Source: Candidatus Heimdallarchaeum aukensis (GTDB lineage Archaea > Asgardarchaeota > Heimdallarchaeia > Heimdallarchaeales > Heimdallarchaeaceae). Taken from it: 64,000 nucleotides of DNA. The position numbers and the translations under genes are program-made. Numbering within the stretch: the first letter of the stretch is position 1; the number at the start of each line of letters is the position of its first letter. Below are positions 1 through 64,000 of this stretch, one piece after another. Below the pieces are notes generated by a model. That model did not search any database. It was not told the DNA's origin and saw nothing but the letters and a program-made list of their open reading frames with translations. Location of the stretch: the NCBI GenBank assembly GCA_021513695.1, contig CP084166.1:896001-960000 (forward strand), written 5' to 3'.

Positions 1-25
1 TCTTTCTTACATCTTTTTTTCATTC

Positions 26-1324
26 ATGCAATATACACTTCAAGTTAATTGGACTTTATTCTCAAAGATATACTTTATATTCTTAATGATACTTGTTTTA
101 AAGTCTCTAAACATTATCGTAAGAATTGTATATAAAAGAAATAAAAGAAAGTTATTAAATGATAATAATAAATTAACATACGAAAAACATTATTTTCGTG
201 TATTATCTTATTCAATACTAATTTTTTCATTAACTTGGATACAAGAATTTCATTTAAGCAGACAAAGCTTTTCTTTTTTATTTTTTTTAGCCTTTATAAT
301 AATAATATTTACTACAAGAAGTGTAATCAAATATTTTTTAGTTTTCATAATACTTATTATAACATGTCTGTCTCATTTTGTTACACCAATTATAATCTGT
401 ACAATTTTTATTATTAATGAAATTGTAGAACAATGGAAAAAATATCAGAATAAAGCAATTATAAAAAACTTATTAAGCAAAAAAAAGCATTTGTATTTTT
501 TCACATTAATTTTTATATTGTTAATTTTTTCAGTATCTATTAGTTTTCATTTAATTAGTTTAAGAAATATATATAATAGTTTTTTAAATGCATTTATTGG
601 AACTCAGCCTAGTACAGGTCATTTTATTGTCATCTCTGTGCGAATATTAGTGATTATAGTACAAATATCAATTTTTTTATACTCAATATTAAAGAAAGAA
701 AAAAGTAGCGATAAGATTTTTATAGTAAAGTTTGTTATAATTTCACTAATCTCAATCCTTGGGCCACTTGGTTACTCATTAATATTCGTAGGAGGATATG
801 TAATTTCTAGGTTCTTATTATTTATGTCTGTTTTTGTTTCTTCATCTATTGCGTATATACGAGTAAGTAAGAAAATAAATGTGATATTGCTTATATTTTT
901 ATCAATTTCTACTATTATAGCACCCATAGCAAAATATGGTTCCGATTCTACTGAGATGATGTCAACTAAGGAAGAAGAGATATATGCGCTATTTATTAAC
1001 AAATACGAAAATGTTACTATTCATTGTTTTACTCCTTCAAAGATTTTTATCTCATATCTTTCAGCGCTTAAAAACAAATCAACTTATTATCAGATTTACG
1101 ACATAAAATTGCAGAATAAAGAAAGTTTTAATCCAAAGTTATTATTAAATTTTAGTTTATTTATAAACGACTTTATCTGTTTTTCTATTTCAGACTATCA
1201 TTTTATTGATATTAGGTACGGTTGGGGACAAGAATATTTGAATATATGGAAAATATATAATGAAACAAACTATTACATTATGGGGAATGAATATATTTCT
1301 TTTTATTTTATTGATAAAATATAA
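26..1324 (+). CDS. Polytopic integral membrane protein, possibly an O-antigen/oligosaccharide polymerase (Wzy-like) of the glycan locus
   Basis: 432-aa ORF, extremely hydrophobic with many predicted TM segments, located next to a flippase-like gene. No specific motif recognised. Confidence 0.3.
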   Translation: MQYTLQVNWTLFSKIYFIFLMILVLKSLNIIVRIVYKRNKRKLLNDNNKLTYEKHYFRVLSYSILIFSLTWIQEFHLSRQSFSFLFFLAFIIIIFTTRSVIKYFLVFIILIITCLSHFVTPIIICTIFIINEIVEQWKKYQNKAIIKNLLSKKKHLYFFTLIFILLIFSVSISFHLISLRNIYNSFLNAFIGTQPSTGHFIVISVRILVIIVQISIFLYSILKKEKSSDKIFIVKFVIISLISILGPLGYSLIFVGGYVISRFLLFMSVFVSSSIAYIRVSKKINVILLIFLSISTIIAPIAKYGSDSTEMMSTKEEEIYALFINKYENVTIHCFTPSKIFISYLSALKNKSTYYQIYDIKLQNKESFNPKLLLNFSLFINDFICFSISDYHFIDIRYGWGQEYLNIWKIYNETNYYIMGNEYISFYFIDKI

Positions 1325-1427
1325 CATAAACAAAGTGTTTATTGGTTTAATTTCATATAATTTAGCCTTAGTTAATAACTTTCATCAACCCCCCAGATAT
1401 TAATTAAAGTAGATTCATATATCAAAT

Positions 1428-2687
1428 TTAATTAGATAGATCAGATTCTCTGTTTTTAAGACATATTAAGATCACCGCTAAAAATTCTACAATATTTGCA
1501 ATCAAAATAGAATATCCAACAGCTAAATAACCAATATATATCACGCCTATAATCATCGTTGGAATACAAGTAATTGCATATATTAAATGAAGCTTAAATG
1601 CATATTTTGATTCTCCTTTAGAATTCTTATACATTATAAAGACAAAATTGAACACGGAGAAAAAAATACCTAAAGAAAGCAACATTAAGAGTTTAAAACT
1701 ATATACAGAATAATTTACGCCAAAAAAGTTTAAAAAAAAGTCGCCAAAAATAAAAATTATTATAATTCCAATCACAACGAGTATTAATGCAAAAAATAAT
1801 GTTTCTAAAGCATTCCTTTTACTTGAATCATGTGAAACATGCGCAAGCATAGTTTGCGAAATAATTTTAGGAATCATTGCAATTATAGCGCTAAAAGTCC
1901 CTGCAATAAAGAGATAAGCTGAATATTCAACTCCGACTATTTTTGCAACGATTGTAGGTGCCAATAATCCGGGTACCCTATAAAAAATGGTGGCAAAATA
2001 ATTATCAAACGAAAAATTAAATGTGTCTTTCAGTAAACGAATATTCACTCTACTAGTAATAAAAGCACTAAAAAGGAATTTAAAATTAACGAAAAATAGA
2101 GATAAAACTAGAATCGTGATACCTATAGCTACTCCCCAACTAAGGAGAAGACCAAATACATCTATATCTTTAGTGATAAAAATAAGACCAATTTTTAATG
2201 ATGAAGCTAACGATGCAGAAATCAGGCTATACTTACTTTTATTTGATGCCAAGAAGTACGAATCATAGAAAACATAAGTTACTTGGAAAATGGAAGTAAT
2301 TACAAAAAACAATATTATGGAAAAAGGCAAGTAATATAATAGTTCTTTCATAGTAAGTAAAAGTATTATAATTACTACTGTACTTGTTACTGTGCTGTTA
2401 CATAATAGTAATTTCAAATAGGTTCCAAATAATTCTTCTATTTTATATTGTTCTTTAAATTTAAGTATCGAGATATTTAATCCAATCATAGAAATTAATG
2501 TTATTAGATTAATATTTGATACTAAAGTTGAATTTATACCAATAATATTAGGTGGATATATCCTTGAACCTATTAGCCAAAATATAAAACCTGAAATCGA
2601 ATTTATTGCGAATGAAAGCATTTGATAAATACTATTTTGATATAACGGTTGTTTAATGAAATCTTTCATTGATTTTCTTAATGTCAC
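1428..2687 (-). CDS. Polysaccharide biosynthesis protein / oligosaccharide flippase (MOP superfamily, Wzx-like)
   Basis: 419-aa ORF with about 12 hydrophobic segments; size and topology typical of Wzx/MATE-like flippases; sits in a sugar-modification gene cluster. Confidence 0.5.
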   Translation of the reverse strand: MTLRKSMKDFIKQPLYQNSIYQMLSFAINSISGFIFWLIGSRIYPPNIIGINSTLVSNINLITLISMIGLNISILKFKEQYKIEELFGTYLKLLLCNSTVTSTVVIIILLLTMKELLYYLPFSIILFFVITSIFQVTYVFYDSYFLASNKSKYSLISASLASSLKIGLIFITKDIDVFGLLLSWGVAIGITILVLSLFFVNFKFLFSAFITSRVNIRLLKDTFNFSFDNYFATIFYRVPGLLAPTIVAKIVGVEYSAYLFIAGTFSAIIAMIPKIISQTMLAHVSHDSSKRNALETLFFALILVVIGIIIIFIFGDFFLNFFGVNYSVYSFKLLMLLSLGIFFSVFNFVFIMYKNSKGESKYAFKLHLIYAITCIPTMIIGVIYIGYLAVGYSILIANIVEFLAVILICLKNRESDLSN

Positions 2688-2739
2688 AAGTATTTAGCAA
2701 AAAAGTTTTTTTATATATTTATTGATATTGTTAACTCAA

Positions 2740-3610
2740 CAGATACAAGTTACACTCACGGAGAGATAAAGAGTCAAGAAGACATTCATAAATCTTTTAT
2801 TTTACCAAGGGTAAAGAGACTATGCCTTTAAGGGGACAGGATGTTGTAATAATCACAAAAACGTTGAAGGACAGTGTTACTTACACTAAGTGAGATCTAT
2901 ACGGTTCATCTCTTGGACAATAACTCCAAGGAGATGTTCAACTCTTCAATAAGTTTCAAGGTGATGGATCTGTGAGCTGATGCAGCCGATAACATGGGTT
3001 TGACACCGTTTATCACCATTAGAAGAAGGTACTCGTTTCTCTTTGTATTGTGTGAAAGAGTACTCCATCGTTGGTTAGAATCTGTTGAGGAAGAGCATAG
3101 TTTTGCATAGCTTGATCTAAAAATTGGGACATATCTAAAGTTTTAACTGTGTGAGAATAGAATTTTGTTGCTACATATATCGAACCGTAGGTGATTACTA
3201 ATTACACTCACGAAGTAGAGGTGTTGGCCTTATTCTTCTACCCGAAGGGCGCTCTAATAGATATTCGTCAAAAGTCGTTAGGTTTAGTTTTCTCGAATCT
3301 TTTTGTTCTCTTGTAAAATTAGCTGTTTTTCTCTATTTCTTTTCACTCTTTTTTTATAGTACTTTATTTATTATAAATGCCCCTCCTGTCTTAAGAATAA
3401 GCAATCTTGACTATATTAACTTTATATTTGCTCCTACCTATGATTGTATGTCTTCTTTCTATAACTTTCTTCTTTATTCACTTATTGATGATTTTTCTAC
3501 TTACTATATATTCTCTTGCTATTTAAGCTACTCTCACCCTTACAAAACTTCTTTAACTACTCTTTTCTAAGTTTTCTAGTTTACGTTTAGGTTTCATGTT
3601 TAATTAGTCA
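2740..3610 (-). pseudogene. Heavily decayed IS481-family (integrase-core DDE) transposase remnant
   Basis: The minus strand of this ORF-free, GC-richer segment translates in pieces to MKPKRKLENLEKSS*, IAREYIVSRKIINK, ATKFYSHTVKTLDMSQFLDQAMQNYALPQQILTNDGVLF. These align to MNKPERNLEKLRK, IAHKYMVSRKFVYKWL and GAKFHPFAPRKEQIISLLEEAIKEYGYPESILTDNGALF of the 32336-33046 transposase ORFs. Multiple stops and frameshifts. Confidence 0.5.
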
Positions 3611-3740
3611 CTTGCTCTTTGTAACCCTTTCTTTTACACCATTATCAAGGCTGGTTTAGTAAACAAGGGGTTTCAATTTAAAACATACTATTTAAAAATC
3701 AAATCTAAATTATTTTAAATGCTTTACAATAGTTGTATTT

Positions 3741-4790
3741 ATGGAGAAAAAATTCAAAAAAATTGCAATAGTAGAATTCGTGAGAACTCATTATGATTTT
3801 ATAATTTCAGTTCACGAATATTTATATAAAAAAGGATATAGAGATATTAAAATTCTAACATCATCAGAAATTTGGAAAGATATAGAATATCAACTAATAA
3901 AAATTGAAAATCATATTAATCCTACAAATGTATTTACAGCAGGTAAAGTAAAAAATTATTTCTATATTCTAAAGAATAATTTTGATGTTATTTATTTTAA
4001 TAGTTTTTACTATAGTTGGAAGAATATTATTGGTTTATTATTGCTAAAAATTTTAAAAAGAGACACAGATATAATATTAACTTTACACAATATTAGACGT
4101 CATTTTGAATATAAATCCAAGTTTAAATTTGCTCCTTTGAAAAAAATACTTATAACTGTTATAGATAAAAAAATCAATAAATATATTGTGCTTAACGAAA
4201 AATTGAAAGAATTTGCATCAAAATATACTAAAAAAGAAATTCTTGTAATACCCTTTAAAATACCCCTCAAACAAGAGATACTAACTGTTTACAAATATTC
4301 TTCTAGTTTTTATAAAATAATTATACCTGGTATAATTTCAAATAAAAGAAGAAATTATGATGAGTTAATCAAAGTAATAAAAAATGTTTTAAGTAAACGA
4401 ACAGATTTTAAATTTATACTTCTAGGAAGAATCGTATCAAAAGAGTTAATAGTCCCCCTTACACGTCTCAAACAACAGTTCCCCCAAAACATACAATTTT
4501 TCAGTAGTTATATCGAACAAGAATTGTTTGAAAAATACGTAATTGAATCAGATATTATTTTAGCGCCAATTAGGAAAAATGTCGATAGCAACCCTCAAGA
4601 ACAATATGGTTTAACAAAAGCTTCTGGTATTGAATTTGATGCTTATAAATATAAAAAACCAATATTAATTCCCAGTTTCTATGAAATACAAAATGATAAT
4701 ATTGATGTTACATATTTCAATACATATGATGATCTGACAAAAATACTGTTAAAATATCCGAAAAAAGATAGCTTTTTAATGAGTGCTTAA
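3741..4790 (+). CDS. Hypothetical protein, possibly a glycosyltransferase (weak)
   Basis: 349-aa ORF embedded in the glycan locus; C-terminal region (EQYGLTKASGIEFDAYKYKKPILIP) loosely resembles the GT-B nucleotide-sugar binding segment. Confidence 0.3.
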   Translation: MEKKFKKIAIVEFVRTHYDFIISVHEYLYKKGYRDIKILTSSEIWKDIEYQLIKIENHINPTNVFTAGKVKNYFYILKNNFDVIYFNSFYYSWKNIIGLLLLKILKRDTDIILTLHNIRRHFEYKSKFKFAPLKKILITVIDKKINKYIVLNEKLKEFASKYTKKEILVIPFKIPLKQEILTVYKYSSSFYKIIIPGIISNKRRNYDELIKVIKNVLSKRTDFKFILLGRIVSKELIVPLTRLKQQFPQNIQFFSSYIEQELFEKYVIESDIILAPIRKNVDSNPQEQYGLTKASGIEFDAYKYKKPILIPSFYEIQNDNIDVTYFNTYDDLTKILLKYPKKDSFLMSA

Positions 4791-5529
4791 AGGCTTCTAA
4801 AAACTCTAAGATAATAAATAGTGCTGAGTATAGTGTCGTATGTTCAATTTATAAAGCATAGACTCAGAAAAATAGATGAACACCCACAATTACTTAAACC
4901 TTTATTTCAACCTAGATTCCTTGATACCCCTACTAACAAACAGGTCGAGAAGGAAGATTAAAACAGTGAGAACGGGCTGGATAGTAGCCTTAGCGCTGAT
5001 ATGTGCGTCTTTTTCTACGAGATAAGAACAGTATACAGAGCGGTTAAACCTTGTGAATAAGAAAATACAAAGTATAACACAACATACATTCCGCAAAAAA
5101 CATCCATCTTCAACGTTTGCACAGAGATAAAAAACTCCAAATAGTCCACACAATCACGTTAATAGTAAGAATGCTTTGCTCTTCTCCCGAAACAGTAGAA
5201 GAGGACAGGACAGGATTCAAGGTAAAAGGGGGTTGATTTAGAGTATTGCTAATGGAGTCACGCTTTACATAAAAACAAAGTCATTTTGGAAAGTCCACAA
5301 GATTATAGATTCCCCGATATTCATCCTCTCGGTTGCCCTCTCTCATTTCTACCGTTATAACCCCACACGAACAAGAGCATTTTTCAGAACCTAGAGAAAA
5401 AGACTTCTATGTAGAATTAGAAGATTTCATGCAGATAAAGCCCATCATAACAACAAACTGGGAGGGGGTTTCTCATCCAAGAGAGAATCAAATTTATTAT
5501 CGAACTAAAACGTAAACGTCGATCATGAC

Positions 5530-6400
5530 CTAATTATATAAATCACCTTTTTTTCCTTTGGGGATTGCTAATAAATAACCTTGTATCGTATCTCTAATGT
5601 CTGTGAAATCTCTAAATGGATTAGGATTACCTATAATTATTTCCTTATTTTCGCTTTTAAGAATCTTTGCAATCTGATTAAAAATTACTAAAGTTACAAA
5701 CATAATTTCTCTGTTTGGTCCAGTATTATTATATCCTCTTGTAACAACAATAGGCAATCCATACATACTATGATATTTAAGACTAAATTGTTCAGTAGCT
5801 ACCTTACTAGCTTCATATGGAGACTGTGGTCTAAGCGAATTGTTTTCATTAATAGGTATTTCGCCTAGAGATGGTAATCCATATTCTACACTACTCTCTG
5901 CAATCTGAATATCAATATCTAAATCTGAATTTCTTATTATTTCTAAAAGATTTACAGTACTTTCAATATTTGTACGTACAGCTTCAATAGGCCCCCAAAA
6001 TGAGAAAAGAACAAGACTGTGCTGGTAAGTGAAAGATATAACTTGGTTGGACTTCTTTGATAGTTATTTCTAATGATGAATAATCAATAAGATTAGCTTC
6101 CTTAAGTATAGTTTTATTAAGAAATTTATCAATTTTTGGATTTATTGGATTAGATTGTCTTCTTACAATACTATAAATTTCAACTTCTTGTTCCACAGAT
6201 AGTATTTTTTCTACTAAAGAGCTACCTACAAATCCTAATGTGCCAGTAATCAGAACCTTTTCTTGATGAAAACATGATTTGTCATACAGATCTCTTTTTT
6301 CTTTAGAAAATTTATTTTTATATTCATTAATATTGTCTGGATATATTAAGAATTTGCTTGTTTCTCATATATTTCTCAGTAAATTTTATCTTCAAAGAGC
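5530..6400 (-). pseudogene. Disrupted paralog of the NAD-dependent NDP-sugar 4,6-dehydratase/epimerase at 16601-17704 (one frameshift plus C-terminal truncation)
   Basis: Minus-strand translation gives KVLITGTLGFVGSSLVEKI...IVRRQSNPINP...EANLIDYSSLEITIKEVQPSYIFHLPAQS, then after a frameshift near 6000 ...SPYEASKVATEQFSLKYHSMYGLPIVVTRGYNNTGPNRE...IIGNPNPFRDFTDIRDTIQGYLLAIPKGKKGDLYN*. This is collinear with the intact protein but stops about 85 aa early. Confidence 0.7.
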
Positions 6401-6688
6401 ATAAATAAACTAACGCTTTCTTAGTTTTTAAATTTAATAGCAAGTATTTTAATTTAAACTCATTATTTTTTCAATTTTTTTTTAAAAAAATTTGAAGAAT
6501 AAAATGTAAGAATGAACAAACTTAAAATTAATAATTAAATTCTGCTTCATTAAAATGCATTATTTACTATTTAAATTGTAACTAAATACATAAATACATA
6601 TATACACATATTATTGAAAATAATAAGATAACTTTAACAAACAAATTTATTACAAAAAATAAGAAAAACTTCACATTGGGGGAAATTT

Positions 6689-7387
6689 ATGACAGAAGGA
6701 AAATACAATAATCTAGTTATATTAATTCCAACGCTAAATGAGGAAGATTCTATTGGTTATTTAGTGAACTCATGTAAAAAATTGACAGATAATGTAATTG
6801 TTGTTGATGGGTTATCAATTGATGATACAGTGGTAATCTCTAAGAAAGAAGGGGCAGAAGTGATTTATTGCAAGAAAAAGGGAAAAGGTAATGCTATTAT
6901 AGACGGTTTAAAATACGTATTGAAGAAACCAAATATTGAATATATCGCATATTTGGATGGAGATAGTACATATGACCCTTATGACATAAAAATTCTGTTA
7001 GACAAGATGTTAAATGAAAAAAAACTTGATGTAATAATTGGTAACAGATTACCAAAAAGAGAAAAAGGTTCTATAAAATTTATAAATATAATTGGCAATT
7101 ATTTATTTTCTTTTTTAATTAGTCTAATAAGTAGGGTAAAAATAAGTGATTCACAATCAGGTCTTCGTTTATTATCTAAAAAAGCAACTATGATATATTC
7201 AGATTGTCTAGAGTCTTCTGGTTTTGATATTGAAACTGAAATGATCATTAAAGGGTCGAGAAAAGGTATTAAATTTGGTGAAGTTCCTGTTAGCTATAGG
7301 TGTCGTGAAGGAAATTCTAAACTTAATCCTTTTAGAGATGGATTTAAGATTTTAAAAACGATTATAAAATATAGTTTTAAAAGATAG
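6689..7387 (+). CDS. Family 2 glycosyltransferase (dolichyl-phosphate hexosyltransferase-like)
   Basis: 232 aa; N-terminal LVILIPTLNEEDSIG...VIVVDGLSIDDT and DXD-type YLDGDSTYDP motifs typical of GT2 / DPM1-like enzymes. Confidence 0.7.
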   Translation: MTEGKYNNLVILIPTLNEEDSIGYLVNSCKKLTDNVIVVDGLSIDDTVVISKKEGAEVIYCKKKGKGNAIIDGLKYVLKKPNIEYIAYLDGDSTYDPYDIKILLDKMLNEKKLDVIIGNRLPKREKGSIKFINIIGNYLFSFLISLISRVKISDSQSGLRLLSKKATMIYSDCLESSGFDIETEMIIKGSRKGIKFGEVPVSYRCREGNSKLNPFRDGFKILKTIIKYSFKR

Positions 7388-7579
7388 AATTTATATTCAT
7401 CTTACACTAAACTATAGTAATCAGATTTCTTTATATAAAACTATTTTTAATCCTTCATTCTATAACATTATAAAATTCTCTCCACGTTGATGTTTTAAAT
7501 TTATAAATGATATTAAAAAACTCTTATGGTGCACTTCCAAGGTGTTACAAATACAGACATAGATTGTACTTGAAATAAT

Positions 7580-8309
7580 AGAGAATAAGACGCTTATGAT
7601 GATGGAAGAGAAGACGGTCACGCAACGAGATGAATACAAGTTTGATGAAAACAAAAATGTTTTCTACGGCAGATTTACAGGACACACAGAAGTGTTTTTA
7701 TTTACACAACCAGTGATAAGACTGTTAAAGACGTATTGAACGGTCTTGGAGATAACCTGTCTCATGGGTGGATTCGTGAAAGAAACGATAAAAATGAGTT
7801 AGCAAAAAAATACAAACATATTGATCCAAGATTTCTTTTTGTAAAAAAAAGATATAATTTAAGACCAACTGAAATACAAGGAGCATTTGGAATTCAACAA
7901 CTCAAGAAACTTGAAATATTCTTACGAACTAGAGAAGAAAATGCAAAATTTTGGATAGATAATTTGAACAAATATAGAAGCCTTATTCACATTCCAAAGA
8001 CTGAAACAAATATAAGACATGCATGGTTTGGATTTCCAATAGTTATTTATGAAAAAGCTGGATTTAAACATGATGATTTCATTAAAATATCTTGAAAACA
8101 ATAATATTGAAACTCGTCCAATTATGGCAGGAGATATAATTGAACACCCCGCTATGCACTATTATAACTGGAAACAAGTAAGAACACTAGAAAACTCTTC
8201 AAAGATAATAAAAAATGTTTTCTTCGTTGGAAATCATAGTAGCATTAAACAAAAAGAAAGAGAATACATTATGGATGTAATGAAATCATTTTTGGAAAAA
8301 AACACCTAA
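7580..8309 (+). pseudogene. C-terminal fragment of a DegT/DnrJ/EryC1 aminotransferase paralog (frameshifted, 5' part lost)
   Basis: ORFs 7736-8095 and 8049-8309 read HGWIRERNDKNELAKKY...YNLRPTEIQGAFGIQQLKKLEIFLRTREENAKFW...HAWFGFP and NNIETRPIMAGDIIEHPA in two frames. Both are collinear with the C-terminal third of the intact aminotransferase at 17730-18998. Weak similarity extends upstream to about 7580. Confidence 0.65.
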
Positions 8310-8344
8310 CTTTTTTTTAAATATTCATTAAAATCTTTTCTTTT

Positions 8345-9350
8345 AAAGCATGTCCAAAAATTAATTTTTATTAATGTGGGGGTTTATGTCGGAAGTATGA
8401 GTTTCTTTCAGATCATAGACCCCCACAAAGCAAGAGAATTCATAATCATTAATGAACCTTTCCTTAAGAAACTGGTGAAAGAGGAACCGAGAGAAAGTAA
8501 GAGAGGGAGAAAAAGAATAGCAGAAAGGTGGGTGATACTGGCTTTAGCGATCATTGCGAGAATAGAAGGAATTGCTTGGAGGAAGTTAGAGGAAAAGTTG
8601 TCTTTATGCGATTTTTTGATAGAAGAGGGGTGGATGAAGAAGATTCCTTCCAAATCTACTTTTCATGCAGTGTGGAGAGCGACAGAAAGTAAGTTGCTGG
8701 AGCGGTGGATAATAGATTTAGGTAGGGAAATAGTAAGGAAAAAAGGGTTGAAAGCTATGTCGGTGGATAGTTCAGGTTTTAAAATTCGTCAAGCTTCTGT
8801 TTGGCGTTTTCTCAAGTGGGCAAGAGGAGGACTAAAGAAAACCTCCAAACTTTTCTGGAAGATACACCTTATAGTTGGTTTACCCTCTCGAGCTATAGTC
8901 TCTCTTGCTCATTCTGCTAGTAACACTCACGATAGTAAAGTCTTCGGTTTACTATGGCAGAAACTTCCTTCTGCACTCTTGAGACCTTTCTTGAGATTCT
9001 ATGGAGACTGCGCTTACTGGACAGAAAATATCGTGGGACTTCTTAGCCAACATTCCTTTTTTCCTGTTATTCCTCCAAAAAGTAATGCTCGTTATCCCTC
9101 TCCTCCTCCTCTTGGACCAATAGTTCAAGCTCATCGTCTCTACCCTGGTCTCTATCGTCATAATCACCACCCCGAGTATCGTAGTAGTATTGAACATGTC
9201 TTTGGTCTCCTCAAACTCTCTCTTCCCCCGATTCTTGATCGCTTACCCTCCACCATCCTCTCTACCTTGTACAGTTCTCTTCTCTGTTACAACTACCTTT
9301 TACTCCTTCGGACTGTATAGTTGGTGAAAAAGAATTTTTGGACATGCTTT
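8345..9350 (+). mobile_element. IS element copy 1 (IS4/IS5-superfamily-like), intact, about 1006 bp, terminal inverted repeats AAAGCATGTCCAAAAATT
   Basis: Perfect 18-bp terminal inverted repeats at 8345-8362 and 9333-9350 enclose a single transposase ORF. A second, almost identical copy lies at 15464-16470. Confidence 0.8.
8376..9320 (+). CDS. DDE transposase (IS4/IS5-like)
   Basis: 314 aa; candidate catalytic residues in DSSGF, GDCAYW and YRSSIEHVFGLLK (R-x3-E-x6-K tail characteristic of IS4/IS5 transposases). Confidence 0.7.
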   Translation: MGVYVGSMSFFQIIDPHKAREFIIINEPFLKKLVKEEPRESKRGRKRIAERWVILALAIIARIEGIAWRKLEEKLSLCDFLIEEGWMKKIPSKSTFHAVWRATESKLLERWIIDLGREIVRKKGLKAMSVDSSGFKIRQASVWRFLKWARGGLKKTSKLFWKIHLIVGLPSRAIVSLAHSASNTHDSKVFGLLWQKLPSALLRPFLRFYGDCAYWTENIVGLLSQHSFFPVIPPKSNARYPSPPPLGPIVQAHRLYPGLYRHNHHPEYRSSIEHVFGLLKLSLPPILDRLPSTILSTLYSSLLCYNYLLLLRTV

Positions 9351-9397
9351 TTTAATAGAACATTAAATATTTATATCTATATATTATGTAACTATCA

Positions 9398-10543
9398 ATG
9401 AAAATAGCTATAATTAATCAATTTACCACACCAGAAGCTGGAGGGCACGAAATAAATTTAGCCAAACTATTACATAAAAAAGGACATGAACCTGTAATAA
9501 TAACTTCTGAATATAAGAATCCTAACCTAACCAATTATAAACTTATTAAGGCAGATGTGAAGAAGGATAAAGAACTCTGTTCTTTTAAAATTATAAGACT
9601 AAAAACTATATTTGCCTATTCAGAATTCCCAATTGTGACAGGAATGGATAAAATAATAGCTGAACTTAAACCAGACATTATTAATATTCATGAATTTTTT
9701 CAATACACTAGCTATAAAGGATACAAGTTAGCGAAAAAAAACAAAATACCTATTGTATTAACTCAACACTGTTATTACTTTCCACCCAGTTTTTTGAATA
9801 GATTAGGTATGAAAATTACAACTAAACTTTGGGGAAAAAAAATAATCAAGAATAGTGATGGACTTATAGCTATAGCTGAAAGCTCTAGTAAATTTCTAAA
9901 GGAAGTATCAAAAAATCCAAGATTGAAAGTAAACATAATACCAACGCCATTAGAATTGGATCAATTTCTTGAAATTATACCAGATTTTACTAAAAAATCA
10001 GAAAGTGATATTTTTAGAATATTATATGTTGGAAGAGTAGATGAGAGAAAAGGGATAAAATATTTGTTAGATGCTATGTCAATAGTAACAAAAAGATTCT
10101 ATAAACAAAAAATTGTTTTAGATATTGTTGGAAGAGGAGCAGATTTAAAGAAGTTTAAAAGATATGCAAGAGACAGAAATATTTGTGCAAAATTTCATGG
10201 ATTTGTTGAACATCAAAACATTTCAAAATTTTATAAAAAAGCTAATGTTTTTGTTTTACCCACAATTACAAAAGAACCATTCGGCAACGTAGCAGTTGAA
10301 GCTTTAGCGTCTGGGATCCCAGTTATTGCAAGCAAATTAGGAGGACTAGTAAATATTGTTCAAGAAGGTGCAGGATTTTTAGTTCAACCAAAAAATGCAG
10401 AAGAAATAGCTAATGCAATTACAAAGTTTTTAGATAATCCACTCTTATTAAAAAATTACAGTAAGAATGCAAAAGATCTTGGGTTCAGATTTGCAAATGA
10501 GCCTATAAATTCAATTATAGAGTTATTTCAGAATCTTATTTAA
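9398..10543 (+). CDS. Family 4 (GT-B) glycosyltransferase
   Basis: 381 aa; classic GT4 signature EPFGNVAVEALASGIPVIASKLGGLVNIV. Confidence 0.8.
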   Translation: MKIAIINQFTTPEAGGHEINLAKLLHKKGHEPVIITSEYKNPNLTNYKLIKADVKKDKELCSFKIIRLKTIFAYSEFPIVTGMDKIIAELKPDIINIHEFFQYTSYKGYKLAKKNKIPIVLTQHCYYFPPSFLNRLGMKITTKLWGKKIIKNSDGLIAIAESSSKFLKEVSKNPRLKVNIIPTPLELDQFLEIIPDFTKKSESDIFRILYVGRVDERKGIKYLLDAMSIVTKRFYKQKIVLDIVGRGADLKKFKRYARDRNICAKFHGFVEHQNISKFYKKANVFVLPTITKEPFGNVAVEALASGIPVIASKLGGLVNIVQEGAGFLVQPKNAEEIANAITKFLDNPLLLKNYSKNAKDLGFRFANEPINSIIELFQNLI

Positions 10544-10585
10544 ACATGTTTCTGAACTAAATATTGTTTAAGTAATCACAAAGAG

Positions 10586-11030
10586 ATGGATATAAAAATG
10601 GACATTAATAAATTCAAAAATCAAAACATCTTGATAATTAGTGAAAATGGTTTTATTGGTTCTCACCTTTTTCTAAAGCTTAGACATTTATCTAAAAATA
10701 TTATTAGAACAGTTTATTCACATAATTCAGAGAAAAATCAATTGTACAAATTTTACTATATCCATGTATTATTTGTTCAGCTGATGATTTAGAAGATGAA
10801 TATGCAATTGATGGGATTTAATAGATGTGTTTCATCTATAGGTAAATATTTAGTTTTTCCATAAACCAGACCAGATGATGAAAATACAAATTTTGAATCC
10901 TCTTGATATTTTCTAATGTTTTCCATTATATTTAAAGTTCCAAAAGTATTGACTTGATAACAAAGCTCTGGCTTTTTTATTGATTCATAAACATCAATTA
11001 AACTTGCTAGGTAATATATGATATTGAAAT
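10586..11030. pseudogene. Scrambled remnants of an NAD-dependent epimerase/dehydratase gene: N-terminal fragment on the + strand, internal fragment on the - strand
   Basis: Plus-strand ORF 10586-10792 has the Rossmann motif ILIISENGFIGSHL. The reverse complement of about 10800-11030 translates to ...CYQVNTFGTLNIMENIRKYQEDSKFVFSSSGLVYGKTKYLPIDETHLLNP, typical of the SDR epimerase core. The fragments are in opposite orientation. Confidence 0.5.
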
Positions 11031-11317
11031 TTTAAAATTATTACAATAATATCCTACAAACGATTTGGTTATACTATTAAGATATATAAGTGAAGTAGAT
11101 AAAATAAATAAAAACTACCTCACTTTTAAATCTTTATAAGTTTAGTTCTTTATAAATTTTGGTTAATCTTACTACATTTTTCTCATTATAATACTTTTTT
11201 TTATTATTTTTTTATTTATCATGAGACATTCATGAAATGTAGAGACTAGGTCTAACCTACTGTAACTCAGATCTCTTTTTTTCTTCCTCTCTTATTACAA
11301 TTTTCCCCCTTCACTAG

Positions 11318-12081
11318 GGTAGTGTCTAGTTTTTATACCACCTCCTAGGTAAAAAGGAACTAAGGGGAGGATGTCCCAAGCTCTGATGAGGACGAACGAA
11401 ATTATAATGGAGCATAAAGAGAGTAAGAAAACCAGAAAGATGAGTAGAGCCATAGACGGCACGGATAGGACAAGTGCAGTGGAGAATAGAATGAAACCAA
11501 CGATAACTCTTAAGAGTAGCATTAAAACGTTCAATATAGGAGCGTAAACCACCTTTGATAACGGAGATTTTGATACCTAGACGAAGTAAGACAGGATACC
11601 ATACCCCTGCATCTGTAACGACAATACGGGGCTTAAAACCCCAACATTTGAGCCAATAACGGAAAGTTAGTAAACATTCAAGATTACTCCGTCCTTTAGT
11701 AATACTAAAACCCAGTAAAGTCTTGTTGTAAGGATCTAACGCGAACCACAGATATATTGAGCCTTGAGAGGTCCTAATCTCTGTTTCATCTACTACTATA
11801 ATCTCTGGTATTCCCCCTCTCTCTGCTACAACTCTATGTAAACTTTCCCTAAAGAGCCTGAACTTCTTTACCCAATACCATAATGTTTGATGCGTTAAAC
11901 CATTCTTCCATGCTACTGTCCTCAACCCATTCTTTGAACCAATATATTCATAAATCGCTTTTATTATTATTTTTTTGGGGACTCTGCATCTCTTAAAAAG
12001 AGCAGATAGTTTTTGTGTTTTCATATCTTACTATTAGAGTCCCCACAAATATTTTTGTCGGAAGAAAACTAGACACTACCC
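11318..12081 (-). mobile_element. Intact IS6-family insertion sequence, 764 bp, 17-bp terminal inverted repeats GGGTAGTGTCTAGTTTT, flanked by an 8-bp target site duplication TTCACTAG
   Basis: Perfect IRs at 11318-11334 and 12065-12081. Identical 8-bp direct repeats lie immediately outside at 11310-11317 and 12082-12089; IS6 elements generate 8-bp TSDs. Confidence 0.8.
11326..12024 (-). CDS. IS6-family DDE transposase
   Basis: 232 aa; VVDETEI, IVVTDAG and ERFNATLKS with C-terminal HQSLGH motif, as in the IS26/IS240 transposase family. Confidence 0.75.
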   Translation of the reverse strand: MKTQKLSALFKRCRVPKKIIIKAIYEYIGSKNGLRTVAWKNGLTHQTLWYWVKKFRLFRESLHRVVAERGGIPEIIVVDETEIRTSQGSIYLWFALDPYNKTLLGFSITKGRSNLECLLTFRYWLKCWGFKPRIVVTDAGVWYPVLLRLGIKISVIKGGLRSYIERFNATLKSYRWFHSILHCTCPIRAVYGSTHLSGFLTLFMLHYNFVRPHQSLGHPPLSSFLPRRWYKN

Positions 12082-12467
12082 TTCACTAGCCTCCTAACCT
12101 TCTTATATTAGAGAAATAATTTATTAAAAGAAACATTTTTCTAGTACCCAAAAGTATAACCCATGTCTATCGAGTGAACAACTAGGGAAATAGTAATCAA
12201 AAATTCTTCATATATTGAATAATCTGATATTGGATATTTGAAATTAAGTCCAATTTCCGCTTACAAATTCCTCTTTTGAAGTTTTGTATATACTTCTTTA
12301 TACATGCATATTATAAAATGAAAACATAAGCTTAATTTATATTCTTCTTTTTGACATATTATTTTAATCATTATAGAGAAAAATAGAGTTTCAATTAGAA
12401 AAAATAAATTTTTATTATAGAAAAAAAATATTAACTTGTGAGTTTTATATTGCGTGAGATGATAACA

Positions 12468-13394
12468 ATGAATTCAGATTTATCACTAAAAGACAAGAAA
12501 ATTTTATTAACAGGTGGTAGTGGTTTTTTTGGAAGTTTTATTCTTGATGAATTAAATAAAGAGGAAGTTTCTGAAATTATTGTACCAAGGTCATCAAGGC
12601 ATGATTTACGTAATAGAGATGATGTACAAGATGTAATGGACGGAGTTGACATCGTAATACATGCTGCAGGAATTGTATCTGGTATTGGGGGAATTCAAGA
12701 AATACCTGCAAAAATTTTTTATGATAACGCAATAATGGGCTTGCATATAATGGAAGAAGCAAAAAATTTTGGAATTAAGAAATTAGTAAATATAGGTACT
12801 GCTTGTTCATATCCCAAATTTGCACCTATACCCTTAAAAGAGAAAGATTTATGGGCTGGATATCCTGAAGAAACCAAAGCTTCTTATGGTATCGCTAAAC
12901 GTTTACTAGTAGAAGGTGCAAGAGTTTATCATCATCAATATAATTTAAATGTTATCCCACTAATAATATTTAATCTATATGGACCTCGTGACAATTTTGA
13001 TTTAGCTACCTCTCATGTAATACCTGCTTTAATTCGAAAATGCTTAGAATCAAACAAGTTAGTGGTTTGGGGAGATGGAACTCCAACAAGAAGTTTTTTG
13101 TATGTCAAAGACGCAGCAAAAGCTGTGATATTGGCAACAAAAAAATATAATAAACATTACCCTGTAAATATAGGTACATCTGAAGAAACTAGTATTAAAA
13201 ATCTTGTAGAATTAATAGCTGAATTAACTGGTTTTAATGGTGAAATAATCTATGATAAAACAAAACCTAATGGACAACCTAGGCGATGTGCAGATGTTTC
13301 GTTAGCAAAAAAAGAATTTAATTTTGAAGCTAAATATTCATTAAAACAAGGATTAAAGGAAACAATTGATTGGTATAAAAAAAATTTTAACTGA
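12468..13394 (+). CDS. NAD-dependent epimerase/dehydratase (extended SDR; GDP-L-fucose synthase-like)
   Basis: GxxGxxG Rossmann motif ILLTGGSGFFGSFI and catalytic YGIAKRL (YxxxK); about 310 aa. Confidence 0.75.
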   Translation: MNSDLSLKDKKILLTGGSGFFGSFILDELNKEEVSEIIVPRSSRHDLRNRDDVQDVMDGVDIVIHAAGIVSGIGGIQEIPAKIFYDNAIMGLHIMEEAKNFGIKKLVNIGTACSYPKFAPIPLKEKDLWAGYPEETKASYGIAKRLLVEGARVYHHQYNLNVIPLIIFNLYGPRDNFDLATSHVIPALIRKCLESNKLVVWGDGTPTRSFLYVKDAAKAVILATKKYNKHYPVNIGTSEETSIKNLVELIAELTGFNGEIIYDKTKPNGQPRRCADVSLAKKEFNFEAKYSLKQGLKETIDWYKKNFN

Positions 13395-14202
13395 AAATTT
13401 TGACTTTTTTGTTTAATTTTAATTAATTACTGTTATATCACGATATTCATAAATAAAAGTTATTGATAACAATGTAGAAATAATTAATTATTAGAAATCT
13501 CAATTTTAATTCTTCAGTGATCCTTCTGGAGGAAGTTTTATGTTTTCAGAAAAAAAATATAAATCCATCCCTACCATAAATGATGCGTAAAATCCACGAT
13601 CATAAATCTTTCGCCATACATATGAATTATTTTTGTTTGGTGGATAATTAATAATACAGGATTTATGATTTTAGGGAGAATTAGTGGTAGCAGCATATTT
13701 ATCAATCTTTAAAATTGGCTAACATATACATTAGCATTCTGCATTGTTAGAATATAGCAAAGATAAGAACCAAGAAAAACTGAACCACCAGTTACAAAAA
13801 TACTTTGATTCTCAATTTTTATTTCTCTCTTTTTTAAATTATTGTATTTTAATCTTCATTGATGAATATAAAAATTAATTTGGTTATATATAAAAATCTA
13901 TATCAATTTTAATATGGCTTTTAGAAAATAAAATTTATTTTAGTTTTAAAACAATGAAGAGGATTATTTAAAAGAAAATTGTTAAAAGAAAAAATTAATA
14001 TTCATAAGTTCACATAAAATAGCCACAAACTATTAAGATAATGGAATAAATAGGAAACAGATATTCATATGACTATAAAAGTATATGATTTTTGTCTTTT
14101 AGAATAGAAAATACAAATTTTTTTTGTAGATGTAATTCTAAATATCCCTTTACTTTTAATAAAAACCTAATCTTTATAATAAGATTAGTAATTATTCTTC
14201 AT

Positions 14203-15333
14203 ATGGATAAAGTTATAATAATTGGTCCCTCTTCAAAATTCTTAAGTGGTATCACATATTATACAATTAATATAGCAAATTTGTTAAGAAAAGATAAAAA
14301 AATTTTTATTTTTGAAATAGATCAATTATTACCAAAATTTTTATTTCCTGGGTCAGGAAGAGTGGGTAAAATACAAACAATCTCTACTTATAAAGAAGAA
14401 GTCTCAGTTAGCCATATTAAAATGAAATATTATTCAATACCTTCAATAATTAAAGCAGCAAAGTCTATAAACATGTTAAAACCAAAGGTAGTAATCTTTC
14501 AATGGTGGTCTTGTACAGTAGCACACATTTATTATTTTTTAATAAAACTTATTTCAAAAGAGATTAAAATCATTTTTGAGTTTCATGAAATTTTAGATAC
14601 AAGCGAAGCTTCATTTTTTCTTCTAAAAATTTATACGAGTTTGATGATGAAATTGTTGTTAAAGGAAGTTACAATATTTATAACTCATTCAGTTTCCGAT
14701 AAGAAAAAAGTAATAAAAACTTATAAAATAGATGAAAGCAAAATTCAAGTTATACCTCATCTTACAACAACTACCTATTCTTTAATAAGTAAAAATATTG
14801 CTAGAAAAAAATTTAATTTACCAATGAACTCAATCGTCTTGGTATTTTTTGGATTAATTAGAAAATATAAAGGAATCAACATTTTAGTTAAAGCTTTTGA
14901 ACAATTAAAAATAAACAGCTTAAAAAAGCCATTACTTATTATTGCTGGAGAGATATGGGATCCATTAGACAAGAAAACTAACAAGATAATAAATGAAAAT
15001 AGAAATATTATTCTTATTAACAAATACTTATCAGATGAGGAGGTAGAATATTTAATCTCTGCTGCAGATTGTTTTGTATTACCATATACTAGAGCATCTC
15101 AGAGTGGAGTATTAAGTATAATACATAATACAGGCAAACCTGTAATATTATCTGACATAAAAGAATTCGTGGAAGCTTCAAAACATTATAGTAATTCTAT
15201 TTTCTTTAAGAGAAATGATATTATAGATTTAAAATCAAAAATAGAAAAATTCACTAAAAATCATAATGATTTTAATATTAAGCCAGTTAACAACAATGAA
15301 AGAGTTAAAGAATTATATCTTTCTGTAATGTAA
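14203..15333 (+). CDS. Glycosyltransferase (GT4-like, GT-B fold)
   Basis: Start taken at the internal Met (MDKVIIIGPSS). C-terminal FVLPYTRASQSGVLSIIHNTGKPVILSDIKEF resembles the GT4 donor-binding segment. Confidence 0.55.
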   Translation: MDKVIIIGPSSKFLSGITYYTINIANLLRKDKKIFIFEIDQLLPKFLFPGSGRVGKIQTISTYKEEVSVSHIKMKYYSIPSIIKAAKSINMLKPKVVIFQWWSCTVAHIYYFLIKLISKEIKIIFEFHEILDTSEASFFLLKIYTSLMMKLLLKEVTIFITHSVSDKKKVIKTYKIDESKIQVIPHLTTTTYSLISKNIARKKFNLPMNSIVLVFFGLIRKYKGINILVKAFEQLKINSLKKPLLIIAGEIWDPLDKKTNKIINENRNIILINKYLSDEEVEYLISAADCFVLPYTRASQSGVLSIIHNTGKPVILSDIKEFVEASKHYSNSIFFKRNDIIDLKSKIEKFTKNHNDFNIKPVNNNERVKELYLSVM

Positions 15334-15463
15334 TTATATATTTCTAAAAGAGGAGATAAAATCATTGTTACGCTTACAGACAAGCTATTATGAATCGAAA
15401 TTCTCAAATGAAAGTAATATTATATGTTTTTGTCTATCTTCAATTAAATATTAAATAATTAAT

Positions 15464-16470
15464 AAAGCATGTCCAAAAATTAATTTTTATTAATGTGGGG
15501 GTTTATGTCGGAAGTATGAGTTTCTTTCAGATCATAGACCCCCACAAAGCAAGAGAATTCATAATCATTAATGAACCTTTCCTTAAGAAACTGGTGAAAG
15601 AGGAACCGAGAGAAAGTAAGAGAGGGAGAAAAAGAATAGCAGAAAGGTGGGTGATACTGGCTTTAGCGATCATTGCGAGAATAGAAGGAATTGCTTGGAG
15701 GAAGTTAGAGGAAAAGTTGTCTTTATGCGATTTTTTGATAGAAGAGGGGTGGATGAAGAAGATTCCTTCCAAATCTACTTTTCATGCAGTGTGGAGAGCG
15801 ACAGAAAGTAAGTTGCTGGAGCGGTGGATAATAGATTTAGGTAGGGAAAATAGTAAGGAAAAAAGGGTTGAAAGCTATGTCGGTGGATAGTTCAGGTTTT
15901 AAAATTCGTCAAGCTTCTGTTTGGCGTTTTCTCAAGTGGGCAAGAGGAGGACTAAAGAAAACCTCCAAACTTTTCTGGAAGATACACCTTATAGTTGGTT
16001 TACCCTCTCGAGCTATAGTCTCTCTTGCTCATTCTGCTAGTAACACTCACGATAGTAAAGTCTTCGGTTTACTATGGCAGAAACTTCCTTCTGCACTCTT
16101 GAGACCTTTCTTGAGATTCTATGGAGACTGCGCTTACTGGACAGAAAATATCGTGGGACTTCTTAGCCAACATTCCTTTTTTCCTGTTATTCCTCCAAAA
16201 AGTAATGCTCGTTATCCCTCTCCTCCTCCTCTTGGACCAATAGTTCAAGCTCATCGTCTCTACCCTGGTCTCTATCGTCATAATCACCACCCCGAGTATC
16301 GTAGTAGTATTGAACATGTCTTTGGTCTCCTCAAACTCTCTCTTCCCCCGATTCTTGATCGCTTACCCTCCACCATCCTCTCTACCTTGTACAGTTCTCT
16401 TCTCTGTTACAACTACCTTTTACTCCTTCGGACTGTATAGTTGGTGAAAAAGAATTTTTGGACATGCTTT
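15464..16470 (+). mobile_element. IS element copy 2 (IS4/IS5-like), same IRs as copy 1, transposase inactivated by a 1-bp insertion
   Basis: Inverted repeats AAAGCATGTCCAAAAATT at both ends. Sequence is identical to copy 1 except an extra A in the A-run at about 15847 (GGGAAAATAG vs GGGAAATAG). Confidence 0.8.
15495..16440 (+). pseudogene. Frameshifted transposase of IS copy 2
   Basis: The transposase reading frame is split into 131-aa and 190-aa ORFs whose translations are identical to the N- and C-terminal parts of the 8376-9320 protein. Confidence 0.75.
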
Positions 16471-16600
16471 AATAATTAAATACTAAATAATAATTTAATA
16501 ATTAAATATTAAATAATAAAAAAATTTATTTTGGAATACATATTCTATTTTAATTTCTAAAAGAAAAAAATATAAAAATATTTGAATCTTTACATTAAGT

Positions 16601-17704
16601 ATGTTATCAGAAAAAGAAATTTTCCGTGAAATAAATGCTAAACATAAAAAAATTCTTATAGATCCTGAAAATTTAGATTCTTATTTGTCAAATTTTGATA
16701 AAGAAAAAAAAGATTTATTTGATCCAAAAAAACTAGAAGGTTCTAGGGTTTTAATTACCGGTATTACCGGATTTGTAGGAAGTCATTTAGCAGAGAAACT
16801 TGTAGGATTAGACTCTGATATTGATGTTTATGGTGTTGTGCGAAGACAATCTGTACCTAACTTCCCAAATATTAAACATATTGTTAATGACATAAATCTA
16901 ATAGAAGCAAATTTGATAGATTATTCTTCTTTAGAACATACTATTAATAATGTAGAACCAGACTATATTTTCCATCTAGCAGCTCAATCTTTTGTACCAA
17001 CTTCTTTTATTGCACCAATTGAGTCTGTAACAATAAACATTCAAGGAACAGTAAATTTACTTGAAATTCTTCGTAAAAGTGAAATTAATTTCAGTGGAAT
17101 TCAAGTTGCCTGCAGTAGTGAGCAATATGGACTTGTCTATCCTGATGAAGTTCCAATAAATGAGAACAATCCATTTAGACCACAATCACCTTATGCTGTT
17201 AGTAAAATAGCAACTGAAAAATATAGTTTAACTTATCATAGAGCTTATGGTTTACCAATTGTAATTACAAGAGGTTTTAATCATACAGGTCCAAGAAGAG
17301 GAATAAAGTTTGTTACTTCAGTAATCGCAAGTCAAATCGCAAATATTATTAATGGCAAAGGAAATAAGATAATAATCGGAAACCCCAAACCAATAAGAGA
17401 TTTTACATTTATTGAAGATATGATACAAGGATATATTTTATCAATAATAAAAGGAAAAAGAGGTGAGGTTTACAATCTTGGTCATGGATTTGGAATTAGT
17501 ATAGAGAATTTGATTAAACTTACTGCATCTATTTACGATGTTAGCTATGAAATTGAAATTGATAAATCAAGATATCGACCAGCAGAGGTAAACATTCTTG
17601 TATGTGATTATTCAAAAGCTAAAAAAGAACTAGGTTATTATCCACAATATTCGTTAGTTGAGACTATCAGAAAAATTGTTGAATTTTACTTAGAAAAAAC
17701 GTAA
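16601..17704 (+). CDS. NDP-sugar 4,6-dehydratase / NAD-dependent epimerase (extended SDR)
   Basis: 367 aa; VLITGITGFVGSHL Rossmann motif, SPYAVSKIATEKY catalytic YxxxK; adjacent to a DegT-family aminotransferase (dehydratase + aminotransferase = amino-deoxy-sugar pathway). Confidence 0.8.
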   Translation: MLSEKEIFREINAKHKKILIDPENLDSYLSNFDKEKKDLFDPKKLEGSRVLITGITGFVGSHLAEKLVGLDSDIDVYGVVRRQSVPNFPNIKHIVNDINLIEANLIDYSSLEHTINNVEPDYIFHLAAQSFVPTSFIAPIESVTINIQGTVNLLEILRKSEINFSGIQVACSSEQYGLVYPDEVPINENNPFRPQSPYAVSKIATEKYSLTYHRAYGLPIVITRGFNHTGPRRGIKFVTSVIASQIANIINGKGNKIIIGNPKPIRDFTFIEDMIQGYILSIIKGKRGEVYNLGHGFGISIENLIKLTASIYDVSYEIEIDKSRYRPAEVNILVCDYSKAKKELGYYPQYSLVETIRKIVEFYLEKT

Positions 17705-17729
17705 TCTTAAATTATAGGGTGATTTTATA

Positions 17730-18998
17730 ATGAAGTTAGAAACAGCATTGAATGAAATTAAGAATATTGTAGATATGTATTTCTCTGAAAATGATATTTA
17801 TAAAGATGAAACGAAGATAAGGCTTATTGCTCCTTCATATGGAACTAAAGAAGTGATAGAAGTAATAGAATCACTTCTTTCCACTAATGTAACAATGGGT
17901 AAAAAAGTTAGTGAATTTGAAAATATGTTTTCAACATACTTAAATGTGAAATATGGTACTATGGTAAATTCTGGTTCAAGTGCAAATTTAATAGCTCTTC
18001 AAATTTTATCAAATCCTGCTATTAGAAATAATATTAAACCTAAAGACGAAATTATTACTCCAGCTTTAACTTGGTCTACTACTGTTTTTCCAATGTTTGA
18101 TATTCATGCAGTTCCTGTATTTGTTGATGTGGATCCTAAAACTTTGACTATTGATGTTAACCAACTAAAAAGCGCTTTATCTAAGAAAACTAAGGCAATA
18201 ATGCCAGTTCATCTTTTAGGTCATCCATGTGATATGGACTACATAACAGAATTTGCTGAAGATAATTCATTGTACATAATTGAAGATTGTTGTGAAGCTC
18301 ATGGAGCAATGTGGAAAGGTAAGAAAGTTGGTAGTTTTGGTGATATCGGTACTTTTAGTTTCTTTTTTTCTCATCATATATCTACGATAGAGGGTGGGAT
18401 TGTTGTTACTAATAACGAAGAATATAATCTTTTATCAAAATCTTTGAGGGCCCATGGTTGGATTCGAGAGAGAAAAGATAGGTCGATTTTAGCTAAAAAA
18501 TATCCTTTTATCAGTGAAAAATATCTTTTTATAAATAAAGGATATAATTTAAGACCTACAGAACTTCAAGGCGCATTTGGAATACATCAAATTAAGAAAT
18601 TAGATGATTTCATTAAAATTAGAGAAGAAAATGCAAAATATTGGTTATCTGAACTTGATGAAATAAAGCATCTTATACAGTTACCAACCATTAAGAAAGA
18701 TGTTAAGCATTCATGGTTTGGTTTTCCCTTAATAGTTAAAGATGAAGCTCCATTTAAAAAAGATGACTTAATTCAATATCTTGAATTAAATAACATTGAA
18801 ACTCGTCCAATTATGTCAGGTAACATTACAGAACATCCAGCTTTAAAATATTTCAAATGGCGTAAGATCGGTAATTTGGAAGTATCCTCGAAAGTTATGA
18901 AGAATGGCTTTTTCTTTGGTAATCATCTAGGTATTAAAAACTACGAAAGAGAATTTATTGCGGAGAAAATTAGAGAGTTCATAGATTATAAAACTTAG
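17730..18998 (+). CDS. DegT/DnrJ/EryC1/StrS-family PLP-dependent sugar aminotransferase
   Basis: 422 aa; conserved segments SGSSANLIAL, IEDCCEAHGA, FSFFFSHHISTIEGG, YNLRPTELQGAFG typical of the family. Confidence 0.85.
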   Translation: MKLETALNEIKNIVDMYFSENDIYKDETKIRLIAPSYGTKEVIEVIESLLSTNVTMGKKVSEFENMFSTYLNVKYGTMVNSGSSANLIALQILSNPAIRNNIKPKDEIITPALTWSTTVFPMFDIHAVPVFVDVDPKTLTIDVNQLKSALSKKTKAIMPVHLLGHPCDMDYITEFAEDNSLYIIEDCCEAHGAMWKGKKVGSFGDIGTFSFFFSHHISTIEGGIVVTNNEEYNLLSKSLRAHGWIRERKDRSILAKKYPFISEKYLFINKGYNLRPTELQGAFGIHQIKKLDDFIKIREENAKYWLSELDEIKHLIQLPTIKKDVKHSWFGFPLIVKDEAPFKKDDLIQYLELNNIETRPIMSGNITEHPALKYFKWRKIGNLEVSSKVMKNGFFFGNHLGIKNYEREFIAEKIREFIDYKT

Positions 18999-19081
18999 AT
19001 ATCCTTTAAAATAAACTGTTAAATAATATAGAAATTTCCTAAAAAATACTTCTAACATTTTTTATTTTGTTTTTCTGCTAA

Positions 19082-19903
19082 TTATCTTTCTATAATTATT
19101 ATGTATCTTTTTCTTGTTCCTGCTTTGATTTCTATATAACCACACTCTTTTTTTTCACAAAACAACCTACGTAATTTCTCCAATTGGTTTTTGTTCATTA
19201 ATTGTAAAGTAATCAAATTAATTCTAACGTCATTATTATTCATTGCTTCATTCAGCAATTTAATAGCAAAATCTAACTCTCTCTCTCCAGCAATAAGTTC
19301 AGATTGTACTCCTTTCCACCCCCTTTGTTTTTCAAGTTTCGTCAAATCTGCAGGATAGATGGGTGGGTAACACATTAAAGCTGTGTATTTTCCTTCAGGT
19401 ACAATTTCTTTTATTATTTGCCCTTCTGATTTAATCAAAGTTATTAAGCTGCTTAATTTATTTTTCACTATATTTCTTTGTGCTAGTTGATAAGATATTT
19501 CATTTATTTCTGTAGCTAAAACTTTTCTCTTGTATTTTTTAGCGAGTAGCATTGCTATTGCTGCACTGGCTCCTGTCCCAATCTCGATTATAGGGTAGGA
19601 AAAGTTTGCAATTTTACTTGTGAGCAGTTCATTTATTGCTTCGACGTAAGCCATTCTTAGACTATAAGAAGGAATTAAGTGCCCTTTTGGTAGTTCAATA
19701 TCTAAATCTGCTAATTCTTTAAACAAGCACTTATTAAGTTCTGATAGAGTTTCAGGATCACCCAAATCAAATTTAGGAGGATTTTTGCTTATTAAGTATT
19801 TCTCCAATTTAGGGTATTTAGCAACTAATTTTTCGAATTTCATCCCTAAATGCTTAGCTTCTATAATTTTTAGTGGTTCTTTAATCATGCTTAGTCCTAT
19901 CAT
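19082..19903 (-). CDS. SAM-dependent methyltransferase with (N/C)PPY-type motif (RlmF/METTL16- or HemK-like N-methyltransferase)
   Basis: Motif I EIGTGASAAIAMLL, acidic motif II ATEINE, and CYPPIY resembling the (D/N/S)PP(Y/F) motif of amino-group methyltransferases. Confidence 0.5.
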   Translation of the reverse strand: MIGLSMIKEPLKIIEAKHLGMKFEKLVAKYPKLEKYLISKNPPKFDLGDPETLSELNKCLFKELADLDIELPKGHLIPSYSLRMAYVEAINELLTSKIANFSYPIIEIGTGASAAIAMLLAKKYKRKVLATEINEISYQLAQRNIVKNKLSSLITLIKSEGQIIKEIVPEGKYTALMCYPPIYPADLTKLEKQRGWKGVQSELIAGERELDFAIKLLNEAMNNNDVRINLITLQLMNKNQLEKLRRLFCEKKECGYIEIKAGTRKRYIIIIER

Positions 19904-20102
19904 TTACTAACTATATAATAATCTAGTTATATTTTGGCTAACTAATTTTTTAACAATAAAGGCTTGATAAAAATCCTCTCATTTTTCATAGTTAATATAT
20001 TGAAAATACCAAAAATGCAACAATTTTTTGAACACTAAAAAAGAGTACAAATTAATTTGAAAAAAAAATATTAATTAGAAATAAAAAGTGAAGAAAGTAA
20101 AG

Positions 20103-21059
20103 TTAAATTTTTGCTTTTGATCTAAAAGGTAATTTAGCAGAAATAGCTTTCCAATCCATGATAAAGTATTCTATTACCAAATCAATAACTAGTACAATAA
20201 TAGAAACTATACCAACCAAAGGAATAGTACTGAAAAATCCTAGAGCAAAATAAGTTGCCAGGTAGAGTAAATGAAAACTTGTAAATAAAGCAAAAGGAAG
20301 AATATTAGTTATTTTTTCGATTCTAAAATGTCCCGCAAAAATAGAGATTAGTATAACTGTTAAAGCAATAAAAACAAACAACAGAACAAGATAAAACCAA
20401 TACCAAACAACAATTATTCCTTTAGCAAGAAGAAATAGATTAAAGCGATAAGTTCCTTCAAAAGCTAAATAAAGAGGAATGTAACCCAAAAAAGGAACAA
20501 TTAAGTGATAAACAATTACAAGTAAATTTACTTTGTCTCTCCAAATTTTACGCTCTAAACGTAGTATAGAACTGAAAATTAAAACAATAAAAAACCAACC
20601 CATGTAATTAGTCCAAATAACACCAAAGTAAGTAAGAGGAGAAATATAAGTAGGCAAACCATATCCCCAATCCCAAAATCCACCATCAATTCTAATAGCA
20701 ATAGCATCCATAGTTAGATCAAGTGTTAAAGCTAACAAAGTGTCTAAAAAAGGGCGAGATATAGGATGCAAACCAAAATGGTCAGTAGTATCCATTGAAC
20801 AGGTAATAATCATTGCCCAACAAAAAGCAACAACTAATGGGACATTGTTGGGAGCACGACCAAACTGTAATAGAAAAAGAGTTGAATAGTGATAACTGTC
20901 ATATAAGAAGATACTCAGATACTCAATACTCAAACCAAATAAAGTAGCGGAAAGGAAATTCAACAAACGAGACCATCGCTTAAGAAAAATAAATCTGACT
21001 AGAAATACAAGATAAAGGACTTCAAAATAAATCTCAAAAAAATAAGTAAGCCAAACCAT
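20103..21059 (-). CDS. Integral membrane protein of unknown function
   Basis: 318 aa, 8-10 predicted TM helices; no recognisable motif. Confidence 0.4.
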   Translation of the reverse strand: MVWLTYFFEIYFEVLYLVFLVRFIFLKRWSRLLNFLSATLFGLSIEYLSIFLYDSYHYSTLFLLQFGRAPNNVPLVVAFCWAMIITCSMDTTDHFGLHPISRPFLDTLLALTLDLTMDAIAIRIDGGFWDWGYGLPTYISPLTYFGVIWTNYMGWFFIVLIFSSILRLERKIWRDKVNLLVIVYHLIVPFLGYIPLYLAFEGTYRFNLFLLAKGIIVVWYWFYLVLLFVFIALTVILISIFAGHFRIEKITNILPFALFTSFHLLYLATYFALGFFSTIPLVGIVSIIVLVIDLVIEYFIMDWKAISAKLPFRSKAKI

Positions 21060-21285
21060 TAAGTATTAAAAGAGAGTTTTTTAAAAAAACCTTTTGGGTA
21101 TAGTAAAAAATAGCAAGGGAAAACAATAATTCTAAACATGTTTATGTTATGTTTTCTTGCGTCAAAAGTAGATGGAATAACAATTAGAGTTATTGGGTAT
21201 TTAATTTATAACATATTTCCAAGATAGCTCTTGTTTGGCTAATTTAAAAAACTGTAAATCTATTTGGTGTAAATTACATAACAGC

Positions 21286-21930
21286 TTAAATTTTCTTTGA
21301 TATTGCGTAAGCAGTATATCCTCCAAATGCACTATTAACTAACAACCAAGGTAAACCAAAGTAAGCTATGCCTAGAAACGAACCAGATCCTGTTTGGGGG
21401 TTGACATAAAAAAATGTAAGAGCTACGAGTGTTAGTATAAAATTAGTTAGTCCCATAATTATTCCAGTCAATATTGTACGATTACGCAGATTTAGGTTTG
21501 AGGGAAGAAACTTAAATGAAAGATCTGCTGAAAAACCTGTTGCCAGTCCAAAAACGCACCAACCTACCACTGCCCAAGGACTTACTAAAGACTTTGTTTT
21601 TATCAACTCGTAATAATATTCTACAAAGAAACCAATTATTGCATAAGGCAAATATATTGCTGTTCCCATTCCAAACTGTCTTATTTTAAGAATAGGTAAG
21701 ATAATTATTAGTGCATTAAAATAACCTACCATATATACAAAAAACATTCCTGTTCCTTCTATCTCGCCCATTTTACCGAATCCTACTGTTGCACTTCCTG
21801 CAAAAAAGTCAAAGAAGTATGTTCCTATAGCTGTTACTGTGGATTGTAGGAATCCAAAAATGAGTATAATTTGCCATACTTTTATTTTTTCTTTTTTTTC
21901 TGGTTGTGTAATTCTATCTTTTTTTCTCAT
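21286..21930 (-). CDS. Small integral membrane protein (possible ECF-type substrate-capture or transporter subunit)
   Basis: 214 aa, 5-6 hydrophobic segments. Confidence 0.35.
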   Translation of the reverse strand: MRKKDRITQPEKKEKIKVWQIILIFGFLQSTVTAIGTYFFDFFAGSATVGFGKMGEIEGTGMFFVYMVGYFNALIIILPILKIRQFGMGTAIYLPYAIIGFFVEYYYELIKTKSLVSPWAVVGWCVFGLATGFSADLSFKFLPSNLNLRNRTILTGIIMGLTNFILTLVALTFFYVNPQTGSGSFLGIAYFGLPWLLVNSAFGGYTAYAISKKI

Positions 21931-22355
21931 TTTATCTTACTTTTTATTTTTTTTCTAATAAGTTGTTAGTTTTTAGCTTTTTCCAACTTTTTATTTTTGT
22001 ATAAATATCTTTGATTTGTTTCTTGTTGTTTTTTATAATGTGAGATTATCTTTCATCAGTTAGAATCTAGTTGTTGTTTTCACAAATGGTTTTTTTTACA
22101 ACATGGGGTTCTTTTAGTTCTTGATTGTTTCAATTTTCTTTTTTTTTAGAAAAACTTTAGTGATAATTATTACTTGAGAACTTTTGTTTCTAGTTTTTTT
22201 ATAGTTGATTTAAGCGATAACCTATTATTGATTTTACTGCATTTCCTTCTTTCTCTTTTTTCCATAATTATTCTTTGACTAGTAGAATAGTATTCTTTTT
22301 ATTCTCTAGTTTAGCTATTTTACTCAGTAAGCATCGCTTTAGGAGAAGTGTAGGA

Positions 22356-23588
22356 ATGGAAGAAAGTAAAGACTACTTTTACGACATCCAATTAGATAAA
22401 AAAAATTCTTTAAATAATCAAATGAGAGAAACTCTTCAATCCTTTATTAATTCATTTCCTTTCTATGTTATGCTTATTGACGAGGATCATCACATTCAGC
22501 TTGCTAACAACGCTATCTTAGACCAATTGAAAATGGATCCTACTGCTATTGTTGGTTGTTATTGTCCTTCCAAAATTCACGGTTTAGATTCTCCTTTTGC
22601 TGGTTGTCCTCTTGAAGCATCTAAATCTTCTCTTAAAGCTATTGAACGAGAATATTATTTTAAAGAAGAAGACAGGTGGGTTCGCTCTACTGCTTATCAT
22701 ACTAATATTTTTACTCCTGAAAACAAACGTCTTTTTATTCATCTTACTATTGACATTACTGCTCAGAAGAATGCTGAAAATAAATTGAAGCGTTCTGAGG
22801 AGAAGTATCGTCTTCTTGCTTCTAAATTACAAAAGCTTAATGATTTACATAAGAAATTGAATGAGATCCAAGAGATTTTTATTTACGAACGAGATAAGAC
22901 TTCTTTAATTCATCGTATATGTTCAAAGTTGTCAGAACTTATTAGTTATGATCTTTGTTGGATAGGTATTTTAGATTCAGGTAAGTTAAAGATTTTGGCT
23001 AGTTCTAGTTCTGATTCTGATTCTGGTTCTAGTTCAAGTTCTAGAATTAAAGACTTTTTTACTACTGAAATTGACCTTCATTCCGATGGTCGTTATTCTT
23101 GTTTACATAAGGTTATTGAGCAAAAACAATTAATTGTTATTAACAAGGATAATTTTTCTTGTTCTGATTGTCTATTCCACGACACTTCTTCACCTAATTC
23201 TATCTTAATCTTTCCTATGATTGTTAACGACAATGTTTATGGTATTATCAGTTTATATAAGTCTGAGAGTCACATCTCTGAAAACGAGATATCTATTTTA
23301 CAGACTGTTGCTAATGCTTTAGCTTTTGCTCTTCAATCTATTGAATTAATTGAAAGTCAGAATGAAGCTTTTTCTCAGCTTAAGAGAAATATTGATTATT
23401 TAGAAGATATAATCGATAAAATTAGAAATCCTCTTACTGTTATTCAAGGTTTCGTTGAACTTTATATGAAAGATAAAAGCAGTGCAGCTATCATTAAAGA
23501 ACATATTAACCAAATTGTAGAGATTCTTTCTAAAGTTGACGAAAAATATATTCGTTCTACTGACTTATTCAAACAGTATACTGAATAA
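22356..23588 (+). CDS. PAS/GAF sensor-like protein with degenerate HisKA-like C-terminus (no phospho-acceptor His, no ATPase domain)
   Basis: N-terminal PAS-like region with motif GCYCPSKIHG...FAGCPLE, Ser/Asp low-complexity linker, GAF-like middle, and C-terminal IRNPLTVIQGF resembling the HisKA box but lacking His. Paralog of 29883-31076. Confidence 0.55.
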   Translation: MEESKDYFYDIQLDKKNSLNNQMRETLQSFINSFPFYVMLIDEDHHIQLANNAILDQLKMDPTAIVGCYCPSKIHGLDSPFAGCPLEASKSSLKAIEREYYFKEEDRWVRSTAYHTNIFTPENKRLFIHLTIDITAQKNAENKLKRSEEKYRLLASKLQKLNDLHKKLNEIQEIFIYERDKTSLIHRICSKLSELISYDLCWIGILDSGKLKILASSSSDSDSGSSSSSRIKDFFTTEIDLHSDGRYSCLHKVIEQKQLIVINKDNFSCSDCLFHDTSSPNSILIFPMIVNDNVYGIISLYKSESHISENEISILQTVANALAFALQSIELIESQNEAFSQLKRNIDYLEDIIDKIRNPLTVIQGFVELYMKDKSSAAIIKEHINQIVEILSKVDEKYIRSTDLFKQYTE

Positions 23589-23864
23589 ATAATTTTAACT
23601 TTCTTTTGCAGCTCTATTATAGTTAACAGTCTTAACAATTAATTTATTTTGTCTGTACTTATGATTTTTACTTTTTATGTTTCTTACCTGTTGAAGAGAT
23701 AAGAAAACATTTGAACATTAGTAATAATGTAAATGGTTCTATAGAAAAATCTCTATTTACGCTTGAGATTTAAATGAATTAAAAAACTCTTTTCAAATAT
23801 CTCAAATTTACTTAAATATTTCTAAGCTTTGATTTTTTGGAGTAAACCTCGATTTAATTTTTTA

Positions 23865-24068
23865 CTATCCTTCTGTTATCTTTCGCTTTTTGACCTTTGT
23901 GATTTGAATAGTTCCATCATAAAAAAGTATCCATCTAATTTTATCTCCATTTTTAAGTTCTAGAGCTTCCACAATCTCTTTTGGGACAGTTGTTCTTCTC
24001 CTACTTTCGCGTATTGTCAATGTTGTTTCTGTTACAAATTCTACTTCGTCTAAATCTACTTTTGGCAT
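23865..24068 (-). CDS. AbrB/SpoVT-type (swapped-hairpin) DNA-binding protein
   Basis: 67 aa; RRRTTVPKEIVEALELKNGDKI matches the AbrB/MazE/SpoVT domain consensus. Confidence 0.55.
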   Translation of the reverse strand: MPKVDLDEVEFVTETTLTIRESRRRTTVPKEIVEALELKNGDKIRWILFYDGTIQITKVKKRKITEG

Positions 24069-24276
24069 GTTTATGTGATTAATTTATAACATATATATTT
24101 TTTGGTTGTAATCCAAACTGTTTTGCTAATAAGATAATTAATGTTATCAGAACACATACATGTATTGTCAATTTTTATTCGTCACAAGAACTATCTTATA
24201 CTCCACATTACATTGGTGTGACGTAATACTTATATGGACAATTACCAATGGCCATCAAAACAAGGATAGTGAGATA

Positions 24277-25221
24277 ATGATGGATGCTATTACAACCTTT
24301 TCATTTGGATTATATCTTTTATTTGCATTTATAGCTTTAATTTGTGAATATATTGATTCAGCTTTAGGTGGGGGATATGGAACTATTCTTGTTCCTGTAA
24401 TGATGATCGCCTTTAATATTGATAAGAAATTCCTTATTCCTGCTGTTCTTGTCAGCGAGACAGTCACTGGTCTTGGTTCAGCATTGCTTCATCATTATGT
24501 AGGCAATGCGAATTTTAATATACGAAAAAAGAATAATTCAAGTGAATTCAATAAAACAAATGATATTCTAAAGAGATACAATTCTCCATCTAGTATAATT
24601 AAAGAAAACGGTTACTGTCAAAATTTCTTCTATAGATCTCTAATTACTCGTGCTAAAGATTTTCTTAATAGTTTTAAGGTTTCAGACGACTTTAAAGTTT
24701 CAATGATTTTAGGTTTCTTTGGTATTATTGGTGGCATTTCAGCTGCTTTTCTTTCTTTAAGATTATCTCAAACTTTTGTCAAGATATATATTGGAGCACT
24801 TGTCTTTTTAGTCGGTTTGTTTGTTTTAATAGGTTTCAAATGGAAATTCACGTGGGTTAAAATCTCCATTATTGGTCTAGTTGCAGCGTTTAATAAAGGT
24901 TTATCAGGTGGAGGATATGGACCTCTTATTTCCTCAGGTCAGATTGTTGTAAACCGCAATCCTCGCCAAGCTGTTGCTTCAACTTCACTAGCTGAAGCTT
25001 TAGTATGTATCTCTTCCTTGGTTGTTTATTTTTCTTGCCCAGAAATTACCTTTAATTTTGGTTTCTTGTTTCTCTTACTTTCTCTTTTTATAGGAGCAAC
25101 CCTTTCTGCTCCTCTAGCGGTTCTAACTGTAAAGTATATACCACTTAAGAAAATGCAACCAATTGTTGGACTTGTAACCATGTTATTAGGAATTTTTACG
25201 TTGGTTAAGGTCTTCATTTGA
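24277..25221 (+). CDS. TauE/SafE-family (DUF81) membrane exporter
   Basis: Two internal repeats each carrying a G-x-GGG-Y-G motif (SALGGGYGTILVPV and GLSGGGYGPLISSG) within a polytopic membrane protein. Start moved to the internal Met at 24277. Confidence 0.55.
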   Translation: MMDAITTFSFGLYLLFAFIALICEYIDSALGGGYGTILVPVMMIAFNIDKKFLIPAVLVSETVTGLGSALLHHYVGNANFNIRKKNNSSEFNKTNDILKRYNSPSSIIKENGYCQNFFYRSLITRAKDFLNSFKVSDDFKVSMILGFFGIIGGISAAFLSLRLSQTFVKIYIGALVFLVGLFVLIGFKWKFTWVKISIIGLVAAFNKGLSGGGYGPLISSGQIVVNRNPRQAVASTSLAEALVCISSLVVYFSCPEITFNFGFLFLLLSLFIGATLSAPLAVLTVKYIPLKKMQPIVGLVTMLLGIFTLVKVFI

Positions 25222-25380
25222 AACAAATTTTTATTAATTATTTTATTTTCAGCAAAAGTTCTCTTACTTCAGGTGGGGATAGTTCATACTGCAATTTTCA
25301 CTTTTCACTTGGTGGATACAAAAAGCGAAATAGTAAATTAGTAAAGTAAAAGCAAATAAAACTAGACTTCTTCACTAAAG

Positions 25381-25665
25381 AATATGATATACTAAATCTC
25401 TATACTCTATTCTCTTCTCTTCTCTTTTCTTTTCTTTTCTTTTCTTGGTTGTATGCATGACTTATTTTTTTACGTAAGTTTGTAAAAATTGAATTGAGGG
25501 AGGAGTGAATGTAAAAAAGAAAAAAGAAAAAAGAAAGGAGGAAGGGAGAAGAGAGGAAAATGAGGGGTTTTTATAAGGAAAAAAGGTATAAGTAAGTAAG
25601 AAGAGAAGAAGAAAAGTAAAAAAAAGAAAGAAAAAAAAAGAAAAAAAAGGAAGGAGTAAAGAAGG
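25381..25665. repeat. Low-complexity tract: CT-rich run followed by a long AG-rich run (mirror/imperfect-palindrome purine-pyrimidine tracts) immediately upstream of tnpB
   Basis: (CTCTT/CTTTT)n at about 25381-25450 and (GAAAA/GGAAG)n at about 25500-25665; generates the spurious ORF 25470-25829. Confidence 0.7.
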
Positions 25666-27126
25666 ATGGAGGGCGTCGTTAAAACCTTGAAAGTGAGAAT
25701 AAAGAATGAGGTGTTGACGACTAGAAAAAAGCTAAGGTTAAGGAGAATAACGGGGAGAGACACAAGGATTATAGAAAAGTATGTGAGAATAATACACCAT
25801 AACAGAAGAAAGATATGTATACGAACCAAAAAAGGGAAAATAAGAGTACATAGAGGAAAATTAGATGAGTTGACGCTTACTACTTCAAAAGTTAAAGAAG
25901 AAGAGATGAGAACGACTGTTCCTCACGACCTTAAGAAAATGTTTCCTTACTGTTCTCACAATGAGTTTCAAGAGTGTAGAGATATAGCTGTGCAACTGTA
26001 CGAGCAAGGATATCGACCCAGTTCTAAACGTCCTCTCATAAAGAGAGTAAGAAGGCAACTAATTAATGGAAAAAGATTCATCCTTGTTCATCTACCAAAA
26101 GAAAAGAATAACACTCTTACTCGTTGGTGGGTGGGAATAAGAGACTCGTTAGACACGTGGAAAAGAAATACCCCCTACCATCAGAAGTTGTGGTTACCTT
26201 TAGAGATAAGCACTTTTCATCAGAAAGAGTTGAAAAAAGGACAAGTGAAAAGCCTAGAATTAAGATATAAGCATTCTACACGTGAGTGGTGGGTGTATTT
26301 TCAACTAAAAGTTCTCCCTCCTTCTTCTTTTCTAAGCGATAATTCCTCTTCTTCTTCTCTTCCTCCAGCTGTGCTGGGAATAGATCTGGGGATAAACATT
26401 CCAGGTGCAGGAGTGCTTCTAGCCCCTAAAAAGAAGTTAACTATTAAAGAGATAAAATTCTGGTATACCAAACAGTGGAATAAATTTAATCATAGATATA
26501 AACTTAAACTTTCCCGTCTTCAGAGGAAAGCGGCTTTAAATGACCAGTCGGGTAAAAAACACCAAATTTATCGTTTTCTTGGATATCTTCGAAGAAGATA
26601 TAGAAACGTTAAACGAGCCTATATTCACCAATTTGTAAGCGATATTGTGCGGACAATAGAGAGTTATGCGCAAGTGTATGATCTTTTTGTCGTCGTAGGT
26701 TACCCCAAAAATGTTAGAAAAGGAAAAGGAAAAGAAAAAGGGAAAAGTAAAAGTACTCGTTATTTTCGCAGAAAACTTCATCAGTGGAACTATGCTCATG
26801 TTCTTGGTCTTCTCCGTCGAGCATTGATATTAAGAGGTTTTGCTCCTCACCGCATTCTTATAATAGACGAAAGAGGAACATCTTCTCATTGTTCACGTTG
26901 TGGAAAAGAAGTTTCTCGTCCCGTCAGAGGGTTAGTCTCTTGTCCCTCTTGTAACTATACCTTCCACTCTGATTTAACAGGAGCTAGAAATATTGCTCTT
27001 AAGTTCCTTAGTCATCTTTTTCGTCCCCGTGTTACAACTATTACTGATTACTTTACTGGTCAAAAATTCAGTCTTACCCATTACACTGTTTGCCGAGGGC
27101 TCAGCCATTGGTTGCAGTCCCAGTAG
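25666..27126 (+). CDS. tnpB: TnpB (IS200/IS605-family OrfB, RuvC-like RNA-guided nuclease), solo without tnpA
   Basis: 486 aa. N-terminus MEGVVKTLKVRIKNEV.. matches the typical TnpB start. RuvC-I motif GIDLGINIPGAG. C-terminal zinc ribbon CSRCGKEVSRP...CPSCNYTFHSDLTGARNIA. Confidence 0.8.
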   Translation: MEGVVKTLKVRIKNEVLTTRKKLRLRRITGRDTRIIEKYVRIIHHNRRKICIRTKKGKIRVHRGKLDELTLTTSKVKEEEMRTTVPHDLKKMFPYCSHNEFQECRDIAVQLYEQGYRPSSKRPLIKRVRRQLINGKRFILVHLPKEKNNTLTRWWVGIRDSLDTWKRNTPYHQKLWLPLEISTFHQKELKKGQVKSLELRYKHSTREWWVYFQLKVLPPSSFLSDNSSSSSLPPAVLGIDLGINIPGAGVLLAPKKKLTIKEIKFWYTKQWNKFNHRYKLKLSRLQRKAALNDQSGKKHQIYRFLGYLRRRYRNVKRAYIHQFVSDIVRTIESYAQVYDLFVVVGYPKNVRKGKGKEKGKSKSTRYFRRKLHQWNYAHVLGLLRRALILRGFAPHRILIIDERGTSSHCSRCGKEVSRPVRGLVSCPSCNYTFHSDLTGARNIALKFLSHLFRPRVTTITDYFTGQKFSLTHYTVCRGLSHWLQSQ

Positions 27127-27466
27127 ATAAAAAAGTTCCTTTCTTTTATATCAAGGGATAGGTTCTTTTTTGTCTCTCGTGGAGTGAAGAAAGAAAAAGT
27201 TCTTTTCTTCTTTATGATTCCCATGATTCGTGTATGAGGTCTGTCTCAACCCCTCCCATTCATTGTATTATTGGTTGAGTTCGCAAGAGATCAAACTTTC
27301 TCCTTGCTTGTTTTTTCTCTTGAAAGACTGAGTGCGAAAAACTTACGTAAAAAAGTAAATCATAATCTCTTAATTTGTTAATAACCACACTTATCATTCA
27401 TTCAAGTTGTCTAATAAATGCCTATAGAAATACTCTTTAAGTGATGTTGTTAGATTTTATTTACTT

Positions 27467-28027
27467 ATGCATTTTGTAATTATTTTTGGTCCTCCTGCTG
27501 TTGGTAAAATGTCTGTTGGTAAAGAACTAGCCAATATTACCGGTTTCAAATTATTTCATAATCATATGTCTATTGAACTCGTTTTGACTCTTTTTGATTA
27601 TGGTACTCCTGAATTTAAGCAACTGAATTCTTCTATCCGCAGATTAATTTTCGAAACTGTTTCTTCTAGTAACTTAAGTGGTTTTATTTTTACTTTTGTT
27701 TGGGCTTTTAACATCCCTGAAGATAAACAATATGTTGAATTTGTTTCTGAAATTTTCAGAAAGAATAATTGGAAAGTTTATTTTGTTGAATTACAGTGTA
27801 GTCTTCAAGAGCGTTTAAGAAGAAATAAAACTGAAGAACGATTAAGAGAAAAACCTTCCAAACGCTCAATTAAAGAATCAGAGCAAAGGTTATTGGAGTG
27901 CGAAAAAAAATATGTTTTAAACACTCAGGGAGATTTTTATTTTCCTGAAAAATATATTAAAATTGATAATACTTCCCTTTCTGCTATTGAAGTAGCGGAG
28001 AGAATTAAGAGTTATTTCAACTTTTAA
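27467..28027 (+). CDS. P-loop NTPase, small nucleotide/nucleoside kinase-like (AAA_33-like)
   Basis: 186 aa; Walker A IIFGPPAVGKMSVGKELA at the N-terminus; size and layout like shikimate/adenylate-kinase-fold proteins. Confidence 0.45.
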   Translation: MHFVIIFGPPAVGKMSVGKELANITGFKLFHNHMSIELVLTLFDYGTPEFKQLNSSIRRLIFETVSSSNLSGFIFTFVWAFNIPEDKQYVEFVSEIFRKNNWKVYFVELQCSLQERLRRNKTEERLREKPSKRSIKESEQRLLECEKKYVLNTQGDFYFPEKYIKIDNTSLSAIEVAERIKSYFNF

Positions 28028-28314
28028 GTCGTATAGTATTTTATTGTGTGTTCTTTGCTATTTTTACTATTTTTTATAGTTACTAATTTTTTTCTCAAGT
28101 GTTATTTTTCTTGTTCTTTCAGGTTTGGAAGATTTGTTTATTAGGATCCTTTATTTCATACAGTTGATTTTTTCTAATAAACTATCAAGTGTAAGGAAAA
28201 CAACTAATTCAATTTAATCAAATAAATTTTCTTTAGCTTCTGACTCTTCTCTTATTCTCAAAATTCTCATTTTTTTAACTAAAAACTTTTAAGATTTATT
28301 CAGATAATAACTAT

Positions 28315-29418
28315 ATGGGTCAACTTAACAAACCCCTTGAGCTATTAACCACCTTAAGCAACCATAATGGTTCTATTTCATCTATTAGAGCTGATAAAAC
28401 TTATCTTTACTCTGGTTCGAAAGATGATACTTTAAGAATTTTTAAAAAGAGTAGTTGGGAAGAGGTTACTTCTTTAGTTCATTCGTCTTGGGTTAATTGT
28501 ATAGAAGTAGACACTGAAAAGGTTTACTCTGGCTCTAGTGATTCAACTGTTCGAGTTTGGAAAAAAGGTTCCTGGGGTTTAATTTCTTCCATTAAACATT
28601 CTCGTTTTTCTATTGTTAAAGACATTGCCGTTGATAAAGAGCACTGCTATGTTGTTCTAACTGATCGCTCTTTGATTATCTATTCTAAACAAAAGTTTGT
28701 TGAACAGGATAAACTTACTCATACTGGCATAGTTCAATCAGTAGAGGTTGATAACACTAATATTTATTCATCTCTAAGCGATGGAACAGTTGTTATCTGG
28801 ACTAAGAATAATTACGAAGTGGAGAAAGTATTAACTCTTTCTTCTTTTAAAACAGTAGAACAGCTGGAAATAGATAATGCTTACATTTATACTTCTGTTG
28901 GCAAGAACATTAAAGTTTTTGATAAGAAAAAAAAGGAAGTGGTTAAAGAATTAAAAATCAACAAAGGTATAGTTTCTTTAACAGTCGACGACTCACTTTT
29001 ACTTGTAGCTTCTAAAGACAAGAAAGTTTACATGTGGAAGAAAGAAACATACAAAGAATACTCTCCTCTAATTATTGATAAAGCAATTACTTATATCTAT
29101 TCTGACAATGAATTTATTTATGTGGGTTGCAAAAATGGAGAAATAAAGATTTATACCCATCCAATAAAAAGAAAAACTATAAAAAAACAACCAACAAGAA
29201 CAAAAAAGGTTACTAAAAAAGCTGAAAAAGCCCAAAAAACAGAAGAGCCTATTAAAAAAACTAAAGAAGATAAAAAAGAAAAGAAAAAATCAAAGGATTA
29301 CACTGTCAAAGAAGCAAAAGAGCTTATGAGTAAAATGAGCAATGAAGAGATACTAGAGTTTACAGAAGGAGATAAAAGAGTAACAATACAGAAATATCGA
29401 GAAAAAGAACAAAAATAA
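28315..29418 (+). CDS. WD40-like beta-propeller protein with Lys/Glu-rich C-terminal tail
   Basis: About 7 repeats ending in motifs like DDTLRIFKK, DSTVRVWKK, DGTVVIWTK, KVYMWKK, followed by a 90-aa KKE-rich low-complexity tail. Confidence 0.55.
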   Translation: MGQLNKPLELLTTLSNHNGSISSIRADKTYLYSGSKDDTLRIFKKSSWEEVTSLVHSSWVNCIEVDTEKVYSGSSDSTVRVWKKGSWGLISSIKHSRFSIVKDIAVDKEHCYVVLTDRSLIIYSKQKFVEQDKLTHTGIVQSVEVDNTNIYSSLSDGTVVIWTKNNYEVEKVLTLSSFKTVEQLEIDNAYIYTSVGKNIKVFDKKKKEVVKELKINKGIVSLTVDDSLLLVASKDKKVYMWKKETYKEYSPLIIDKAITYIYSDNEFIYVGCKNGEIKIYTHPIKRKTIKKQPTRTKKVTKKAEKAQKTEEPIKKTKEDKKEKKKSKDYTVKEAKELMSKMSNEEILEFTEGDKRVTIQKYREKEQK

Positions 29419-29882
29419 CTATTTTGCTTTTTTTCTTCTAACACCTTTTTATTTCTTTAATTTTAATATTGGCTATTTTCTTAAATTAGAAAAATAATAC
29501 ATTTTCATAAAGGAAGAAAAGCAGAAATTGACATTGTAATAAAGACTGGCTTCAATTTAACCGTAGTTTCTGTAACAACAAGTAGAACAATAGGTTTGAT
29601 TAAATTAAAACTGTTTGAAGTTCTGCATGTTCTCTTAACCCAGTCCTCACAACTTTCGATATGTTTGTTGACCGGTTGGGTAGAGTCCTGAAGAAATTAA
29701 GTAAAATTTCAACTCATGGAACAAATCAAATTGGAGGAATTCATTCAATGGTTGTTTTGGTCACATTATTGGAAAAATAGCAAGTAGAACAGCTAAAGAG
29801 AGATATCTCTGTTTGAGTTAAAAAATAGAATAAAAATTGTAGGAAAAGAAAAAATAGGTAAGTTATCTGAAATATTACACGT

Positions 29883-31076
29883 TTAAGGTTGATTATACAT
29901 ATCTTGCTCTTTTAGCATTTTTGTTGTTTCTTTATATTTTTTATCTATTTTTTTCATTTTTTTAATAATTTTGTCTATTTGTTCGCGAAAAAGTTGATAC
30001 ATTCCATTTGTTTCGAATTTTAAATCGCTCATTCCTTTCATTACCGTTAAGGGATTTACTATTTGGTCTAGTAATTCTTCTAGTTCTTTTTTGTTCTGTA
30101 ATAATTGGTTTAGCGCTTTTTCTCTTTCTTCGTTAATTTCCAGCATTTCTATGGAAAAACCTAATTCGTTCGCTATTGTGCTAAGAATCACTTCTTCATG
30201 TTCAAAGAACTCTTCCCGTTCTGTTAATAATACCATTATCCCAAATTGTTTCTGTGCTGCGAACATTGGAATAATGACTATATAGCGTGGAGTTTTTCTC
30301 TGTAAAATTGTTGAAGGTACAGCAAGTTCTCTTGCAGAAAAAATTGCATTCTGGTCAAGTTTTACTTTTCTGTTCAATTTATCTAAAAAATTGTATAACT
30401 CTTGTTTTTCTACTTCAGTCAAGTGAGGTCTTGAATTGAGCAATTCTAGCTTTTCATCTTTTTTTCTCAAAATAAAACAATATGTGTAATCGCGGAACTT
30501 ACTTAGTTCTCTAGAGATTGTATCAACCAATACTTGTTTATCTTTAATGTAAATTAGTTTGTTTTGCACAGAAACAGTTACTTTTCCTAACTCGTATATT
30601 TTTTCCAGTTTTTTGGAAAGAAGTTCGAACTTTTCACTTGCTTCAATTAGTTTTTCCTCAGCAAGTTTTCTTTTGGTTATATCAACAGTATAACAAATAA
30701 AGACTCTTTTTCCTTCGTATGTGTAAAAGTTGCTAAAATAAACTCCTGAAATCAACCAACTTTTTTCACCGTATTTGATCTCTCGTTGCACATTTTTTGA
30801 AATCGCTATAGCTTTTTCCAATGGACATCCGCGAAATAGATTATTGACCCCGTGAACAAGATGAGAACAATATCTTCCTATAATTTGTTTTTTTTCTAAA
30901 CCCAATTTTTTTTGGAAAATATCATTAACTAACAGTATGTTATGCTTTTCATCTACTAAAATTATTGGATAAGAAAAACTATCTATGAAACTCTGGATTA
31001 TTGCTATACATTCTTTTGTTAGAATAATTTTCTCTTTTGGTAAACTTACTGGAAAAGTAACATCTTCTCTAATCAT
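29883..31076 (-). CDS. PAS/GAF sensor-like protein, paralog of 22356-23588
   Basis: Shares the N-terminal block FSYPIILVDEKHNILLVN...GRYCSHLVHG...FRGCPLE and C-terminal NPLTVMKGM with the other sensor; no ATPase domain. Confidence 0.55.
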   Translation of the reverse strand: MIREDVTFPVSLPKEKIILTKECIAIIQSFIDSFSYPIILVDEKHNILLVNDIFQKKLGLEKKQIIGRYCSHLVHGVNNLFRGCPLEKAIAISKNVQREIKYGEKSWLISGVYFSNFYTYEGKRVFICYTVDITKRKLAEEKLIEASEKFELLSKKLEKIYELGKVTVSVQNKLIYIKDKQVLVDTISRELSKFRDYTYCFILRKKDEKLELLNSRPHLTEVEKQELYNFLDKLNRKVKLDQNAIFSARELAVPSTILQRKTPRYIVIIPMFAAQKQFGIMVLLTEREEFFEHEEVILSTIANELGFSIEMLEINEEREKALNQLLQNKKELEELLDQIVNPLTVMKGMSDLKFETNGMYQLFREQIDKIIKKMKKIDKKYKETTKMLKEQDMYNQP

Positions 31077-31131
31077 AGTTTTATGTTTAATTTTTTTTTT
31101 TACTTTTAAAGCTCACTATTTAGGAAAAAGG

Positions 31132-31977
31132 TTATCTTTTGCCTTTGAATTTTTTCTTTTTTCTTCTAACCATTAAAAGTACAAAACTTAGAGTTGCAAA
31201 AAAACCTAAATAGACTATCAACTCAAGAGCTGTTGGTTTGTCTTGATAACCAAATAACGATCTTAAGAATCGCCCTATTTCTGTATTTTTATCATCTATA
31301 AATCCACTAGTATCCCATAACTGTTTTTGTAGCCAATATGTTTCTGGCCCAAACCAGTTTATTTCTTGTAGTTCATGTATTCCATAAGTAAACATTCCTG
31401 CAGCAAAGAAAACTAGAAGAATACCTGTTGTTATGAAAAAAGCTTTTATGTTTATTCTCTTTCCTGATAGGAAAACTAAAGCAGCTACTATCAACGCTAC
31501 AACTAGACCTAATACCCCTGACCAAAGCATAGTAAAATAGTTTCCTTCTATTGCTTCTACTCCTGATAGAAACAGAACTGTCTCTACTCCTTCTCTTAGG
31601 ACAGAAAAAACTGTTAATAATAACACCCCGTATTTCTTGCTCTCTTCTAATGTTTGGTCAACCTTTCTTTCTAATCCTTCTTTTATTTTTGACCCCTCTG
31701 AGCTCATCCAGATTATCATCCAACCTAATAGGAGTGAAGCAATGATCATTGTAAAACCTTCAAATATTTCTTCATATCCGCTAAACCCACCTAGTAATAG
31801 TTGGAATAAGACTGCGAAAACGATTGATAGGACTATTCCTATTACCGTTCCTACCCATATCTGTTTTTTCAACTTTCTTTGCTCTATTTTAGAAACATAA
31901 ACTAAAAGTATTCCTACTATTAAAGCAGCTTCCAGAACTTCTCTGAAAGTTATTAGAAAACTGGCTGTGCTAAACAT
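31132..31977 (-). CDS. FTR1/EfeU-family high-affinity iron permease
   Basis: 281 aa, about 7 TM; two REXXE motifs (FREVLEAALIV and LREGVETVLFL) diagnostic of the FTR1 family. Confidence 0.6.
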   Translation of the reverse strand: MFSTASFLITFREVLEAALIVGILLVYVSKIEQRKLKKQIWVGTVIGIVLSIVFAVLFQLLLGGFSGYEEIFEGFTMIIASLLLGWMIIWMSSEGSKIKEGLERKVDQTLEESKKYGVLLLTVFSVLREGVETVLFLSGVEAIEGNYFTMLWSGVLGLVVALIVAALVFLSGKRINIKAFFITTGILLVFFAAGMFTYGIHELQEINWFGPETYWLQKQLWDTSGFIDDKNTEIGRFLRSLFGYQDKPTALELIVYLGFFATLSFVLLMVRRKKKKFKGKR

Positions 31978-32335
31978 TAGACATTTCCATCCTTTTTCAT
32001 TTCCTTAATTTCAATTTTTTAATTATTTCTAATTATTTCGATAATCTCTGATTATCTCTTTTTTACCTTAAACGATTCTTCGGCGAACCGAAATAAACCC
32101 CACTATTAAATTTTTTAAGTTGAAGAAAAACAAAGAAAGCTAGCAAAGAAGGTTAAATGAACTGTTCAAGAGAAAAAAAAATTATTTTGCTAAATTTTAA
32201 CTTAAACTATTAAAGATATTAACTGTTTTCTGGCCAAGGATAGATAAAATTTCTTGCATCTCTTCTTCTATTGTATACTCAACTCACATTGGTAACAAAT
32301 AAATAGAAGTGGGTTACGTGGGTAAGTGATATATT

Positions 32336-33110
32336 ATGAACAAACCCGAACGTAACCTGGAGAAACTAAGAAAGATTGTGGTTAAAAAAGCTTTGGAAGG
32401 AGAGAAGATAAAAGAGATAGCTCACAAGTATATGGTGAGTAGGAAGTTTGTGTATAAGTGGTTGAAGAGGTTCAGAGAGAACCATGAAGGAGAATGGTGG
32501 AAAGATAGATCTTCCAGACCAAAAACTATACACAAAAAAGTAGATGAGGAGTTAAAAGAGAGGATAAGGGAGTTAAGAATAAAACAAGGAATGAATGTGG
32601 AGAAGATAGCTTATTTGTTGAAGAGAGAAGGAAAAGCACTCTCTCAGACGACAGTGACGAAAGTAATAAAAGAGTTAGGTCTTCCTTTATGGGTTAATAG
32701 AAAAAAGAGGAAGAGACCTCGATACAAGAGTTTTGAACGTCAAAAACCTAACGAACTCTGGTAGATAGATGTGAAAGGACCATTCTGGGTAGAAGAACAG
32801 GGACAACATCTCCACCTCATAACCTTGATAGACGACCAGTCACGATTCTGTCTGGGAGCTAAATTCCACCCTTTTGCACCAAGAAAAGAGCAGATAATAA
32901 GTTTACTAGAGGAAGCAATAAAAGAGTACGGTTACCCCGAGTCTATCCTCACGGACAATGGAGCACTCTTCTCTTCCGTTAGAGGGAGGAACAAGTACCT
33001 TCTCCCGTTGGTGCCAAACAGAGGGAATAAAACACATCAGAGCTAGAGTTTTTCACCCCGAAACATGTGGAAAAGTAGAAAGATAAATCTATGACTATAT
33101 CCTTATTATT
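32336..33110 (+). pseudogene. IS481-family transposase pseudogene (in-frame TAG, frameshift, 3' truncation)
   Basis: HTH N-terminus; PNELW-TAG-IDVKGPF where Q is expected; integrase-core block LITLIDDQSRF...ILTDNGALFSS. The conserved HPETCGKVER segment falls in a different frame and the end is overrun by the convergent chelatase gene. Confidence 0.65.
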
Positions 33111-35113
33111 TCTGCTCTTGTGTGTTGTGTTATTAGTTCTAAATATGATGGAGCAGGATCTATTCCTTTTTTGTTTCTTGTATCAAATATTGTCATTTTT
33201 ATTTTCTCTTTATTTATTGTTTGTGATAATTCTTCAATTTCCTTCTTTATACTCTTATTCTGTAATGAAGTGTTAGCTTTTCCATCAGTTATTAGTAACG
33301 CTTCTACAATACTCTTTCTGTTCTTATTGCGGAATTTTTTTGTGATACTTAATAGGGATTGAAATCCTGATGCTAATGGCGTTCTTCCTCCTGTAGGTAA
33401 AGTTTTCAATGCATCTATTACACGACAATAATCTCTTGTAGGAGGTACTGTAACATTAGCTTTCTTTCCTCTGAATGCTATCATACCAATATAGTCTCTT
33501 TTTACATATGCTTTTTCAACAAACTTTTCTGCTAAGCCTTTTGCTACACTAATTCTCCTTTGTAATCCCATGCTACCACTAGAATCTAAGATAATCAAGG
33601 TGAGTTTTGGTAATTGTTGTTTTCTTACTTTTACTCGTATCTCATCATCTGTAATTCTTAGTGGTAATTTCTTCATATTCCCTATAGCAGCATACAAGGT
33701 TCCAGATATGTCAATATCTCGTAATTGTTCCTTCTTATTTGGAGGTACATATGAAACAGGATGGCCTTGTAGTGAACCTACTGTTGTTATTCTAGCACTC
33801 CTTGAACCTCTCCACATATGATCGTCACTTAAGTTCTCATGTGCTCGCTGTATCTTTTTTTTTATCTCAATATCTGTTTTTGCACTCTCAAACGTTTCTT
33901 CATGTTCTCCCATTTTGTTATTATCTATATCGTTAGGCTTTTTTTTTACCTCTCTTTCAGCTTTTGTTTCCTCATTTCTTCCTTCCTGTTTTTCTTCTTC
34001 GTTTTTGTTGGATTCCATATCCTTTGTAATTTTTTCTATCATCTCTTGGGGAGCTATGTTATCAAATGGATTTGTTCTTAATCTATGGGGTAAAGCTAGT
34101 TCCATTGCTTTTTTTATGTCCTCTAATGTTACATCTCTACGTCCATCAAGTGCTGCAATTGCCTTTGCTGTTTTTACTGTAACAATTTCAGCTCTATGTG
34201 TCTTTATCCCTAATTTCATTATTGATTTTATTAAGGAGTTTAACAATTCATCATTAATGATTATTGTATCAATAATTTTCCTTGCATCAGTTACTGCTTT
34301 TCTAATTGTATTCTCTTCTCTTTCATATTCCAAGTAAAATTTATCTGGATTCTTGTGAAACTTTTCGACTCTTCTTATAACCTCAATTCTTTCTTCAAAC
34401 TTCTCCAAAGCCTCAATATTAACGTATAAACCAAATCTGTCCAACAATTGGGGGCGTAATTCCCCTTCTTCAGGGTTCATACTCCCTACTAATATAAATC
34501 TCGCAGGATGTTTTACTGAAATGCCCTCCCTTTCAATAATATTCCATCCCATAGCTGCAGCATCAAGCAATACATCAGCTACATAGTCATCTAAAAGATT
34601 CACTTCGTCAATGTACAAGATATTTCTATTTGCTTCTGCTAATATTCCCAGTTCTAAAGCTCTTACACCTTGGGTTAAAGCTTTTTTTATGTTCAGTGTT
34701 CCAACTAGTCTGTCTACTGTAACAGTTAATGGTAAATCTACTACTCTCATTCGTTTTGATGAGATTTTCAATTTCTGCCCTTCTATTGTCATACCATAAC
34801 AGGAATCGCACATTTCTAAATGATGGTACGGATTACAGTTGAAAGGACATTGTGCTACAACCTCAACCTCTGGTAGGACATATGATAATGCCCGAACAAT
34901 TGTTGACTTACCTGTGCCTTTTTCGCCAGTTAGGAGCACTCCTCCTATCGTTGGATCAACTGCGCAACATAGTAGTGCAAGTTTAGCTTTTTCCTGTTCC
35001 ACTATAGCAGTGAAGGGAAATACGATCTTTCTTTCATTTTTGTTCCTTTCTGTTAGATGTCCCATTTTGTATTCACTCATCTCTTTAGTTTTCATTCTCT
35101 TTGTTTTGAACAA
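33095..35113 (-). CDS. Fused ChlI/ChlD-like class I chelatase ATPase subunit (AAA+ MoxR-type N-terminus + vWA C-terminus), CobS/CobT-equivalent
   Basis: Walker A LLTGEKGTGKST and Cys-rich CPFNCNPYH in the N-terminal ChlI/BchI-like part; C-terminal vWA MIDAS motif ILDSSGSMG; immediately downstream of cobN. Confidence 0.8.
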   Translation of the reverse strand: MFKTKRMKTKEMSEYKMGHLTERNKNERKIVFPFTAIVEQEKAKLALLCCAVDPTIGGVLLTGEKGTGKSTIVRALSYVLPEVEVVAQCPFNCNPYHHLEMCDSCYGMTIEGQKLKISSKRMRVVDLPLTVTVDRLVGTLNIKKALTQGVRALELGILAEANRNILYIDEVNLLDDYVADVLLDAAAMGWNIIEREGISVKHPARFILVGSMNPEEGELRPQLLDRFGLYVNIEALEKFEERIEVIRRVEKFHKNPDKFYLEYEREENTIRKAVTDARKIIDTIIINDELLNSLIKSIMKLGIKTHRAEIVTVKTAKAIAALDGRRDVTLEDIKKAMELALPHRLRTNPFDNIAPQEMIEKITKDMESNKNEEEKQEGRNEETKAEREVKKKPNDIDNNKMGEHEETFESAKTDIEIKKKIQRAHENLSDDHMWRGSRSARITTVGSLQGHPVSYVPPNKKEQLRDIDISGTLYAAIGNMKKLPLRITDDEIRVKVRKQQLPKLTLIILDSSGSMGLQRRISVAKGLAEKFVEKAYVKRDYIGMIAFRGKKANVTVPPTRDYCRVIDALKTLPTGGRTPLASGFQSLLSITKKFRNKNRKSIVEALLITDGKANTSLQNKSIKKEIEELSQTINKEKIKMTIFDTRNKKGIDPAPSYLELITQHTRAEIIRI

Positions 35114-38100
35114 ATTTGTTCCATGTTTGTGTTATATTAGTTAATTTATTCTTCCAGTTTTCTACCTCTTCTGGACTATACATCCTTATTTCTCCCCCTT
35201 GAATCTCTGCTTCTCCACCTAAACTATCCTCTAGTACACCTTCAATATCGGCATATGCTTCTTCTAAATTGTCTTTCATCTCTTCTGTGGGTTGCCACAA
35301 CTTCCTTTCTATTGCTTCAGTAAGTCTTCTAGAAATCTCTTCTGCTGCCCATATATTGTTTTCAGCAAACCATTTTCTCATTTCTTCATCAATTATGTAT
35401 GTTTCTGCAATGTTATCGAATACCCAATCGTTAACTAATTTCGTTGTTGATGACCAGCCGTACAAATGCAAGATTTTCTTTGAGAATTCATTTGCTCCTC
35501 GATAACCATGCTTCTTCATTTCAGATATCCATGTTGGATTTAGCAGTTTTGCTCTTACAATTCTCTCTATCTCTTCTTTTATTCCTCGTATTTCTGCTCT
35601 TGTTATGTCTTTAGTATCTACAACAACTATTTCTACATCGTCTTTACCAGTCAGACTTTTTACTGTATTATAAAAACCTCCATGGGTGGAAAAATAACAG
35701 CAACAATTGAGAATATCATGTTCATCAGTAATATGATTTCTTGTAATAACTTCGACATTTTTCAAGTTCATTATTAAGCCTTCAGGGTTTGGTTCACCAA
35801 ATAGCTTTTTAGTATACATGTAACAGCCCCATTGTACCCACGTTTTAGCTAGATCTTCGTCATCTTTCCAAGCTGACGATTCAATAGCATAATTTACTCC
35901 AGATCCATAAGTACCTGAAGGGCTACACCAAACCCTACATTTTGCAATTTCGTGATTTTTTTCCCCACGTAACTCAGTCAAATATTCAAGATAATGCTTT
36001 TTGACATAATTAACATCTGTTGACTCTTCAAGCATAACAACCTTTGATACTGCTTCATCGATCAACTGAAAATAAATTGGTAGAGTATCTCTTACTATTC
36101 CACTGATTCGAACAGAAACATCGATTCGTGGCCTTCCAAGTTCTTCTAACGGAATAACTTCAACTCCTTTAACTGTTCCATCGGTTCGCCAAATAGGCTT
36201 AGTTCCTAATAAATAAAGAATCTGTGAGATCTGTTCTCCGTCTCCTTTATAACCATCAAGACTCCATAACCATTGACCAATAGTTTCTGGATATTTGCCA
36301 TGATGCTTATCGTAATGTTCAAGTAATTTTTCTGCTGTCTCTATTCCTATCTTCCATGCTGCGCGTGTTGGAATACTTGTAGGATCAATAGCATAAAAAT
36401 TCCTTCCAGTGGGTAGTATCTCTATCTTCCCTCTTGTTATTGACCCTGAGGGGCCAGGTTCTATAAACTGTCCACTTATCCCATATAAGAATCCATCTGT
36501 TTCAACTTTACATTCTTGAATTCTTTTTGCTATTTCTAATGCTCTTTGAAATGCTTCAAGAGCTTCTGCCTTTGAAGTGAATTTTAATTTTAATTCATTC
36601 ACTTTGGAACTCATATTTTCTATTAACTTCTTATGGAGGATTTCTGTGAAAGCTTCCATCGTGAGTTTTTCGTTATTAGTTTCATTTTCAAGAAGAGTCT
36701 TCAAAACCTCTATTGCAACTTTATGTAATATTTTAAGAGTATCTTTATTTAGAAGACCATATTCATTAATAACTAGTTTGTTGTTTCTTAAATGATTATA
36801 ATCAAGCCCAATACACTCTGCAAGACACCTTCTTATTGAATGAAATGAATGGGTATCATAACTCATTGTAGTGACTACATATTCTGCTAACTTTACTGAG
36901 TTTTTAGTGGGGTAGCCAAAAATATGCAATCCCATTTCGATTTGTGTTTCCATTGTCGCGTTTAGATAATTATGGATCTCCTCTACAACATGTTTAGGAT
37001 CTTCTTTTGTGATTGGAATATTGCTTTCTTTTGCTTTTTTTATGAGCTCTTCATATATTACTCTCACCCTAGCATTGTCACCCAGTTGTTCTGCTTTAGA
37101 ATATTCAGTTAATAATGAATCGATTTCGTCAAGCACTTCTGCCATTGCTAAAGGAGGGTACATGTGATCCACTATAGTGGCATAGCTTCTTCTCTTAGCT
37201 ATTACTCCTTCCATCGGATTCGAAACATTATAGACATATAGATGAGGAATATCATCAATAGATATTTCTGGCCAACATGAAGGTGATAAACCTACTCCTT
37301 TACCTGGTCTAAATTCAAGGTATCCATGTGTTCCAAAATGAACAATCATGTTTGCCTTCCAAATTCTTGAAATCCATCTATATACTGCAAACCATTGATG
37401 TGGAGGTGAAATCGATGGGTCATGAAGAATTTTGCATACATTGCCATCACAAGCTGCACCCGCACAGCCAGGCTTTGGTTGCGTGATAACTAGAACATTT
37501 CCAAAACTTATACCTGGTATGACAAACTTATTGTTATAAACCATACCAATTAACGGTTTAGGAGCTTTTCCCAAAAGAATATCCTCAGGATAGCCCCAAT
37601 CTTCTTGAATTTTCTCTTTAGTATCTATAGGTAGCTCGTTAAACCAGTTCATATATGTTTTAAGATCAGAATAACCAACTGCTCCACCTTTTTTCACTAT
37701 TTCGTCAACAGATGTCCAACGAAACTCACTTATTGCTTTTCGTTCAGTGAACATCTCAACTAGCTCTTTTCCATCCTTTGGAAGCGTTTCACCAATATTG
37801 TAACCTCTCTTCTTTAAGTCTTTAAGAAGTCGAACAACACTTTCGGGAACATCAAGGCCAAATCCAACACCAATACTTCCTTCAAGACTCTTACATGGCG
37901 GAGTTATTAGGACAATTGCTATTTTTCGCTTCTCTGGAGGAAGATATCGTAAAGTGATCCATTTCTTTACACGTTTAGCGATATATTGGGCATGGTGTTC
38001 AAAACATTCGTACCTCTTTATTCCTTGGGGATCAATCTTTGCACCACCTAAATATATAGGCTCAATAATCCCATCTACTTCAGGCATGATTACTGTATAG

Positions 38101-38987
38101 ATTTGACTCATGTAACTGATGCCTGTTTCATCAGAGAGCCAATCGTTGATACCTTTAGAGAAGTCTCGTACTCCTTGAAGTATTGGTATATTCATCTTTT
38201 TAAGTAATTCAAGCCCTCTCACACTTTTGAATCCTTCAGATTTTAATCGTATTATTTTTCTACTAAGTAAAAAGAAACTAGTTAAATTGATTAGAACATC
38301 GATAGTTGGCTTTTCATCTTTTATGAAAAAAGTTTGAATTGTACTTTCACTATCTGGAGCATCTACTCTTGTATCGCCAAAGGAATATGTGAATACAGGT
38401 ATAACGCCTATTCCTTCTTCTTCTAACGCATCTATAATCGGTTTCACATAATCAGTGTTGCCATATAGCCAAATCGATCTGTAAAACATTATCCCTACAA
38501 ATTTCTTTTCATTATGTGGATAGATCTTTAAATAATCATTTAGTTCGTTGAAAGTGCCATATTTAGGATGCCATATTCCATGCCATGGAACTTTTTTTAA
38601 TCCATCAACTTCAATATTTTCCCCCAAAGCTTGCAAAAGCAAGCGAATAAGTTGTGTAAGATTCTGCTCTCCTCCGAACTTATAAAATGCAATAGCCTTA
38701 CTGATTACCTCATTTGTAGCTTTAGAGAGATGAACTGTTGAGTCGGATCCAGAAATTATAATCTTTGCACTGCTTTGACTAATTGCTTTCTCAACATCTG
38801 TAGAAAGGCCAGCAGAATAGATAAAAATGGCATCTGCATTCTTAATGAATTCTTCGTGTTTTGTGGCTTGAGAATCTGTTGTAATAATATACCTGAATCC
38901 ATTTTTTTCTGATTCCTTTGACAAGGCTTTTGATAGTGATGGTATTGCTGTTCCACTATAACCTATGATAAATGCTAAATTAATCAT
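35085..38987 (-). CDS. cobN: CobN/ChlH-family large chelatase subunit (cobalto-/nickel-chelatase, class I)
   Basis: 1300 aa; conserved HFGTHGYLEFRPGKGVGLS (CobN H-x-G-T-H-G-x-x-E-x-x-P-G-K) motif; size typical of CobN. Confidence 0.85.
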   Translation of the reverse strand: MINLAFIIGYSGTAIPSLSKALSKESEKNGFRYIITTDSQATKHEEFIKNADAIFIYSAGLSTDVEKAISQSSAKIIISGSDSTVHLSKATNEVISKAIAFYKFGGEQNLTQLIRLLLQALGENIEVDGLKKVPWHGIWHPKYGTFNELNDYLKIYPHNEKKFVGIMFYRSIWLYGNTDYVKPIIDALEEEGIGVIPVFTYSFGDTRVDAPDSESTIQTFFIKDEKPTIDVLINLTSFFLLSRKIIRLKSEGFKSVRGLELLKKMNIPILQGVRDFSKGINDWLSDETGISYMSQIYTVIMPEVDGIIEPIYLGGAKIDPQGIKRYECFEHHAQYIAKRVKKWITLRYLPPEKRKIAIVLITPPCKSLEGSIGVGFGLDVPESVVRLLKDLKKRGYNIGETLPKDGKELVEMFTERKAISEFRWTSVDEIVKKGGAVGYSDLKTYMNWFNELPIDTKEKIQEDWGYPEDILLGKAPKPLIGMVYNNKFVIPGISFGNVLVITQPKPGCAGAACDGNVCKILHDPSISPPHQWFAVYRWISRIWKANMIVHFGTHGYLEFRPGKGVGLSPSCWPEISIDDIPHLYVYNVSNPMEGVIAKRRSYATIVDHMYPPLAMAEVLDEIDSLLTEYSKAEQLGDNARVRVIYEELIKKAKESNIPITKEDPKHVVEEIHNYLNATMETQIEMGLHIFGYPTKNSVKLAEYVVTTMSYDTHSFHSIRRCLAECIGLDYNHLRNNKLVINEYGLLNKDTLKILHKVAIEVLKTLLENETNNEKLTMEAFTEILHKKLIENMSSKVNELKLKFTSKAEALEAFQRALEIAKRIQECKVETDGFLYGISGQFIEPGPSGSITRGKIEILPTGRNFYAIDPTSIPTRAAWKIGIETAEKLLEHYDKHHGKYPETIGQWLWSLDGYKGDGEQISQILYLLGTKPIWRTDGTVKGVEVIPLEELGRPRIDVSVRISGIVRDTLPIYFQLIDEAVSKVVMLEESTDVNYVKKHYLEYLTELRGEKNHEIAKCRVWCSPSGTYGSGVNYAIESSAWKDDEDLAKTWVQWGCYMYTKKLFGEPNPEGLIMNLKNVEVITRNHITDEHDILNCCCYFSTHGGFYNTVKSLTGKDDVEIVVVDTKDITRAEIRGIKEEIERIVRAKLLNPTWISEMKKHGYRGANEFSKKILHLYGWSSTTKLVNDWVFDNIAETYIIDEEMRKWFAENNIWAAEEISRRLTEAIERKLWQPTEEMKDNLEEAYADIEGVLEDSLGGEAEIQGGEIRMYSPEEVENWKNKLTNITQTWNKFVQNKENEN

Positions 38988-38989
38988 GA

Positions 38990-39781
38990 TTAATCGGTCA
39001 CCTCGACTGGATAAACACTGATTGGATAGACAATTTTACAATGATTGTTGTTGATTATTCTCGCGTTTATTCCATATGCTTTTGCGATATTTGCTTCATT
39101 AATGACTACTTCTGGTTTTCCTGCCCCTATTATTTGACCTTTAGCAAGTATAACAATAAAATTTGAAAATCTCAATGCTAAATTAGGATCATGTTGGCTC
39201 ATTATTGCGCATATTTTTCTTTCTTTTACAATCTTGTTAATTATAGTCATAACTTTTAGTTGGTTTTTCAGATCTAAATGTGCAGTTGGTTCATCAAGAA
39301 TCAACACTTCTGGCTCTTGAGTTAAAGCTCTTGCAATTAATAATAATTGGCGTTCTCCTCCGCTAATTTGAGTATATGACCTGTCTCTCATATGGTAAAG
39401 ATTAACAAGTTTCAGCATTTCTTCAGCTTTAGAATAATCCTCTTCTGATGGCAGAGAAAACATTGAAGTGTAGGGAGTTCGCCCTAAAAGAACAAAATCT
39501 AGAGCAGAAAGAGCAAATAAAGGATTGTGATTTTGAGGAACATACCCGATTATTTTTGCCCTTTCCCTTTGTCCTATCTCGAAAATACTTTTCTTGTCTA
39601 TAAAAATACAGCCTTTTTTTGGCTTTAGAAGAGTACAGATGCATTTTAAAAGTGTAGTCTTGCCAGAACCATTTGGACCCAGTAGACTAACGACTCCACC
39701 TTTTTCAACTTGTATTTTTATCTCTCTTAATTCAAATTCAATATCATACGAAAATGAAAGATTATCAATTACTAATGCCAT
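38990..39781 (-). CDS. ABC transporter ATP-binding protein (FepC/BtuD/FhuC type)
   Basis: Walker A LLGPNGSGKTTLLK, signature LSGGERQ, Walker B LILDEPTAHLD. Confidence 0.85.
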   Translation of the reverse strand: MALVIDNLSFSYDIEFELREIKIQVEKGGVVSLLGPNGSGKTTLLKCICTLLKPKKGCIFIDKKSIFEIGQRERAKIIGYVPQNHNPLFALSALDFVLLGRTPYTSMFSLPSEEDYSKAEEMLKLVNLYHMRDRSYTQISGGERQLLLIARALTQEPEVLILDEPTAHLDLKNQLKVMTIINKIVKERKICAIMSQHDPNLALRFSNFIVILAKGQIIGAGKPEVVINEANIAKAYGINARIINNNHCKIVYPISVYPVEVTD

Positions 39782-40800
39782 ACGCCTTTACTCCTTTTTC
39801 TTAACAGGTAAAGAAAGAATGGTGCTCCACACAAAGTTGTGAGTATACCAACTGGAATTTCATAAGGTAGTAATGACCTTGCTATATTGTCAGCGAGTAA
39901 AAGAATAGATGCACCAGTTGCTGCAGATAGTGGAATTATTTTTCTATTATCAGCAGTTTTGAAGAGCATTCTTATTGTGTGCGGAATTATCAGTCCTATC
40001 CATCCTATAATGCCACATACTGAGATCAAAGAAGCAGAAACCAATGTTGCTGCTCCTAGAACTAGTAATCTCTCTTTCTCAACATTTATACCTAACGTTT
40101 TTGCTTCCTCATCCTTCATAGACAATGCATTAAGCCTCCATCTCATACCAAATAGAATTAAGGAACCTATTAAGATTGGAGGAAAAATTTGTAACACTTC
40201 TTTCCATGATATGGTTGAAAACCTTCCCAATAACCAATATACAATATCTGCAACATGGTTGGGTTCTACAATAAATTTAATAATAGATAAGCATGCTGAA
40301 AAAAGAGAAGAGACTATTATTCCTGCCAAAATAAGTGAAATTACTTGCACATCTCCCTGAGTTTTTGCTACCAAATATGTCGTACCAAATGCTATTATAC
40401 CAAATATGAAAGCAAATATTTGGACAAGAAATGAATCTAATAATAATAAAGAAATTGCAAGGGCTGCGCCAAACGCAGAACCAGCTGAAACACCTAGAAT
40501 ATACGTGTCTACAAGCGGGTTCCTAAAGACTGCTTGTAATGATGCACCAGAAACTGAAAGTGCAATTCCACCTAATACTGCTGCAATAATTCTAGGTAAT
40601 CTGATTTCGAAGATAATTACTTCATATGCTCTAGGCCATGATTTTTCTGGTGTGAGTGAAAAAATCTTAGAAATTATTATTCTTAGCACTGTTCCAGCTG
40701 GAATGTATAATCGACCAATAAAAATTGAGAAAAAAACTATAAGTAGTGGGGAAAAATAAAGAAAATAAAGAATTGCTTTTTTAGGTACTGATAGTTTCAT
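39772..40800 (-). CDS. FecCD-family ABC permease (BtuC/FepD-like)
   Basis: 342 aa, about 9-10 TM, Gly-rich helices typical of FecCD permeases; overlaps the ATPase gene by a few codons. Confidence 0.8.
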   Translation of the reverse strand: MKLSVPKKAILYFLYFSPLLIVFFSIFIGRLYIPAGTVLRIIISKIFSLTPEKSWPRAYEVIIFEIRLPRIIAAVLGGIALSVSGASLQAVFRNPLVDTYILGVSAGSAFGAALAISLLLLDSFLVQIFAFIFGIIAFGTTYLVAKTQGDVQVISLILAGIIVSSLFSACLSIIKFIVEPNHVADIVYWLLGRFSTISWKEVLQIFPPILIGSLILFGMRWRLNALSMKDEEAKTLGINVEKERLLVLGAATLVSASLISVCGIIGWIGLIIPHTIRMLFKTADNRKIIPLSAATGASILLLADNIARSLLPYEIPVGILTTLCGAPFFLYLLRKRSKGVWH

Positions 40801-40832
40801 AGTAACTCACATGTAAATTTTGGTAACTAACT

Positions 40833-41894
40833 TTATTGCCATTCAAAGGGATCATTGATACCATAAATATTCATGAAGAGATTATTTGAAACAGTTTCAA
40901 AATTTATATCAGTAAATAAGTCTGGATAAGCCCACATCCCCATGCGTAGCACAATAAGTGGTGAAGCAGGAGACCATGTACTAAGTTTAGGGTATTGGAA
41001 GACCTTTTGATTTTGAACCGCACTGATACTTTGCCATTGTGTGTCATTCAATATGTCTTCAGGAGTATATTTTGCTGATCCCCAAATTACAATAACATCA
41101 GGATTCCATGCGATGATTTCTTCAATTGAAACCTCAGCATATTTTTCTTTAATATCGACAGCAGGATTGATACAACCGCATATGTGTATGTAAGTGTTTG
41201 TTACACCAAGCCCGCCTGTTACTTTTGTTTTGCTGCTCCATAAGTGAATCATTTTTAGTTTTGAATCTATTGTAAGATCATTTGTCTTTGAGGAAGGTAT
41301 ATCCATTGTTTTTTTCATATAAGTGATGATTTCACTAGCCCTGTCACTCACATTGAATATTTCACCTAAAAGCTCTATGCATTGATATAAATCATCTAAG
41401 TTGTCTAAACTAATCAGCACTACGGATATGTTTAATGCTTCTATTTGAGGAAGTATGTCTTGCATATGAGAACTTGCATAAGCTATAACAACTTCAGGAT
41501 CTTCCAGAACTAATTCCTCGATGTTCACACTAAATGAGGAACCTGGTGAGGGAACATCTGTAAGGTTGAAATTATATTGTTCATCGGCAGCTACTAAGAT
41601 TGGATTACTATAAGCGTATTTTGAGATACCAACGACTTTATCCCATTGTCCTAAGGCATATACGATATCGTAACTCTCTAAAACTACTACTCTGTTGACT
41701 TCATAGGGAATTGTTACATTGCGCCCTTCAAAATCAGTAATAACCTTATAATCTGGGAGACCAAGATTATGTGATGATAAGTAGTATAGACCAACTATAC
41801 CGCCAGTTACTATACTAGCTATAATTATTCCAATTATTATAGCTCTTGAATTTATTTTTCTCAACAAGGTCATTTTTGCTCCTATGTGCCCCAA
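40833..41894 (-). CDS. Substrate-binding protein of the corrinoid/siderophore/metal-chelate ABC importer (class III SBP, BtuF/FepB-like)
   Basis: 353 aa, N-terminal signal/TM anchor, operon position upstream of FecCD permease and ATPase. Confidence 0.65.
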   Translation of the reverse strand: MGHIGAKMTLLRKINSRAIIIGIIIASIVTGGIVGLYYLSSHNLGLPDYKVITDFEGRNVTIPYEVNRVVVLESYDIVYALGQWDKVVGISKYAYSNPILVAADEQYNFNLTDVPSPGSSFSVNIEELVLEDPEVVIAYASSHMQDILPQIEALNISVVLISLDNLDDLYQCIELLGEIFNVSDRASEIITYMKKTMDIPSSKTNDLTIDSKLKMIHLWSSKTKVTGGLGVTNTYIHICGCINPAVDIKEKYAEVSIEEIIAWNPDVIVIWGSAKYTPEDILNDTQWQSISAVQNQKVFQYPKLSTWSPASPLIVLRMGMWAYPDLFTDINFETVSNNLFMNIYGINDPFEWQ

Positions 41895-41912
41895 ATTGGA
41901 TAAGTTATAAAA

Positions 41913-41939
41913 GTGTTACGATTTTAATATTCGTAACAC
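41913..41939. promoter_or_regulatory. Perfect inverted repeat GTGTTACGA-N9-TCGTAACAC in the promoter region of the transporter/chelatase operon (candidate metal-regulator operator)
   Basis: 9-bp arms, perfect dyad symmetry, about 20-45 bp upstream of the SBP start and next to a TTTATAA-like element. Confidence 0.4.
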
Positions 41940-42058
41940 ATTGTTTGTATCCGAAAAAGATTAGAATAAGAACTTTTTAGGAACAAAGCCCCTGTCTCTC
42001 AAAAATTATTTGCCAATAGATCTATAAATAGAAAAGAAAAAAAGCAAGAAGAAGAAAT

Positions 42059-42338
42059 TATCTTCTAACTATAAACTTCTTGGAGATAAAAAAACCTAAA
42101 CAAAGTAAAACTACAACACAAAAAATGGCTCTAGTAGATAAACCAAATTTACCAGGGTAAGAATCAGCATTAAGAGGGTCTAAACCATTTTGTATCTCTT
42201 AATAATCTGAATAACCATCTCCATCAGTATCAAGATTGTTAGGGTCTGTGTTATAATTGTATTCCTCTAAATTGGTTAAACCGTCATTATCACTATCTTC
42301 ATCTGCATCATGGTTTTTGTTAGCTCTGTTTTAGCATA
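42059..42338 (-). pseudogene. C-terminal fragment of a cell-surface protein: thrombospondin-type-3-like Ca-binding Asp repeats plus a PGF-CTERM-like anchor, with an in-frame TAA; the 5' part is replaced by the CRISPR array
   Basis: Minus-strand translation gives ...DADEDSDNDGLTNLEEYNYNTDPNNLDTDGDGYSDY*EIQNGLDPLNADSYPGKFGLSTRAIFCVVVLLCLGFFISKKFIVRR* (a PG-F/K motif, then a TM helix and basic tail). Upstream it runs directly into the first CRISPR repeat. Confidence 0.55.
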
Positions 42339-42341
42339 CTC

Positions 42342-45300
42342 ATTTTCACACTACTTAGTTCAGCTTAAACCTCGTACTTGCTTGCAGAAGCACCTAGCAC
42401 GTAGTAATTTTCACACTACTTAGTTCAGCTTAAACCTTTCGATAATGATGGTGTTAGTGGTGAAGTGCAAAATTTTCACACTACTTAGTTCAGCTTAAAC
42501 AATCTATCAAGTGTCTCATTTTTTACGTTTCCTAGATTTTCACACTACTTAGTTCAGCTTAAACAATAACGTTTGAACATTGTTCTCGAATTCTTCATAA
42601 ATTTTCACACTACTTAGTTCAGCTTAAACAGTTGATGAAGGTGTGACAAAGTGTGACACTTCGATATTTTCACACTACTTAGTTCAGCTTAAACATTCTA
42701 CTTTTTTCTCAATCAATTTACAAGTTAGAGCGTCATTTTCACACTACTTAGTTCAGCTTAAACAGAACTAGGATCAGTCTCGGTCCATTCAGAAACTCGA
42801 TTTTCACACTACTTAGTTCAGCTTAAACTCCTAAAATAATAACTGATCCTAAGAATCCTGATAAGATTTTCACACTACTTAGTTCAGCTTAAACCCAGAG
42901 TGAGAACGGGGTTATAGGTCAATAATAAAGAAATTTTCACACTACTTAGTTCAGCTTAAACTTTGTTTTGATTTTTCTTTCTTTCAGGATAGCATCAATT
43001 TTCACACTACTTAGTTCAGCTTAAACAAATGGCTAAAAGAACCACAAGAACTTCAAGAAAATAATTTTCACACTACTTAGTTCAGCTTAAACTTTACATT
43101 TATATAACTTCCCCAGAAGATTATATATAATTTTCACACTACTTAGTTCAGCTTAAACCAGCAATGTTGGCACATCTCCCCACTCTACTTTCTCATTTTC
43201 ACACTACTTAGTTCAGCTTAAACATTACTCTTTTTTCTTTACAAAACATTTATATATTATATTTTCACACTACTTAGTTCAGCTTAAACGTTATATTAAG
43301 TGTTAAATAGTTCTCTTTTCCTTCTTATTTTCACACTACTTAGTTCAGCTTAAACGTAAAAAAATGAGTAATTCAGAAGAACATTTTCACACTACTTAGT
43401 TCAGCTTAAACTGAAAACCTTATAGGCTGGCGTGAATACGCAAACCTAATTTTCACACTACTTAGTTCAGCTTAAACACGTTTCCAAGTAAATCTGTTAC
43501 TATTTCAAATTTATTTTCACACTACTTAGTTCAGCTTAAACTGATTTACGTTACCCTCATGTTTGTTATGTTTATTTATTTTCACACTACTTAGTTCAGC
43601 TTAAACGAATTTACTTTACACAATGATCGTGCTGATACTGTTTTATTTTCACACTACTTAGTTCAGCTTAAACACATTGCTTGATATTGGAATTTTATAT
43701 CTTAATATATTTTCACACTACTTAGTTCAGCTTAAACCTGACTTTTTTGGAGAATTTGGTTTCGCTGATAGTAATTTTCACACTACTTAGTTCAGCTTAA
43801 ACTAGAAAATTGTATTCTTCAAACTATACGTATAGATATTCCATTTTCACACTACTTAGTTCAGCTTAAACCTTAAATTATCTTCAAACCAATCAGAATA
43901 ATAAAGTTCATATTTTCACACTACTTAGTTCAGCTTAAACATAAATATCGCTATTTCTCCTTTCTTAACTGTTCTTAATTTTCACACTACTTAGTTCAGC
44001 TTAAACCATAATCTATCATAAAAAAGTCTCCTATATCATAAGTATTTTCACACTACTTAGTTCAGCTTAAACACTATTTTTCCACCTTCTCTTTCTTCCC
44101 ATTCTCTCTTATTTTCACACTACTTAGTTCAGCTTAAACTTTGTACTTCACTGTGCTTAATATCTCTACTTATACTATTTTCACACTACTTAGTTCAGCT
44201 TAAACTTTATCACCCCTCATATATTTATTATACTTCCTAAAATTTTCACACTACTTAGTTCAGCTTAAACCGTACACCCATTCCTTAGGTGTCCAGTCTA
44301 ATACTTATTTTCACACTACTTAGTTCAGCTTAAACTCACCTATATATATGATGTTCTAACACATAAAAATCATTTTCACACTACTTAGTTCAGCTTAAAC
44401 CTGACTTTTTTGGAGAATTTGGTTTCGCTGATAGTAATTTTCACACTACTTAGTTCAGCTTAAACTAGAAAATTGTATTCTTCAAACTATACGTATAGAT
44501 ATTCCATTTTCACACTACTTAGTTCAGCTTAAACCTTAAATTATCTTCAAACCAATCAGAATAATAAAGTTCATATTTTCACACTACTTAGTTCAGCTTA
44601 AACATAAATATCGCTATTTCTCCTTTCTTAACTGTTCTTAATTTTCACACTACTTAGTTCAGCTTAAACCATAATCTATCATAAAAAAGTCTCCTATATC
44701 ATAAGTATTTTCACACTACTTAGTTCAGCTTAAACACTATTTTTCCACCTTCTCTTTCTTCCCATTCTCTCTTATTTTCACACTACTTAGTTCAGCTTAA
44801 ACTTTGTACTTCACTGTGCTTAATATCTCTACTTATACTATTTTCACACTACTTAGTTCAGCTTAAACTTTATCACCCCTCATATATTTATTATACTTCC
44901 TAAAATTTTCACACTACTTAGTTCAGCTTAAACCGTACACCCATTCCTTAGGTGTCCAGTCTAATACTTATTTTCACACTACTTAGTTCAGCTTAAACTC
45001 ACCTATATATATGATGTTCTAACACATAAAAATCATTTTCACACTACTTAGTTCAGCTTAAACCTCATAACAAATGGATAAAGACTATTGAAATCAAGAA
45101 TTTTCACACTACTTAGTTCAGCTTAAACCAATTATTATCGCAACAGCCATCTCAAGATCACCTTATTTTCACACTACTTAGTTCAGCTTAAACGTTTTTG
45201 AATAACAGTCTGTGAAGAGAGAGAAGCAAATTTTCACACTACTTAGTTCAGCTTAAACGTCTTATTTCGTTAAAATCTTCAACAATAGCTTGTTGATTTT

Positions 45301-48300
45301 CACACTACTTAGTTCAGCTTAAACACTTTAGACGTGAAAAATTGGTTAATGGTTTTAGGTGATTTTCACACTACTTAGTTCAGCTTAAACGTAAAGAGAA
45401 AAGAAGAAAGAAAAAGAACGATAAAAGAATTTTCACACTACTTAGTTCAGCTTAAACGAGATATTGCAACATTTTGCTACAAAAATATCTAAAAAATTTT
45501 CACACTACTTAGTTCAGCTTAAACTTTGAAGTATCTGTGATGTCTTTTGTGACTACTCCTGATTTTCACACTACTTAGTTCAGCTTAAACCTTACAGAGG
45601 GAGAATATGCGGGACAATATATTATTACATTTTCACACTACTTAGTTCAGCTTAAACATAGAAGAAGAGCTCATTACAACTTTCCTTTTCCGTGATTTTC
45701 ACACTACTTAGTTCAGCTTAAACAAGCGTCAGTAGCACCTACAAGCGGGACATTCACAAGATTTTCACACTACTTAGTTCAGCTTAAACTCTATTTTATA
45801 TACTTTCTCTAATTCTAAACTTCTACTATTTTCACACTACTTAGTTCAGCTTAAACAGTAGAAATGAAGGGGGGGTTAGGAGCTAGAAAAAATTTTCACA
45901 CTACTTAGTTCAGCTTAAACCAATTCTGTTAATTTGTTTATTTCTTCCCATCTTTCATTTTCACACTACTTAGTTCAGCTTAAACGATAAATGGTACAAT
46001 CGTTTGAACCCTTTTAGAAGAAATTTTCACACTACTTAGTTCAGCTTAAACAAGGTTATCGCCTTTACATTTAGGGTTCTCACAAGTAATTTTCACACTA
46101 CTTAGTTCAGCTTAAACTATTTATGTAAAAGTCCTCTTCATCTATTATTAAACTATTTTCACACTACTTAGTTCAGCTTAAACACTATAACTTTAAGCAC
46201 TTGTTTTACTATATCGAAAAATTTTCACACTACTTAGTTCAGCTTAAACAGTCCGTTCTCGTTTCTTATTTCTTCGTCATCGGTTCTAATTTTCACACTA
46301 CTTAGTTCAGCTTAAACATGATTTTGTATAGTTTCCTCTCTTTATAAATGAAAATTTTCACACTACTTAGTTCAGCTTAAACTCAGCGTTTTGTAGTTCT
46401 ATTTTTCGTAAGTCGTCATATTTTCACACTACTTAGTTCAGCTTAAACCATTTCTCCACCTCTTTTTCATTTCTACTTGTTCTAATTTTCACACTACTTA
46501 GTTCAGCTTAAACTTGCTCTCTAAATATATTGCATACATTCCTTTTCTGATTTTCACACTACTTAGTTCAGCTTAAACTGAACAAACACTCACAATCTTA
46601 TCTAATCTTTCAAACGTATTTTCACACTACTTAGTTCAGCTTAAACAAACTGAAGTCATGTCAAAGTTAGAAGCCCAACTATATTTTCACACTACTTAGT
46701 TCAGCTTAAACGAGCTTTTACTGAAGCAGAACTAAAAAGAAATACCCCAAATTTTCACACTACTTAGTTCAGCTTAAACCATTGAATTCCTCTTTCTTCC
46801 TCTGCACAATAGTGAATTTTCACACTACTTAGTTCAGCTTAAACACGGTGCTCTGAAATGATGGAGTTTGAACAAAAATATTTTCACACTACTTAGTTCA
46901 GCTTAAACGTACAATTATGTTAAATATAGAAGAATAAAAAGGAATTTTCACACTACTTAGTTCAGCTTAAACGATAAAAATGGTAGAAGAGCATAAGAAG
47001 AATGAGCTTAATTTTCACACTACTTAGTTCAGCTTAAACTCTATCCTCCTTTTTTTTGGTTTGCAGTTTATACAAGAATTTTCACACTACTTAGTTCAGC
47101 TTAAACTTCATAGAACTTGATGTTAGGGTTAGGAAAAACCTCATTTTCACACTACTTAGTTCAGCTTAAACTGTAGCTTTGAAAGTTTATCATAGTTATG
47201 TGAGAATTATTTTCACACTACTTAGTTCAGCTTAAACAGATGAAATTTCCGAATTAGTTACTTTATTTCCGTCTGATTTTCACACTACTTAGTTCAGCTT
47301 AAACATTGGAGCTCTTCCCTTGACAATACAAATATTACAAATTTTCACACTACTTAGTTCAGCTTAAACGAACGATTACAGTATAGAACAGACGAATATT
47401 ATTATATTTTCACACTACTTAGTTCAGCTTAAACATCAGCAACTCTTTGCTGGTTCTCAAGAGCTTTTTGATTTTCACACTACTTAGTTCAGCTTAAACG
47501 TGAAAAGTCTCTTGTGTAGGTATATCGTGCTGCGTATTTTCACACTACTTAGTTCAGCTTAAACAGGTTCTCACTTTGGACAAAAGAAGCAAGTTTAGAC
47601 GAATTTTCACACTACTTAGTTCAGCTTAAACTTTCTCCTGAAAGAAGATCGTATGGTAACGAATACGTATTTTCACACTACTTAGTTCAGCTTAAACTCT
47701 ACCACAATGAAGATCATGAGAAGAAACCCACACATTTTCACACTACTTAGTTCAGCTTAAACATTTTTTTCACCCATAATCATTTCCACCCCTCTTTGAT
47801 TTTCACACTACTTAGTTCAGCTTAAACTCAAGGTCAAAATGGGGAAAAAGGTCGAACTATGGTATTTTCACACTACTTAGTTCAGCTTAAACAACGCTTG
47901 TTTTGGGGTTTCACACCCCAAAATCTTATTTTCACACTACTTAGTTCAGCTTAAACTCTGCTTTATCTTCTTCTTTTTCACAATCTCTATGAATTTTCAC
48001 ACTACTTAGTTCAGCTTAAACTTTGCACCTATTATATTTTAAGAGTAAAGAATATAATTTTCACACTACTTAGTTCAGCTTAAACCAGAGAAAGACGCGG
48101 GTTCAATTTCGTATAAGTAAGTAATTTTCACACTACTTAGTTCAGCTTAAACTATCTTCTTTATCTCTTTTTCTACTAACTCATTCTTATTTTCACACTA
48201 CTTAGTTCAGCTTAAACTAGATAAAGGAAGTTTAGATAAAGCGATACAAGAATTGCTAAATTTTCACACTACTTAGTTCAGCTTAAACAAGCGAGTTCAG

Positions 48301-48420
48301 TATCTTCTTTTTCCTCATAGACCTTAATTTTCACACTACTTAGTTCAGCTTAAACATTTATTCCTGCTATACGCAATAGACTTGAAAACGTATTTTCACA
48401 CTACTTAGTTCAGCTTAAAC
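42342..48420 (-). CRISPR. CRISPR array 1: about 92 copies of the 29-bp repeat ATTTTCACACTACTTAGTTCAGCTTAAAC (+ strand) with 35-40 bp spacers; leader at the 48420 end, so it is transcribed on the - strand
   Basis: Perfect periodic repeat of about 66 bp seen directly; the transcribed orientation is GTTTAAGCTGAACTAAGTAGTGTGAAAAT, identical to array 2. Confidence 0.95.
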
Positions 48421-48535
48421 GAAGTTTATTTTCTTTTCTAGCTATATTTTTCTCTCGTTTTGTCACTCACCTTCCTGGTCGACCTCCAATAAGGTATTAA
48501 CTTTATAAATATTGACCAGATACATAAACGTTTAC
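48421..48535 (-). promoter_or_regulatory. Leader of CRISPR array 1 (about 115 bp conserved with the array 2 leader; contains a TTTATAAA TATA-like box and a GGTCGACC palindrome)
   Basis: GAAGTTTATTTTCTTTTCTAGCTATATTTTTCT...TTTGTCACTCACCTTCCTGGTCGACCTCCAATAA...CTTTATAAAT is about 90 percent identical to the reverse complement of 60858-60971. Confidence 0.6.
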
Positions 48536-48569
48536 CTTATAAACAATGACTAGTACCATTAAATTTGCT

Positions 48570-50075
48570 TTATTTTTTTGCTATTTTCTCTGCAATTACA
48601 GGATGTTTTTCGTTTACTGCATACCAGAATTTTGCCTTTCCTTTTAAATTTGGTTTTATTATTATCCATCCCTTTTTTTCCATATCTACTAGGATTCTTG
48701 GTTTATTCATTTTGAATTGATTTATGTTTATTTTTTTATGATCATGGTATTTATTTTCTTTTTGCATCCATTCATTTATTTTCCTGAAGCTCCCTGCAGC
48801 TAATCCACCTATCAAGATTGACCCATCCATACAGAGTTTGTATTCTTTTGGTTTTTCCAGTACTGACATGTATTTATCTATCATAAAGTCTAAAATTATT
48901 TCATGTTCTCCCTCTGGCCTTTCGAACATTTTTTCTTTTGTTCCTTCTTTAATTATTTTATTTTTTAGTTTGTCTAGTTGACTATTTTTTTCAAGAAGCA
49001 ACCTATTTTTTTCATGTGGGTCCCATAAATTTATTTTCTCAATTAATATTTGTTCTAAGTTTTGATACTCTCTTTCAATTACTAATTTTGTACTTATTTT
49101 CTTGAATATTTTTCTCTGGTAATTTTGTGGCAGGTAGTATGATCTTCTTCCTATAGAGTGATATAGAATTGGATTTAGGGTATTAACTATATAGTTTACT
49201 AGAGCTATTTTTTCTTCCATGTTTAGCTCCGAAAAGATATTTTCTTCTATTATTGATACTATTCTTTGTATTAGAGTTTTAATCATGAAAGCTGTTAGAA
49301 TAGCTTTTTTTACTCTCTTTTTGAATAATTCATTTTTCTTTTTGTAATGTACTATAGCATAAGTATCAATTCCGAGGGATAAAACGTCTATTTTTTCCTT
49401 TGAGCTATATATCTTTTCTATGTTTTTTTCTTCTAACTTTTGAAAATGAACACTAGGTAATTCAATTATTGAGATGACATTTGAAGATTCTAAATAAATA
49501 TTACTAAATTCTTTAAAGAATGCTCTAAGCAAACAAAATTTTACCTGTTCATTTTTCTTTTTTTTGCCTTTTTCATTTGTAAATATTTTTATTATTTCCC
49601 TTCGTAAATTTTCTAAACTCTCTTCTTCCAGAATTTTTTCACTTAAAATTACTTTCTTTTCTACTTCAGCTATTAATGATGGATAAATGTTTATCTTTTT
49701 TAATCCATTTACGATTTTAACTACTGTTCTTGGTTCATTCCAATAAACAGTTCTTGTTTCAATTGGAATAAGCGGTCTTAAAGGCACTCTTCTAAAAAAT
49801 AAATATTTTTTAGCGTAATAGTACAGATATGAATCATTAGTCAATTTCAGAAAAAGACTTGAGTAGTATGGAATGAAAATGTCGAACTTTTTTCTACCTT
49901 TTCTTATTACCATTTTTATTCTTTTTTTGAACTCTGTTTCTGATTTAAGGAAAGAGAGTTCTTTTCTAATCTTTTTTGAATAAAGGATTTCTGGAATGGC
50001 ATAAAACTGATGGAAAGAGATTTTTATTGTATTCATTTTATTCTCCCTAATACCATTTTTGAAGAGTAGTATCAT
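48570..50075 (-). CDS. Uncharacterised 501-aa Lys-rich protein encoded inside the CRISPR-cas locus (between the array 1 leader and cas6)
   Basis: Long ORF with coding periodicity; it overlaps the upstream ORF by 29 bp (operon); no recognisable catalytic motif. Confidence 0.5.
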   Translation of the reverse strand: MILLFKNGIRENKMNTIKISFHQFYAIPEILYSKKIRKELSFLKSETEFKKRIKMVIRKGRKKFDIFIPYYSSLFLKLTNDSYLYYYAKKYLFFRRVPLRPLIPIETRTVYWNEPRTVVKIVNGLKKINIYPSLIAEVEKKVILSEKILEEESLENLRREIIKIFTNEKGKKKKNEQVKFCLLRAFFKEFSNIYLESSNVISIIELPSVHFQKLEEKNIEKIYSSKEKIDVLSLGIDTYAIVHYKKKNELFKKRVKKAILTAFMIKTLIQRIVSIIEENIFSELNMEEKIALVNYIVNTLNPILYHSIGRRSYYLPQNYQRKIFKKISTKLVIEREYQNLEQILIEKINLWDPHEKNRLLLEKNSQLDKLKNKIIKEGTKEKMFERPEGEHEIILDFMIDKYMSVLEKPKEYKLCMDGSILIGGLAAGSFRKINEWMQKENKYHDHKKININQFKMNKPRILVDMEKKGWIIIKPNLKGKAKFWYAVNEKHPVIAEKIAKK

Positions 50076-51525
50076 ATCTTGAAGTTGGCAGATTTACTCT
50101 TTTAGTATACATAAAGCTGGTTATAAAAAAATAAGGTTCTTCTTCTTCAAAAATCGAAGAAAACAAATCTATGAAATTAATTACTAATTCATTGGGTATT
50201 CTTACTGTAACAATTAGTCCCTTTTCATCTGTTATTAAATTAGTAAACGGTTCAGAATAAACTTCTGGAAACAGAGATAATCTATCATGAATCTCTTTTT
50301 GATCCACTTTTTTCTTAAATATAATCATCACATCGTTAGTTCCAAAAATTGGTATTATATTTACTCTTTTTATGTATAGTTGTTCATTTGTGAAGTGTTT
50401 CAAATATTTTCTTATTGTGCTCTGTGAAATATTAGTTTCCTTCTCTATTCTACTTACAGTCAAATCTCTATTCTTAATTATATATTCAAGTATCTTAAGG
50501 CCAGGCTTAGTTAATTTTAATTCACTTTCTTTTGTGTCTTCGAATCTAGGTTTCAATTCATTCTTTGTTTTACTCTTATTATGAAGTGCAATTGCAATTT
50601 CGCTTATCGAATAATTCCAATTTTTGTTTTTATAATCATATTTTGAATAATCAAACGTTGTTATCTGTTCTTCTCTATGCAGAACTAAAATTTCATATTT
50701 TGTTATTTCTTTTTTCTTGATTGACAAGTCAAAAAATTCACTTATTCTCCTACATATCTCCTTCAACAAGGGCACTGGGAATGAGTAGTAGAGTAACAAT
50801 GCCTTGCATGATGTATTCAGTGTCATCGATTTTCTTAAGAACATTTTAGGGAAATTTTCTTTTTTATGTATTGAAGAGAGTTCATCAAATCCATAAACAA
50901 TCACAAGAAGCAAGACAAAGTTTGTCTTTTTCAAATTCAAACTTATTCCTTCATAGATTATTCCTTTATCAAAGAGTAATTTTTTTGTTCTTGTTATATT
51001 TCCTGCATCTTTATTCAAAATTTTACTTAATTCTTTGGTTGAAGTAATTTGATATTTGATCATTGCTTGTAGTAATGAAAACTCTGCTTTTGTTAGACTA
51101 GGCTTGATTCTACTCCTTAATGTAAAAAAGAATCTCAGGAAAAGAGACCAATTTTCTAATAGTATTTTATTTTTTTTATATTCTAAAATAGAAAGTAATT
51201 TATTAGCTGTTTCTTCATCTTGAAGAAACTGTTTATATGACGAGAATATTACATATTTCAAATCATTATATTCTTTCTCTGTACTATATTCAGACCAAAA
51301 ATTCAACCATTTTTCTAATTGTTGTCTAGTTATGCTTTTTTTTCCTTTATTTTTCTGAAAATAAAGTATTCTATATATTTTAAAACATATTAAATCCCAA
51401 GCAGGTGTTTTTGGAACTATATTTAGTTCTTCAACTTTTTTTTTAAAAAATTTAAAATGTGATCCTAAGATTTCTCTCCCTTTCTCTAAAATTACTTCTC
51501 TTTCTTTTATTTGAGAATATTTCAT
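50047..51525 (-). CDS. Uncharacterised 492-aa protein with at least two winged-HTH modules and an Lrp/AsnC-like C-terminal arrangement (putative DNA-binding regulator) inside the CRISPR-cas locus
   Basis: HTH-like segments AEFSLLQAMIKYQITSTKELSKILNKDAGNITRTKKLLFDKGII and LKILEYIIKNRDLTVSRIEKETNISQSTIRKYLKHF, the latter followed by a beta-rich region as in AsnC-type regulators. Confidence 0.5.
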   Translation of the reverse strand: MKYSQIKEREVILEKGREILGSHFKFFKKKVEELNIVPKTPAWDLICFKIYRILYFQKNKGKKSITRQQLEKWLNFWSEYSTEKEYNDLKYVIFSSYKQFLQDEETANKLLSILEYKKNKILLENWSLFLRFFFTLRSRIKPSLTKAEFSLLQAMIKYQITSTKELSKILNKDAGNITRTKKLLFDKGIIYEGISLNLKKTNFVLLLVIVYGFDELSSIHKKENFPKMFLRKSMTLNTSCKALLLYYSFPVPLLKEICRRISEFFDLSIKKKEITKYEILVLHREEQITTFDYSKYDYKNKNWNYSISEIAIALHNKSKTKNELKPRFEDTKESELKLTKPGLKILEYIIKNRDLTVSRIEKETNISQSTIRKYLKHFTNEQLYIKRVNIIPIFGTNDVMIIFKKKVDQKEIHDRLSLFPEVYSEPFTNLITDEKGLIVTVRIPNELVINFIDLFSSIFEEEEPYFFITSFMYTKRVNLPTSRYDTTLQKWY

Positions 51526-51724
51526 CCAAGTTTAAATTTATTGTCAGTTTAAATTTTTTTTGTAATACTGACCTTGAACTATTGTCCAAAATAGACAAAG
51601 CTTATCCTTTTAGTTTTATTCTATTTCAAGCCTTCTAAGTAGATAGTTTTTAAATTACTTCACAGACATTTTCGATTTTTTGTTGTCCAGAGATGTATTG
51701 TCACAATTAAAAAGAGGTGACAAA

Positions 51725-51799
51725 ATGAAAAAGGATTATTATCTTCCTCCTCCTGAAGATGATGAACCAAATGATCCAGAACCATTTCCTTTTCCTTAA
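51725..51799 (+). CDS. Candidate small ORF (24 aa, MKKDYYLPPPEDDEPNDPEPFPFP) with strong SD-like GAGGTGA 5 nt upstream
   Basis: ATG at 51725 preceded by AAGAGGTGA; acidic Pro-rich peptide; followed by a hairpin and T-run. Speculative. Confidence 0.2.
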   Translation: MKKDYYLPPPEDDEPNDPEPFPFP

Positions 51800-51817
51800 A
51801 AGGGATAAAGAAGGTAT

Positions 51818-51885
51818 TAAAACCTTCACGTTCTTCTACTAACAACCTAAGAACGTCCAATTATACAATTGGACTTCTTTTTTTA
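51818..51885 (+). terminator. Two stem-loops (ACGTTCTT-N13-AAGAACGT and CCAATT-ATAC-AATTGG) followed by a T-rich run; terminator-like, upstream of cas6
   Basis: Inverted repeats and a T-tract (CTTCTTTTTTTATTTTTTTC) read directly from the sequence. Confidence 0.3.
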
Positions 51886-52022
51886 TTTTTTTCTATCAAA
51901 CTACTTATCATACTAGAATTTTTGTTGGTTTACTTTAATTTAAAAAAAGCTCAAATTCTAATAATTCTTTTTTTAAACTCTTAAAACTCTATTAAAAGTT
52001 TTTATAGTTTGTTGAGATAAAA

Positions 52023-52745
52023 TTGTTGATGAGGATTCTTATTTCTTTTAAGCCTAAATTTGATGTTTCAGAGGATGCCATAGTAAAACATGATATTCAA
52101 GGATTTATTTATAATCTAATCAAGTACAAAGATACTAAAGTTCTTTTAGATCATGATAAACATCATTTCAAATTTTTTTGTTTTAGCGATATTTTTCCTC
52201 AAGGTGATTTTAAAAAAGGAGAGACAAAAAATCTGTTAATTAGTTCTCCTACAAAAGAGCTAATAAATTTAATTGATGATAATCTTCCTCTTGAGAAATC
52301 CTATAGATTAGCTGGATTAACCATCGAAGTTATATCCAAAAAAACTTTTAACTTTCCCACAAAAAACAACTTTATTTCTGGAAGTCCTATAGTTTTATAC
52401 AAAGATAATACAAAGAATGAATATTTTAGCTTTAAGAAACACAAAAGTCTTAATTTCTTTCTCAATAGATTACAAGAAAATGCTGTGAAAAAGTATCAAA
52501 TTTACTATAACGATCCTGAATTTCAATTGTCTGGAAAGATTTTTGATACAATTGAATTTAGAAAGGAGGTTGCAGTTCACAACAGGAAACAAGGAAATGA
52601 ATTTATTCACATTGGCACTCTTTGGAAAAAATTAGAAAAAGAATACATAAAGAAAGAAGAAAGAAGGTTTTATCATTTTATCATGGAAAGTGGTCTTGGC
52701 GAAAAAAATAGTATGGGTTTTGGTTTTTTAAATCCTATTCAATAA
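52023..52745 (+). CDS. cas6: Cas6 (crRNA endoribonuclease), type I-B
   Basis: 240 aa; C-terminal glycine-rich loop GLGEKNSMGFGFL; first gene of the cas operon. Confidence 0.85.
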   Translation: MLMRILISFKPKFDVSEDAIVKHDIQGFIYNLIKYKDTKVLLDHDKHHFKFFCFSDIFPQGDFKKGETKNLLISSPTKELINLIDDNLPLEKSYRLAGLTIEVISKKTFNFPTKNNFISGSPIVLYKDNTKNEYFSFKKHKSLNFFLNRLQENAVKKYQIYYNDPEFQLSGKIFDTIEFRKEVAVHNRKQGNEFIHIGTLWKKLEKEYIKKEERRFYHFIMESGLGEKNSMGFGFLNPIQ

Positions 52746-52850
52746 ATTGTATTTTTTTGTTTAAATTTTACAATTAATTTTTGAAAAAACAACCTTTAAA
52801 ATATTTTTTTCTTTCTGTTTTACCAATAAAACTTAATTATTGGTGTTCCA

Positions 52851-54863
52851 TTGATACAAGCAGTTAAACAATTAGGAAAAAAAATACGAGAGATTTATCC
52901 TGAAAAATATGCAGATTTTGTCGATGTCTTTATTGCAGATGTAAAAACAGATTTATTTTTGATAGAATTAGAGAAAAAAGAAAACGATTTTCAATATAAT
53001 AAAATTGTTTGGATGGAACCAAAACCTGAGATAATTCCTAAATTACTTTATAAAGACTTTGGGAGAAATATCAAAATTAGACCTGCGCCTGTAGCTAAAG
53101 TAGGTTATTTCCAGACCAAATCAAAAGATGGTAAAATTTCAGAAAAAGAGCTCGAGAATCACAAGAAGAAAATAAAAAGCGAACTAGACGCTTCCATAAT
53201 TAAATGGTTTTCTCAAGAAATTGATAGAAGAAAAGAAGGTAGTGAAAAAAGAATTTTCTTGGAAAATATAAAAAAAGGAATACTCAATTCATTAGATAAT
53301 ATAATTACAGATATTAAAGAACAGATGGATTTTTCAGGTCAAAATAAGAAAAAAAATGAAAAGTGTATAATAACACTACAATTTTTGGAAGGTGGTAAAG
53401 AATATTACCTTCGTGACTTTGATATTTTTTCTAAAGCTTTTTTAGATAAAAACTTGGAACGTTACGCAAATAAATGGGGAATAACTTCTAAAGGAGAAGA
53501 TGCTGTTTGTTCATTATGTCATGAGAAAAAAGAAGAAGTCTTTGGTTGTGCCTCAGACATTTTTAGCTGGTACACTCTTGATAAAAGAGGATTTGCACCA
53601 TTCTTTGATCAGACTTTAGGATGGAAACTATTTCCTGTCTGTAAAGAATGTATTATTGATCTAGAGATAGGCAAAAAATTTGTTTTAAACAATCTACGTC
53701 TTAAGTTTAATGATTTTACTAACTTTTTCTTAATTCCAAAGCTTCTAAATCCTAAAATTATCGATAAGGGTATTTTGAGAAGATTTGAGCTTTTCAAGAG
53801 TATTTCAGTTGAAAATAATGAACTATTGGAAAAATATAGGAAAAAAGAAGAGATACTTAAGAGAGCTACAAAAAGCACAATTGAAATGATCGGAGAACAA
53901 GAAAAAGATAACAATTTTACGCAGAATATGATTTTCCTGAATTTAATTTTCTTTGATGATGATGGAAAATCTATAAAGATTCTACGTAGTATTGAAGATG
54001 TTCTTCCTTCCAGGTTTGTTCAGATAACTGATGAGCTATATAAAATAAATAAGGATGAAACTTTGGACAGCTATAAAATTTATTTGCAATTAGTTTTAAA
54101 CATCTTATATCTGGAAAAAGAAAGTAAACGCGGTTCTACAATTGATAAAAAGTATTTATCTACAATCGATTCTCTTCTTAAAGATGTACCTTTAGATTAT
54201 GATGTTCTTATAAAGGATATCGCTTCAAGTTGTCAAGAGATAGTAAAGGAAAGTTATCTTTCTGATAACAATCTAAAAAAAATAGCTAAAAAAATTACAA
54301 ATATTGACAAAGGTAATAATGACGTAGAATTTGGCAACTCTTATGAGTTAATAATTAATGCTTATTTAAAATATTTAGTTTTATTAAAAAGATTAAATCT
54401 AATCCAAAAATGGAGGGTATCAAAAATGATTGATAAAACAGGACTTGAAGAAGAAATATCAGATAATAAGAGTCGACTAAGCATCTTAAATTCAATATTT
54501 AATGCTTATTCTGACTTTTTTGATCAACCCATTATTCGTGCTGTCTTTGTATTAGGCATTTTGACTAAGCTATTGATGAATATTCAGTATCGCAATCTCA
54601 ATGCTACGCCTTTTTTCAACAGGTTAAATGGGTTAAAATTGAATAAAAGAATAATAATCAAACTTGTTTCCGAAGTAAAAGGAAAACTAAGTGAATACTC
54701 TATAGCTTATGTTGATTTAGAAGAAGAGATGGCTAAATACTTCTTAGAAGCTGGTCACAATTGGCTGGTTTCTGATGACGAACTTAGTTTCTTCTTCGCT
54801 TTGGGAATGAATAACGCGAGTAAATTTAAATCAGAAACAAAAGAAGGTGAAGAAAATGAGTGA
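52851..54863 (+). CDS. cas8b: Cas8b (Csh1/Cst1 large subunit), type I-B
   Basis: 670-aa protein between cas6 and cas7, with Cys-containing region CSLCHEKKEEVFGC...CKEC; its position and size define the I-B large subunit. Confidence 0.75.
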   Translation: MIQAVKQLGKKIREIYPEKYADFVDVFIADVKTDLFLIELEKKENDFQYNKIVWMEPKPEIIPKLLYKDFGRNIKIRPAPVAKVGYFQTKSKDGKISEKELENHKKKIKSELDASIIKWFSQEIDRRKEGSEKRIFLENIKKGILNSLDNIITDIKEQMDFSGQNKKKNEKCIITLQFLEGGKEYYLRDFDIFSKAFLDKNLERYANKWGITSKGEDAVCSLCHEKKEEVFGCASDIFSWYTLDKRGFAPFFDQTLGWKLFPVCKECIIDLEIGKKFVLNNLRLKFNDFTNFFLIPKLLNPKIIDKGILRRFELFKSISVENNELLEKYRKKEEILKRATKSTIEMIGEQEKDNNFTQNMIFLNLIFFDDDGKSIKILRSIEDVLPSRFVQITDELYKINKDETLDSYKIYLQLVLNILYLEKESKRGSTIDKKYLSTIDSLLKDVPLDYDVLIKDIASSCQEIVKESYLSDNNLKKIAKKITNIDKGNNDVEFGNSYELIINAYLKYLVLLKRLNLIQKWRVSKMIDKTGLEEEISDNKSRLSILNSIFNAYSDFFDQPIIRAVFVLGILTKLLMNIQYRNLNATPFFNRLNGLKLNKRIIIKLVSEVKGKLSEYSIAYVDLEEEMAKYFLEAGHNWLVSDDELSFFFALGMNNASKFKSETKEGEENE

Positions 54864-55785
54864 AATAATAAAAAATAGGTCTGAAATAGTTTTTTTGTAT
54901 GATGTTAGAGACGGTAATCCAAATGGTGACCCTGCTGATGGGAACAAGCCTAGGATTGATGAAACCAGTGGTATCAACATAGTAACTGATGTTCGACTAA
55001 AGAGAACAATAAGAGACTATATAAACAAGGTTAAAGGCCATGAAATTTTTGTTAAAAAGATAGAAGACTTAGAAGGGATAATCCAAACTTCTAAACAACG
55101 AGCACAAGATTTTCAGAATGATCCAGATAAGATTCTTTCTGAATGCGTGGATGTCAGGATGTTTGGGGGAACTATACCAATAAAAATTTCTGATAAGAAA
55201 GATGGTAGCATTACTTTTACTGGTCCCGTTCAATTCTCTATGGGGAGATCTCTTCACAGAGTCGAGTTAAAACATGTTAAAGGAACAGGAGCTTTTGCTT
55301 CTTCAGAAGGAAAGAAACAACAGACTTTTCGAGAAGAGTGGATACTACCTTATTCACTAATAAGCTTTTATGGTGTAATAAATGAGAATGGTGCAGAAGA
55401 TACACAGTTAACCGAAGAGGATGTTAAGCTTCTTGTAGAAAGTATCTGGAATGGGACTAATGATTTGTTAACAAGAAGTAAGATGGTTCATAGATCTAGA
55501 GTTCTTTTACAAATTATTTACCAAGAGAAAAACTTCCATGTCGGAGAGCTTGACAAAAAGATTAAGATGAAGGCTAAAGTTGAAGATGAAAAAATTAGAG
55601 GTACGGATGACTACACTCTTGAATTTGATAATTTTGTAGAAGCGATCAAAAATAACAAAGAAAAAGTAAAAATTATTCGTTACAAAGTAGATGACAGTAT
55701 TAATCTTGAATTTAATGGTGACAAAAAGACTATAGAAGAGATTCTAAAACTTACAGAATGTGAATTGGAAGAGCTGAAATTTTAA
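54847..55785 (+). CDS. cas7: Cas7 (Csh2/DevR-type backbone subunit), type I-B
   Basis: N-terminal FLYDVRDGNPNGDPADGN signature of Cas7 family proteins. Confidence 0.9.
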   Translation: MKKMSEIIKNRSEIVFLYDVRDGNPNGDPADGNKPRIDETSGINIVTDVRLKRTIRDYINKVKGHEIFVKKIEDLEGIIQTSKQRAQDFQNDPDKILSECVDVRMFGGTIPIKISDKKDGSITFTGPVQFSMGRSLHRVELKHVKGTGAFASSEGKKQQTFREEWILPYSLISFYGVINENGAEDTQLTEEDVKLLVESIWNGTNDLLTRSKMVHRSRVLLQIIYQEKNFHVGELDKKIKMKAKVEDEKIRGTDDYTLEFDNFVEAIKNNKEKVKIIRYKVDDSINLEFNGDKKTIEEILKLTECELEELKF

Positions 55786-55791
55786 TAATAG

Positions 55792-56553
55792 GTGAGACTA
55801 ATGCTAAAACAGGAAGCTGAAGTAAGAGAAGTTTTAGTTTTCGATATTTGGGGTGATTTTGCTCATTTTAAGAAAAACTATGCTACAACTTCAGCTCTTA
55901 CATACAATTTTCCTCCTCGAAATACTATTGCAGGAATAATTGGAGCAATTTTAGGTTTAAAGAGGGCAGATTTTCCTGAAAAATTGTCTCCTGAAAAGAG
56001 TTACATTGGTGTTTCAATACTCTCTCCAATAATGAAAAAAACTATTACAATGAATCTTATTCACACTAAACCTTCTGAATCACTTATATTCAAAAATAAT
56101 TTTGGTTATTTCAAAAAGCACACACAGATTCCTTTTCAATTTTTATCTAATATCTCATTTAGGGTGTATTTTTCAACTGACGATGAGGAAATGTTTTCAC
56201 AACTATATACATATCTTAAAAACCATAAGTCTCATTATACAGTTTCGTTAGGTTTGAGCAATCTACTTTGTAACTTTAAGTTAATAGGAAAAAAAACAAT
56301 AAGAAAAAAAGAAGTAGCTAACAAAGAAGTAGAGGTTTTAACAGTAATTCCGATGAACAAAGTCAAAGAAGTAAATGTGTTTAAAAATCCTAAAATGAAT
56401 ATCGAGAATTTACCCAGATTTATCGATAGTTCAAGAACAGTTCATGAATACCAGGAAGTTCTATCAAGCATGGATCCAGAAAAACCTCTTTTTGTAGTCC
56501 CTAGAGATACCTTATGGGAGATTGAAAATGACAAATTCATCAGTTTCCTCTGA
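55792..56553 (+). CDS. cas5: Cas5 (type I-B)
   Basis: 253 aa; N-terminal VLVFDIWGDFAHFKK...PPRNTIAGIIGAILG typical of Cas5. Confidence 0.85.
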   Translation: MRLMLKQEAEVREVLVFDIWGDFAHFKKNYATTSALTYNFPPRNTIAGIIGAILGLKRADFPEKLSPEKSYIGVSILSPIMKKTITMNLIHTKPSESLIFKNNFGYFKKHTQIPFQFLSNISFRVYFSTDDEEMFSQLYTYLKNHKSHYTVSLGLSNLLCNFKLIGKKTIRKKEVANKEVEVLTVIPMNKVKEVNVFKNPKMNIENLPRFIDSSRTVHEYQEVLSSMDPEKPLFVVPRDTLWEIENDKFISFL

Positions 56554-58990
56554 AAATCAGATAAACATTTTTTCTCACCCTAATAAAAATATTTTAGAAC
56601 ATTTAAGTGAGACAGAAAGAGAAATTCTAAATATCCTTGAAAAACTACAGCCCAATTTTTCAATCAAAAAAAACATTATTATCGAAATCGCTAGAATTTT
56701 AGCTTTAACACATGATATTGGAAAATGCACAATCTTTTTTCAAGAATATCTTCATTCAAACGAAGAAAATAACTTCAAAAAATTGGGAGAATATCAAAGT
56801 TCAAAACTTCACCACCATGGACTAATCTCTGCAGTTTTTACCTATTATACACTAAAGAAACTTTTAAATTCAAATAATGAGCAGTTCTATGACCTGAATA
56901 GTGGATATAAAGACCTATTACCTCATATAGGCTTTTTAACAACAAAAAAACATCATGGTAATTTAGGAAATTTTTATGATGAGATTATTATAAACAGAAC
57001 AAGTGAAGAAAAGATTAGACAGCAACTAGAAAATTTCCATCCCCAATTCGAAAATGTTGTCGAATTCATAAGAAATAAAATTAATATAACAATTTCATTT
57101 AATGAATTTTCAGAATCCTTTGGAGATTTAATTGATGAATTAGCTTTCAGTGATGAACTATTATTGAACTATTATGAAAATAGTAGAGATTGTGAACTTT
57201 ATCTATTTACTTTATTTTTACATTCAATCTTAACAGATGCAGATAAAACTTCTGCTATTGGTGTCTCTAAGCCTATTCTTCCATTTATTTCTTCTAACAA
57301 AATTATCAAAAACAGGAAAAAAATAATCCAGAAAAAAGGAAAAAAGACATATTTAGATAACTTAAGAGAGAATATTTACAAAGAAGTAATTGCAAAGATA
57401 GAAAAAACACCTTTAGATAACAAAATATTTACATTAACAGCTCCTACAGGTTCAGGAAAAACTCTCACAGTTTTTGAAGCAGCATTTAGATTGAAAGATA
57501 AAATTTTAAGGAGAACTAATATAGAAATGAAAATTATTTATTGCCTTCCATTTCTCAGCATCATTGATCAAAATGCTCACATTATTAACCAACTGCTAGA
57601 TCCTGACTCAGTTAAGTTTCTTCCTTCAACTCAACTACTAATTCATCATTACTTGGCAGAAGTTCAATACAGCTCTTATGAAGAAGATTATACCTTTGAT
57701 GAAAGTAGATTCCTAATTGAGGATTGGCATTCTTCAGTTATTATTACAACCTTTATTCAGCTTTTTCATAGTATTTTTACCAATAGAAATAGCAAGATAA
57801 GGAAACATCACAATATACAAAATTCTATCATAATACTTGATGAAGTTCAAAACATTCCTCATAAGTATTGGTTATTGATCAGGGAAGTTTTTCAAAGATT
57901 ATCAGAGATCGAGAATGTTTATATCATTTTTACAACAGCCACACAGCCTAAAATTTTTAGTTCAGAAGAGAAAGTTGTTGAATTACTTGAAAATAAGGAA
58001 AAATACTTTGAACAGTTAAGTAGAATTACTTTAGAACCAAAAATTGATAACAATATCACACTCAACGAGTTTATTTTAGAAATTAATGAGAAACTGCAAA
58101 AGAACAGTGACAAGGATATTCTAATTGTTGCGAATACAATCCGAGAAGCTCAAGAGATTTTTGACAGTATTAATTTTAAAAAAGATCATGATAAGTTATT
58201 TTTCCTTTCAAGTCAAATAATCCCTAGAAAGAGGAAAGAAAGAATTGAAGAAATAAAGAGAAAATTAGAAAAAGAAAAAGATAAAAGAGAGAGTAATGAA
58301 AAACGAATTATTTTAGTAACTACCCAATTAATTGAAGCAGGAGTAGATATCGATTTTGATATTGTAATAAGAGATTTAGGACCAATAGATTCTATAAATC
58401 AAGTAGCAGGAAGATGTAACAGAAACGGAGAAGAAGAAAAGGGAAAAACAATTGTTTATTCAGTCATTGACCAAAAAACAAAAAGATTATTTGCTTCATA
58501 CATTTATGACGGATTTATTTTAAGTAAAACGAAGGATGTTCTAAAAAACAAAAGAGTGATAGAAGAACAAGAATTCCTCAAAATCATTGACGATTATTAT
58601 TTAAGCATCGAAAAGACAGGGGACACAATAACCTCCACTAATATACTAGACTCTATCTTTAATTTAGAGTTTGATGAAATAGGTAAATTTAGCCTGATAG
58701 AAGAAAGAGCTGATCAAGTTCCTGTTTTTATTGAGATAGATAAAAAGGCAAAGGAAATTTGGGCAGAATATTTGGAAATATGGAATATTAAAGATTGGAA
58801 GAAAAGAAATGAGAAATTTATAAAAATCAAAAATGATCTCTATAGTAACTTAATTAACGTAGACAAGAAAAAAATCAAAACAATTGAGCAAATAAAGGGT
58901 TATTATTATATCGATTTTCAAAATGCTAGGAACTACTACGACAATGAAAAAGGTTTCATTGGGAAAGAAAAAGATGTTATTTTATTATAA
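56522..58990 (+). CDS. cas3: Cas3 (HD nuclease + DEAD/DEAH-box helicase fusion)
   Basis: HD-domain motifs LTHDIGK and HHHG; helicase motif I LTAPTGSGKT and motif II IILDEVQ; 822 aa. Confidence 0.9.
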   Translation: MKMTNSSVSSENQINIFSHPNKNILEHLSETEREILNILEKLQPNFSIKKNIIIEIARILALTHDIGKCTIFFQEYLHSNEENNFKKLGEYQSSKLHHHGLISAVFTYYTLKKLLNSNNEQFYDLNSGYKDLLPHIGFLTTKKHHGNLGNFYDEIIINRTSEEKIRQQLENFHPQFENVVEFIRNKINITISFNEFSESFGDLIDELAFSDELLLNYYENSRDCELYLFTLFLHSILTDADKTSAIGVSKPILPFISSNKIIKNRKKIIQKKGKKTYLDNLRENIYKEVIAKIEKTPLDNKIFTLTAPTGSGKTLTVFEAAFRLKDKILRRTNIEMKIIYCLPFLSIIDQNAHIINQLLDPDSVKFLPSTQLLIHHYLAEVQYSSYEEDYTFDESRFLIEDWHSSVIITTFIQLFHSIFTNRNSKIRKHHNIQNSIIILDEVQNIPHKYWLLIREVFQRLSEIENVYIIFTTATQPKIFSSEEKVVELLENKEKYFEQLSRITLEPKIDNNITLNEFILEINEKLQKNSDKDILIVANTIREAQEIFDSINFKKDHDKLFFLSSQIIPRKRKERIEEIKRKLEKEKDKRESNEKRIILVTTQLIEAGVDIDFDIVIRDLGPIDSINQVAGRCNRNGEEEKGKTIVYSVIDQKTKRLFASYIYDGFILSKTKDVLKNKRVIEEQEFLKIIDDYYLSIEKTGDTITSTNILDSIFNLEFDEIGKFSLIEERADQVPVFIEIDKKAKEIWAEYLEIWNIKDWKKRNEKFIKIKNDLYSNLINVDKKKIKTIEQIKGYYYIDFQNARNYYDNEKGFIGKEKDVILL

Positions 58991-59002
58991 CGAAATGATG
59001 GA

Positions 59003-59031
59003 GTTCAAGCTAAACTAAGTAGTATGAAAAT
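59003..59031 (+). repeat. Orphan degenerate CRISPR repeat (26/29 identity to the array repeat) between cas3 and cas4
   Basis: GTTCAAGCTAAACTAAGTAGTATGAAAAT compared with GTTTAAGCTGAACTAAGTAGTGTGAAAAT; same orientation as array 2. Confidence 0.6.
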
Positions 59032-59073
59032 TAGAGGTAGAAGTAATGGTATTAAATTCTTGGTGAAATTGTA

Positions 59074-59604
59074 ATGGTGGAGTTAAATCATATTAGCATT
59101 AAGAATACTGATTTTGCAGTAACTGGAGTAATGGTTCAATATTTATTTTCATGTAAAAGAGAATTGTGGTTTTTTACCAAAAAAATTGATTTCAACAAAG
59201 AGGATCAGAACATTCAAATTGGCAAAATAATACATGAAACAAGCTATAAACGAAATAAAAAAGAGTTTGACTTAGGTTTTGTAAAATTTGACTTAATTGA
59301 AACAAAAAACAGGATAATAATTTCTGAAATAAAAAAATCTTCAAAACTTTTGGAACCTGCAAAAATGCAACTTTTGTATTATGTTTACATTTTAAGTAAA
59401 ATAACTGAAAAAGAAGTAGAAGGAGAAATTAGAATTCCAAAAGAGAGAAAAAAAGTAAAGATTCAATTGCAAAACGAAGAAGAAAAATTAATTCAAAAAG
59501 CTTTGAGAGAGATTAAAGAAATTTCCTTACTGGAAAGACCTCCCAAAGCAGAAAAAAAATTTTATTGTAAGAATTGCGCTTATTACATTTTTTGCTGGGT
59601 TTGA
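59074..59604 (+). CDS. cas4: Cas4 (RecB-like nuclease with C-terminal Fe-S cysteine cluster)
   Basis: 176 aa; N-terminal Cys (FSCKREL) plus C-terminal CKNCAYYIFC; position between cas3 and cas1. Confidence 0.85.
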   Translation: MVELNHISIKNTDFAVTGVMVQYLFSCKRELWFFTKKIDFNKEDQNIQIGKIIHETSYKRNKKEFDLGFVKFDLIETKNRIIISEIKKSSKLLEPAKMQLLYYVYILSKITEKEVEGEIRIPKERKKVKIQLQNEEEKLIQKALREIKEISLLERPPKAEKKFYCKNCAYYIFCWV

Positions 59605-60591
59605 GTGAAAAAAATGAAAGATTCTATTTACATTACAAAGGAAGGAGTAATTTACAGAAAAGATAATACTATTGTTTTTCAAAATCAAGAACAAAAGCAT
59701 ACTTTACCTATCGAAGCAGTGAAAGATATATATTGTATTGGCAAAGTAACTATAAGATCTGGAGCAGCTTATCAACTAATGGAAAAAAGGATTCCTGTAC
59801 ATTTTTTCGGAAAATATGGACACTATAGAGGAACATTACAACCAAAACAAGATCTAATCTCTGGAGAAGTAATAGTAAAACAAGTTCAACATTATACTGA
59901 TTACATAAAAAGAATAAAAATTGCAAAAGAGATGTTTAAAGGAATAAAACACAACATTCTCTGGGTTCTAAAATATTACAAATCAAAAAGAGATATAGAA
60001 GATGTAGTTGAAAAAATTGAACATGTTAATATTCAAGAAGAAATATTAAAAATAAATACATTAAGAAGTTTAGAAGGTCAAATATGGGAACTTTTCTATC
60101 AAGCTGCTGATACAATTTGTCCTTCATGGGGTTTTAGAAAAAGGACTAGAAGGCCTCCTTTAGATGAAGGAAATGCACTAATATCTTATGGAAACTCAGT
60201 TCTATATGGAAAAACAATTTCTGAAATATTCAAAACTTATCTTCATCCTGCAATTTCGTTTATACACGAACCAAGTGAAAGAAGGTACTCTTTAGCCTTA
60301 GATCTAGCTGATATTTTCAAACCAGTAATAGTTTTTAGAACAGTCTTCAGGCTTATAAATCAGAAAATAATTTCAAAGAAAGATTTTGAAAAAGAAGTAG
60401 GAGTCCAAATTTCAGAAAAAGGAAAAAAAGTATTTATCACAGAATTAGAAAAAACATTCACAACTACAGTAAGACATCCAAATCTGAAAAGAAATACCTC
60501 ATACCAGTTTTTGATAAGACTTGAAGGACTAAAAATAATGAAACATGTTCTAGGAGATAAAAAATATGAAAGCTTTAAAGCATGGTGGTAG
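59605..60591 (+). CDS. cas1: Cas1 integrase
   Basis: 328 aa; start abuts the cas4 stop; length and position between cas4 and cas2 consistent with Cas1. Confidence 0.85.
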   Translation: MKKMKDSIYITKEGVIYRKDNTIVFQNQEQKHTLPIEAVKDIYCIGKVTIRSGAAYQLMEKRIPVHFFGKYGHYRGTLQPKQDLISGEVIVKQVQHYTDYIKRIKIAKEMFKGIKHNILWVLKYYKSKRDIEDVVEKIEHVNIQEEILKINTLRSLEGQIWELFYQAADTICPSWGFRKRTRRPPLDEGNALISYGNSVLYGKTISEIFKTYLHPAISFIHEPSERRYSLALDLADIFKPVIVFRTVFRLINQKIISKKDFEKEVGVQISEKGKKVFITELEKTFTTTVRHPNLKRNTSYQFLIRLEGLKIMKHVLGDKKYESFKAWW

Positions 60592-60857
60592 AGATATACG
60601 TGATAATCGTTTATGACGTGGGAGAAGAAAGAGTAAATAGAATACATAAATTCTTGAAAGCATATTTAACATGGACACAAAATTCAGTATTTGAAGGAAA
60701 AATAACAAAAGCAACATTAGCTCAAATAAAAACAGGAATAAAAAGCATAATAAAAAAAGAAGTCGATTCAATAAAAATATTCAAAATAAAAGGAGAACAA
60801 TGGATGAATATTGAAATAATGGGAGTAGAAAAAAATAAGTTTCAGAATATAATTTAG
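60582..60857 (+). CDS. cas2: Cas2
   Basis: 91 aa; N-terminal MVVEIYVIIVYDVGEERVNRIHKFL typical of Cas2; overlaps the cas1 stop. Confidence 0.8.
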   Translation: MVVEIYVIIVYDVGEERVNRIHKFLKAYLTWTQNSVFEGKITKATLAQIKTGIKSIIKKEVDSIKIFKIKGEQWMNIEIMGVEKNKFQNII

Positions 60858-60971
60858 GTAAATCGTAAGAATCAGGTCGACATTTATAAAGATGATACAT
60901 TATTGGAGGTCGACCAGGAAGGTGAGTGACAAAAGGAAAGAAAAATATAACTAGAAAAGAAAATAAACTTC
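60858..60971 (+). promoter_or_regulatory. Leader of CRISPR array 2 with ATTTATAAAG TATA-like box and two GGTCGAC elements
   Basis: Sequence directly after cas2 is the reverse complement of the array 1 leader (about 90 percent identity over about 115 bp). Confidence 0.6.
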
Positions 60972-63900
60972 GTTTAAGCTGAACTAAGTAGTGTGAAAAT
61001 TTCTTTTGTTCTTTGGAGGAGGACAACCTTCAACGAGTTTAAGCTGAACTAAGTAGTGTGAAAATCAGTCTGGGTATATTTTATGCCCCTCAATATTTTG
61101 AGTTTAAGCTGAACTAAGTAGTGTGAAAATTGCTGGCTGGACTGGGCATAATTTCCAGAAATCTCTGTTTAAGCTGAACTAAGTAGTGTGAAAATAGTAA
61201 AATAGCTTTTATTTATTCCGTAGTAATATATGGTTTAAGCTGAACTAAGTAGTGTGAAAATCGCTATTGTAGTCGAGTTAGAAGATGGAGAGATTGAGTT
61301 TAAGCTGAACTAAGTAGTGTGAAAATAAATATATTGTGATGAATTGGATAAAAGAACTAAAAGTTTAAGCTGAACTAAGTAGTGTGAAAATAAACCAGAA
61401 GGAATGACTTTCATTCCTGCTACAGGTTTAAGCTGAACTAAGTAGTGTGAAAATTAATCAGAATAAAATGCTCATAATCATTGGTATAATAGTTTAAGCT
61501 GAACTAAGTAGTGTGAAAATGCAAAGCAATGAAAGGAGTGTTTTGTCTGGTGAGGTCGTTTAAGCTGAACTAAGTAGTGTGAAAATCAATCAGATTTGAG
61601 GGACAAAATAGTCCCGTTGGGACGTTTAAGCTGAACTAAGTAGTGTGAAAATACTGAAGAACAAGAAAAGAATATAAAAAGAACCAAGGTTTAAGCTGAA
61701 CTAAGTAGTGTGAAAATTAATATATCTATCGACTTGAACAAATTAGTTGAAGAGGGTTTAAGCTGAACTAAGTAGTGTGAAAATGGTAAATCCCCCAACA
61801 ATCCTGAAAGTGTTAAATTTGTTTAAGCTGAACTAAGTAGTGTGAAAATATTGTTCTTTTTTCAAATCATCTATTTTTTTTGCTCGTTTAAGCTGAACTA
61901 AGTAGTGTGAAAATTACAATTGACAGTAGTCACACACAAACCATTTAGGTGTTTAAGCTGAACTAAGTAGTGTGAAAATAAAATTCTTCGTGTGTCATAT
62001 AAAAGGCATCATCAGTTTAAGCTGAACTAAGTAGTGTGAAAATAGATCAGAGAGACTTGGGTAGAGTTAGTGAGATCTATGTTTAAGCTGAACTAAGTAG
62101 TGTGAAAATTACATATTTTTGAATAATTGAGACATGCATATGACGTTTAAGCTGAACTAAGTAGTGTGAAAATACAGCTCTCAACTGATAAGAGCGTTCT
62201 TTTTCATTGTTTAAGCTGAACTAAGTAGTGTGAAAATTTGTCAAAGTGTTTGTATAAGTGTCAATATAATCTGTTTAAGCTGAACTAAGTAGTGTGAAAA
62301 TATGTCTTTAGAGACTTGTTGAAGAGCAGGATTGTCAGGTTTAAGCTGAACTAAGTAGTGTGAAAATCAAGCATTTCTGCGATAACGACACCAGAACCAT
62401 TAAGTTTAAGCTGAACTAAGTAGTGTGAAAATTAAATGTGGTCGTGTATCGTTATATGGTGCTCTGAAATGTTTAAGCTGAACTAAGTAGTGTGAAAATA
62501 TATCTCCAGAGTGCCAAATTTCAACATTTGACACGTTTAAGCTGAACTAAGTAGTGTGAAAATCCAATTAATTAAGCCGCTGTTTCAAAAGGTGGTTCAG
62601 TTTAAGCTGAACTAAGTAGTGTGAAAATTTCGATGGATCCATAAAGGTAAATTAGGATCCCAAAAGTTTAAGCTGAACTAAGTAGTGTGAAAATAAAAAG
62701 CCAAGAGATGGATTGATGAACAAAAAAACCGTTTAAGCTGAACTAAGTAGTGTGAAAATCAGTCTGGATAGAGTTTGTGCCCATTAATATTCTGAATTGT
62801 TTAAGCTGAACTAAGTAGTGTGAAAATAGAGTAGGATTGTCAGATTGATCCATAAGGTATAGAAGTTTAAGCTGAACTAAGTAGTGTGAAAATGGTGACG
62901 CCACAAGCGAGGCATTCCCAAGCTCAATAGTTTAAGCTGAACTAAGTAGTGTGAAAATGGATTAAAAAATATGTCTCCTCTCGCTCGTTACGGGTTTAAG
63001 CTGAACTAAGTAGTGTGAAAATAATATCTTTAGATACCTGTTGAAGAGCGGAGTTGGTTTAAGCTGAACTAAGTAGTGTGAAAATCCAAAATTCTCGACT
63101 GCCTCTAAAGCAAATGAGAAAGTTTAAGCTGAACTAAGTAGTGTGAAAATTTTTTTTTCTGTCTGTTATTTCTTCTACTTCTTCTGTTTAAGCTGAACTA
63201 AGTAGTGTGAAAATTTATGATATGCGAACGTTTGCATGTTTGCGAATACAAGTTTAAGCTGAACTAAGTAGTGTGAAAATAGAAAACGTTTGGCTCGAAT
63301 GGATTGGTTTCTATGTCGTTTAAGCTGAACTAAGTAGTGTGAAAATTTGCTAAACCCGCCGCATAATCTTTTTTCTTTTATTTTGTTTAAGCTGAACTAA
63401 GTAGTGTGAAAATTAACCTGCAGAAATATCTTGTAAAATCTTGAATTCAACCTTGTTTAAGCTGAACTAAGTAGTGTGAAAATTAGTTTTGATTTGTAAA
63501 AGACGGATATCCACTTGTTGTGCTGTTTAAGCTGAACTAAGTAGTGTGAAAATATCAACACGTGGGTTTCTATCCAAATCTAATCCTCTGTTGTTTAAGC
63601 TGAACTAAGTAGTGTGAAAATAGCGATATAAAGAAGTTATCCTTTTCAGTATAATAAGGTTTAAGCTGAACTAAGTAGTGTGAAAATAAATTTCTAAAAA
63701 TATTGAAAGGTCAAAATCAAGATTGTTTAAGCTGAACTAAGTAGTGTGAAAATCTAACATGTGTAAGATTCATTGGGCCAATCCAAATTGTTTAAGCTGA
63801 ACTAAGTAGTGTGAAAATCTAAACACAATTTGCATGATGCCATGCTTGTTTTTTGTTTAAGCTGAACTAAGTAGTGTGAAAATGTTGGTTGTGTATAGTG

Positions 63901-64000
63901 TAAATAGATTTTTCTGATTGGGTTTAAGCTGAACTAAGTAGTGTGAAAATTTCTACTTCAAAGAATGAGCACCAATAGTTAAACCAGTTTAAGCTGAACT
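60972..64000 (+). CRISPR. CRISPR array 2: at least 46 copies of GTTTAAGCTGAACTAAGTAGTGTGAAAAT with 35-40 bp spacers, leader-proximal end at 60972, continues beyond the window end
   Basis: Perfect periodic repeat seen directly; transcribed on the + strand away from cas2. Confidence 0.95.

Follow-up and report, generated by a model that had tools for sequence, protein, structure and literature searches.

Sugar-nucleotide genes that lie broken beside intact homologs may be spent copies of their neighbors or the remains of an older pathway, and a surface-glycan locus of Candidatus Heimdallarchaeum aukensis raises exactly this question. Part of the locus lies in the window, the stretch of 64,000 nucleotides (nt) of contig CP084166.1 that was analyzed here and whose coordinates are used throughout. 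A preliminary description of the region held that the interval 5530-8309 carries decayed paralogs of an intact dehydratase and DegT aminotransferase pair at 16601-18998, and that further fragments at 10586-11030 and around 13700-13800 record repeated duplication, inversion and decay of epimerase genes around IS elements. We found that the enzyme relics are real pseudogenes, the broken remains of an inherited sugar-nucleotide pathway, and that, by position as well as by sequence, their orthologs are found in an intact SDR–ColD-like–GT4–epimerase block of the sister species H. endolithica. The intact cassette of H. aukensis (SDR_B and ColD_B) belongs to another lineage than the relics. The features are listed in Table 1.

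Table 1. Genes, relics and IS elements of the H. aukensis glycan locus (window coordinates)
Feature	Position	Strand	Characteristics
Orphan GC-richer block	4850..5524	none	GC 0.36-0.40 vs ~0.27 around; abuts SDR relic truncation point
psiSDR_A, GMD/RMD-family SDR pseudogene	5510..6403	-	Ortholog of H. endolithica P0001
GT2 glycosyltransferase, intact, AglJ/dolichyl-phosphate hexose transferase-like	6689..7387	+	Pfam Glycos_transf_2 2e-18
Spacer, inversion/deletion junction	7388..7729	none	Lacks expected ~940 nt (SDR 3′ end and ColD-like 5′ 228 codons)
psiColD_A, ColD/E1-like PMP-dependent 3-dehydratase pseudogene	7730..8309	+	C-terminal 45%, residues 229-421
IS5-family element copy 1	8344..9356	+	Intact 314-aa DDE transposase (8376-9320); Pfam DDE_Tnp_1; NCBIfam IS5
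GT4_381, intact GT4 glycosyltransferase, 381 aa	9398..10543	+	Pfam Glycos_transf_1 6.7e-40
psiEpim piece 1, codons 1-51	10598..10750	+	Ortholog of H. endolithica 314-aa GalE/4,6-dehydratase-like SDR
psiEpim piece 2, codons 68-161	10751..11031	-	Inverted in place; +1 at 10809
Old IS remnant, split by IS6-like insertion	11227..12181	+	Homologous to H. endolithica sequence directly upstream of SDR_A
IS6-like element, intact, 767 bp	11316..12082	-	Transposase 11326-12024; perfect 18-bp terminal inverted repeats
Fcl/ColC-like gene (GDP-L-fucose-synthase family), intact	12438..13394	+	NCBIfam GDPFucSynFcl (NF047922) 245 bits
Possible SDR N-terminus relic	13718..13828	-	IFVTGGSVFLGSYL; custom SDR HMM 5.3 bits
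GT4_376, intact GT4 glycosyltransferase	14092..15333	+	Ortholog of H. endolithica 376-aa GT4 preceding SDR-ColD cassette
IS5-family element copy 2, upstream of intact cassette	15458..16476	+	Self-blastn
SDR_B, intact GMD/RMD-family SDR, second lineage	16601..17704	+	PDB 2pk3 (RMD) 9e-59; 1n7g (GMD) 2e-45
ColD_B, intact ColD/E1-like PMP-dependent 3-dehydratase	17730..18998	+	PDB ColD 2gms 3e-80; E1 3bcx 5e-74
Methyltransf_10 gene, native right-hand neighbor of cassette slot	19082..19903	-	62% aa identity to H. endolithica gene

Lesions of the enzyme relics

The decayed genes proved homologous to the intact pair and collinear with it protein by protein, as had been described, and tblastn of the two intact proteins against the window gave significant joint E values of 4e-82 for the SDR and 1.6e-56 for its partner. 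In psiSDR_A, residues 17-130 of the intact SDR aligned to 6355..6014 in frame -1 (53% identity) and residues 129-292 to 6021..5533 in frame -2 (60% identity). The H. endolithica ortholog matched this relic with a tblastn E value of 1.6e-109, the relic was recognized by Pfam GDP_Man_Dehyd (2.7e-50), and its DNA was 79% identical to positions 9951-10886 of the H. endolithica locus (L003), in inverted orientation. Decay and C-terminal truncation of the gene had been noted correctly, whereas the single frameshift ascribed to it was an undercount. Behind the ATG retained at 6403, we identified a nonsense mutation (CAA to TGA) at codon 9 (6378). Frameshifts follow at codon 15 (-1; 6358) and codon 130 (-2; 6014), a -3 at codon 165 (5911) keeps the frame, and a TAG at 5530-5532 stems from indels at codons 292-294. 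Homology stops at about 5510-5524, and residues ~298-364 (about 70 C-terminal codons) are gone. The GC-richer block beside this point contained no open reading frame (ORF) or Rfam match and had no homology to 88 loci or to the remaining window; its fold z-score was near 0, i.e., without excess folding, and only a weak NDK-like Pfam match was obtained (E value of 0.0015). Across the whole window, searches for tRNA and Rfam features gave nothing.

In psiColD_A, residues 241-349 of the intact DegT-fold protein aligned to 7760-8086 and residues 348-422 to 8082-8306 (53%), while the H. endolithica ortholog matched with an E value of 1.3e-78 at 71-76% identity (tblastn), and Pfam DegT_DnrJ_EryC1 (PF01041) scored 3.6e-18. 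Residues 1-228 are entirely absent and the natural stop is retained at 8307-8309; the remaining lesions are a -3 at 7759 and a single frameshift, +1 at 8082. The interval 5530-8309 also holds a fully intact GT2 gene between both relics, whose product is 84% identical in amino acids (aa) to the H. endolithica GT2 (dN/dS of 0.14) and reaches 176 bits with NCBIfam AglJ, under the cut-off of that model. Relative to H. endolithica, GT2 and psiSDR_A are inverted as one block. The spacer behind GT2 had no blastn match to L003, and a tblastn search (word size 2, E ≤ 50) of 7377-7760 and 4791-5530 revealed nothing credible of the missing SDR 3′ end or ColD 5′ end.

The fragments at 10586-11030 are likewise real relics, but they are not copies of the dehydratase gene, against which they aligned only weakly (tblastn E value of 0.013 with the window's own SDR). 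They represent one separate orthologous epimerase gene, Epim314, of which one piece is inverted. Piece 1 matched the 314-aa epimerase of H. endolithica with 67% identity (tblastn E value of 5e-17), and the DNA of 9349-10750 aligns contiguously to L003 12402-13801. In piece 2, residues 68-141 of the same epimerase aligned to 11031-10810 with 81% identity (tblastn E value of 3e-34); blastn gave 83% identity to L003 14129-13850, and Pfam GDP_Man_Dehyd scored 46 bits (E value of 6.5e-12). Codons 52-67 and 162-314 are lost. As for the Rossmann-type fragment reported around 13700-13800, its score with a custom SDR HMM exceeded the maximum of 3.1 bits among 200 shuffles, but it was marginal by tblastn (E value of 0.4-1), Pfam (0.18) and PDB (0.7) searches. 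An extra SDR scrap on the minus strand at 12309-12410, found by tblastn of all locus ORFs, scored -0.3 bits, inside the shuffle range, and was dropped. All three enzyme genes of what we call module A (SDR_A, ColD_A and Epim314) are dead, whereas none of the three glycosyltransferase genes interleaved with them (GT2, GT4_381 and GT4_376; dN/dS of 0.10-0.18) is broken.

Orthology to the H. endolithica block and the placement of IS elements

The relics shared 72-76% aa identity with H. endolithica vs 53-60% with the window's own intact pair, and the H. endolithica proteins themselves were 64% identical to that pair (tblastn). The same was seen in nucleotides, with 79-81% identity to H. endolithica and 67-70% to the intact pair. 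The relics are syntenic with GT2, GT4_381 and Epim314 of H. endolithica, and the DNA blocks in synteny were 79-84% identical vs 69% for module B, by which we denote the intact cassette and the Fcl/ColC-like gene. GT4_381 is orthologous to the gene next after ColD_A in H. endolithica (83% aa identity, dN/dS of 0.10), and GT4_376 was 77% identical to its ortholog in aa and 81% in nt (dN/dS of 0.18). In neighbor-joining (NJ) trees of 194-278 columns, whose deeper nodes were weak (41-71%), both psiSDR and psiColD grouped with H. endolithica at 100% bootstrap, SDR_B with the metagenomic protein P0002 at 88%, and ColD_B with P0041 at 95%. dS against H. endolithica was 0.75-0.98 for the relics, 0.60-0.87 for the intact orthologous neighbors, and 1.60-1.62 for module B. 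Being nearest to H. endolithica by identity, bootstrap and neighbor-like dS, the relics are not paralogs that arose by repeated duplication, as had been proposed.

Constraint on the relics may have been relaxed, judging mainly from their disabling lesions and from their branches, which were about 3-4 times longer than sister branches. Their dN/dS of 0.15-0.21 is only modestly above the 0.10-0.18 of the controls, and the relaxation would therefore be recent.

The slot that holds the intact cassette is bounded by GT4_376 on the left and the methyltransferase gene on the right, and the same neighbors bound module A in H. endolithica, where a relic of the methyltransferase C terminus lies just downstream of the A block (L003 14955-14857, 76%, E value of 4e-12). 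The comparison rests on two Heimdallarchaeum genomes, the only ones of the genus. At the least, a series of events linking them has to include one block transposition, two inversions and two or more deletions, along with three IS insertions and two differences in gene blocks. A genome scan of H. endolithica yielded one SDR-ColD locus among the matches listed. The intergenic region of GT2 and GT4 in H. endolithica also matched 15426-15462 over 37 nt, but this match was discarded as too weak and too AT-rich. Locus proteins of the two species are 77-84% identical, under the genome average of 90% AAI between them (PMC8813620).

That the locus carries IS elements and has been remodeled was borne out. 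IS5 copy 1, with terminal inverted repeats AGCATGTCCAAAAA and the flanking repeat CTTTTAA/TTTTTAA, is a clean insertion with the psiColD_A stop on one side and GT4_381 on the other, and in H. endolithica the corresponding site is empty (L003 12392/12402). Copy 2 is 99.3% identical to copy 1 (6 mismatches and 1 gap), has its transposase split by a frameshift into ORFs 15495-15890 and 15868-16440, and is flanked by a perfect 7-bp repeat, TTAATAA. The IS6-like element has an 8-9 bp target duplication, (C)TTCACTAG, and sits in an older IS remnant whose two parts (11227-11315 and 12083-12181) align, with the insertion removed, to L003 9764-9948 (73%, E value of 4e-26). All three intact copies are thus simple insertions with target duplications of their own and none is at a breakpoint, so rearrangement around IS elements, the second part of the earlier claim, was not supported. 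Recombination between both IS5 copies was rejected as its cause, each copy having its own matching flanking repeat. The DDE/rve transposases, terminal inverted repeats and target duplications (7 bp and 8-9 bp) resemble those of the IS5 and IS6 families, but NCBIfam scores were below the cut-offs (67 vs 140 for IS5 and 49 vs 125 for IS6), making the subgroup assignment loose, and 7 bp is not the classical target-duplication value of IS5.

The intact module and its predicted product

The partner of SDR_B had been called a DegT aminotransferase. This did not hold, as ColD_B is a ColD/E1-like 3-dehydratase, in which a His of the SFFFSHHIST motif stands in place of the Schiff-base Lys. SFFFSHHISTIEGG of ColD_B aligned to SFYSHHIATMEGG of ColD, the site being ColD H188. 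In PDB chain 3b8x, Asn stands where the first His of this pair would be, and we take that chain to be the H188 mutant; ColD structures include PDB 2gms, 3gr9 and others. ColD_A of H. endolithica has the same His motif, and the motif region is deleted from psiColD_A. The database protein P0040, identical to ColD_B, carries a precomputed Pfam PF01041 match, ColD-like homologs are labeled CDP-6-deoxy-D-xylo-4-hexulose-3-dehydrase by JGI, and NCBIfam RfbH (NF011936) scored 366-373 bits for ColD_B and ColD_A, below its cut-off of 423. SDR_B gave a dN/dS of 0.12 against the metagenomic contig L084 and 178 bits with the Gmd model TIGR01472 vs a cut-off of 415. It has the SSE and YxxxK motifs, but the reductase RMD (2pk3), its best PDB match, has them as well, and its FNHTGPRRG motif is between GMD and RMD in type. 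The probable third enzyme of the module is encoded by the Fcl/ColC-like gene, whose NF047922 score is below the cut-off of 500 but still makes this the best-scoring family by a wide margin. Its homologs are named GDP-L-fucose synthase in several sources; the H. endolithica locus lacks a counterpart of this gene, and no H. endolithica protein was among its best 120 matches.

SDR, ColD-like and Fcl-like genes are clustered also in related archaea (L085/L086, L087 and L088), revealing a recurrent three-gene module that, judging from sequence, probably makes a GDP-3,6-dideoxyhexose, colitose-like. GDP-L-colitose is made by Gmd, ColD and ColC in Escherichia coli O55/O111 and Yersinia pseudotuberculosis. 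ColD_B is nearest to ColD and has His at the H188 position, and its partners, recurring with it in related contigs, are a GMD/RMD-family GDP-sugar-type SDR and a GDP-fucose-synthase-family protein, the family to which ColC belongs. Unlike the known pathway, all three module proteins score under curated NCBIfam cut-offs, the SDR has an N-terminal extension of ~48 residues and the reductase RMD, not a dehydratase, as its closest solved relative, and module A of H. endolithica has a GalE-like SDR replacing the Fcl/ColC-like enzyme. In the CDP-3,6-dideoxyhexose pathway, E1 (RfbH/DdhC/AscC) acts with an E3 reductase toward ascarylose, abequose and tyvelose. RfbH is indeed the top NCBIfam model for ColD_A and ColD_B, and E1 is a close PDB match. 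However, that score is below cut-off and the partner enzymes resemble those of GDP-sugar pathways. Within the annotated 1-22 kb, we saw neither an E3 (AscD-type) reductase nor a CDP-glucose 4,6-dehydratase, nor a glucose-1-phosphate cytidylyltransferase.

History of the locus and alternative readings

We consider the following history, in which an ancestral module A decays in H. aukensis with a divergent intact module B alongside, fairly probable (about 0.75). Before H. aukensis and H. endolithica diverged, their ancestor would have carried module A as SDR_A and ColD_A, then GT4 and Epim314, a GalE-like epimerase/reductase, and H. endolithica still has it intact. In H. aukensis, the second module B occupies the slot with the bounding neighbors of H. 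endolithica module A. With B supplying the activity, or with a switch of the sugar made, the module-A enzyme genes would have lost constraint fairly recently. Their erasure, still under way, has taken several forms: the block of GT2 and SDR_A was inverted and ~940 nt from the SDR_A 3′ end to the ColD_A 5′ end were lost, Epim314 was truncated and inverted locally, and nonsense and frameshift changes arose. Purifying selection still acts on the three glycosyltransferases that lie between the dead genes. Pseudogene status, orthology to H. endolithica, the separate lineage of B, the breakpoints and the clean IS insertions follow directly from the data, whereas functional redundancy as the cause of decay, the sugar product, and the way in which module B arrived are what we infer. 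Modules A and B may make different sugars because their third enzymes differ, being GalE-like in A and Fcl-like in B. The direction of change may be either a gain of B in H. aukensis or a loss in H. endolithica.

Two readings would deny the relics their orthology or their death. If the decayed genes were recent in-genome duplicates of the 16601-18998 cassette and of other epimerase genes, made by duplication and inversion around IS elements, then the recurrence of the same gene pair, its protein collinearity, the shared locus and the nearby IS elements would follow. Against this stand the higher aa and nt identities of the relics to H. endolithica, trees that split two lineages with 88-100% support, a dS of B vs lineage A about twice the species-level value, the origin of the 10586-11030 fragments in a different gene, and the separate target duplications of both IS5 copies and the IS6-like element, which make such duplication very improbable. 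Even harder to credit is that the genes are not dead, their frameshifts being sequencing or assembly errors or bypassed by programmed frameshifting or gene splitting. The genome was assembled from Nanopore plus Illumina data (PMC8813620), and Nanopore assemblies can hold indel errors, but an independent Illumina-only Logan assembly of SRR15988954 was 100% identical to the window over 8372 bp, every lesion included, so the lesions are not assembly errors. Moreover, neither error nor bypass explains the nonsense substitution, the loss of 228 N-terminal codons of ColD_A and about 70 C-terminal codons of SDR_A, or the inverted gene segment, because none of these is indel-type or bypassable.

A less probable but serious alternative concerns only the origin of B and leaves the pseudogene and orthology conclusions untouched. 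The genus ancestor could have had both A and B as old out-paralogs, with H. endolithica having lost B and the Fcl-like gene and H. aukensis now losing A, without horizontal transfer into H. aukensis. This agrees with the mainstream position of B and the Fcl-like protein, at 63-78% aa identity from related archaeal modules (lineage A is an outlier at 61-66%), with B being flanked by native backbone genes and by nothing obviously foreign, and with the uniform GC content. It is opposed by the lack of any B or Fcl relic in the 21-kb H. endolithica locus, of a second H. endolithica SDR-ColD match among the matches listed and of an H. endolithica Fcl-like protein in the best 120 matches, as well as by a B-type cassette of another organism bracketed by mobile IS, which indicates that such cassettes occur in mobile contexts. 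On that metagenomic contig (L084), the IS left end is matched with 99% identity at either end, facing inward, although this is a short-read contig that just runs out in the repeat. Between hosts, the IS reaches 99% identity but the cassettes only 75%, a hint that the SDR-ColD-like cassette is a mobile unit, a composite transposon bracketed by a currently active IS5-family element and moving between Heimdallarchaeia lineages. H. aukensis would then be midway through a serotype-like switch of a surface or N-glycan involving a 3,6-dideoxyhexose module, possibly under viral pressure. We regard this as unlikely. In the window, only one IS5 copy adjoins B, with its own 7-bp duplication. Scanning metagenomes for further strains similar to H. 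aukensis, or for B-type cassettes in a longer context, yielded nothing closer than 67% among the matches listed, and the loci L089-L091 contributed nothing further.

Collectively, the H. aukensis locus is a case of ordinary glycan-locus turnover, not of repeated gene duplication, and nothing in it is mechanistically surprising. O-antigen, capsule and archaeal agl clusters (e.g., bacterial rfb/wb* loci) turn over as cassettes are replaced, IS elements insert and genes decay into pseudogenes. Here too, a hypervariable surface-glycan locus has a divergent homologous nucleotide-sugar set replacing old genes left as relics, with interleaved glycosyltransferases and several IS elements. It differs in its Asgard archaeal host, in old and new modules being visible side by side, and in the position of the IS copies off the breakpoints, so that IS-mediated rearrangement is not demonstrated here.

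Only two Heimdallarchaeum genomes are circularized, and our results correct the annotation and the evolutionary reading of a glycan locus in one of them: three scraps of ORFs are relics of an ancestral pathway, and an "aminotransferase" is a predicted deoxygenating ColD/E1-like enzyme. To our knowledge, 3,6-dideoxyhexoses are known mainly from bacterial lipopolysaccharides. The prediction that Heimdallarchaeum archaea may make a colitose-like 3,6-dideoxyhexose sugar is a concrete biochemical hypothesis, and the locus shows surface-glycan remodeling by cassette displacement and decay, as in bacterial O-antigen loci, in those Asgard archaea that are closest to eukaryotes.

Ancestry of the decayed genes

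The preliminary description had claimed decayed copies of a dehydratase gene and a DegT gene in the window, and a tblastn search with the products of the intact pair, SDR_B (16601-17704) and ColD_B (17730-18998), recovered both significantly. SDR_B residues 17-130 matched 6355..6014 and, in the adjoining segment, residues 129-292 matched 6021..5533, both on the minus strand (53-60% identity, joint E value of 4e-82); residues 241-349 and 348-422 of ColD_B matched 7760-8086 and 8082-8306, respectively (53% identity, joint E value of 1.6e-56). The reconstructed products matched the Pfam families GDP_Man_Dehyd (2.7e-50) and DegT_DnrJ_EryC1 (3.6e-18). The Logan short-read assembly of run SRR15988954, whose contigs end at the insertion sequence (IS) copies, matched the window with 100% identity across 8372 bp. 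Since it carries every lesion, the pseudogenes are real rather than assembly artefacts. The locus has indeed decayed and been remodelled.

The same description regarded these relics (psiSDR_A and psiColD_A) as paralogs arising from repeated duplication around IS elements. However, the best match of the reconstructed SDR relic was the intact gene of the sister species H. endolithica (74% identity), in which a single SDR-ColD locus was found among the genome-scan matches. The circular genomes of the two species share 88% ANI and 90% AAI (Wu et al. 2022, PMC8813620). We compared the H. endolithica locus (L003; CP084167.1 992384-1013478) with the window by tblastn and blastn. It comprises, in order, GT2 (-), GT4_376 (+), IS remnants, SDR_A, ColD_A, GT4_381, Epim314, a TnpB fragment, a restriction-modification gene, and a methyltransferase gene; SDR_A, ColD_A, GT4_381, and Epim314 are here called module A. 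The "further epimerase fragments" noted at 10586-11030 are not extra dehydratase copies either: because Epim314 residues 1-51 and 68-141 match there on opposite strands, they both derive from a single third decayed gene (psiEpim), an internal segment of which was inverted in place.

In neighbor-joining trees (200 bootstraps, only columns covered by the relics), psiSDR_A and psiColD_A each grouped with H. endolithica at 100%, on branches approximately 3 to 4 times as long as the sister branches. SDR_B and ColD_B grouped with P0002 (88%) and P0041 (95%), two proteins encoded on one JGI contig, L084. Nei-Gojobori dS values of the relics versus H. endolithica (0.75, 0.98, and 0.89-0.94) lay in the same range as those of the neighbouring intact orthologs (GT2, 0.60; GT4_381, 0.87; GT4_376, 0.73), and those of module B, i.e., the intact cassette, were 1.60-1.62 versus H. 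endolithica and 1.31-1.38 versus L084. As trees and dS agree, the relics are orthologous to the H. endolithica genes and were inherited vertically; the intact cassette belongs to an older-diverging lineage.

A Rossmann-like fragment proposed at ~13.7-13.8 kb fared less clearly. The peptide IFVTGGSVFLGSYL (13828->13718, minus strand) is similar to an SDR N terminus, its matches among the locus ORFs are apparently SDR N-terminal regions, and it scored 5.3 bits against an SDR HMM (maximum of 200 shuffles, 3.1); however, Pfam (E value of 0.18), PDB (0.7), and tblastn (0.4-1) gave no significant match. It is possibly a relic, although not one assignable to a gene.

Features of the locus and their H. 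endolithica counterparts
Feature	Window position	Counterpart	Similarity	State
psiSDR_A	6403 to ~5510-5524	SDR_A, inverted	72-74% aa, 79% nt, E 1.6e-109	ATG kept at 6403; CAA->TGA, codon 9 (6378); -1, codon 15 (6358); -2, codon 130 (6014); in-frame -3, codon 165 (5911); indels, codons 292-294, leading to TAG at 5530-5532; homology ends at ~5510-5524
GT2	6701-7372	GT2, inverted	84% aa	
psiColD_A	7730-8297	ColD_A residues 229-418	71-76% aa, E 1.3e-78	codons 1-228 missing; -3 at 7759; +1 at 8082; natural stop kept
IS5-family copy 1	8344-9356			transposase intact; clean insertion between psiColD_A stop and GT4_381
GT4_381	9398-10540	GT4_381	83% aa	
psiEpim, piece 1	10598-10750 (+)	Epim314 residues 1-51	E 5e-17	codons 1-51 in place
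psiEpim, piece 2	11031-10810 (-)	Epim314 residues 68-141	81% aa, E 3e-34	codons 68-161 inverted, +1 at 10809; remaining codons lost
IS6-like element	11316-12082			perfect 18-bp inverted repeats; 8-9-bp duplication (C)TTCACTAG
Fcl-like gene	12438-13394			intact
GT4_376	14203-15324	GT4_376	77% aa	
IS5-family copy 2	15458-16476			transposase frameshifted; upstream of SDR_B
SDR_B and ColD_B	16601-18998	SDR_A and ColD_A	64% aa, 69% nt	intact

Rearrangement and insertion sequences

The lost 3' end of SDR_A and 5' end of ColD_A are exactly the parts flanking the ancestral SDR|ColD junction, and GT2 and SDR_A are inverted together, as one block, with respect to ColD_A-GT4_381-Epim. A single inversion with a breakpoint in this junction, plus a deletion of ~940 nt, fits the arrangement; no remnant of the missing sequence was detectable in 7388-7729. 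For the relics, dN/dS (0.21 and 0.15) was only slightly higher than in controls (0.10-0.18). Compared with the species split, inactivation was therefore recent; as a rough inference, it spans approximately the last tenth to fifth of the time since then. The three glycosyltransferase genes lying among the relics are all intact.

The left breakpoint of psiSDR_A adjoins a 680-bp block (4850-5524) of higher GC content (0.36-0.40; background, ~0.27), in which we found no ORF, Rfam match, or excess secondary structure, nor any homology to the loci compared. The block holds a weak NDK-like peptide at 5333-5515 (Pfam E value of 0.0015).

The IS elements are present at the locus as described, but repeated duplication around them was not borne out. 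Copy 1 of the IS5-family element corresponds to an empty site at L003 12392|12402 and is flanked by the repeat CTTTTAA/TTTTTAA; copy 2 (99.3% identical) lies between perfect TTAATAA repeats. With the IS6-like element removed, its flanks align continuously to L003 9764-9948, which abuts SDR_A in H. endolithica, so that by alignment its site locates another ancestral junction broken in H. aukensis. Given the flanking target duplications, all three intact copies are simple and probably late insertions, and none coincides with a rearrangement breakpoint. Compared with copy 1, copy 2 has one indel that splits its transposase into the ORFs 15495-15890 and 15868-16440, and it is thus probably nonautonomous. 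A 26-bp AT-rich tandem repeat, TTTAATAATTAAATAYTAAATAATAA, occurs in two copies at 16468-16519, directly upstream of SDR_B, and a similar motif lies across the element at 15443-15465; copy 2 appears to have inserted into this tract, possibly in a promoter region.

Remodelling affected both species, as H. endolithica carries a relic of the methyltransferase C terminus (L003 14955-14857; 76% identity to H. aukensis residues 240-272, E value of 4e-12) plus an intact, more divergent copy (62%) 3 kb away, the two being separated by the TnpB fragment and the Eco57I-type restriction-modification gene. In both genomes, transposases/integrases of 11 families occur in up to 27 copies per family, and intragenic tandem repeats are present; glycan genes, IS-driven pseudogenes, and the locus described here are not mentioned in that paper (Wu et al. 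2022, PMC8813620).

Several further features were observed in the window. A short IS-ORF remnant (~3194-3303, minus strand) lies inside a 1-kb gene-free gap (2688-3740), and other mobile-element traces occur at 26656-27363 and 32336-32836. A TnpB/Cas12f-like fragment is 86% identical to L003 14996-15469, and HTH-type IS ORFs share 79-87% identity with the IS remnant upstream of H. endolithica SDR_A. Diverged tandem repeats (~67-70% identical) form a ~6-kb array at 42340-48420, and members of this repeat family reappear inverted at 60970-64000; at 43-49 kb, the GC skew is strongly negative. Giant repetitive proteins, perhaps of the surface, are probably encoded here on opposite strands.

Predicted enzymes and proposed displacement of module A

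The label "DegT aminotransferase" needs correction, as the nearest structures are ColD (2gms, 3e-80) and E1 (3bcx, 5e-74), and ColD_B has His in place of the Schiff-base Lys (SFFFSHHIST aligned to SFYSHHIAT of ColD). Its best NCBIfam model was RfbH (366 bits, under the 423 cutoff). The SDR falls in the GDP-sugar GMD/RMD group (2pk3, 9e-59; 1n7g, 2e-45) with catalytic SSE and YxxxK motifs, which are common to dehydratases and reductases alike. The Asgard clade of these SDRs (P0001-P0007; L004-L022) has a conserved N-terminal extension of ~48 residues (window 16601-16745; motif …LIDPxNLDxYLxxFxKEKKxLFD…); many bacterial relatives, and likewise the solved structures, align only from residue ~40-49.

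The intact Fcl-like gene belongs to the GDP-fucose-synthase/ColC family, and no H. endolithica ortholog was among its top matches; there, the third enzyme of module A is GalE/4,6-dehydratase-like instead. In three independent contigs, relatives of the Fcl-like gene adjoin SDR and ColD-like genes; L087 has the three genes in direct succession, and in L085/L086 and L088 a GT2 gene neighbours the Fcl-like one. These family assignments suggest a colitose-type route, the likely product of which is a GDP-linked 3,6-dideoxyhexose.

Two homologous modules are present in H. aukensis: the ancestral module A, which it shares with H. endolithica and in which all three enzyme genes are dead, and the intact module B, with a dN/dS of 0.12-0.14 versus L084 and an Fcl-like partner. 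Module B lies between GT4_376 (left) and the methyltransferase gene (-; right); the A block of H. endolithica has GT4_376 on the left and the relic of the same methyltransferase's C terminus on the right. The simplest reading would be functional displacement or a sugar switch, after which module A would have eroded neutrally and the transferases would have been retained. Module B may have been gained horizontally, or A and B may have coresided anciently with subsequent loss in H. endolithica. In L084 (JGI 3300033149, Ga0366834_1091108), both ends of a B-type cassette (75% nucleotide identity) run into this same IS5 element (99% identity). Inward-facing IS left ends (1-123 and 3993-4105; window counterparts 8346-8459 and 15453-15578) flank a 3.9-kb segment comprising a 382-aa gene, SDR, and ColD, which may point to a composite-transposon-like context. 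Between H. aukensis and the L084 organism, the IS5-family element shows 97-99% identity, whereas the SDR-ColD cassettes share just 75% (dS, ~1.3), implying recent horizontal spread of the IS.

Collectively, the locus represents standard glycan-locus turnover, in which decayed orthologs stand beside a replacement module of divergent sequence. Only its host, the dideoxyhexose chemistry predicted here, and a near-identical IS common to another lineage make it notable.

Follow-up and report, generated by a model that had tools for sequence, protein, structure and literature searches.

The 64,000-nucleotide window analysed here (Candidatus Heimdallarchaeum aukensis contig CP084166.1, positions 896,001 to 960,000) very probably records two separate, recent insertions of one IS4/IS5-superfamily element into a glycan island, the second copy carrying an extra A. 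The pair is ordinary insertion-sequence (IS) biology and not a mobile gene package. Copies 1 and 2 are independent, simple insertions into resident DNA, as indicated by a separate target duplication for each copy, unrelated flanks, colinearity with the sister genome PR6 and a continuous empty site for copy 2 (Table 1).

Table 1. Features of the IS-bearing glycan locus (window coordinates; identities are amino acid identities)
Feature	Coordinates	Strand	Details
gmd' pseudogene	5533-6355	-	aa 17-292, frameshifted; 72-74% identity with PR6 gmd, which has the opposite orientation
degT' pseudogene	7730-8309	+	frameshifted; retains only aa 229-418, with 71-76% identity to PR6 degT; stops 36 nt short of copy 1
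Target duplication of copy 1	8341-8345 / 9350-9354		TTTTA, 5 bp
IS copy 1	8346-9349	+	1,004 bp, intact; inverted repeats 8346-8362 and 9333-9349; A3 at 8728-8730
Copy 1 transposase ORF	8376-9320	+	314 aa from GTG; likely start ATG 8397, 307 aa
GT4 glycosyltransferase	9398-10543	+	381 aa; 83% identity with the PR6 gene following degT; begins 48 nt downstream of copy 1
Decayed PR6-type epimerase	10598-10750; 10810-11031	+; -	two fragments, aa 1-51 and aa 68-141
IS6-like element	11316-12082	-	767 bp, perfect 18-bp inverted repeats AGGGTAGTGTCTAGTTTT; ORF 11326-12024, 232 aa
SDR epimerase/reductase	12438-13394	+	GDP-L-fucose-synthase-like; 245 bits against a cut-off of 500
Second GT4 glycosyltransferase	14203-15333	+	376 aa, ATG 14203; 77% identical to PR6 GT4 preceding gmd
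Target duplication of copy 2	15460-15464 / 16470-16474		TAATA, 5 bp
IS copy 2	15465-16469	+	1,005 bp; A4 at 15847-15850
Copy 2 5' ORF	15495/15516-15890	+	N-terminal part, without catalytic residues; GenBank UJG41580.1
Copy 2 3' ORF	15868-16440	+	DDE part
NDP-hexose 4,6-dehydratase	16601-17704	+	intact; starts 131 nt after copy 2
RfbH/ColD-like DegT-family 3-dehydrase	17730-18998	+	intact
SRR15988954 contig spans	..-8372; 9324-11345; 12053-15491; 16442-25486		four contigs

Boundaries and family of the element

Pairwise alignment, the comparison proposed in the sequence-only reading, bears out its two near-identical direct IS copies. Alignment and a repeat search place them in direct orientation, 100% identical over ~1 kb but for one extra A, and flanking 6,115 bp; homology ends exactly at the IS ends, past which their flanks are unrelated. 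The repeat search finds only these two copies in the window, and PR6 holds 28. Those 28 copies set the IS length at 1,004 bp, with perfect 17-bp terminal inverted repeats (AAGCATGTCCAAAAATT). The bounds first proposed, 8345-9350 and 15464-16470 with 18-bp repeats, captured the matching repeats but not their exact extent. Base 18 varies (A/T/C/G) among the PR6 copies and is thus flanking DNA outside the IS; its apparent pairing in the window stems only from the two target duplications, each of which begins with T and finishes in A. Inverted repeats, many copies at unrelated loci and flanking duplications identify the element as an insertion sequence.

Intact copies encode one DDE ORF of 307/314 aa. 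Its triad (D131 in DSSGF, D211 in DCAYW and E273 within YRSSIEHVFGLLK) is followed by Y-R-x3-E-x6-K, with the short D-to-E spacing and signature of the IS5 family. D131 and D211 are invariant in aligned relatives, and E273 is conserved in the eight that reach that position (P0051 ends before it). The copy 1 transposase matches Pfam PF01609 (DDE_Tnp_1) over residues 127-280 with 41 bits against a cut-off of 23, and the protein is a member of the IS4/IS5 superfamily. The best NCBIfam match, transpos_IS5_2, reaches 67 bits where the curated cut-off is 140, and the IS1182, IS5_3, IS5_4 and IS4_1 models score lower; the transposase is therefore IS5-like and does not qualify as an equivalog under the curated IS5 models. 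It shares 97-98% amino acid identity with transposases of Ca. H. endolithica, and every more distant relative is a single ORF (~303-317 aa). All named relatives found belong to Heimdallarchaeia, except one 78-aa cluster member labelled Helarchaeota, and among these relatives the element is so far limited to Heimdallarchaeia.

The element resembles the IS5 family (IS5, IS903 and ISH1 groups) in its ~1-kb length, single ~310-aa DDE ORF, short inverted repeats and target duplication, as well as in its catalytic motifs and best model match. It differs in scoring below the curated cut-off and in the length of its duplication, which is usually fixed in IS5 groups but varies from 5 to 9 bp within this one element family. 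Such duplications accompany both window copies and 24 of the 28 in PR6 (5 bp, n=3; 6 bp, n=13; 7 bp, n=2; 8 bp, n=5; 9 bp, n=1; none, n=4). Staggered target cleavage by the transposase would produce them.

The available part of the text of Wu et al. reports 11 transposase/integrase families in two circular Heimdallarchaeum genomes, 7 of the 11 amplified to up to 27 copies per genome and overlapping non-tandem repeats (Wu et al., 2022; PMC8813620). The 28 PR6 copies probably correspond to the largest of these amplified families. That part of the text gives no IS boundaries, inverted repeats, duplication lengths, window pair or glycan-locus comparison.

Insertion history of the two copies

Each copy has a flanking direct repeat, as the sequence-only reading had noticed, although its candidates (TTAATAA for copy 2, TTTTAA/TTTTTAA for copy 1) each run one base into the IS and one base too far into the flank. 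By chance, a 5-bp match would be expected in the flanks 0.0045 times per copy; a 5-bp duplication in such AT-rich DNA is modest evidence alone, and the TAATA of copy 2 recurs inside the local tandem repeat. Copy 2 sits within AT-rich tandem repeats (about 15443-15464 plus 16470-16519), and Tandem Repeats Finder (TRF) run on the reconstructed empty site finds one array running across the junction. The empty site of copy 1 aligns with the uninterrupted degT-GT4 spacer of PR6. DNA on either side of each copy is colinear with the PR6 chromosomal locus, and the pair therefore formed in place through two separate insertions. Copy 1 landed in the AT-rich spacer that separates a GT4 gene from the dead remnant of degT, and copy 2 in the AT-rich spacer between the other GT4 gene and the intact dehydratase/3-dehydrase pair, each event making its own 5-bp duplication. 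Both insertions appear recent because the copies are identical in sequence, but gene conversion could also keep them so. Among the PR6 copies there are 12 identical pairs, and copies differ by a median of 8 nt.

Illumina-only Logan contigs from run SRR15988954 were compared with the window. Four contigs are exact substrings of it that end 26-30 nt inside each repeat; they independently confirm all four IS/flank junctions, the IS interior lying outside their reach. These junctions bear on whether the copies are instead a segmental or assembly duplication made with no transposition, which is extremely unlikely. The copies are identical and just 7.1 kb apart, and the region has an older degT paralogue pair (D12, D13) offset by 10.69 kb; against this, homology stops precisely where the IS does, the four junctions are distinct and each is present in the independent assembly, and the degT paralogues are 77-79% identical and placed differently relative to the IS copies.

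Extensive remodelling of the locus preceded the two IS insertions, as seen in the gmd', degT' and epimerase pseudogenes and in the divergent intact gmd-degT pair (16601-18998), which is only 64% identical in amino acids to its PR6 counterpart. DegT from the window matches the H. aukensis protein at 100% identity, and the 5' ORF of copy 2 equals UJG41580.1 of that species. The older rearrangement breakpoints do not lie at copies 1 and 2. The gene labels given earlier for the bracketed segment (GT4, IS6 element, epimerase and another glycosyltransferase) hold, and the second glycosyltransferase is likewise GT4. No orthologue of the fucose-synthase-like epimerase was found in the PR6 locus. The best family match of the inner element is an IS6 model (49 bits against a cut-off of 125), its duplication reads as 5, 7 or 9 bp, and it is multi-copy in the genome, given that both of its ends interrupt the short-read contigs. 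Like IS-rich O-antigen and capsule loci of bacteria, the island combines several IS types with decayed sugar-pathway remnants and a divergent intact replacement; it differs in its host, an Asgard archaeon, and in that copies 1 and 2 are later arrivals and not rearrangement junctions.

The extra A of copy 2

The sole difference between the copies is A3 in copy 1 against A4 in copy 2, and the earlier proposal that this single base splits the second transposase is correct. A3 is present in 23/23 PR6 copies with a readable motif and the ORF is intact in 22/22 full-length PR6 copies; with this as the norm, A4 is the derived, ORF-breaking state. The extra A, after codon 118, would cut the N-terminal part off from the whole catalytic domain, and copy 2, if the base is real, could make no transposase. 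It could still be moved in trans by transposase from copy 1 or other copies because its ends stay perfect. Six PR6 copies have a common 4-5-nt insertion at IS position 499, each at a different locus and five with their own duplications (L028 has none), so a frameshifted sub-lineage has demonstrably spread. "Inactivated", the word first used for copy 2, thus describes its broken ORF but is too strong for an element that keeps perfect ends and has mobile frameshifted relatives.

An assembly or polishing artefact, with both copies in truth identical and intact, is a serious possibility at somewhat under an even chance. The H. aukensis assembly started from Illumina SPAdes contigs, which were joined into scaffolds using Nanopore reads (LRScaf) and then polished with Pilon (Wu et al., 2022; PMC8813620); this makes the original caveat about homopolymer error apt. 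As the repeat, at 1 kb, is longer than the reads and k-mers, and the short-read contigs are interrupted at the ends of the IS, the sequence inside each copy must have been filled in or copied; with Nanopore scaffolding across the repeats, both the identity of the copies and their homopolymer difference could partly reflect repeat filling or polishing. The only difference is indeed a homopolymer length, 382 nt from the nearest unique flank, and the A4 ORF is on no short-read contig. The A3 ORF is likewise missing from every short-read assembly contig, however, and the absence of A4 there is therefore uninformative. In addition, A4 survived Pilon polishing at 346x coverage (PMC8813620), and truly defective copies are common in this IS family. 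The 22 full-length PR6 copies, from the same authors' fully Nanopore-based assembly, show zero indels against the window IS, so residual homopolymer errors in the element appear rare.

If the extra A is real, the two-ORF form might instead be functional, through programmed frameshifting or transcriptional slippage as in IS1 and IS3, but this is highly improbable. The split does fall at an A-run that separates the N-terminal part from the DDE domain, where the frameshift windows of IS1 and IS3 also lie. Every intact relative, by contrast, is a single ORF with A3, and the IS lacks both a two-ORF form across the family and a slippery motif at the overlap. To restore the frame, an A4 template would require a +1 shift on GAA-AAT, a sequence that is not a known slippery motif, and four A's are probably too short for efficient transcriptional slippage.

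Compound-transposon and recombination readings

Compound transposons such as Tn5 (IS50R/IS50L) and Tn10 (IS10R/IS10L) pair one intact with one defective IS, and Tn9 has direct IS1 copies. In Tn5, a one-nucleotide difference between IS50L and IS50R truncates one transposase. The window pair is Tn5-like in that its copies differ by one nucleotide truncating one transposase and bracket non-IS genes, and Tn9-like in its direct orientation. It departs from Tn5, Tn10 and Tn9 in having no common outer duplication, each IS having its own, and in bracketing resident chromosome.

It is accordingly the topology of the proposed composite-transposon-like structure that survives. That the 8.1-kb structure arrived as a unit with its glycan genes is very unlikely: an intact and a defective copy of one IS do flank cargo-like genes in direct orientation, but the outer flanks differ (TTTTA left, TAATA right), and this mismatch is evidence against a compound transposon, which would have a single outer duplication and none per IS. 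Nor is the bracketed DNA foreign to the locus, since degT' and the 381-aa GT4 gene across copy 1, and the 376-aa GT4 gene and gmd across copy 2, are colinear with PR6, and the interior holds decayed remnants of the resident operon.

A broader joint reading is improbable as a whole: that the pair is a nascent Tn5-like compound element or a recombination switch with a real A4, and that the IS belongs to an unnamed, Heimdallarchaeia-restricted IS4/IS5-superfamily clade with an unusually variable (5-9 bp) duplication. In this reading, copy 2 would make nothing beyond the N-terminal DNA-binding part, a potential inhibitor of transposition. The 8.1-kb glycan cassette as a whole could then be moved from one Heimdallarchaeum genome to another by the intact copy 1, or be deleted or re-duplicated through the direct repeats, giving population-level variation in cell-surface glycans.

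For two separate insertions, too, the resulting 1-kb direct repeats would be a ready substrate for homologous recombination. A crossover would be expected to delete 7.12 kb, with both GT4 genes, the fucose-synthase-like epimerase and the IS6-like element. No variant with the bracketed segment deleted or duplicated turned up, in data that had no power to reveal one. The proposal in the sequence-only reading that the pair probably drives variation in glycan structure is too strong, and such variation is better put as a possible effect. A deletion is plausible because an inversion of ~272 kb in PR6 is the work of this IS family: there, two identical copies (L021 and L022) lie ~272 kb apart in inverted orientation with reciprocally swapped 6-bp duplications (TAATTT/ATTATA).

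Two direct copies of an IS5-like element

The glycan island holds two direct copies of one ~1-kb insertion sequence (IS), which pairwise alignment with flanks and repeat searches show to be 100% identical, with one extra A in copy 2 as the sole difference. The copies start 7,119 nt apart, and beyond the extra A the offset becomes 7,120 nt. A sequence-only reading had described a near-identical direct pair in which an extra A splits one transposase, and both searches bear this out. Sensitive blastn detected no third copy or remnant of the IS within the window, and a 21-nt stretch at 12183-12203 that matches the A-run region was rejected as a third, decayed copy on that negative search.

Features of the glycan locus and the remaining window, in 5' to 3' order
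Feature	Position	Orientation	State	Identity to PR6 (aa)
gmd' pseudogene	5533-6355	inverted	frameshifted, truncated	
GT2		+		
degT' remnant	7730-8309		aa 229-418 only, frameshifted	
IS copy 1	8346-9349	direct	TTTTA on either side (left, 8341-8345); A3 at 8728-8730; single open frame 8376-9320	
GT4-381	after copy 1		intact	83%
epimerase-314 fragments, two	10598-10750, 10810-11031	one inverted		
Older rve-type IS scrap	11228-11290		adjoins IS6-like element	
IS6-like element	11316-12082		complete, 767 bp; perfect 18-bp IRs AGGGTAGTGTCTAGTTTT; 232-aa rve-type transposase	
Fucose-synthase (Fcl)-like epimerase	12438-13394			no counterpart at locus
GT4-376	between Fcl-like epimerase and copy 2			77%
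IS copy 2	15465-16469	direct	TAATA on either side (left, 15460-15464); A4 at 15847-15850; frame broken into 15495-15890 and 15868-16440	
Dehydratase and RfbH/ColD-like 3-dehydrase	16601-18998		intact	only 64%
486-aa ORF, Cas12f1-like TNB (TnpB-type) domain	25666-27126			
First CRISPR array	42342-48400		~90 repeats	
Leader-like repeats, 142 nt	48385-48526, 60866-61007	inverted		
Type I-B-like cas operon	52023-60591		Cas6, Cas8b/TM1802, Cas7, Cas5, Cas3, Cas4, Cas1	
Second CRISPR array	60972-64000	opposite to first	runs beyond window end	

The anatomy of the element was drawn from both window copies together with 28 copies (89-96.5% DNA identity to the window element) found by reference-genome scan in PR6, the genome of the sister species Ca. 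Heimdallarchaeum endolithica (CP084167.1). The PR6 copies give an element length of 1,004 bp. The outer base of each 18-bp inverted repeat (IR) proposed earlier varies among them and therefore belongs to the flank, which leaves an IR of 17 bp, AAGCATGTCCAAAAATT. Target-site duplications in PR6 measure 5 bp (n=3), 6 bp (n=13), 7 bp (n=2), 8 bp (n=5) or 9 bp (n=1), and four copies have none. Across the PR6 and window copies, duplication length thus spans 5-9 bp, with 6 bp the commonest. IS5-like elements normally have a fixed duplication length, so this spread within one family is unusual.

The transposase matches Pfam DDE_Tnp_1 above threshold, the only domain found in a Pfam search from which a Harbinger-type domain was absent. 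Its best NCBIfam match, an IS5 model, scores 67 bits where the cut-off is 140, and D131, D211 and E273 form the catalytic triad, with E273 lying within YRSSIEHVFGLLK. On these matches we class the element as IS5-like, inside the IS4/IS5 superfamily but outside the curated IS5 members; it works in the manner of an IS5-type insertion sequence. Its transposase shares 97-98% identity with Candidatus Heimdallarchaeum endolithica proteins, and all named relatives are from Heimdallarchaeia, bar one 78-aa cluster member labelled Helarchaeota. Remoter relatives (38-63% identity) are mostly single ORFs of ~303-317 aa.

Among the PR6 copies, twelve pairs are without any difference, and pairwise differences have a median of 8 nt, a picture that suggests recent activity of the family. 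Transposases and dispersed repeats are described as generally abundant in Heimdallarchaeum genomes, with 11 transposase/integrase families and up to 27 copies in one genome, in the consulted parts of a study that does not describe the elements individually there (Wu et al., 2022; PMC8813620). The text of a 2026 archaeal IS survey counts 81 "eukaryotic-like transposons" in PR6 and carries no per-family detail (PMC13343696). The IS described here is probably the most abundant in both closed Heimdallarchaeum genomes. General transposase and repeat abundance is thus already published; literature searches for this pair and its locus turned up no earlier description. Relevance outside the Heimdallarchaeum lineage is small, yet the family gives Asgard workers a base-level account of ends, IRs, 5-9-bp duplications, probable recent activity and a likely IS-mediated inversion.

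Arrival of the two copies

We conclude that the two copies entered resident chromosomal DNA separately, each by a simple insertion. Each is flanked by its own 5-bp direct duplication, a match with a chance of ~0.0045 per copy in such flanks. The sequence-only reading had offered other candidate direct repeats, including a 7-bp duplication at copy 2; the PR6 copies place each IS end one base inward of where that reading had put it, and the corrected ends yield TTTTA and TAATA instead. Segmental duplication is rejected as the source of the pair, given that homology between the two loci in pairwise alignment ends exactly at the IS ends.

Reconstructed empty sites support the same reading. At the orthologous PR6 glycan locus (L032), a 381-aa GT4 gene directly follows degT, and the uninterrupted degT-GT4 spacer aligns over the reconstructed empty site of copy 1. 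A segment conserved in both species, AACATTAA-TATTTATAT, lies just upstream of the GT4 start and downstream of the IS, so the candidate archaeal promoter of GT4 seems untouched by copy 1. Removal of copy 2 and one TAATA restores one continuous AT-rich tandem array over the junction. Four Illumina-only contigs (SRR15988954) are exact substrings of the window and end 26-30 nt inside copy 1, the IS6-like element or copy 2; as they match the window and reach into the IS ends, all junctions are independently confirmed. At both ends of the IS6-like element the short-read contigs stop 30 nt into it, which indicates that the element is multi-copy in the genome.

Compound transposition is rejected on the same flanks: the outer flanks are mismatched and each IS has its own duplication, so nothing points to past movement of the 8.1-kb unit as a compound transposon. 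In topology the pair resembles those of Tn5 and Tn9, with an intact and a defective copy that differ at one base, here in direct orientation, but it lacks both defining marks of a moved compound transposon, a common outer duplication and foreign cargo. Of the composite-transposon-like structure proposed earlier, the two direct copies bracketing a segment stand, but the outer flanks are unlike and the cargo is resident; the observation was correct and its interpretation exceeded the supporting evidence.

The split frame of copy 2

In copy 2 the frame shifts after codon 118. None of the three catalytic residues is therefore present in the first product, and the second is missing the N-terminal part. 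Provided that the extra A is real, no functional transposase is expected from either product. A4 is derived from an ancestral single-ORF A3 form, because all 23 PR6 copies with a readable motif have A3 and the relatives are mostly single-ORF; the frame is fully open in 22 of 22 PR6 copies of exactly 1,004 bp. Programmed frameshifting was rejected, since the A3 single-ORF form is the family norm.

The way the genome was built bears on whether the A4 run is real. Illumina contigs from SPAdes were scaffolded with Nanopore reads and then polished with Pilon. A 1-kb repeat is beyond short-read resolution, short-read contigs stop at the IS ends, and the single difference is a homopolymer length ~380 nt from the closest unique sequence, all of which make an assembly or polishing artefact quite possible. 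Against such an artefact, A4 was kept through polishing at 346x coverage, PR6, a fully Nanopore-based genome from the same laboratory, shows zero indels in 22 full-length copies, and defective copies are common in the IS family. No contig on record carries the A4 ORF, but the A3 ORF is likewise missing from short-read contigs, and the missing A4 ORF therefore says nothing. Look-ups of the exact protein gave no match for the copy-1 transposase from either start (307 aa or 314 aa) or for the copy-2 5' ORF. On balance, the extra A is somewhat likely to be real.

The 5' ORF of copy 2 is residue-for-residue GenBank UJG41580.1, "hypothetical protein K9W45_03725" of Ca. Heimdallarchaeum aukensis. The annotation covers just the 5' half of a transposase with a frameshift, and that frameshift may have been introduced in polishing.

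The earlier description of copy 2 as inactivated holds for the split frame but goes too far for the element: copy 2 retains perfect ends, so it is non-autonomous, not dead, and another frameshifted lineage has spread. Six degenerate PR6 copies (L023, L024 and L026-L029) share a frame-breaking 4-5-nt insertion at IS position 499 (CCAAA, CCCAA or CTAAA), with the transposase split as a result into ~160 + 169 aa. These six copies occupy different PR6 loci, out of six or more with the insertion; five of them (all but L028) have their own duplications, and the same split occurs in proteins of H. aukensis and a third Heimdallarchaeaceae MAG (split proteins P0054, P0049, P0059 and P0057). Separate loci, own duplications and a wider species range therefore indicate spread of the frameshifted lineage. 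Intact copies may have mobilised it in trans; alternatively, the intact lineage might derive from the frameshifted one by loss of the small duplication.

Older remodelling of the glycan locus

Changes at the locus beyond the two IS insertions are much older and larger. PR6 has the order GT2 (-), GT4-376, IS debris, gmd, degT, GT4-381 and epimerase-314, to be compared with the window order in the table. The dead gmd' and degT' remnants match the PR6 pair at 71-76% identity, versus 64% for the intact window dehydratase/3-dehydrase pair. An ancestral PR6-like deoxy-sugar cassette may thus have decayed and been functionally replaced by a divergent one, in what looks like a sugar-pathway cassette replacement between two sister species. 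Taken together, the gmd-degT-epimerase remnants of the PR6-like cassette have 71-81% aa identity to PR6; alongside them stands the unrelated Fcl-like epimerase. The combination of a 4,6-dehydratase, a PLP-dependent 3-dehydrase and an Fcl-like reductase only suggests a 3,6-dideoxyhexose pathway, all matches of these predicted enzymes falling below the equivalog cut-off.

Remodelling breakpoints fall at ~6355-6700, 7387-7730, 10750-10810 and 11031-11316, none of them at copy 1. Copy 2 sits in a spacer where identity to PR6 falls from 81% to 69%. This junction predates the arrival of the IS, as shown by the copy's own duplication and by the unbroken array over its empty site. The locus offers a worked example of a glycan island that changes via cassette replacement and decay, with IS elements as later passengers, and is similar to bacterial polysaccharide clusters in being IS-littered and mosaic.

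IS elements are also plentiful at the PR6 glycan locus. The element described here is present as a degenerate copy (L029, CP084167.1 988004-994921) a few kb upstream, and the PR6 GT4-gmd spacer (7875-8825 of L032) is filled with HTH/rve IS debris, where the corresponding window spacer holds copy 2. The C-terminal 156 aa of the TnpB-type ORF in the window share 87% identity with a TnpB fragment of 157 aa beside the PR6 glycan locus.

Potential for recombination between copies

Direct repeats of 1 kb with 6.1 kb between them are a classic substrate for deletion or unequal exchange. A crossover between copies 1 and 2 would remove 7,119-7,120 bp, including both GT4 genes, the Fcl-like epimerase and the IS6-like element, and would spare the dehydratase/3-dehydrase pair. 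The duplications are matched, so no crossover between the copies has been fixed since insertion. Each of four flanking genes was found in one Logan sample only (SRR15988954), on one contig apiece, with neither an alternative context nor an empty-site variant among them. A variant lacking the bracketed segment did not appear either, though contigs this short could not have distinguished it. A metagenome scan for close relatives of the GT4 beside copy 1 found none, the best match having at most 43% identity.

In PR6, two identical copies in inverted orientation, L021 (~2.29 Mb) and L022 (~2.01 Mb), lie ~272 kb apart with reciprocally swapped 6-bp duplications: TAATTT stands left of one and right of the other, and ATTATA vice versa. 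This pattern indicates a ~272-kb inversion by IS x IS recombination, and the swapped duplications directly support use of the family in recombination. If the direct repeats delete the bracketed genes in nature, the pair would give this relative of the eukaryotic ancestor a simple means of varying its surface glycans.

CRISPR-Cas region

Near the 3' end of the window, two large CRISPR arrays share the same 29-nt repeat, ATTTTCACACTACTTAGTTCAGCTTAAAC. The first contains a perfect internal duplication of at least 300 bp (43709-44008 versus 44372-44671, offset 663 bp), so that ~10 repeat-spacer units are apparently present twice; this could be real or a repeat assembly artefact. The cas operon lies between the arrays, and the whole block is probably one of the loci C1-C7 (PMC8813620).

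What the first reader, a model, noticed from the sequence alone, without database searches (positions are those of the whole stretch)
22356..31076. Two paralogous PAS/GAF 'kinase-like' proteins with a conserved Cys/His cluster and a His-less HisKA box bracket the accessory island in inverted orientation
Seen in sequence: both proteins share C-x-C/C-x4-H-G...GCP in the PAS domain (candidate metal, heme or Fe-S ligand set) and end in NPLTV(I/M)(Q/K)G where histidine kinases have H-E-x-x-T-P-L. Neither has an ATPase domain. They may be a family of non-phosphorylating sensors/regulators; one sits next to the FTR1 iron permease, suggesting iron/redox sensing. They flank AbrB, TauE, TnpB, a kinase-like protein and a WD40 protein on opposite strands.
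Basis: partly seen in the sequence, partly recalled or inferred. Interest (0 to 1): 0.5.

Follow-up and report, generated by a model that had tools for sequence, protein, structure and literature searches.

The report
Kinase-dead sensor pair in Heimdallarchaeon
Two related sensor proteins of an Asgard archaeon keep the sensing and dimerising parts of a bacterial-type histidine kinase but have lost the phosphorylated histidine (now an aspartate) and the whole ATP-using domain. They belong to a little-studied archaeal family that most likely switches partner signalling proteins off rather than on.

Summary
A (22356-23588 +, 410 aa) and B (29883-31076 -, 397 aa) are paralogues (32% identity, E 3e-58) from Candidatus Heimdallarchaeum aukensis. 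Each is PAS + GAF + a C-terminal HisKA-like helical hairpin and ends there. There is no ATPase domain in any frame, and orthologues end the same way, so these are not frameshifted kinases.

The H-box is D-x-I-[RV]-N-P-L, and the Asp aligns ungapped with the phospho-His of EnvZ. This 'D-box' module defines a family: 382 confirmed loci, and the 80 examined are all Archaeoglobi or Methanomicrobiales. It matches the 'HisKA, no HATPase' non-enzymatic HK-like proteins of Galperin et al. 2018. Only D, N, P and L are invariant. The kinase-specific residues are gone and the phosphatase-specific Asn is kept.

In Archaeoglobi, D-box genes abut or are fused to receiver domains and sit next to real kinases. 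The best reading is therefore a sensor-gated response-regulator phosphatase or modulator. This is inferred, not shown.

The PAS belongs to a widespread, uncharacterised subfamily with invariant H45, C70, H75, C84 and H129 (Cys in B). This is probably a metal or metallocofactor site. Iron sensing is only circumstantial, and the 'bracketing of an island' has no support. Verdict: a new member of a known kind.

The parts
22356..23588 (+). Protein A (410 aa), PAS-GAF-D-box. It is 100% identical to the NCBI entry 'GAF domain-containing protein', Ca. Heimdallarchaeum aukensis.
   Evidence: AF2 mean pLDDT 87.7
22413..22790 (+). A: PAS domain (aa 20-145) of the Cys/His subfamily.
   Evidence: PAS-only AF2 model pLDDT 95
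22488..22742 (+). A: span holding the conserved candidate ligand residues H45, C70, H75, C84 and H129. C68 is specific to the A lineage. E87, Y114 and D133 are nearly invariant.
   Evidence: mapping onto pocket positions of YtvA LOV
22890..23336 (+). A: GAF domain (aa 179-327) with a Ser-rich insert. Its C-x2-C (C268, C271) sits at the position of a CxxC found in 12 of 69 D-box proteins.
23343..23585 (+). A: DHp-like helical hairpin (aa 330-409, the 'D-box' module). D354 (nt 23415-23417) occupies the phospho-His position and N358 the phosphatase T/N position.
29883..31076 (-). Protein B (397 aa), PAS-GAF-D-box; UJG41593.1, annotated 'PAS domain S-box protein'.
30648..30998 (-). B: PAS domain (aa 27-143) with H45, C70, H75 and C84. 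C128 takes the place of the otherwise invariant His.
30147..30536 (-). B: GAF domain (aa 181-310), without the CxxC.
29901..30140 (-). B: DHp-like hairpin. D337 (nt 30066-30068) is at the phospho-His position, and there is no His anywhere in the hairpin.
31132..31977 (-). FTR1-family iron permease, 55 nt upstream of B on the same strand. This is context only and membership in the system is not shown.
23865..24068 (-). AbrB/MazE-type small DNA-binding protein, convergent with A. A-small ORF-TauE order is kept in a 79% orthologue contig. This is context only.

Best explanation
A and B are dimeric cytoplasmic sensors of the archaeal 'HisKA, no HATPase' family. Each has three parts:
- a PAS domain with a buried Cys/His site, probably holding a metal or metallocofactor;
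- a GAF domain;
- a C-terminal DHp-type helical hairpin, where the phospho-accepting His is an invariant Asp and the ATP-binding domain is absent.

They cannot autophosphorylate. The hairpin has lost the kinase-specific features: His, the acidic residue at +1, and the CA domain. It keeps the one residue that HisKA domains need specifically for phosphatase activity, Asn at +4, together with Pro-Leu. With the Asp this makes a D-x-x-x-N pair on one helical face, the spacing of the CheZ/NarX DxxxQ phosphatase motif.

The most likely mechanism is as follows. The signal sensed by PAS/GAF is passed down the long helices to the four-helix bundle. The bundle then binds a phosphorylated receiver-domain protein and accelerates its dephosphorylation, or at least binds or sequesters it. 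This opposes a separate kinase.

Shown: the architecture, the substitutions, their family-wide conservation, purifying selection, and the gene and domain linkage to receiver domains and kinases in Archaeoglobi.

Inferred: dimerisation, receiver binding, phosphatase activity, the nature of the PAS ligand, and that the Heimdall proteins still work with receiver proteins at all.
For: Architecture and loss of kinase parts:
- Domains and the absence of a CA domain.
- The Asp aligns ungapped with EnvZ His243 and the Asn with T247.
- In a 12-sequence alignment from three lineages only D, N, P and L are invariant. The residue after the Asp varies: H, K, Q, R, S, G, E or A.
- 382 tblastn-confirmed loci were found. 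In the 75 loci analysed the protein ends right after the hairpin.
- dN/dS is 0.19-0.32.

Linkage to two-component genes in 36 Archaeoglobi loci:
- A stand-alone REC gene lies immediately downstream in 6 loci.
- REC is fused in 3 loci: L019 D-box-REC, and L037 and L044 REC-...-D-box.
- REC lies within 6 kb in 17 loci.
- A bona fide kinase is on the same strand in 12 loci, for example D-box-REC-HK in L030 and L032, and HK-D-box overlapping in L034 and L041.

Literature:
- T/N at +4 is the phosphatase-specific residue, E/D at +1 is the kinase-specific residue, and the His is not required for phosphatase activity. CheZ and NarX use DxxxQ (PMC3510030).
- Galperin et al. already suggested RR phosphatase activity for this class (PMC5847659).
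Against: - There is no REC or HK gene in the 64-kb window or on the 9.8-kb contig of the 57% orthologue. The two-component repertoire of this genome could not be examined.
- The 39 Methanomicrobiales loci also lack adjacent REC or HK genes, so the linkage is lineage-specific.
- The REC and HATPase HMMs were home-built, and five of the REC hits were in the seed.
- B has Val instead of Arg before the Asn, and its HisKA match is weak (E 0.12).
- Phosphatase activity of a DHp without a CA domain is documented only for EnvZ. I recall this from the literature and did not check it here.
- No activity, binding or oligomeric state was tested.
Confidence: 0.5

Rival explanations
1. TCS-independent sensors. 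The D-box hairpin is only a dimerisation and output helix bundle. In Heimdallarchaeia it signals by direct contact with non-receiver partners, for example the neighbouring AbrB-type regulator or TauE for A, and FTR1 or the metal-uptake cluster for B.
For: - There are no REC or HK neighbours in the Heimdall loci or in the Methanomicrobiales loci.
- A-small ORF-TauE order is kept in a 79% orthologue.
- The FTR1-B pair is kept in close relatives.
- Archaeal signalling is thought to work largely by protein-protein contacts (PMC5847659).
Against: - This does not explain why exactly the RR-facing H-box residues N-P-L and an acidic residue at position 0 are invariant across three archaeal lineages.
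- The synteny evidence comes only from very close relatives. The 57% orthologue has different neighbours.
Confidence: 0.22
2. Kinase antagonists acting by heterodimerisation. The His-less hairpin pairs with the DHp of a real histidine kinase and poisons its trans-autophosphorylation, as RetS does to GacS.
For: D-box genes abut bona fide kinase genes in 12 of 36 Archaeoglobi loci. A CA-less, His-less DHp is the expected form of a dominant-negative subunit.
Against: - The neighbouring kinases carry a different H-box family (R-H-D-[IV]-x-N-x-L) from the D-box (x-I-R-N-P-L), which makes mixed bundles less likely.
- Natural D-box-REC fusions and coupled REC genes point to the receiver as the partner.
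- No kinase gene is near A or B.
Confidence: 0.13
3. Decaying remnants of ordinary histidine kinases, truncated by frameshift or deletion and without function.
For: They descend from NtrB/AtoS-type kinases. A bacterial protein, P0005, has the same Cys/His PAS followed by A-H-T-I-R-N-P-L and a full HATPase domain.
Against: - The same stop position is kept in orthologues of 57-98% identity and across the whole family.
- dN/dS is 0.19-0.32.
- D, N, P and L are invariant.
- No ATPase-like remnant is present downstream in any frame.
Confidence: 0.03

Closest known systems
'HisKA, no HATPase' non-enzymatic HK-like proteins of Archaeoglobi and Methanomicrobia (Galperin et al. 2018, PMC5847659), e.g. 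Archaeoglobus fulgidus O29676 / AAB90662.1
   Same: - Sensor domains (PAS, GAF) followed by a terminal HisKA-like hairpin with no ATPase domain.
- Direct homology of the hairpin, and for O29676-type proteins of the whole Cys/His-PAS ... D-box architecture.
- The same proposed role, phosphatase towards response regulators.
   Different: - The published description speaks of a conserved His. In A and B there is none (D-K and D-Q).
- The His of most members (D-H-I-R-N-P-L) lies one residue after the canonical position and is replaceable, whereas the Asp is invariant.
- A and B come from an Asgard lineage not listed for this class, and they lack the REC and HK neighbours seen in Archaeoglobi.
EnvZ/NtrB/AtoS-type HisKA (DHp) domain of bifunctional histidine kinases
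   Same: - Homologous helical hairpin. The best solved matches are EnvZ DHp, HK853, KinB and ThkA.
- The R-[TN]-P-L core, with the phosphatase-specific T/N, is kept.
   Different: His is replaced by Asp, the acidic +1 residue by K or Q, and there is no CA domain, so no kinase or phosphotransfer activity is possible.
CheZ, and the DxxxQ motif of HisKA_3 kinases such as NarX
   Same: An acidic residue and an amide residue four positions apart on a helix of a helical bundle: D354-x3-N358 in A and D337-x3-N341 in B. This fits a dedicated, kinase-independent phosphatase logic.
   Different: There is no sequence homology to CheZ, and the amide is Asn rather than Gln. The analogy rests on motif spacing only and is untested.
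Pseudo-kinases and kinase antagonists (DivL with Tyr for His; RetS acting on GacS) — recalled from the literature, not checked here
   Same: HK-derived proteins that signal without phosphorylating their own H-box residue.
   Different: Those proteins retain a CA domain. A and B have none.
Cofactor-binding PAS sensors: NreB Fe-S PAS (CX2CX11C(X2C), PMC13478379), LOV (YtvA), WalK Zn-PAS
   Same: - Candidate ligands lie in the Eα-Fα region and on Iβ of the PAS pocket.
- C70 aligns with the photoactive Cys of YtvA, and E87 and H129 align with its FMN-contacting R79 and G121 positions.
- NreB is a precedent for Cys-ligated Fe-S clusters in PAS domains.
   Different: - The motif is C-x4-H-x8-C-P plus two distant His.
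- The flavin-binding residues of LOV are not kept.
- The WalK zinc ligands fall on other positions.
- No solved structure exceeds 18% identity.

Membership tests
Sensor histidine kinase (HisKA + HATPase_c) | Phospho-accepting His in the H-box | tested here: not met
   Asp at that position in A (D354) and B (D337). It aligns ungapped with EnvZ His243.
Sensor histidine kinase (HisKA + HATPase_c) | Catalytic ATP-binding (HATPase_c) domain | tested here: not met
   No Pfam or NCBIfam match. There are stops in all downstream frames. A home-built CA HMM finds nothing in the window.
Sensor histidine kinase (HisKA + HATPase_c) | Acidic residue at His+1, required for kinase activity (PMC3510030) | tested here: not met
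   Lys in A and Gln in B.
Sensor histidine kinase (HisKA + HATPase_c) | DHp helical hairpin homologous to HisKA | tested here: met
   - Pfam HisKA 3.7e-7, above the cut-off, for A; weak (0.12) for B.
- The family profile hits EnvZ and HK853 DHp.
- AF2 gives two long helices, 309-370 and 374-409.
'HisKA, no HATPase' non-enzymatic HK-like proteins (Galperin 2018) | [quoted passage not shown] | tested here: met
   Homology to Archaeoglobus members, including A. fulgidus AAB90662.1.
'HisKA, no HATPase' non-enzymatic HK-like proteins (Galperin 2018) | Conserved His residue in the HisKA-like domain, as worded in the paper | tested here: not met
   - A and B have D-K and D-Q, and B has no His in the hairpin.
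- Across the family the His is at +1 and is replaced in about 15% of members, whereas the Asp is invariant.
- One of the two search patterns required D-H, so that percentage is biased.
Dedicated response-regulator phosphatase | Acidic + amide residue pair on one helical face (CheZ DxxxQ, CheX ExxN, HisKA T/N) | tested here: met
   D-x-x-x-N is invariant in the family. The motif definitions are from PMC3510030.
Dedicated response-regulator phosphatase | A receiver-domain partner | tested here: inconclusive
   No REC is in the window or on the orthologue contigs. In Archaeoglobi relatives REC is adjacent in 6, fused in 3, and within 6 kb in 17 of 36 loci.
Dedicated response-regulator phosphatase | Acceleration of REC~P hydrolysis | not testable with these tools
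   Needs biochemistry.
NreB-type Fe-S PAS sensor | CX2CX11C(X2C) motif in the PAS domain | tested here: not met
   The motif here is C-x4-H-x8-C-P. The NreB motif is from PMC13478379.
LOV/flavin PAS | Photoactive Cys plus the FMN-binding Arg/Gln/Asn set | tested here: not met
   The Cys aligns, but R79 is replaced by E87, N94 by D/F102 and G121 by H129.
Metal or metallocofactor-binding PAS (generic) | Bound metal, Fe-S cluster or heme | not testable with these tools
   Only conservation is available: H45, C70, H75, C84 and H129 (Cys in B) are invariant in 144 segments. No model coordinates were available to measure the geometry.
Genomic island or composite transposon bracketed by the two genes | Flanking DNA repeats, an integrase or tRNA, or deviant composition | tested here: not met
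   - No long repeats link the A and B flanks. The only clean inverted repeat bounds the TnpB element itself.
- No tRNA or RNA family was found.
- GC is only slightly raised at 26-28 kb.

The most novel reading that the evidence does not exclude
The invariant Asp on the DHp helix is itself a phospho-acceptor. In this reading D-box proteins take the phosphoryl group from a phosphorylated receiver domain as an acyl-phosphate and lose it by hydrolysis. That would be an Asp-to-Asp 'phosphate sink' or relay step, gated by a new Cys2His3 metallo-PAS sensor, and a chemistry not known in two-component signalling.
Probability: 0.04. Interest if true: 0.85.

Novelty: new member of a known kind. Interest (0 to 1): 0.4.

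Why it matters
- Class refinement: the 'HisKA, no HATPase' class has been catalogued but never studied. This work shows that its hallmark is an invariant Asp at the phospho-His position plus the phosphatase-specific Asn, not a conserved His.
- Taxonomic reach: the class extends to Heimdallarchaeia, the archaeal lineage closest to eukaryotes.
- Gene context: in Archaeoglobi it sits in three-gene sets with a kinase and a receiver.
- Testable model: together these give a model of a sensor-gated phosphatase arm in archaeal two-component signalling, with cultivable Archaeoglobus species as test systems.
- PAS subfamily: the PAS domain belongs to a large bacterial and archaeal subfamily with five invariant Cys/His residues and no known ligand. 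Identifying its cofactor would annotate the sensors of hundreds of kinases.

Tried and rejected
1. Frameshifted kinase. Rejected: there is no CA remnant in any frame and the stop is conserved.
2. WalK-like zinc site formed by D42/H45 and H129/D133. Rejected: the profile alignment puts the WalK ligands H271, D274, H364 and E368 on other positions.
3. Measuring ligand geometry in the AF2 models. Not possible, because coordinates are not exposed.
5. Family-wide locus search with the mixed alignment A1. It failed for lack of a conserved 7-10-mer. It was redone with the D-H subfamily alignment A2, which biases the +1 residue counts.
6. The word-indexed protein searches returned mostly short proteins. 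Taxon and architecture counts therefore rest on the representative search and the locus scan.
7. Rfam scan of the window found nothing.
8. Repeat search for island borders found nothing beyond the ends of the TnpB element.
9. Literature searches for this PAS motif found no description.
10. A genome-wide census of paralogues, receivers and kinases in H. aukensis could not be done, because only the window and 10-kb loci are accessible. In the 1.84-billion representative library, B's only full-length match below E 1e-30 is the A-type cluster (P0004); the other such hit, P0008, is a 127-aa fragment of B itself.

Full report
**What is there**

The window comes from Candidatus Heimdallarchaeum aukensis. 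Protein A is 100% identical to an NCBI entry from a 3.08-Mb contig of that organism, and B is UJG41593.1.

A (22356-23588, +, 410 aa) and B (29883-31076, -, 397 aa) are paralogues with 32% identity over 357 residues, E 3e-58. Pfam finds PAS, GAF and a partial HisKA match in both. In A the HisKA match passes the curated cut-off, but it begins at profile position 13, just after the phospho-His.

An AlphaFold2 model of A (mean pLDDT 87.7) shows four elements:
- a PAS fold (strands 37-133);
- a long connecting helix;
- a GAF domain (181-302);
- a terminal hairpin of two long helices (309-370 and 374-409).

Neither gene is followed by anything resembling an ATPase domain in any frame. Home-built HATPase and receiver HMMs find nothing in the whole 64 kb.

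**The H-box**

A reads I-I-D-K-I-R-N-P-L-T-V-I-Q-G and B reads L-L-D-Q-I-V-N-P-L-T-V-M-K-G. A profile of twelve such C-terminal modules aligns without gaps to the EnvZ DHp domain. The Asp falls on His243, the next residue on Asp244, and the Asn on Thr247. The phospho-acceptor is therefore replaced by Asp in both proteins. B has no His anywhere in the hairpin. The single His in A's second helix is not conserved.

**Not truncated kinases**

- Orthologues of A at 88%, 79% and 57% identity, and of B above 90%, end at the same place.
- dN/dS is 0.19-0.32.
- The feature is family-wide, as the next section shows.

**The family**

An exhaustive search with B turned up proteins from other lineages that end in the same module and lack G1/G2 ATPase boxes: P0011, P0013, P0015, P0031, P0033, P0034, P0059, P0064 and P0127. 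In the alignment only D, N, P and L are invariant.

A scan of one genome per GTDB species gave 382 tblastn-confirmed loci. The best 80 all come from Archaeoglobi or Methanomicrobiales. In 75 loci with a recognisable ORF, the protein stops 57-88 residues after the Asp. The clear exception is a fusion to a receiver domain.

The residue after the Asp is usually His. It can also be K, Q, R, S, G, E or A. One of the two search patterns demanded D-H, so its share is overestimated.

Members include Archaeoglobus fulgidus AAB90662.1/O29676, A. sulfaticallidus AGK61607.1 and an A. neptunius protein.

This is the class that Galperin et al. 2018 described as 'nonenzymatic HK-like proteins' ('HisKA, no HATPase'). 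They found it mainly in Archaeoglobi and Methanomicrobia and proposed that it might dephosphorylate response regulators (PMC5847659). That paper speaks of a conserved His. My alignments indicate that this His is the +1 residue, that it is dispensable, and that the Asp is the invariant feature. A and B are members without any His, from a lineage not listed there.

**What the module probably does**

Willett and Kirby showed three things for HisKA domains (PMC3510030):
- The T/N four residues after the His is the residue required specifically for phosphatase activity.
- The E/D next to the His is required specifically for kinase activity.
- The His is not required for phosphatase activity.

CheZ and NarX use an acid-amide pair, DxxxQ (same paper). 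The D-box keeps the phosphatase residue and has lost every kinase feature. Asp(0) and Asn(+4) form a DxxxN pair on one helical face.

Gene context in Archaeoglobi supports a link to two-component signalling. Among 36 loci:
- A stand-alone receiver gene follows the D-box gene within a few bases in 6 loci.
- A receiver domain is fused in 3 loci: C-terminal in L019, N-terminal in L037 and L044.
- A receiver gene lies within 6 kb in 17 loci.
- A bona fide kinase gene is on the same strand in 12 loci, often abutting. Examples are D-box-REC-HK in L030 and L032, and HK-D-box overlapping in L034 and L041.

The adjacent receivers have the usual phospho-acceptor and Mg-binding residues (read from the sequences). 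The adjacent kinases carry a different H-box type, R-H-D-[IV]-x-N-x-L. This argues against the D-box protein being a decayed copy of its neighbour or forming mixed bundles with it.

I therefore favour a sensor-gated response-regulator phosphatase, or at least a receiver-binding modulator. The caveats are serious:
- The 39 Methanomicrobiales loci and all Heimdall loci lack such neighbours.
- I could not inspect the rest of the H. aukensis genome.
- Nothing biochemical is known.

**The PAS domain**

B's PAS domain has hundreds of relatives at 35-42% identity. They occur in bona fide kinases of bacteria and archaea, in giant multi-PAS proteins and in stand-alone PAS proteins, for example from Aminicenantes and Thermoleophilia.

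In 144 aligned segments, C70, H75, C84 and P85 are invariant, partly because they were used for selection. The following were not used for selection:
- H45, 143 of 144;
- N51, 144 of 144;
- H129, 140 of 141.

The only exception at position 129 is B, which has Cys. D42, E87, W108, Y114 and D133 exceed 90%. A His-to-Cys swap at an otherwise invariant position is what one expects of a metal ligand.

Profile alignment to YtvA LOV gives these correspondences:
- C70 falls on the photoactive Cys62.
- E87 falls on the FMN-phosphate Arg79.
- Position 102 falls on Asn94.
- Y114 falls on Leu106.
- H129 falls on Gly121.

These are residues that line the canonical PAS pocket, so the conserved polar residues probably form an internal site. 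The flavin-binding set is not kept, and the WalK zinc ligands map elsewhere. The NreB Fe-S motif differs (CX2CX11C, PMC13478379). No solved structure is closer than 18% identity.

Both Cys are followed by Pro. From general knowledge, this fits Fe-S and metal knuckles as well as heme-regulatory Cys-Pro motifs. The cofactor cannot be assigned from sequence, and I found no paper describing this subfamily.

A additionally carries a CxxC in its GAF domain, at the position of a CxxC in 12 of 69 D-box proteins. B does not.

**Context and the 'island'**

FTR1 lies 55 nt upstream of B on the same strand. The pair recurs only in relatives more than 90% identical. The spacer has a T5 run and a TATA-like TTTAAAA about 30 nt before the ATG, so an operon is possible but not shown.

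Further upstream on the same strand, beyond a broken IS, lie a ChlD/ChlI-like chelatase subunit, CobN and a FecCD-type ABC transporter with its binding protein. B thus sits at the edge of a metal/tetrapyrrole gene run. This is mild support for a metal-related signal.

For A, the order A-small ORF-TauE is kept in a 79% orthologue but not in the 57% one.

Nothing marks the 6-kb stretch between A and B as an island:
- no long repeats relate the flanks;
- no tRNA or integrase is present;
- composition is barely different.

The only mobile piece is a TnpB element with its own 25-nt inverted ends. At 32% protein identity the two genes are old duplicates, and their convergent arrangement is best taken as coincidence.

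**Verdict**

The class is already catalogued, so this is a new member of a known kind. Three refinements are useful:
- the invariant Asp;
- the REC and HK linkage;
- a widespread Cys2His3 PAS subfamily of unknown ligand.

Mechanism confidence is moderate (0.5) and interest is 0.4.

Noticed in passing
window 42406-48355, and 52023-54863: A large CRISPR array of roughly 90 units with period about 65 nt and repeat ATTTTCACACTACTTAGTTCAGCTTAAAC. No ORF of 50 aa or more lies in 41894-48565. Cas6 (52023-52745) and Cas8b/TM1802 (52851-54863) lie nearby, suggesting a type I-B system.
   Followed up: partly
window 25457-27363: The TnpB-like ORF (25666-27126, Cas12f1-like TNB domain) is bounded by a 25-nt inverted repeat, 25457-25481 and 27339-27363, 92% complementary. 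These are probably the ends of a 1.9-kb IS element.
   Followed up: partly
window 32336-33046: Two short ORFs carry IS481/IS630-type HTH domains and an integrase-core-like fragment. This looks like a disrupted transposase sitting between FTR1 and the chelatase genes.
   Followed up: no
window 33095-41894 (- strand): A run of metal/tetrapyrrole genes: periplasmic binding protein (Peripla_BP_2), FecCD permease, ABC ATPase, CobN-type chelatase (1300 aa) and a ChlI/ChlD-like AAA+-VWA subunit. They are on the same strand as FTR1 and B.
   Followed up: partly
window 22989-23033 (A, aa 212-226): A Ser/Asp-rich low-complexity insert (SSSSDSDSGSSSSS) interrupts A's GAF domain. pLDDT is 57-69 there. It is variable in orthologues and absent from B.
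   Followed up: no
L033 6263-7333; also P0009: In Archaeoglobi the same Cys/His PAS domain also heads small bona fide kinases with an R-H-D-V-x-N-N-L H-box. In L033 such a kinase overlaps the end of a D-box gene and is followed by a receiver gene.
   Followed up: partly
D-box family, helix 2 (for example L009-L088; A aa 392-402): The second hairpin helix ends in a conserved acidic-aromatic motif, L-D-E-G-W-I-E-S-E-K-I-R. It reads V-D-E-K-Y-I-R-S in A and I-D-K-K-Y-K-E-T in B. Its role is unknown. It superficially resembles the W-acidic receiver-binding tail reported for WalK (title seen, paper not read).
   Followed up: no
window 24160-25221: The TauE ORF as listed starts about 40 codons upstream of the likely start (MMDAITTF...). 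The Pfam match covers only the C-terminal half strongly, and a polar insert of about 70 residues splits the two halves.
   Followed up: no

Follow-up and report, generated by a model that had tools for sequence, protein, structure and literature searches.

A TnpB-only element between two housekeeping genes

The window analysed here, 64 kb of the genome of Candidatus Heimdallarchaeum aukensis, contains a TnpB element of 1908 bp at 25456-27363 with 25-nt terminal inverted repeats at both ends. The original prediction of a tnpB gene at this locus holds, as an intact ORF of 486 amino acids with both Pfam and NCBIfam matches, and so does its reading that tnpB stands without an adjacent tnpA. Exact-protein look-ups with the window TnpB and with P0008 gave no record, and the source was established from the neighbouring kinase and from cluster membership. 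Its neighbours in the window are housekeeping genes only, a TauE-like permease (24160-25221) and an AAA/kinase-like gene (27467-28027); no transposase adjoins tnpB, and the element has no second ORF. The features of the locus are:

25403..25450, + strand: (CTTTT)n-like pyrimidine microsatellite in the host flank, outside the element
25456..27363, + strand: whole mobile element, comprising left end, purine-rich leader, tnpB, omega-RNA region and right end
25457..25481, + strand: left terminal inverted repeat ATGACTTATTTTTTTACGTAAGTTT, with C25456 just before it so that the end reads CATG
25482..25665, + strand: purine-rich 5' leader (~82-90% A+G), inside the element
25568-25576, + strand: conserved TATA-box-like TTTTTATAA in the leader
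25666..27126, + strand: tnpB ORF, 486 aa, intact, GenBank UJG41590.1, annotated 'transposase'
26383..26385, + strand: RuvC-I Asp240 in a D-hydrophobic-G motif (GIDLG), invariant in 80 family members
26698..26700, + strand: Gly345 (VVVGYP) at the canonical RuvC-II Glu position, placed by profile-PDB alignment
26869..26871, + strand: relocated Glu402 (IIDERGTS), putatively catalytic, invariant in 80 sequences
26890..26952, + strand: CxxC...CxxC zinc ribbon of the TNB domain (C409, C412, C426, C429)
26971..26973, + strand: RuvC-III Asp436 (HSDLTGARNIA), invariant and aligned with the catalytic Asp motif of AsCas12f
27097..27363, + strand: omega-RNA-like structured region of 11 helices, from the last 30 nt of the ORF to the right end
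27186..27210, + strand: hairpin GAAGAAAG/TTTTCTTC (helix 5), first seen in the original prediction
27339..27363, + strand: right terminal inverted repeat AAACTTACGTAAAAAAGTAAATCAT, which is also the 3' terminus of the putative omega-RNA scaffold
27364..27383, + strand: probable guide segment AATCTCTTAATTTGTTAATA, the host DNA that immediately follows the right end, assigned from the known TnpB mechanism

A divergent TnpB with a rearranged RuvC-II site

The protein matches the Pfam family Cas12f1-like_TNB (PF07282) over residues 397-443 with 40.7 bits (cut-off 26.3), and the NCBIfam model NF040570 (guided_TnpB) with an E-value of 1e-21, the latter over residues 171-445 only and with 77.6 bits, which is under the naming cut-off of 100; judged by this score it is a divergent TnpB member. 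A profile of 80 relatives matched Cas12f/TnpB structures in the PDB with E-values of 5e-21 to 9e-18. The AlphaFold2 model (pLDDT 85) has AsCas12f (8j3r; E 1.8e-15, TM 0.51-0.57) among its top Foldseek matches, together with ISFba1 TnpB and ISDra2 TnpB; these are ternary complexes of Cas12f/TnpB, the TnpB structures matched are 8iaz, 8h1j and 8exa, and the predicted protein has the WED-REC-RuvC-TNB fold. The GenBank label 'transposase' is less specific than this assignment. The family is narrow: the N-terminal 230 amino acids matched only 64 cluster representatives among 1.84 billion, and its named sources are Asgard archaea, save one partial Aenigmatarchaeota-labelled sequence. The conserved RNA block described below was absent from viral contigs, and a protein-profile scan of these returned generic TnpBs, whose substantial matches reach at most ~30% identity.

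In the canonical arrangement the RuvC-II Glu ends beta-4 and precedes the zinc finger by about 50 residues. Here that position is occupied by Gly345, which aligns with the Glu of AsCas12f 'iqmEDL', and Gly is nearly invariant at this position across the family. Glu402 is instead found six residues ahead of the first zinc-finger Cys (C409), directly after beta-strand 397-401 of the AlphaFold2 model, and the 80-sequence alignment shows no variation at C409, C412 or C426 and at least 90% conservation of C429. By alignment, the protein is thus a TnpB of the RuvC-II-rearranged class, with Asp240, a shifted Glu402, Asp436 and a C4 zinc ribbon. The shifted-Glu position has been described in Fanzors and in rearranged TnpBs (PMC10530073; bioRxiv 10.1101/2023.08.09.552727), the arrangement is active in Fanzor2 and in the TnpB of Thermoplasma volcanium (TvTnpB), with the E467A substitution abolishing activity in ApmFanzor2 (PMC10530073), and the rearranged class has been catalogued as 'RIIr' (PMC10691335).

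The replacement of the canonical Glu by Gly345 could also be read as the mark of a decayed TnpB that has lost DNA cutting, which would make the element a fossil. Stops, frameshifts or truncation in 5 of 12 H. endolithica copies (the ORF is intact in the other 7) and the NCBIfam score under its curated cut-off point the same way. We nevertheless regard a relic as improbable, given that Glu402 is invariant in 80 sequences at the site of the catalytic residue of Fanzor2 and TvTnpB (PMC10530073), that the window ORF is intact, and that the family is present in multiple copies whose insertions differ between genomes. The dN/dS ratio between the window tnpB and other copies is ~0.15, and by this measure the protein is under purifying selection. 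The original prediction had linked an inactive relic to missing RuvC catalytic residues together with a lack of conserved RNA structure downstream; the canonical Glu is indeed missing, yet the gene does not fit that description because the invariant Glu402 stands in for it.

A conserved structured region ends exactly at the right end

TnpB is an RNA-guided nuclease whose guide derives from the DNA flanking the right end of its element. The original prediction placed a guide RNA across the 3' end of tnpB and the element's right end, and we found there a covarying structure that ends where homology between copies stops. RNAalifold predicted 76 pairs from 17 copies, 10 of them with compensatory changes; 98.5% of cells were paired in a pairing check, against 42-54% with the partners slid; the covariation score was 0.160 versus at most 0.060 in controls; and the fold of the single sequence had a z-score of -3.6. 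As the copies used for covariation span only two or three subfamilies, with ~82-85% identity, these compensatory changes represent few independent events. From the tnpB stop codon to the right end there are 237 nt, in which non-coding blocks such as TTGTCTCTCGTGGAGTGAAGA are 100% conserved. The imperfect hairpin of the original prediction is present as helix 5 and covaries among copies, with one pair changed from A-U to G-C in 5 copies and a loop of variable length on a stem that is kept. A covariance model (R1) built from these copies, a kind of search proposed at the outset as a check, recovered close copies only; neither distant subfamilies nor the rest of the window gave a match. No Rfam family reached its gathering score across the whole 64-kb window, the E-value mode over 25300-27500 gave chance-level matches only, and the window holds no tRNAs.

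By comparison of copies, a conserved covarying structure of ~270 nt runs from the last tnpB codons to the exact right end, and 27097-27363 is a putative omega-RNA (guide-RNA) scaffold. From 27364 on the flank is unrelated between copies, and 27364-27383 is unique in the window.

Pyrimidine and purine tracts at the left end

The original prediction also described, upstream of tnpB, a CT-rich run followed by an AG-rich run that could form a long imperfect hairpin or triplex. Both tracts are real: a pyrimidine tract lies at 25403-25450 and purine tracts at 25507-25568 and 25594-25673, and these are the only 40-nt stretches with at least 95% purine or pyrimidine in the 64 kb, bar one inside tnpB. 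The purine-rich sequence is the element's own leader, which in 12 of 12 full copies is 72-81% purine and 86-210 nt long and in 11 of 12 keeps a TTTTTATA(A/G)G block; it may serve as promoter. The CT tract belongs to the host. In the 11 other full copies the left flank lacks it, and a strain contig (L025) with the same insertion site has the tract with a different repeat number. An origin of the CT tract as an inverted partial copy of the element was rejected: the stretch separating the tract from the element has no further left-end repeat, and the complementarity stems from base composition.

A functional hairpin, cruciform or triplex made of both tracts, as part of the element or steering its insertion or expression, might be proposed from the way these extreme and, within 64 kb, rare tracts adjoin across the left end, with arms of 30-42 nt that are 71-77% complementary, from weak miRNA-precursor-like Rfam matches that signal hairpin potential, and from the presence of the same CT tract beside the same insertion in the second strain. 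We give this idea very little weight. As DNA, the CT/AG region folds with z = -1.2 (29 of 200 shuffles fold as well), and its counterpart in L025 with z = -0.76, neither above shuffled sequence; complementarity of 71-77% is probably close to chance for A-rich/T-rich two-letter tracts; the Rfam matches are far under gathering scores; the CT tract varies as a microsatellite does; and no pyrimidine tract flanks the left end of any of the 11 other full copies. The adjacency of the two tracts is a coincidence of a host microsatellite abutting the leader of the element, and the single structural unit suggested for them falls away.

Inverted-repeat ends, dispersed copies and the mobilising enzyme

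The element begins with CATG... at its left tip and ends with ...CAT at its right tip, where the next base is mostly G, the end sequence being GTAAATCAT(G). Positions 25457-25481 and 27339-27363 form inverted repeat I6 (25 nt, 92% complementary), whose core occurs within the window at the two ends of the element only. The right-end ...AAAAGTAAATCAT is identical across every examined copy of the window's subfamily, and a relative with 43% amino acid identity (L013) carries a 31-nt CATG...CATG inverted repeat. Homology between copies stops exactly at 27363 (12 H. endolithica and 4 metagenome copies), so that the right end, previously put at about 27330, is moved outward. On the left, all copies start with CATG or CATA, with CATG at 13 of 14 insertion sites, and a G directly follows the right end at 14 of 19 insertion sites, in a genome of ~30% G+C. 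The comparison of tnpB copies that had been suggested for defining the ends and the TAM mapped both ends. CATG may be the tip of the repeat, it may serve as target or TAM, or it may reflect a target duplication of 2 or 4 bp.

Copies are numerous: H. endolithica has at least 12 loci, H. aukensis encodes at least 5 of the proteins, and 31 sequences share one 90% cluster. Neighbouring genes differ at every insertion site. A metagenome scan with a 19-nt RNA block returned 4 true copies, along with 3 matches due to chance. A search for an empty site with the flanks of 12 copies gave no uninterrupted match in the sequence data compared; other contigs with the downstream gene all break inside the right end and so hold no empty site.

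A transposase for the element was not found among its surroundings. No Y1 (HUH) TnpA lies inside the element, beside it or near any copy, and eight further loci, which represent seven distant relatives, have no adjacent transposase or Cas1. Two candidates within the window were rejected as partners, a DDE_Tnp_1 IS present in two copies, whose ends (AAAGCATGTCCAAAAATT) are unrelated to those of the element, and an rve-type ORF, likewise with unrelated ends.

The original label of an IS1341-like arrangement fits the solo tnpB but not the 25-nt terminal inverted repeats (PMC3119063). In its classical form it would imply an IS200/IS605-type element that is moved in trans by a Y1 TnpA acting on single-stranded ends, with CATG as left-flank target and TAM. 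Such an element would also account for the putative RNA at the right end, for a conserved tetranucleotide at the left junction, and for the short palindrome in each end (ACTT...AAGT, TTACGTAA), which could form a hairpin. We consider it unlikely: the ends are inverted rather than asymmetric, the G that follows the right end in 14 of 19 sites of a ~30% G+C genome is a symmetry unexpected with left-flank specificity alone, and there is no Y1 gene near any copy. Because the ends are symmetrical inverted repeats, a double-strand transposase (DDE-like or other) is favoured over a single-strand Y1 TnpA.

Relation to the CRISPR loci of the window

Two large CRISPR arrays (42.3-48.4 kb and from 60.9 kb onward) also occur in the window, together with a complete type I-B cas operon. 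This type I-B system supplies the window's single Cas1 (59605-60591), more than 30 kb from the element. No array-type repeats were found in 25200-27500, and comparison of the 137 window spacers with the element and related loci gave partial matches of 15-19 nt only, which are not meaningful. These arrays, together with the fact that the closest solved structures by both profile and fold are Cas12f proteins, are what could suggest a domesticated RNA-guided regulator or CRISPR-type effector (TldR-like or Cas12f-like) instead of a transposon gene. This is extremely improbable. The arrays are at least 15 kb off and part of the type I-B operon, their 29-nt repeat is unrelated to the element, and no spacer matches it; the gene has intact catalytic residues and belongs to a multi-copy unit that is bounded by repeats and has different neighbours at each site, and neither a conserved host gene partner nor a fixed genomic position was seen.

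Comparison with known TnpB and Fanzor systems

A close likeness is to the RIIr TnpBs (Altae-Tran et al. 2023, PMC10691335), or 'TnpB2' such as TvTnpB (Jiang et al. 2023, PMC10530073), which likewise have Gly at the canonical Glu position and a compensating Glu carried by the following beta-strand, immediately ahead of the zinc finger, and which are likewise tnpB-only with a long conserved 3' non-coding region reaching the transposon end less than 250 bp from the stop codon. The window family differs from these in being narrow and Asgard and in having terminal inverted repeats as its ends. Fanzors and pro-Fanzors (Yoon et al. 2023, bioRxiv 10.1101/2023.08.09.552727; PMC10530073) share the shifted Glu six residues before the zinc finger and, like the putative omega-RNA here, have a guide RNA that overlaps the right inverted repeat. 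In contrast to them, the RuvC-I motif here is DLG (DIG in 1 of 24 aligned members) and never the DPG signature, the host is an archaeon, and the family profile reaches Fanzor2 with 2e-10, far weaker than its Cas12f/TnpB matches, and leaves SpuFanzor1 unmatched by sequence.

With respect to the ends, close counterparts are DDE-associated TnpBs with symmetrical ends, and solo TnpBs with such ends (PMC10691335), in which inverted repeats likewise surround tnpB and the RNA abuts the right repeat; solo copies of that group are presumably mobilised in trans, as is probably the element here. Unlike in that group, no DDE transposase lies inside the element, and the DDE_Tnp_1 IS of the window has different repeats. 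IS1341-type members of IS200/IS605 with 3' sense-overlapping RNAs (PMC4615843; PMC3119063) are also tnpB-only with a non-coding RNA over the 3' end of the gene, but lack terminal inverted repeats (PMC3119063), whereas the element has ones of 25 nt. In haloarchaeal IS605-type elements clusters of many near-identical copies are rare (PMC3119063), in contrast to the single 90% cluster described above.

The aCas1-linked Asgard TnpBs (Cas1H-Asgard-1/-2, PMC10691335) share an Asgard archaeal host with the element. Their signature, a short hypervariable stretch followed by GTTCACTCA about 100 nt 3' of tnpB, is seen in Thorarchaeota-type relatives of the window protein (L015, L083 and L084; 31-35% identity), in which no Cas1 was found within 5-7 kb. 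By contrast, GTTCACTCA is absent from the window and all close copies, and no Cas1 lies in the element or adjoins tnpB.

Interpretation and significance

Taken as a whole, the locus is most likely a non-autonomous TnpB-only insertion sequence of Ca. Heimdallarchaeum aukensis spanning 25456-27363, an ordinary, well-preserved element of known kind. Under the established mechanism, its transcript would read past the right end, so that ~16-20 nt of the flank (from 27364 onward) would become the guide. The TnpB-RNA complex would then cut an element-free site bearing a match to the guide beside the TAM, which probably lies within or overlaps the conserved CATG junction, and repair from the element-holding copy would restore the element, resulting in retention or homing. 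Spread to new sites probably depends on a transposase that acts in trans from another locus of the genome.

How tnpB-only elements multiply is a long-standing question (PMC3119063). Because of the shifted Glu, the CATG-tipped repeats, the many copies and the absence of a linked transposase at the examined loci, one might also propose an Asgard-restricted TnpB lineage that either spreads without a dedicated transposase, by TnpB/RNA-initiated breaks and host repair, or depends, as a non-autonomous partner, on an Asgard transposase not yet described, for instance an Asgard Cas1. We view this proposal as distinctly speculative and unlikely; if true, in either case the element would be to archaea what the inverted-repeat-bounded Fanzor transposons are to eukaryotes.

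Current models are not contradicted by any result here. TnpB is the ancestor of Cas12 and of the eukaryotic Fanzors. The family offers a clean test case, with exact ends, an intact gene under selection, a compact and conserved putative guide-RNA scaffold, and many copies spread over two closed genomes from a lineage of archaea that is close to eukaryotes. Its rearranged nuclease of ~490 amino acids, with a defined boundary between putative scaffold and guide, is also a candidate for genome-editing screens.

A solo tnpB element with mapped ends

As originally noted, tnpB stands alone: its neighbours are a TauE-like permease and an AAA/kinase-like gene, and no transposase was found within or beside the element. 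The following features were annotated (window positions):

24160-25221, TauE-like permease gene flanking tnpB
25403-25450, pyrimidine tract, outside the element
25507-25568, purine tract, inside the element
25594-25673, purine tract, inside the element
25666-27126 (+), tnpB, intact ORF of 486 aa
within tnpB, purine stretch encoding a Lys/Gly loop
27186-27193 / 27203-27210, helix 5 (RNAalifold)
27467-28027, AAA/kinase-like gene flanking tnpB downstream
42342-48420, CRISPR array 1, ~93 repeats
52023-60591, complete type I-B cas genes (cas6, cas8b, cas7, cas5, cas3, cas4, cas1)
60972-64000, CRISPR array 2, at least 46 repeats, continuing past the window end

The protein is GenBank UJG41590.1, annotated as 'transposase' in the Ca. 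H. aukensis genome (3.08 Mb), and the kinase encoded downstream has a 100% identical counterpart among the proteins of Candidatus Heimdallarchaeum aukensis. TnpB matches Pfam Cas12f1-like_TNB (40.7 bits versus a cut-off of 26.3) and, over residues 171-445 only, NCBIfam guided_TnpB (E 1e-21), where its 77.6 bits fall under the naming cut-off of 100 bits. Wu et al. (2022), who closed the genomes of Ca. H. aukensis and its sister Ca. H. endolithica, reported eleven families of transposases/integrases, of at most 27 copies each, and do not mention TnpB by name (PMC8813620).

Comparison of tnpB copies, proposed as the way to define the ends, placed both at single bases. An inverted repeat of 25 nt (25457-25481 / 27339-27363, 92% complementary) encloses tnpB, and the core of this repeat occurs twice in the window, at the two element ends. 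Alignments to 12 related H. endolithica loci stop exactly at 27363 and are unrelated thereafter, and four additional metagenome copies share this terminal base; on the left, all full copies begin with CATG (once CATA), with unrelated sequence further upstream. Because copy homology ends and the inverted repeats bracket there, we delimit the element as 25456-27363 (1908 bp; other copies, 1792-1876 bp). All examined copies of this subfamily share one and the same right terminus, ...AAAAGTAAATCAT. The base that follows is G at 14 of 19 sites (otherwise A four times and C once), which in a genome of ~30% G+C is far from random, so that the junctions are symmetrical (CATG...CATG); locus L013, with a protein of only 43% identity, has its own 31-nt inverted repeats and also reads CATG...CATG. 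CATG may be the tip of the repeat or a palindromic site serving as target or TAM; alternatively, it may reflect duplication of 2 or 4 bp of the target. Searches for empty sites with the flanks of the copies returned no uninterrupted homologues, and the remaining contigs with the downstream gene stop inside the right end. Seven of the 12 H. endolithica copies are intact; five carry stops, frameshifts or truncations.

Two metagenome contigs, L026 and L027, carry an identical TnpB copy and right flank. Their sequences over 500 nt before the left end have diverged (93% identity plus an indel), owing either to differences between strains or to recombination close to the element. Two relatives of ~37-38% identity, L014 and L080, lack obvious terminal inverted repeats, so end architecture varies between subfamilies; a strong hairpin common to the two, GGTTCCTCTACT...AGAAGAGGAACC, precedes tnpB by 60-130 nt (L014:5870-5920, L080:4878-4940).

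A conserved RNA structure at the 3' end

The 237 nt from stop codon to right end are non-coding, yet contain blocks 100% conserved among 17 copies. RNAalifold gave 76 pairs in 11 helices (27097-27346), with compensatory double changes at 10 pairs, as anticipated for an omega-RNA-type region. Against a slid control, with pairing partners displaced by 1-3 columns, paired cells amounted to 98.5% versus 42-54%, double-change cells to 39 versus 3-10 and the covariation score to 0.160 versus at most 0.060; in 500 shuffles, none of the three observed values was reached. The window sequence folded alone gave z = -3.6. Since the copies fall into two or three subfamilies, the compensatory events include few independent ones. 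The hairpin noticed originally corresponds to helix 5, whose loop length varies among copies and in which one pair switches from A-U to G-C. A covariance model built from the copies picks up close copies only, and Rfam has no family matching the region (none reaches gathering score across the whole window, which also contains no tRNA genes). If this TnpB works like those already characterised, its guide would be the 16-20 nt that follow 27363; this candidate segment, AATCTCTTAATTTGTTAATA, occurs once in the window.

A rearranged active site

Absence of RuvC catalytic residues would point to a relic. In two alignments of relatives (n=24 and n=80), D240 (GIDLG), E402 (IIDERGTS), D436 (HSDLTGARNIA), C409, C412 and C426 are invariant and C429 is conserved at 90% or more; named sources are Heimdall- and Thorarchaeota, apart from a single partial sequence that bears the label Aenigmatarchaeota. 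Where the canonical RuvC-II glutamate would be expected, the family has the nearly invariant G345 (VVVGYP), which aligns with the Glu of AsCas12f 'iqmEDL' in a profile-to-PDB alignment. E402 lies six residues ahead of the first zinc-finger Cys, directly after a beta-strand in the AlphaFold2 model. Fanzors and several TnpB clades have been described with this layout, the 'shifted glutamate'. A mimivirus Fanzor2 requires the alternative Glu, and a Thermoplasma TnpB of this arrangement was profiled for activity (PMC10530073); rearranged-Glu TnpBs are catalogued as RIIr branches, the largest having Gly for Glu (PMC10691335). Unlike Fanzors, whose second signature is DPG in RuvC-I (bioRxiv 10.1101/2023.08.09.552727), this family has DLG. 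Structures that match the model (pLDDT 85) are ternary complexes of full-length Cas12f and TnpB, among them 8j3r (E 1.8e-15), 8iaz, 8h1j and 8exa; Fanzor2 and SpuFanzor rank lower. With the catalytic D240, E402 and D436 invariant and dN/dS ~0.15 among intact copies, we reject the relic reading; TnpB is predicted to be an active member of the known rearranged-glutamate class. The family is narrow, as a search with the N-terminal 230 residues hit just 64 of 1.84 billion cluster representatives.

A purine-only stretch at 26716-26755 encodes the KGKGKEKGKSKS loop (residues 351-362; pLDDT <50) directly after the lost Glu position; its length and sequence vary across the family.

The upstream tracts

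The mirror tract originally envisaged as a hairpin or triplex did not hold up. Scanning the whole window for 40-nt stretches at least 95% purine or pyrimidine found only four places: the pyrimidine tract, the two purine tracts and the stretch within tnpB. The purine tracts belong to the element's leader, which is 72-81% purine in all 12 full copies (86-210 nt long) and contains a conserved TTTTTATA(A/G)G block (25568-25576), which by its sequence looks like an archaeal TATA box. No pyrimidine tract occurs in the left flank of any other copy; at the same insertion site in metagenome contig L025 (TnpB 98% identical) the window's tract is present as (CTTTT)7, and is thus a variable host microsatellite. 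Folded together, the tracts gave z = -1.2 (29 of 200 shuffles equally good) in the window and z = -0.76 in L025. As they fold no better than shuffled sequence and only the purine tracts lie inside the element, the 'mirror' is a juxtaposition, not a unit.

Mobilisation and neighbouring loci

Eight further loci representing seven relatives likewise have no transposase beside tnpB. IS605-type elements lack inverted terminal repeats (PMC3119063), whereas this element has them; DDE-associated TnpBs are reported to have symmetrical ends, and solo copies whose ends match are presumably mobilised in trans (PMC10691335). The window's two DDE_Tnp_1 IS copies and its rve-type ORF were rejected as partners, their ends being unrelated to those of the element.

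These IS copies (8344-9369 and 15463-16489; ~1 kb, 99.3% identical, ends AAAGCATGTCCAAAAATT) both lie in a glycosyltransferase gene cluster, the second with its ORF broken into 131 + 190 aa. H. endolithica has a further copy, 88% identical, at a distance of 170 nt from its TnpB element L007. The ORF at 11326-12024 (-) (~232 aa) has sub-threshold Pfam matches to the integrase-core domains rve_3 and rve, and a 180-nt stretch at its edge shares 94% identity with the left flank of H. endolithica TnpB copy L008, so this region is another shared mobile element.

Thorarchaeota-type relatives (31-35% identity) have the motif described for Asgard-Cas1-linked TnpBs, a variable stretch then GTTCACTCA (PMC10691335), whereas the window's subfamily lacks it and has no Cas1 nearby. 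At three such loci (L015:7760-7790, L083:2440-2480, L084:8790-8830), a conserved GGAACGCAG(A/G)AGT, ~9-14 variable nt and GTTCACTCAC follow ~100 nt past the stop codon, with no Cas1 within 5-7 kb. Directly after the L084 motif comes a tRNA-Gly(TCC) gene on the opposite strand (8804-8878); L015 and L083 have tRNA-like T-arm sequences uncalled by ARAGORN.

The two CRISPR arrays flank the type I-B locus in opposite orientation and share a 29-nt repeat, GTTTAAGCTGAACTAAGTAGTGTGAAAAT; none of their spacers matches the element. Array 1 contains a duplication (43709-44008 / 44372-44671; at least 300 nt, 100% identical, offset 663 nt), so a block of several repeat-spacer units occurs twice. Between array 1 and cas6, overlapping ORFs at 48570-50075 and 50047-51525 (both -), ~500 aa each, have no NCBIfam matches. 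On either side of the TnpB region lie 22275-23588 (+), matching PAS, GAF and HisKA domains, and 29883-31076 (-), called its paralogue from sequence resemblance only; the scanned portions of both show no recognisable ATPase domain.

The observation is genuine, and the main reading of it stands: a solo TnpB followed at its 3' side by a guide-RNA region, now with base-level coordinates. As an example of already known TnpB-type elements, the element is new and well defined, and of modest extra interest for its inverted-repeat ends, high copy number, lack of a linked transposase and Asgard host.
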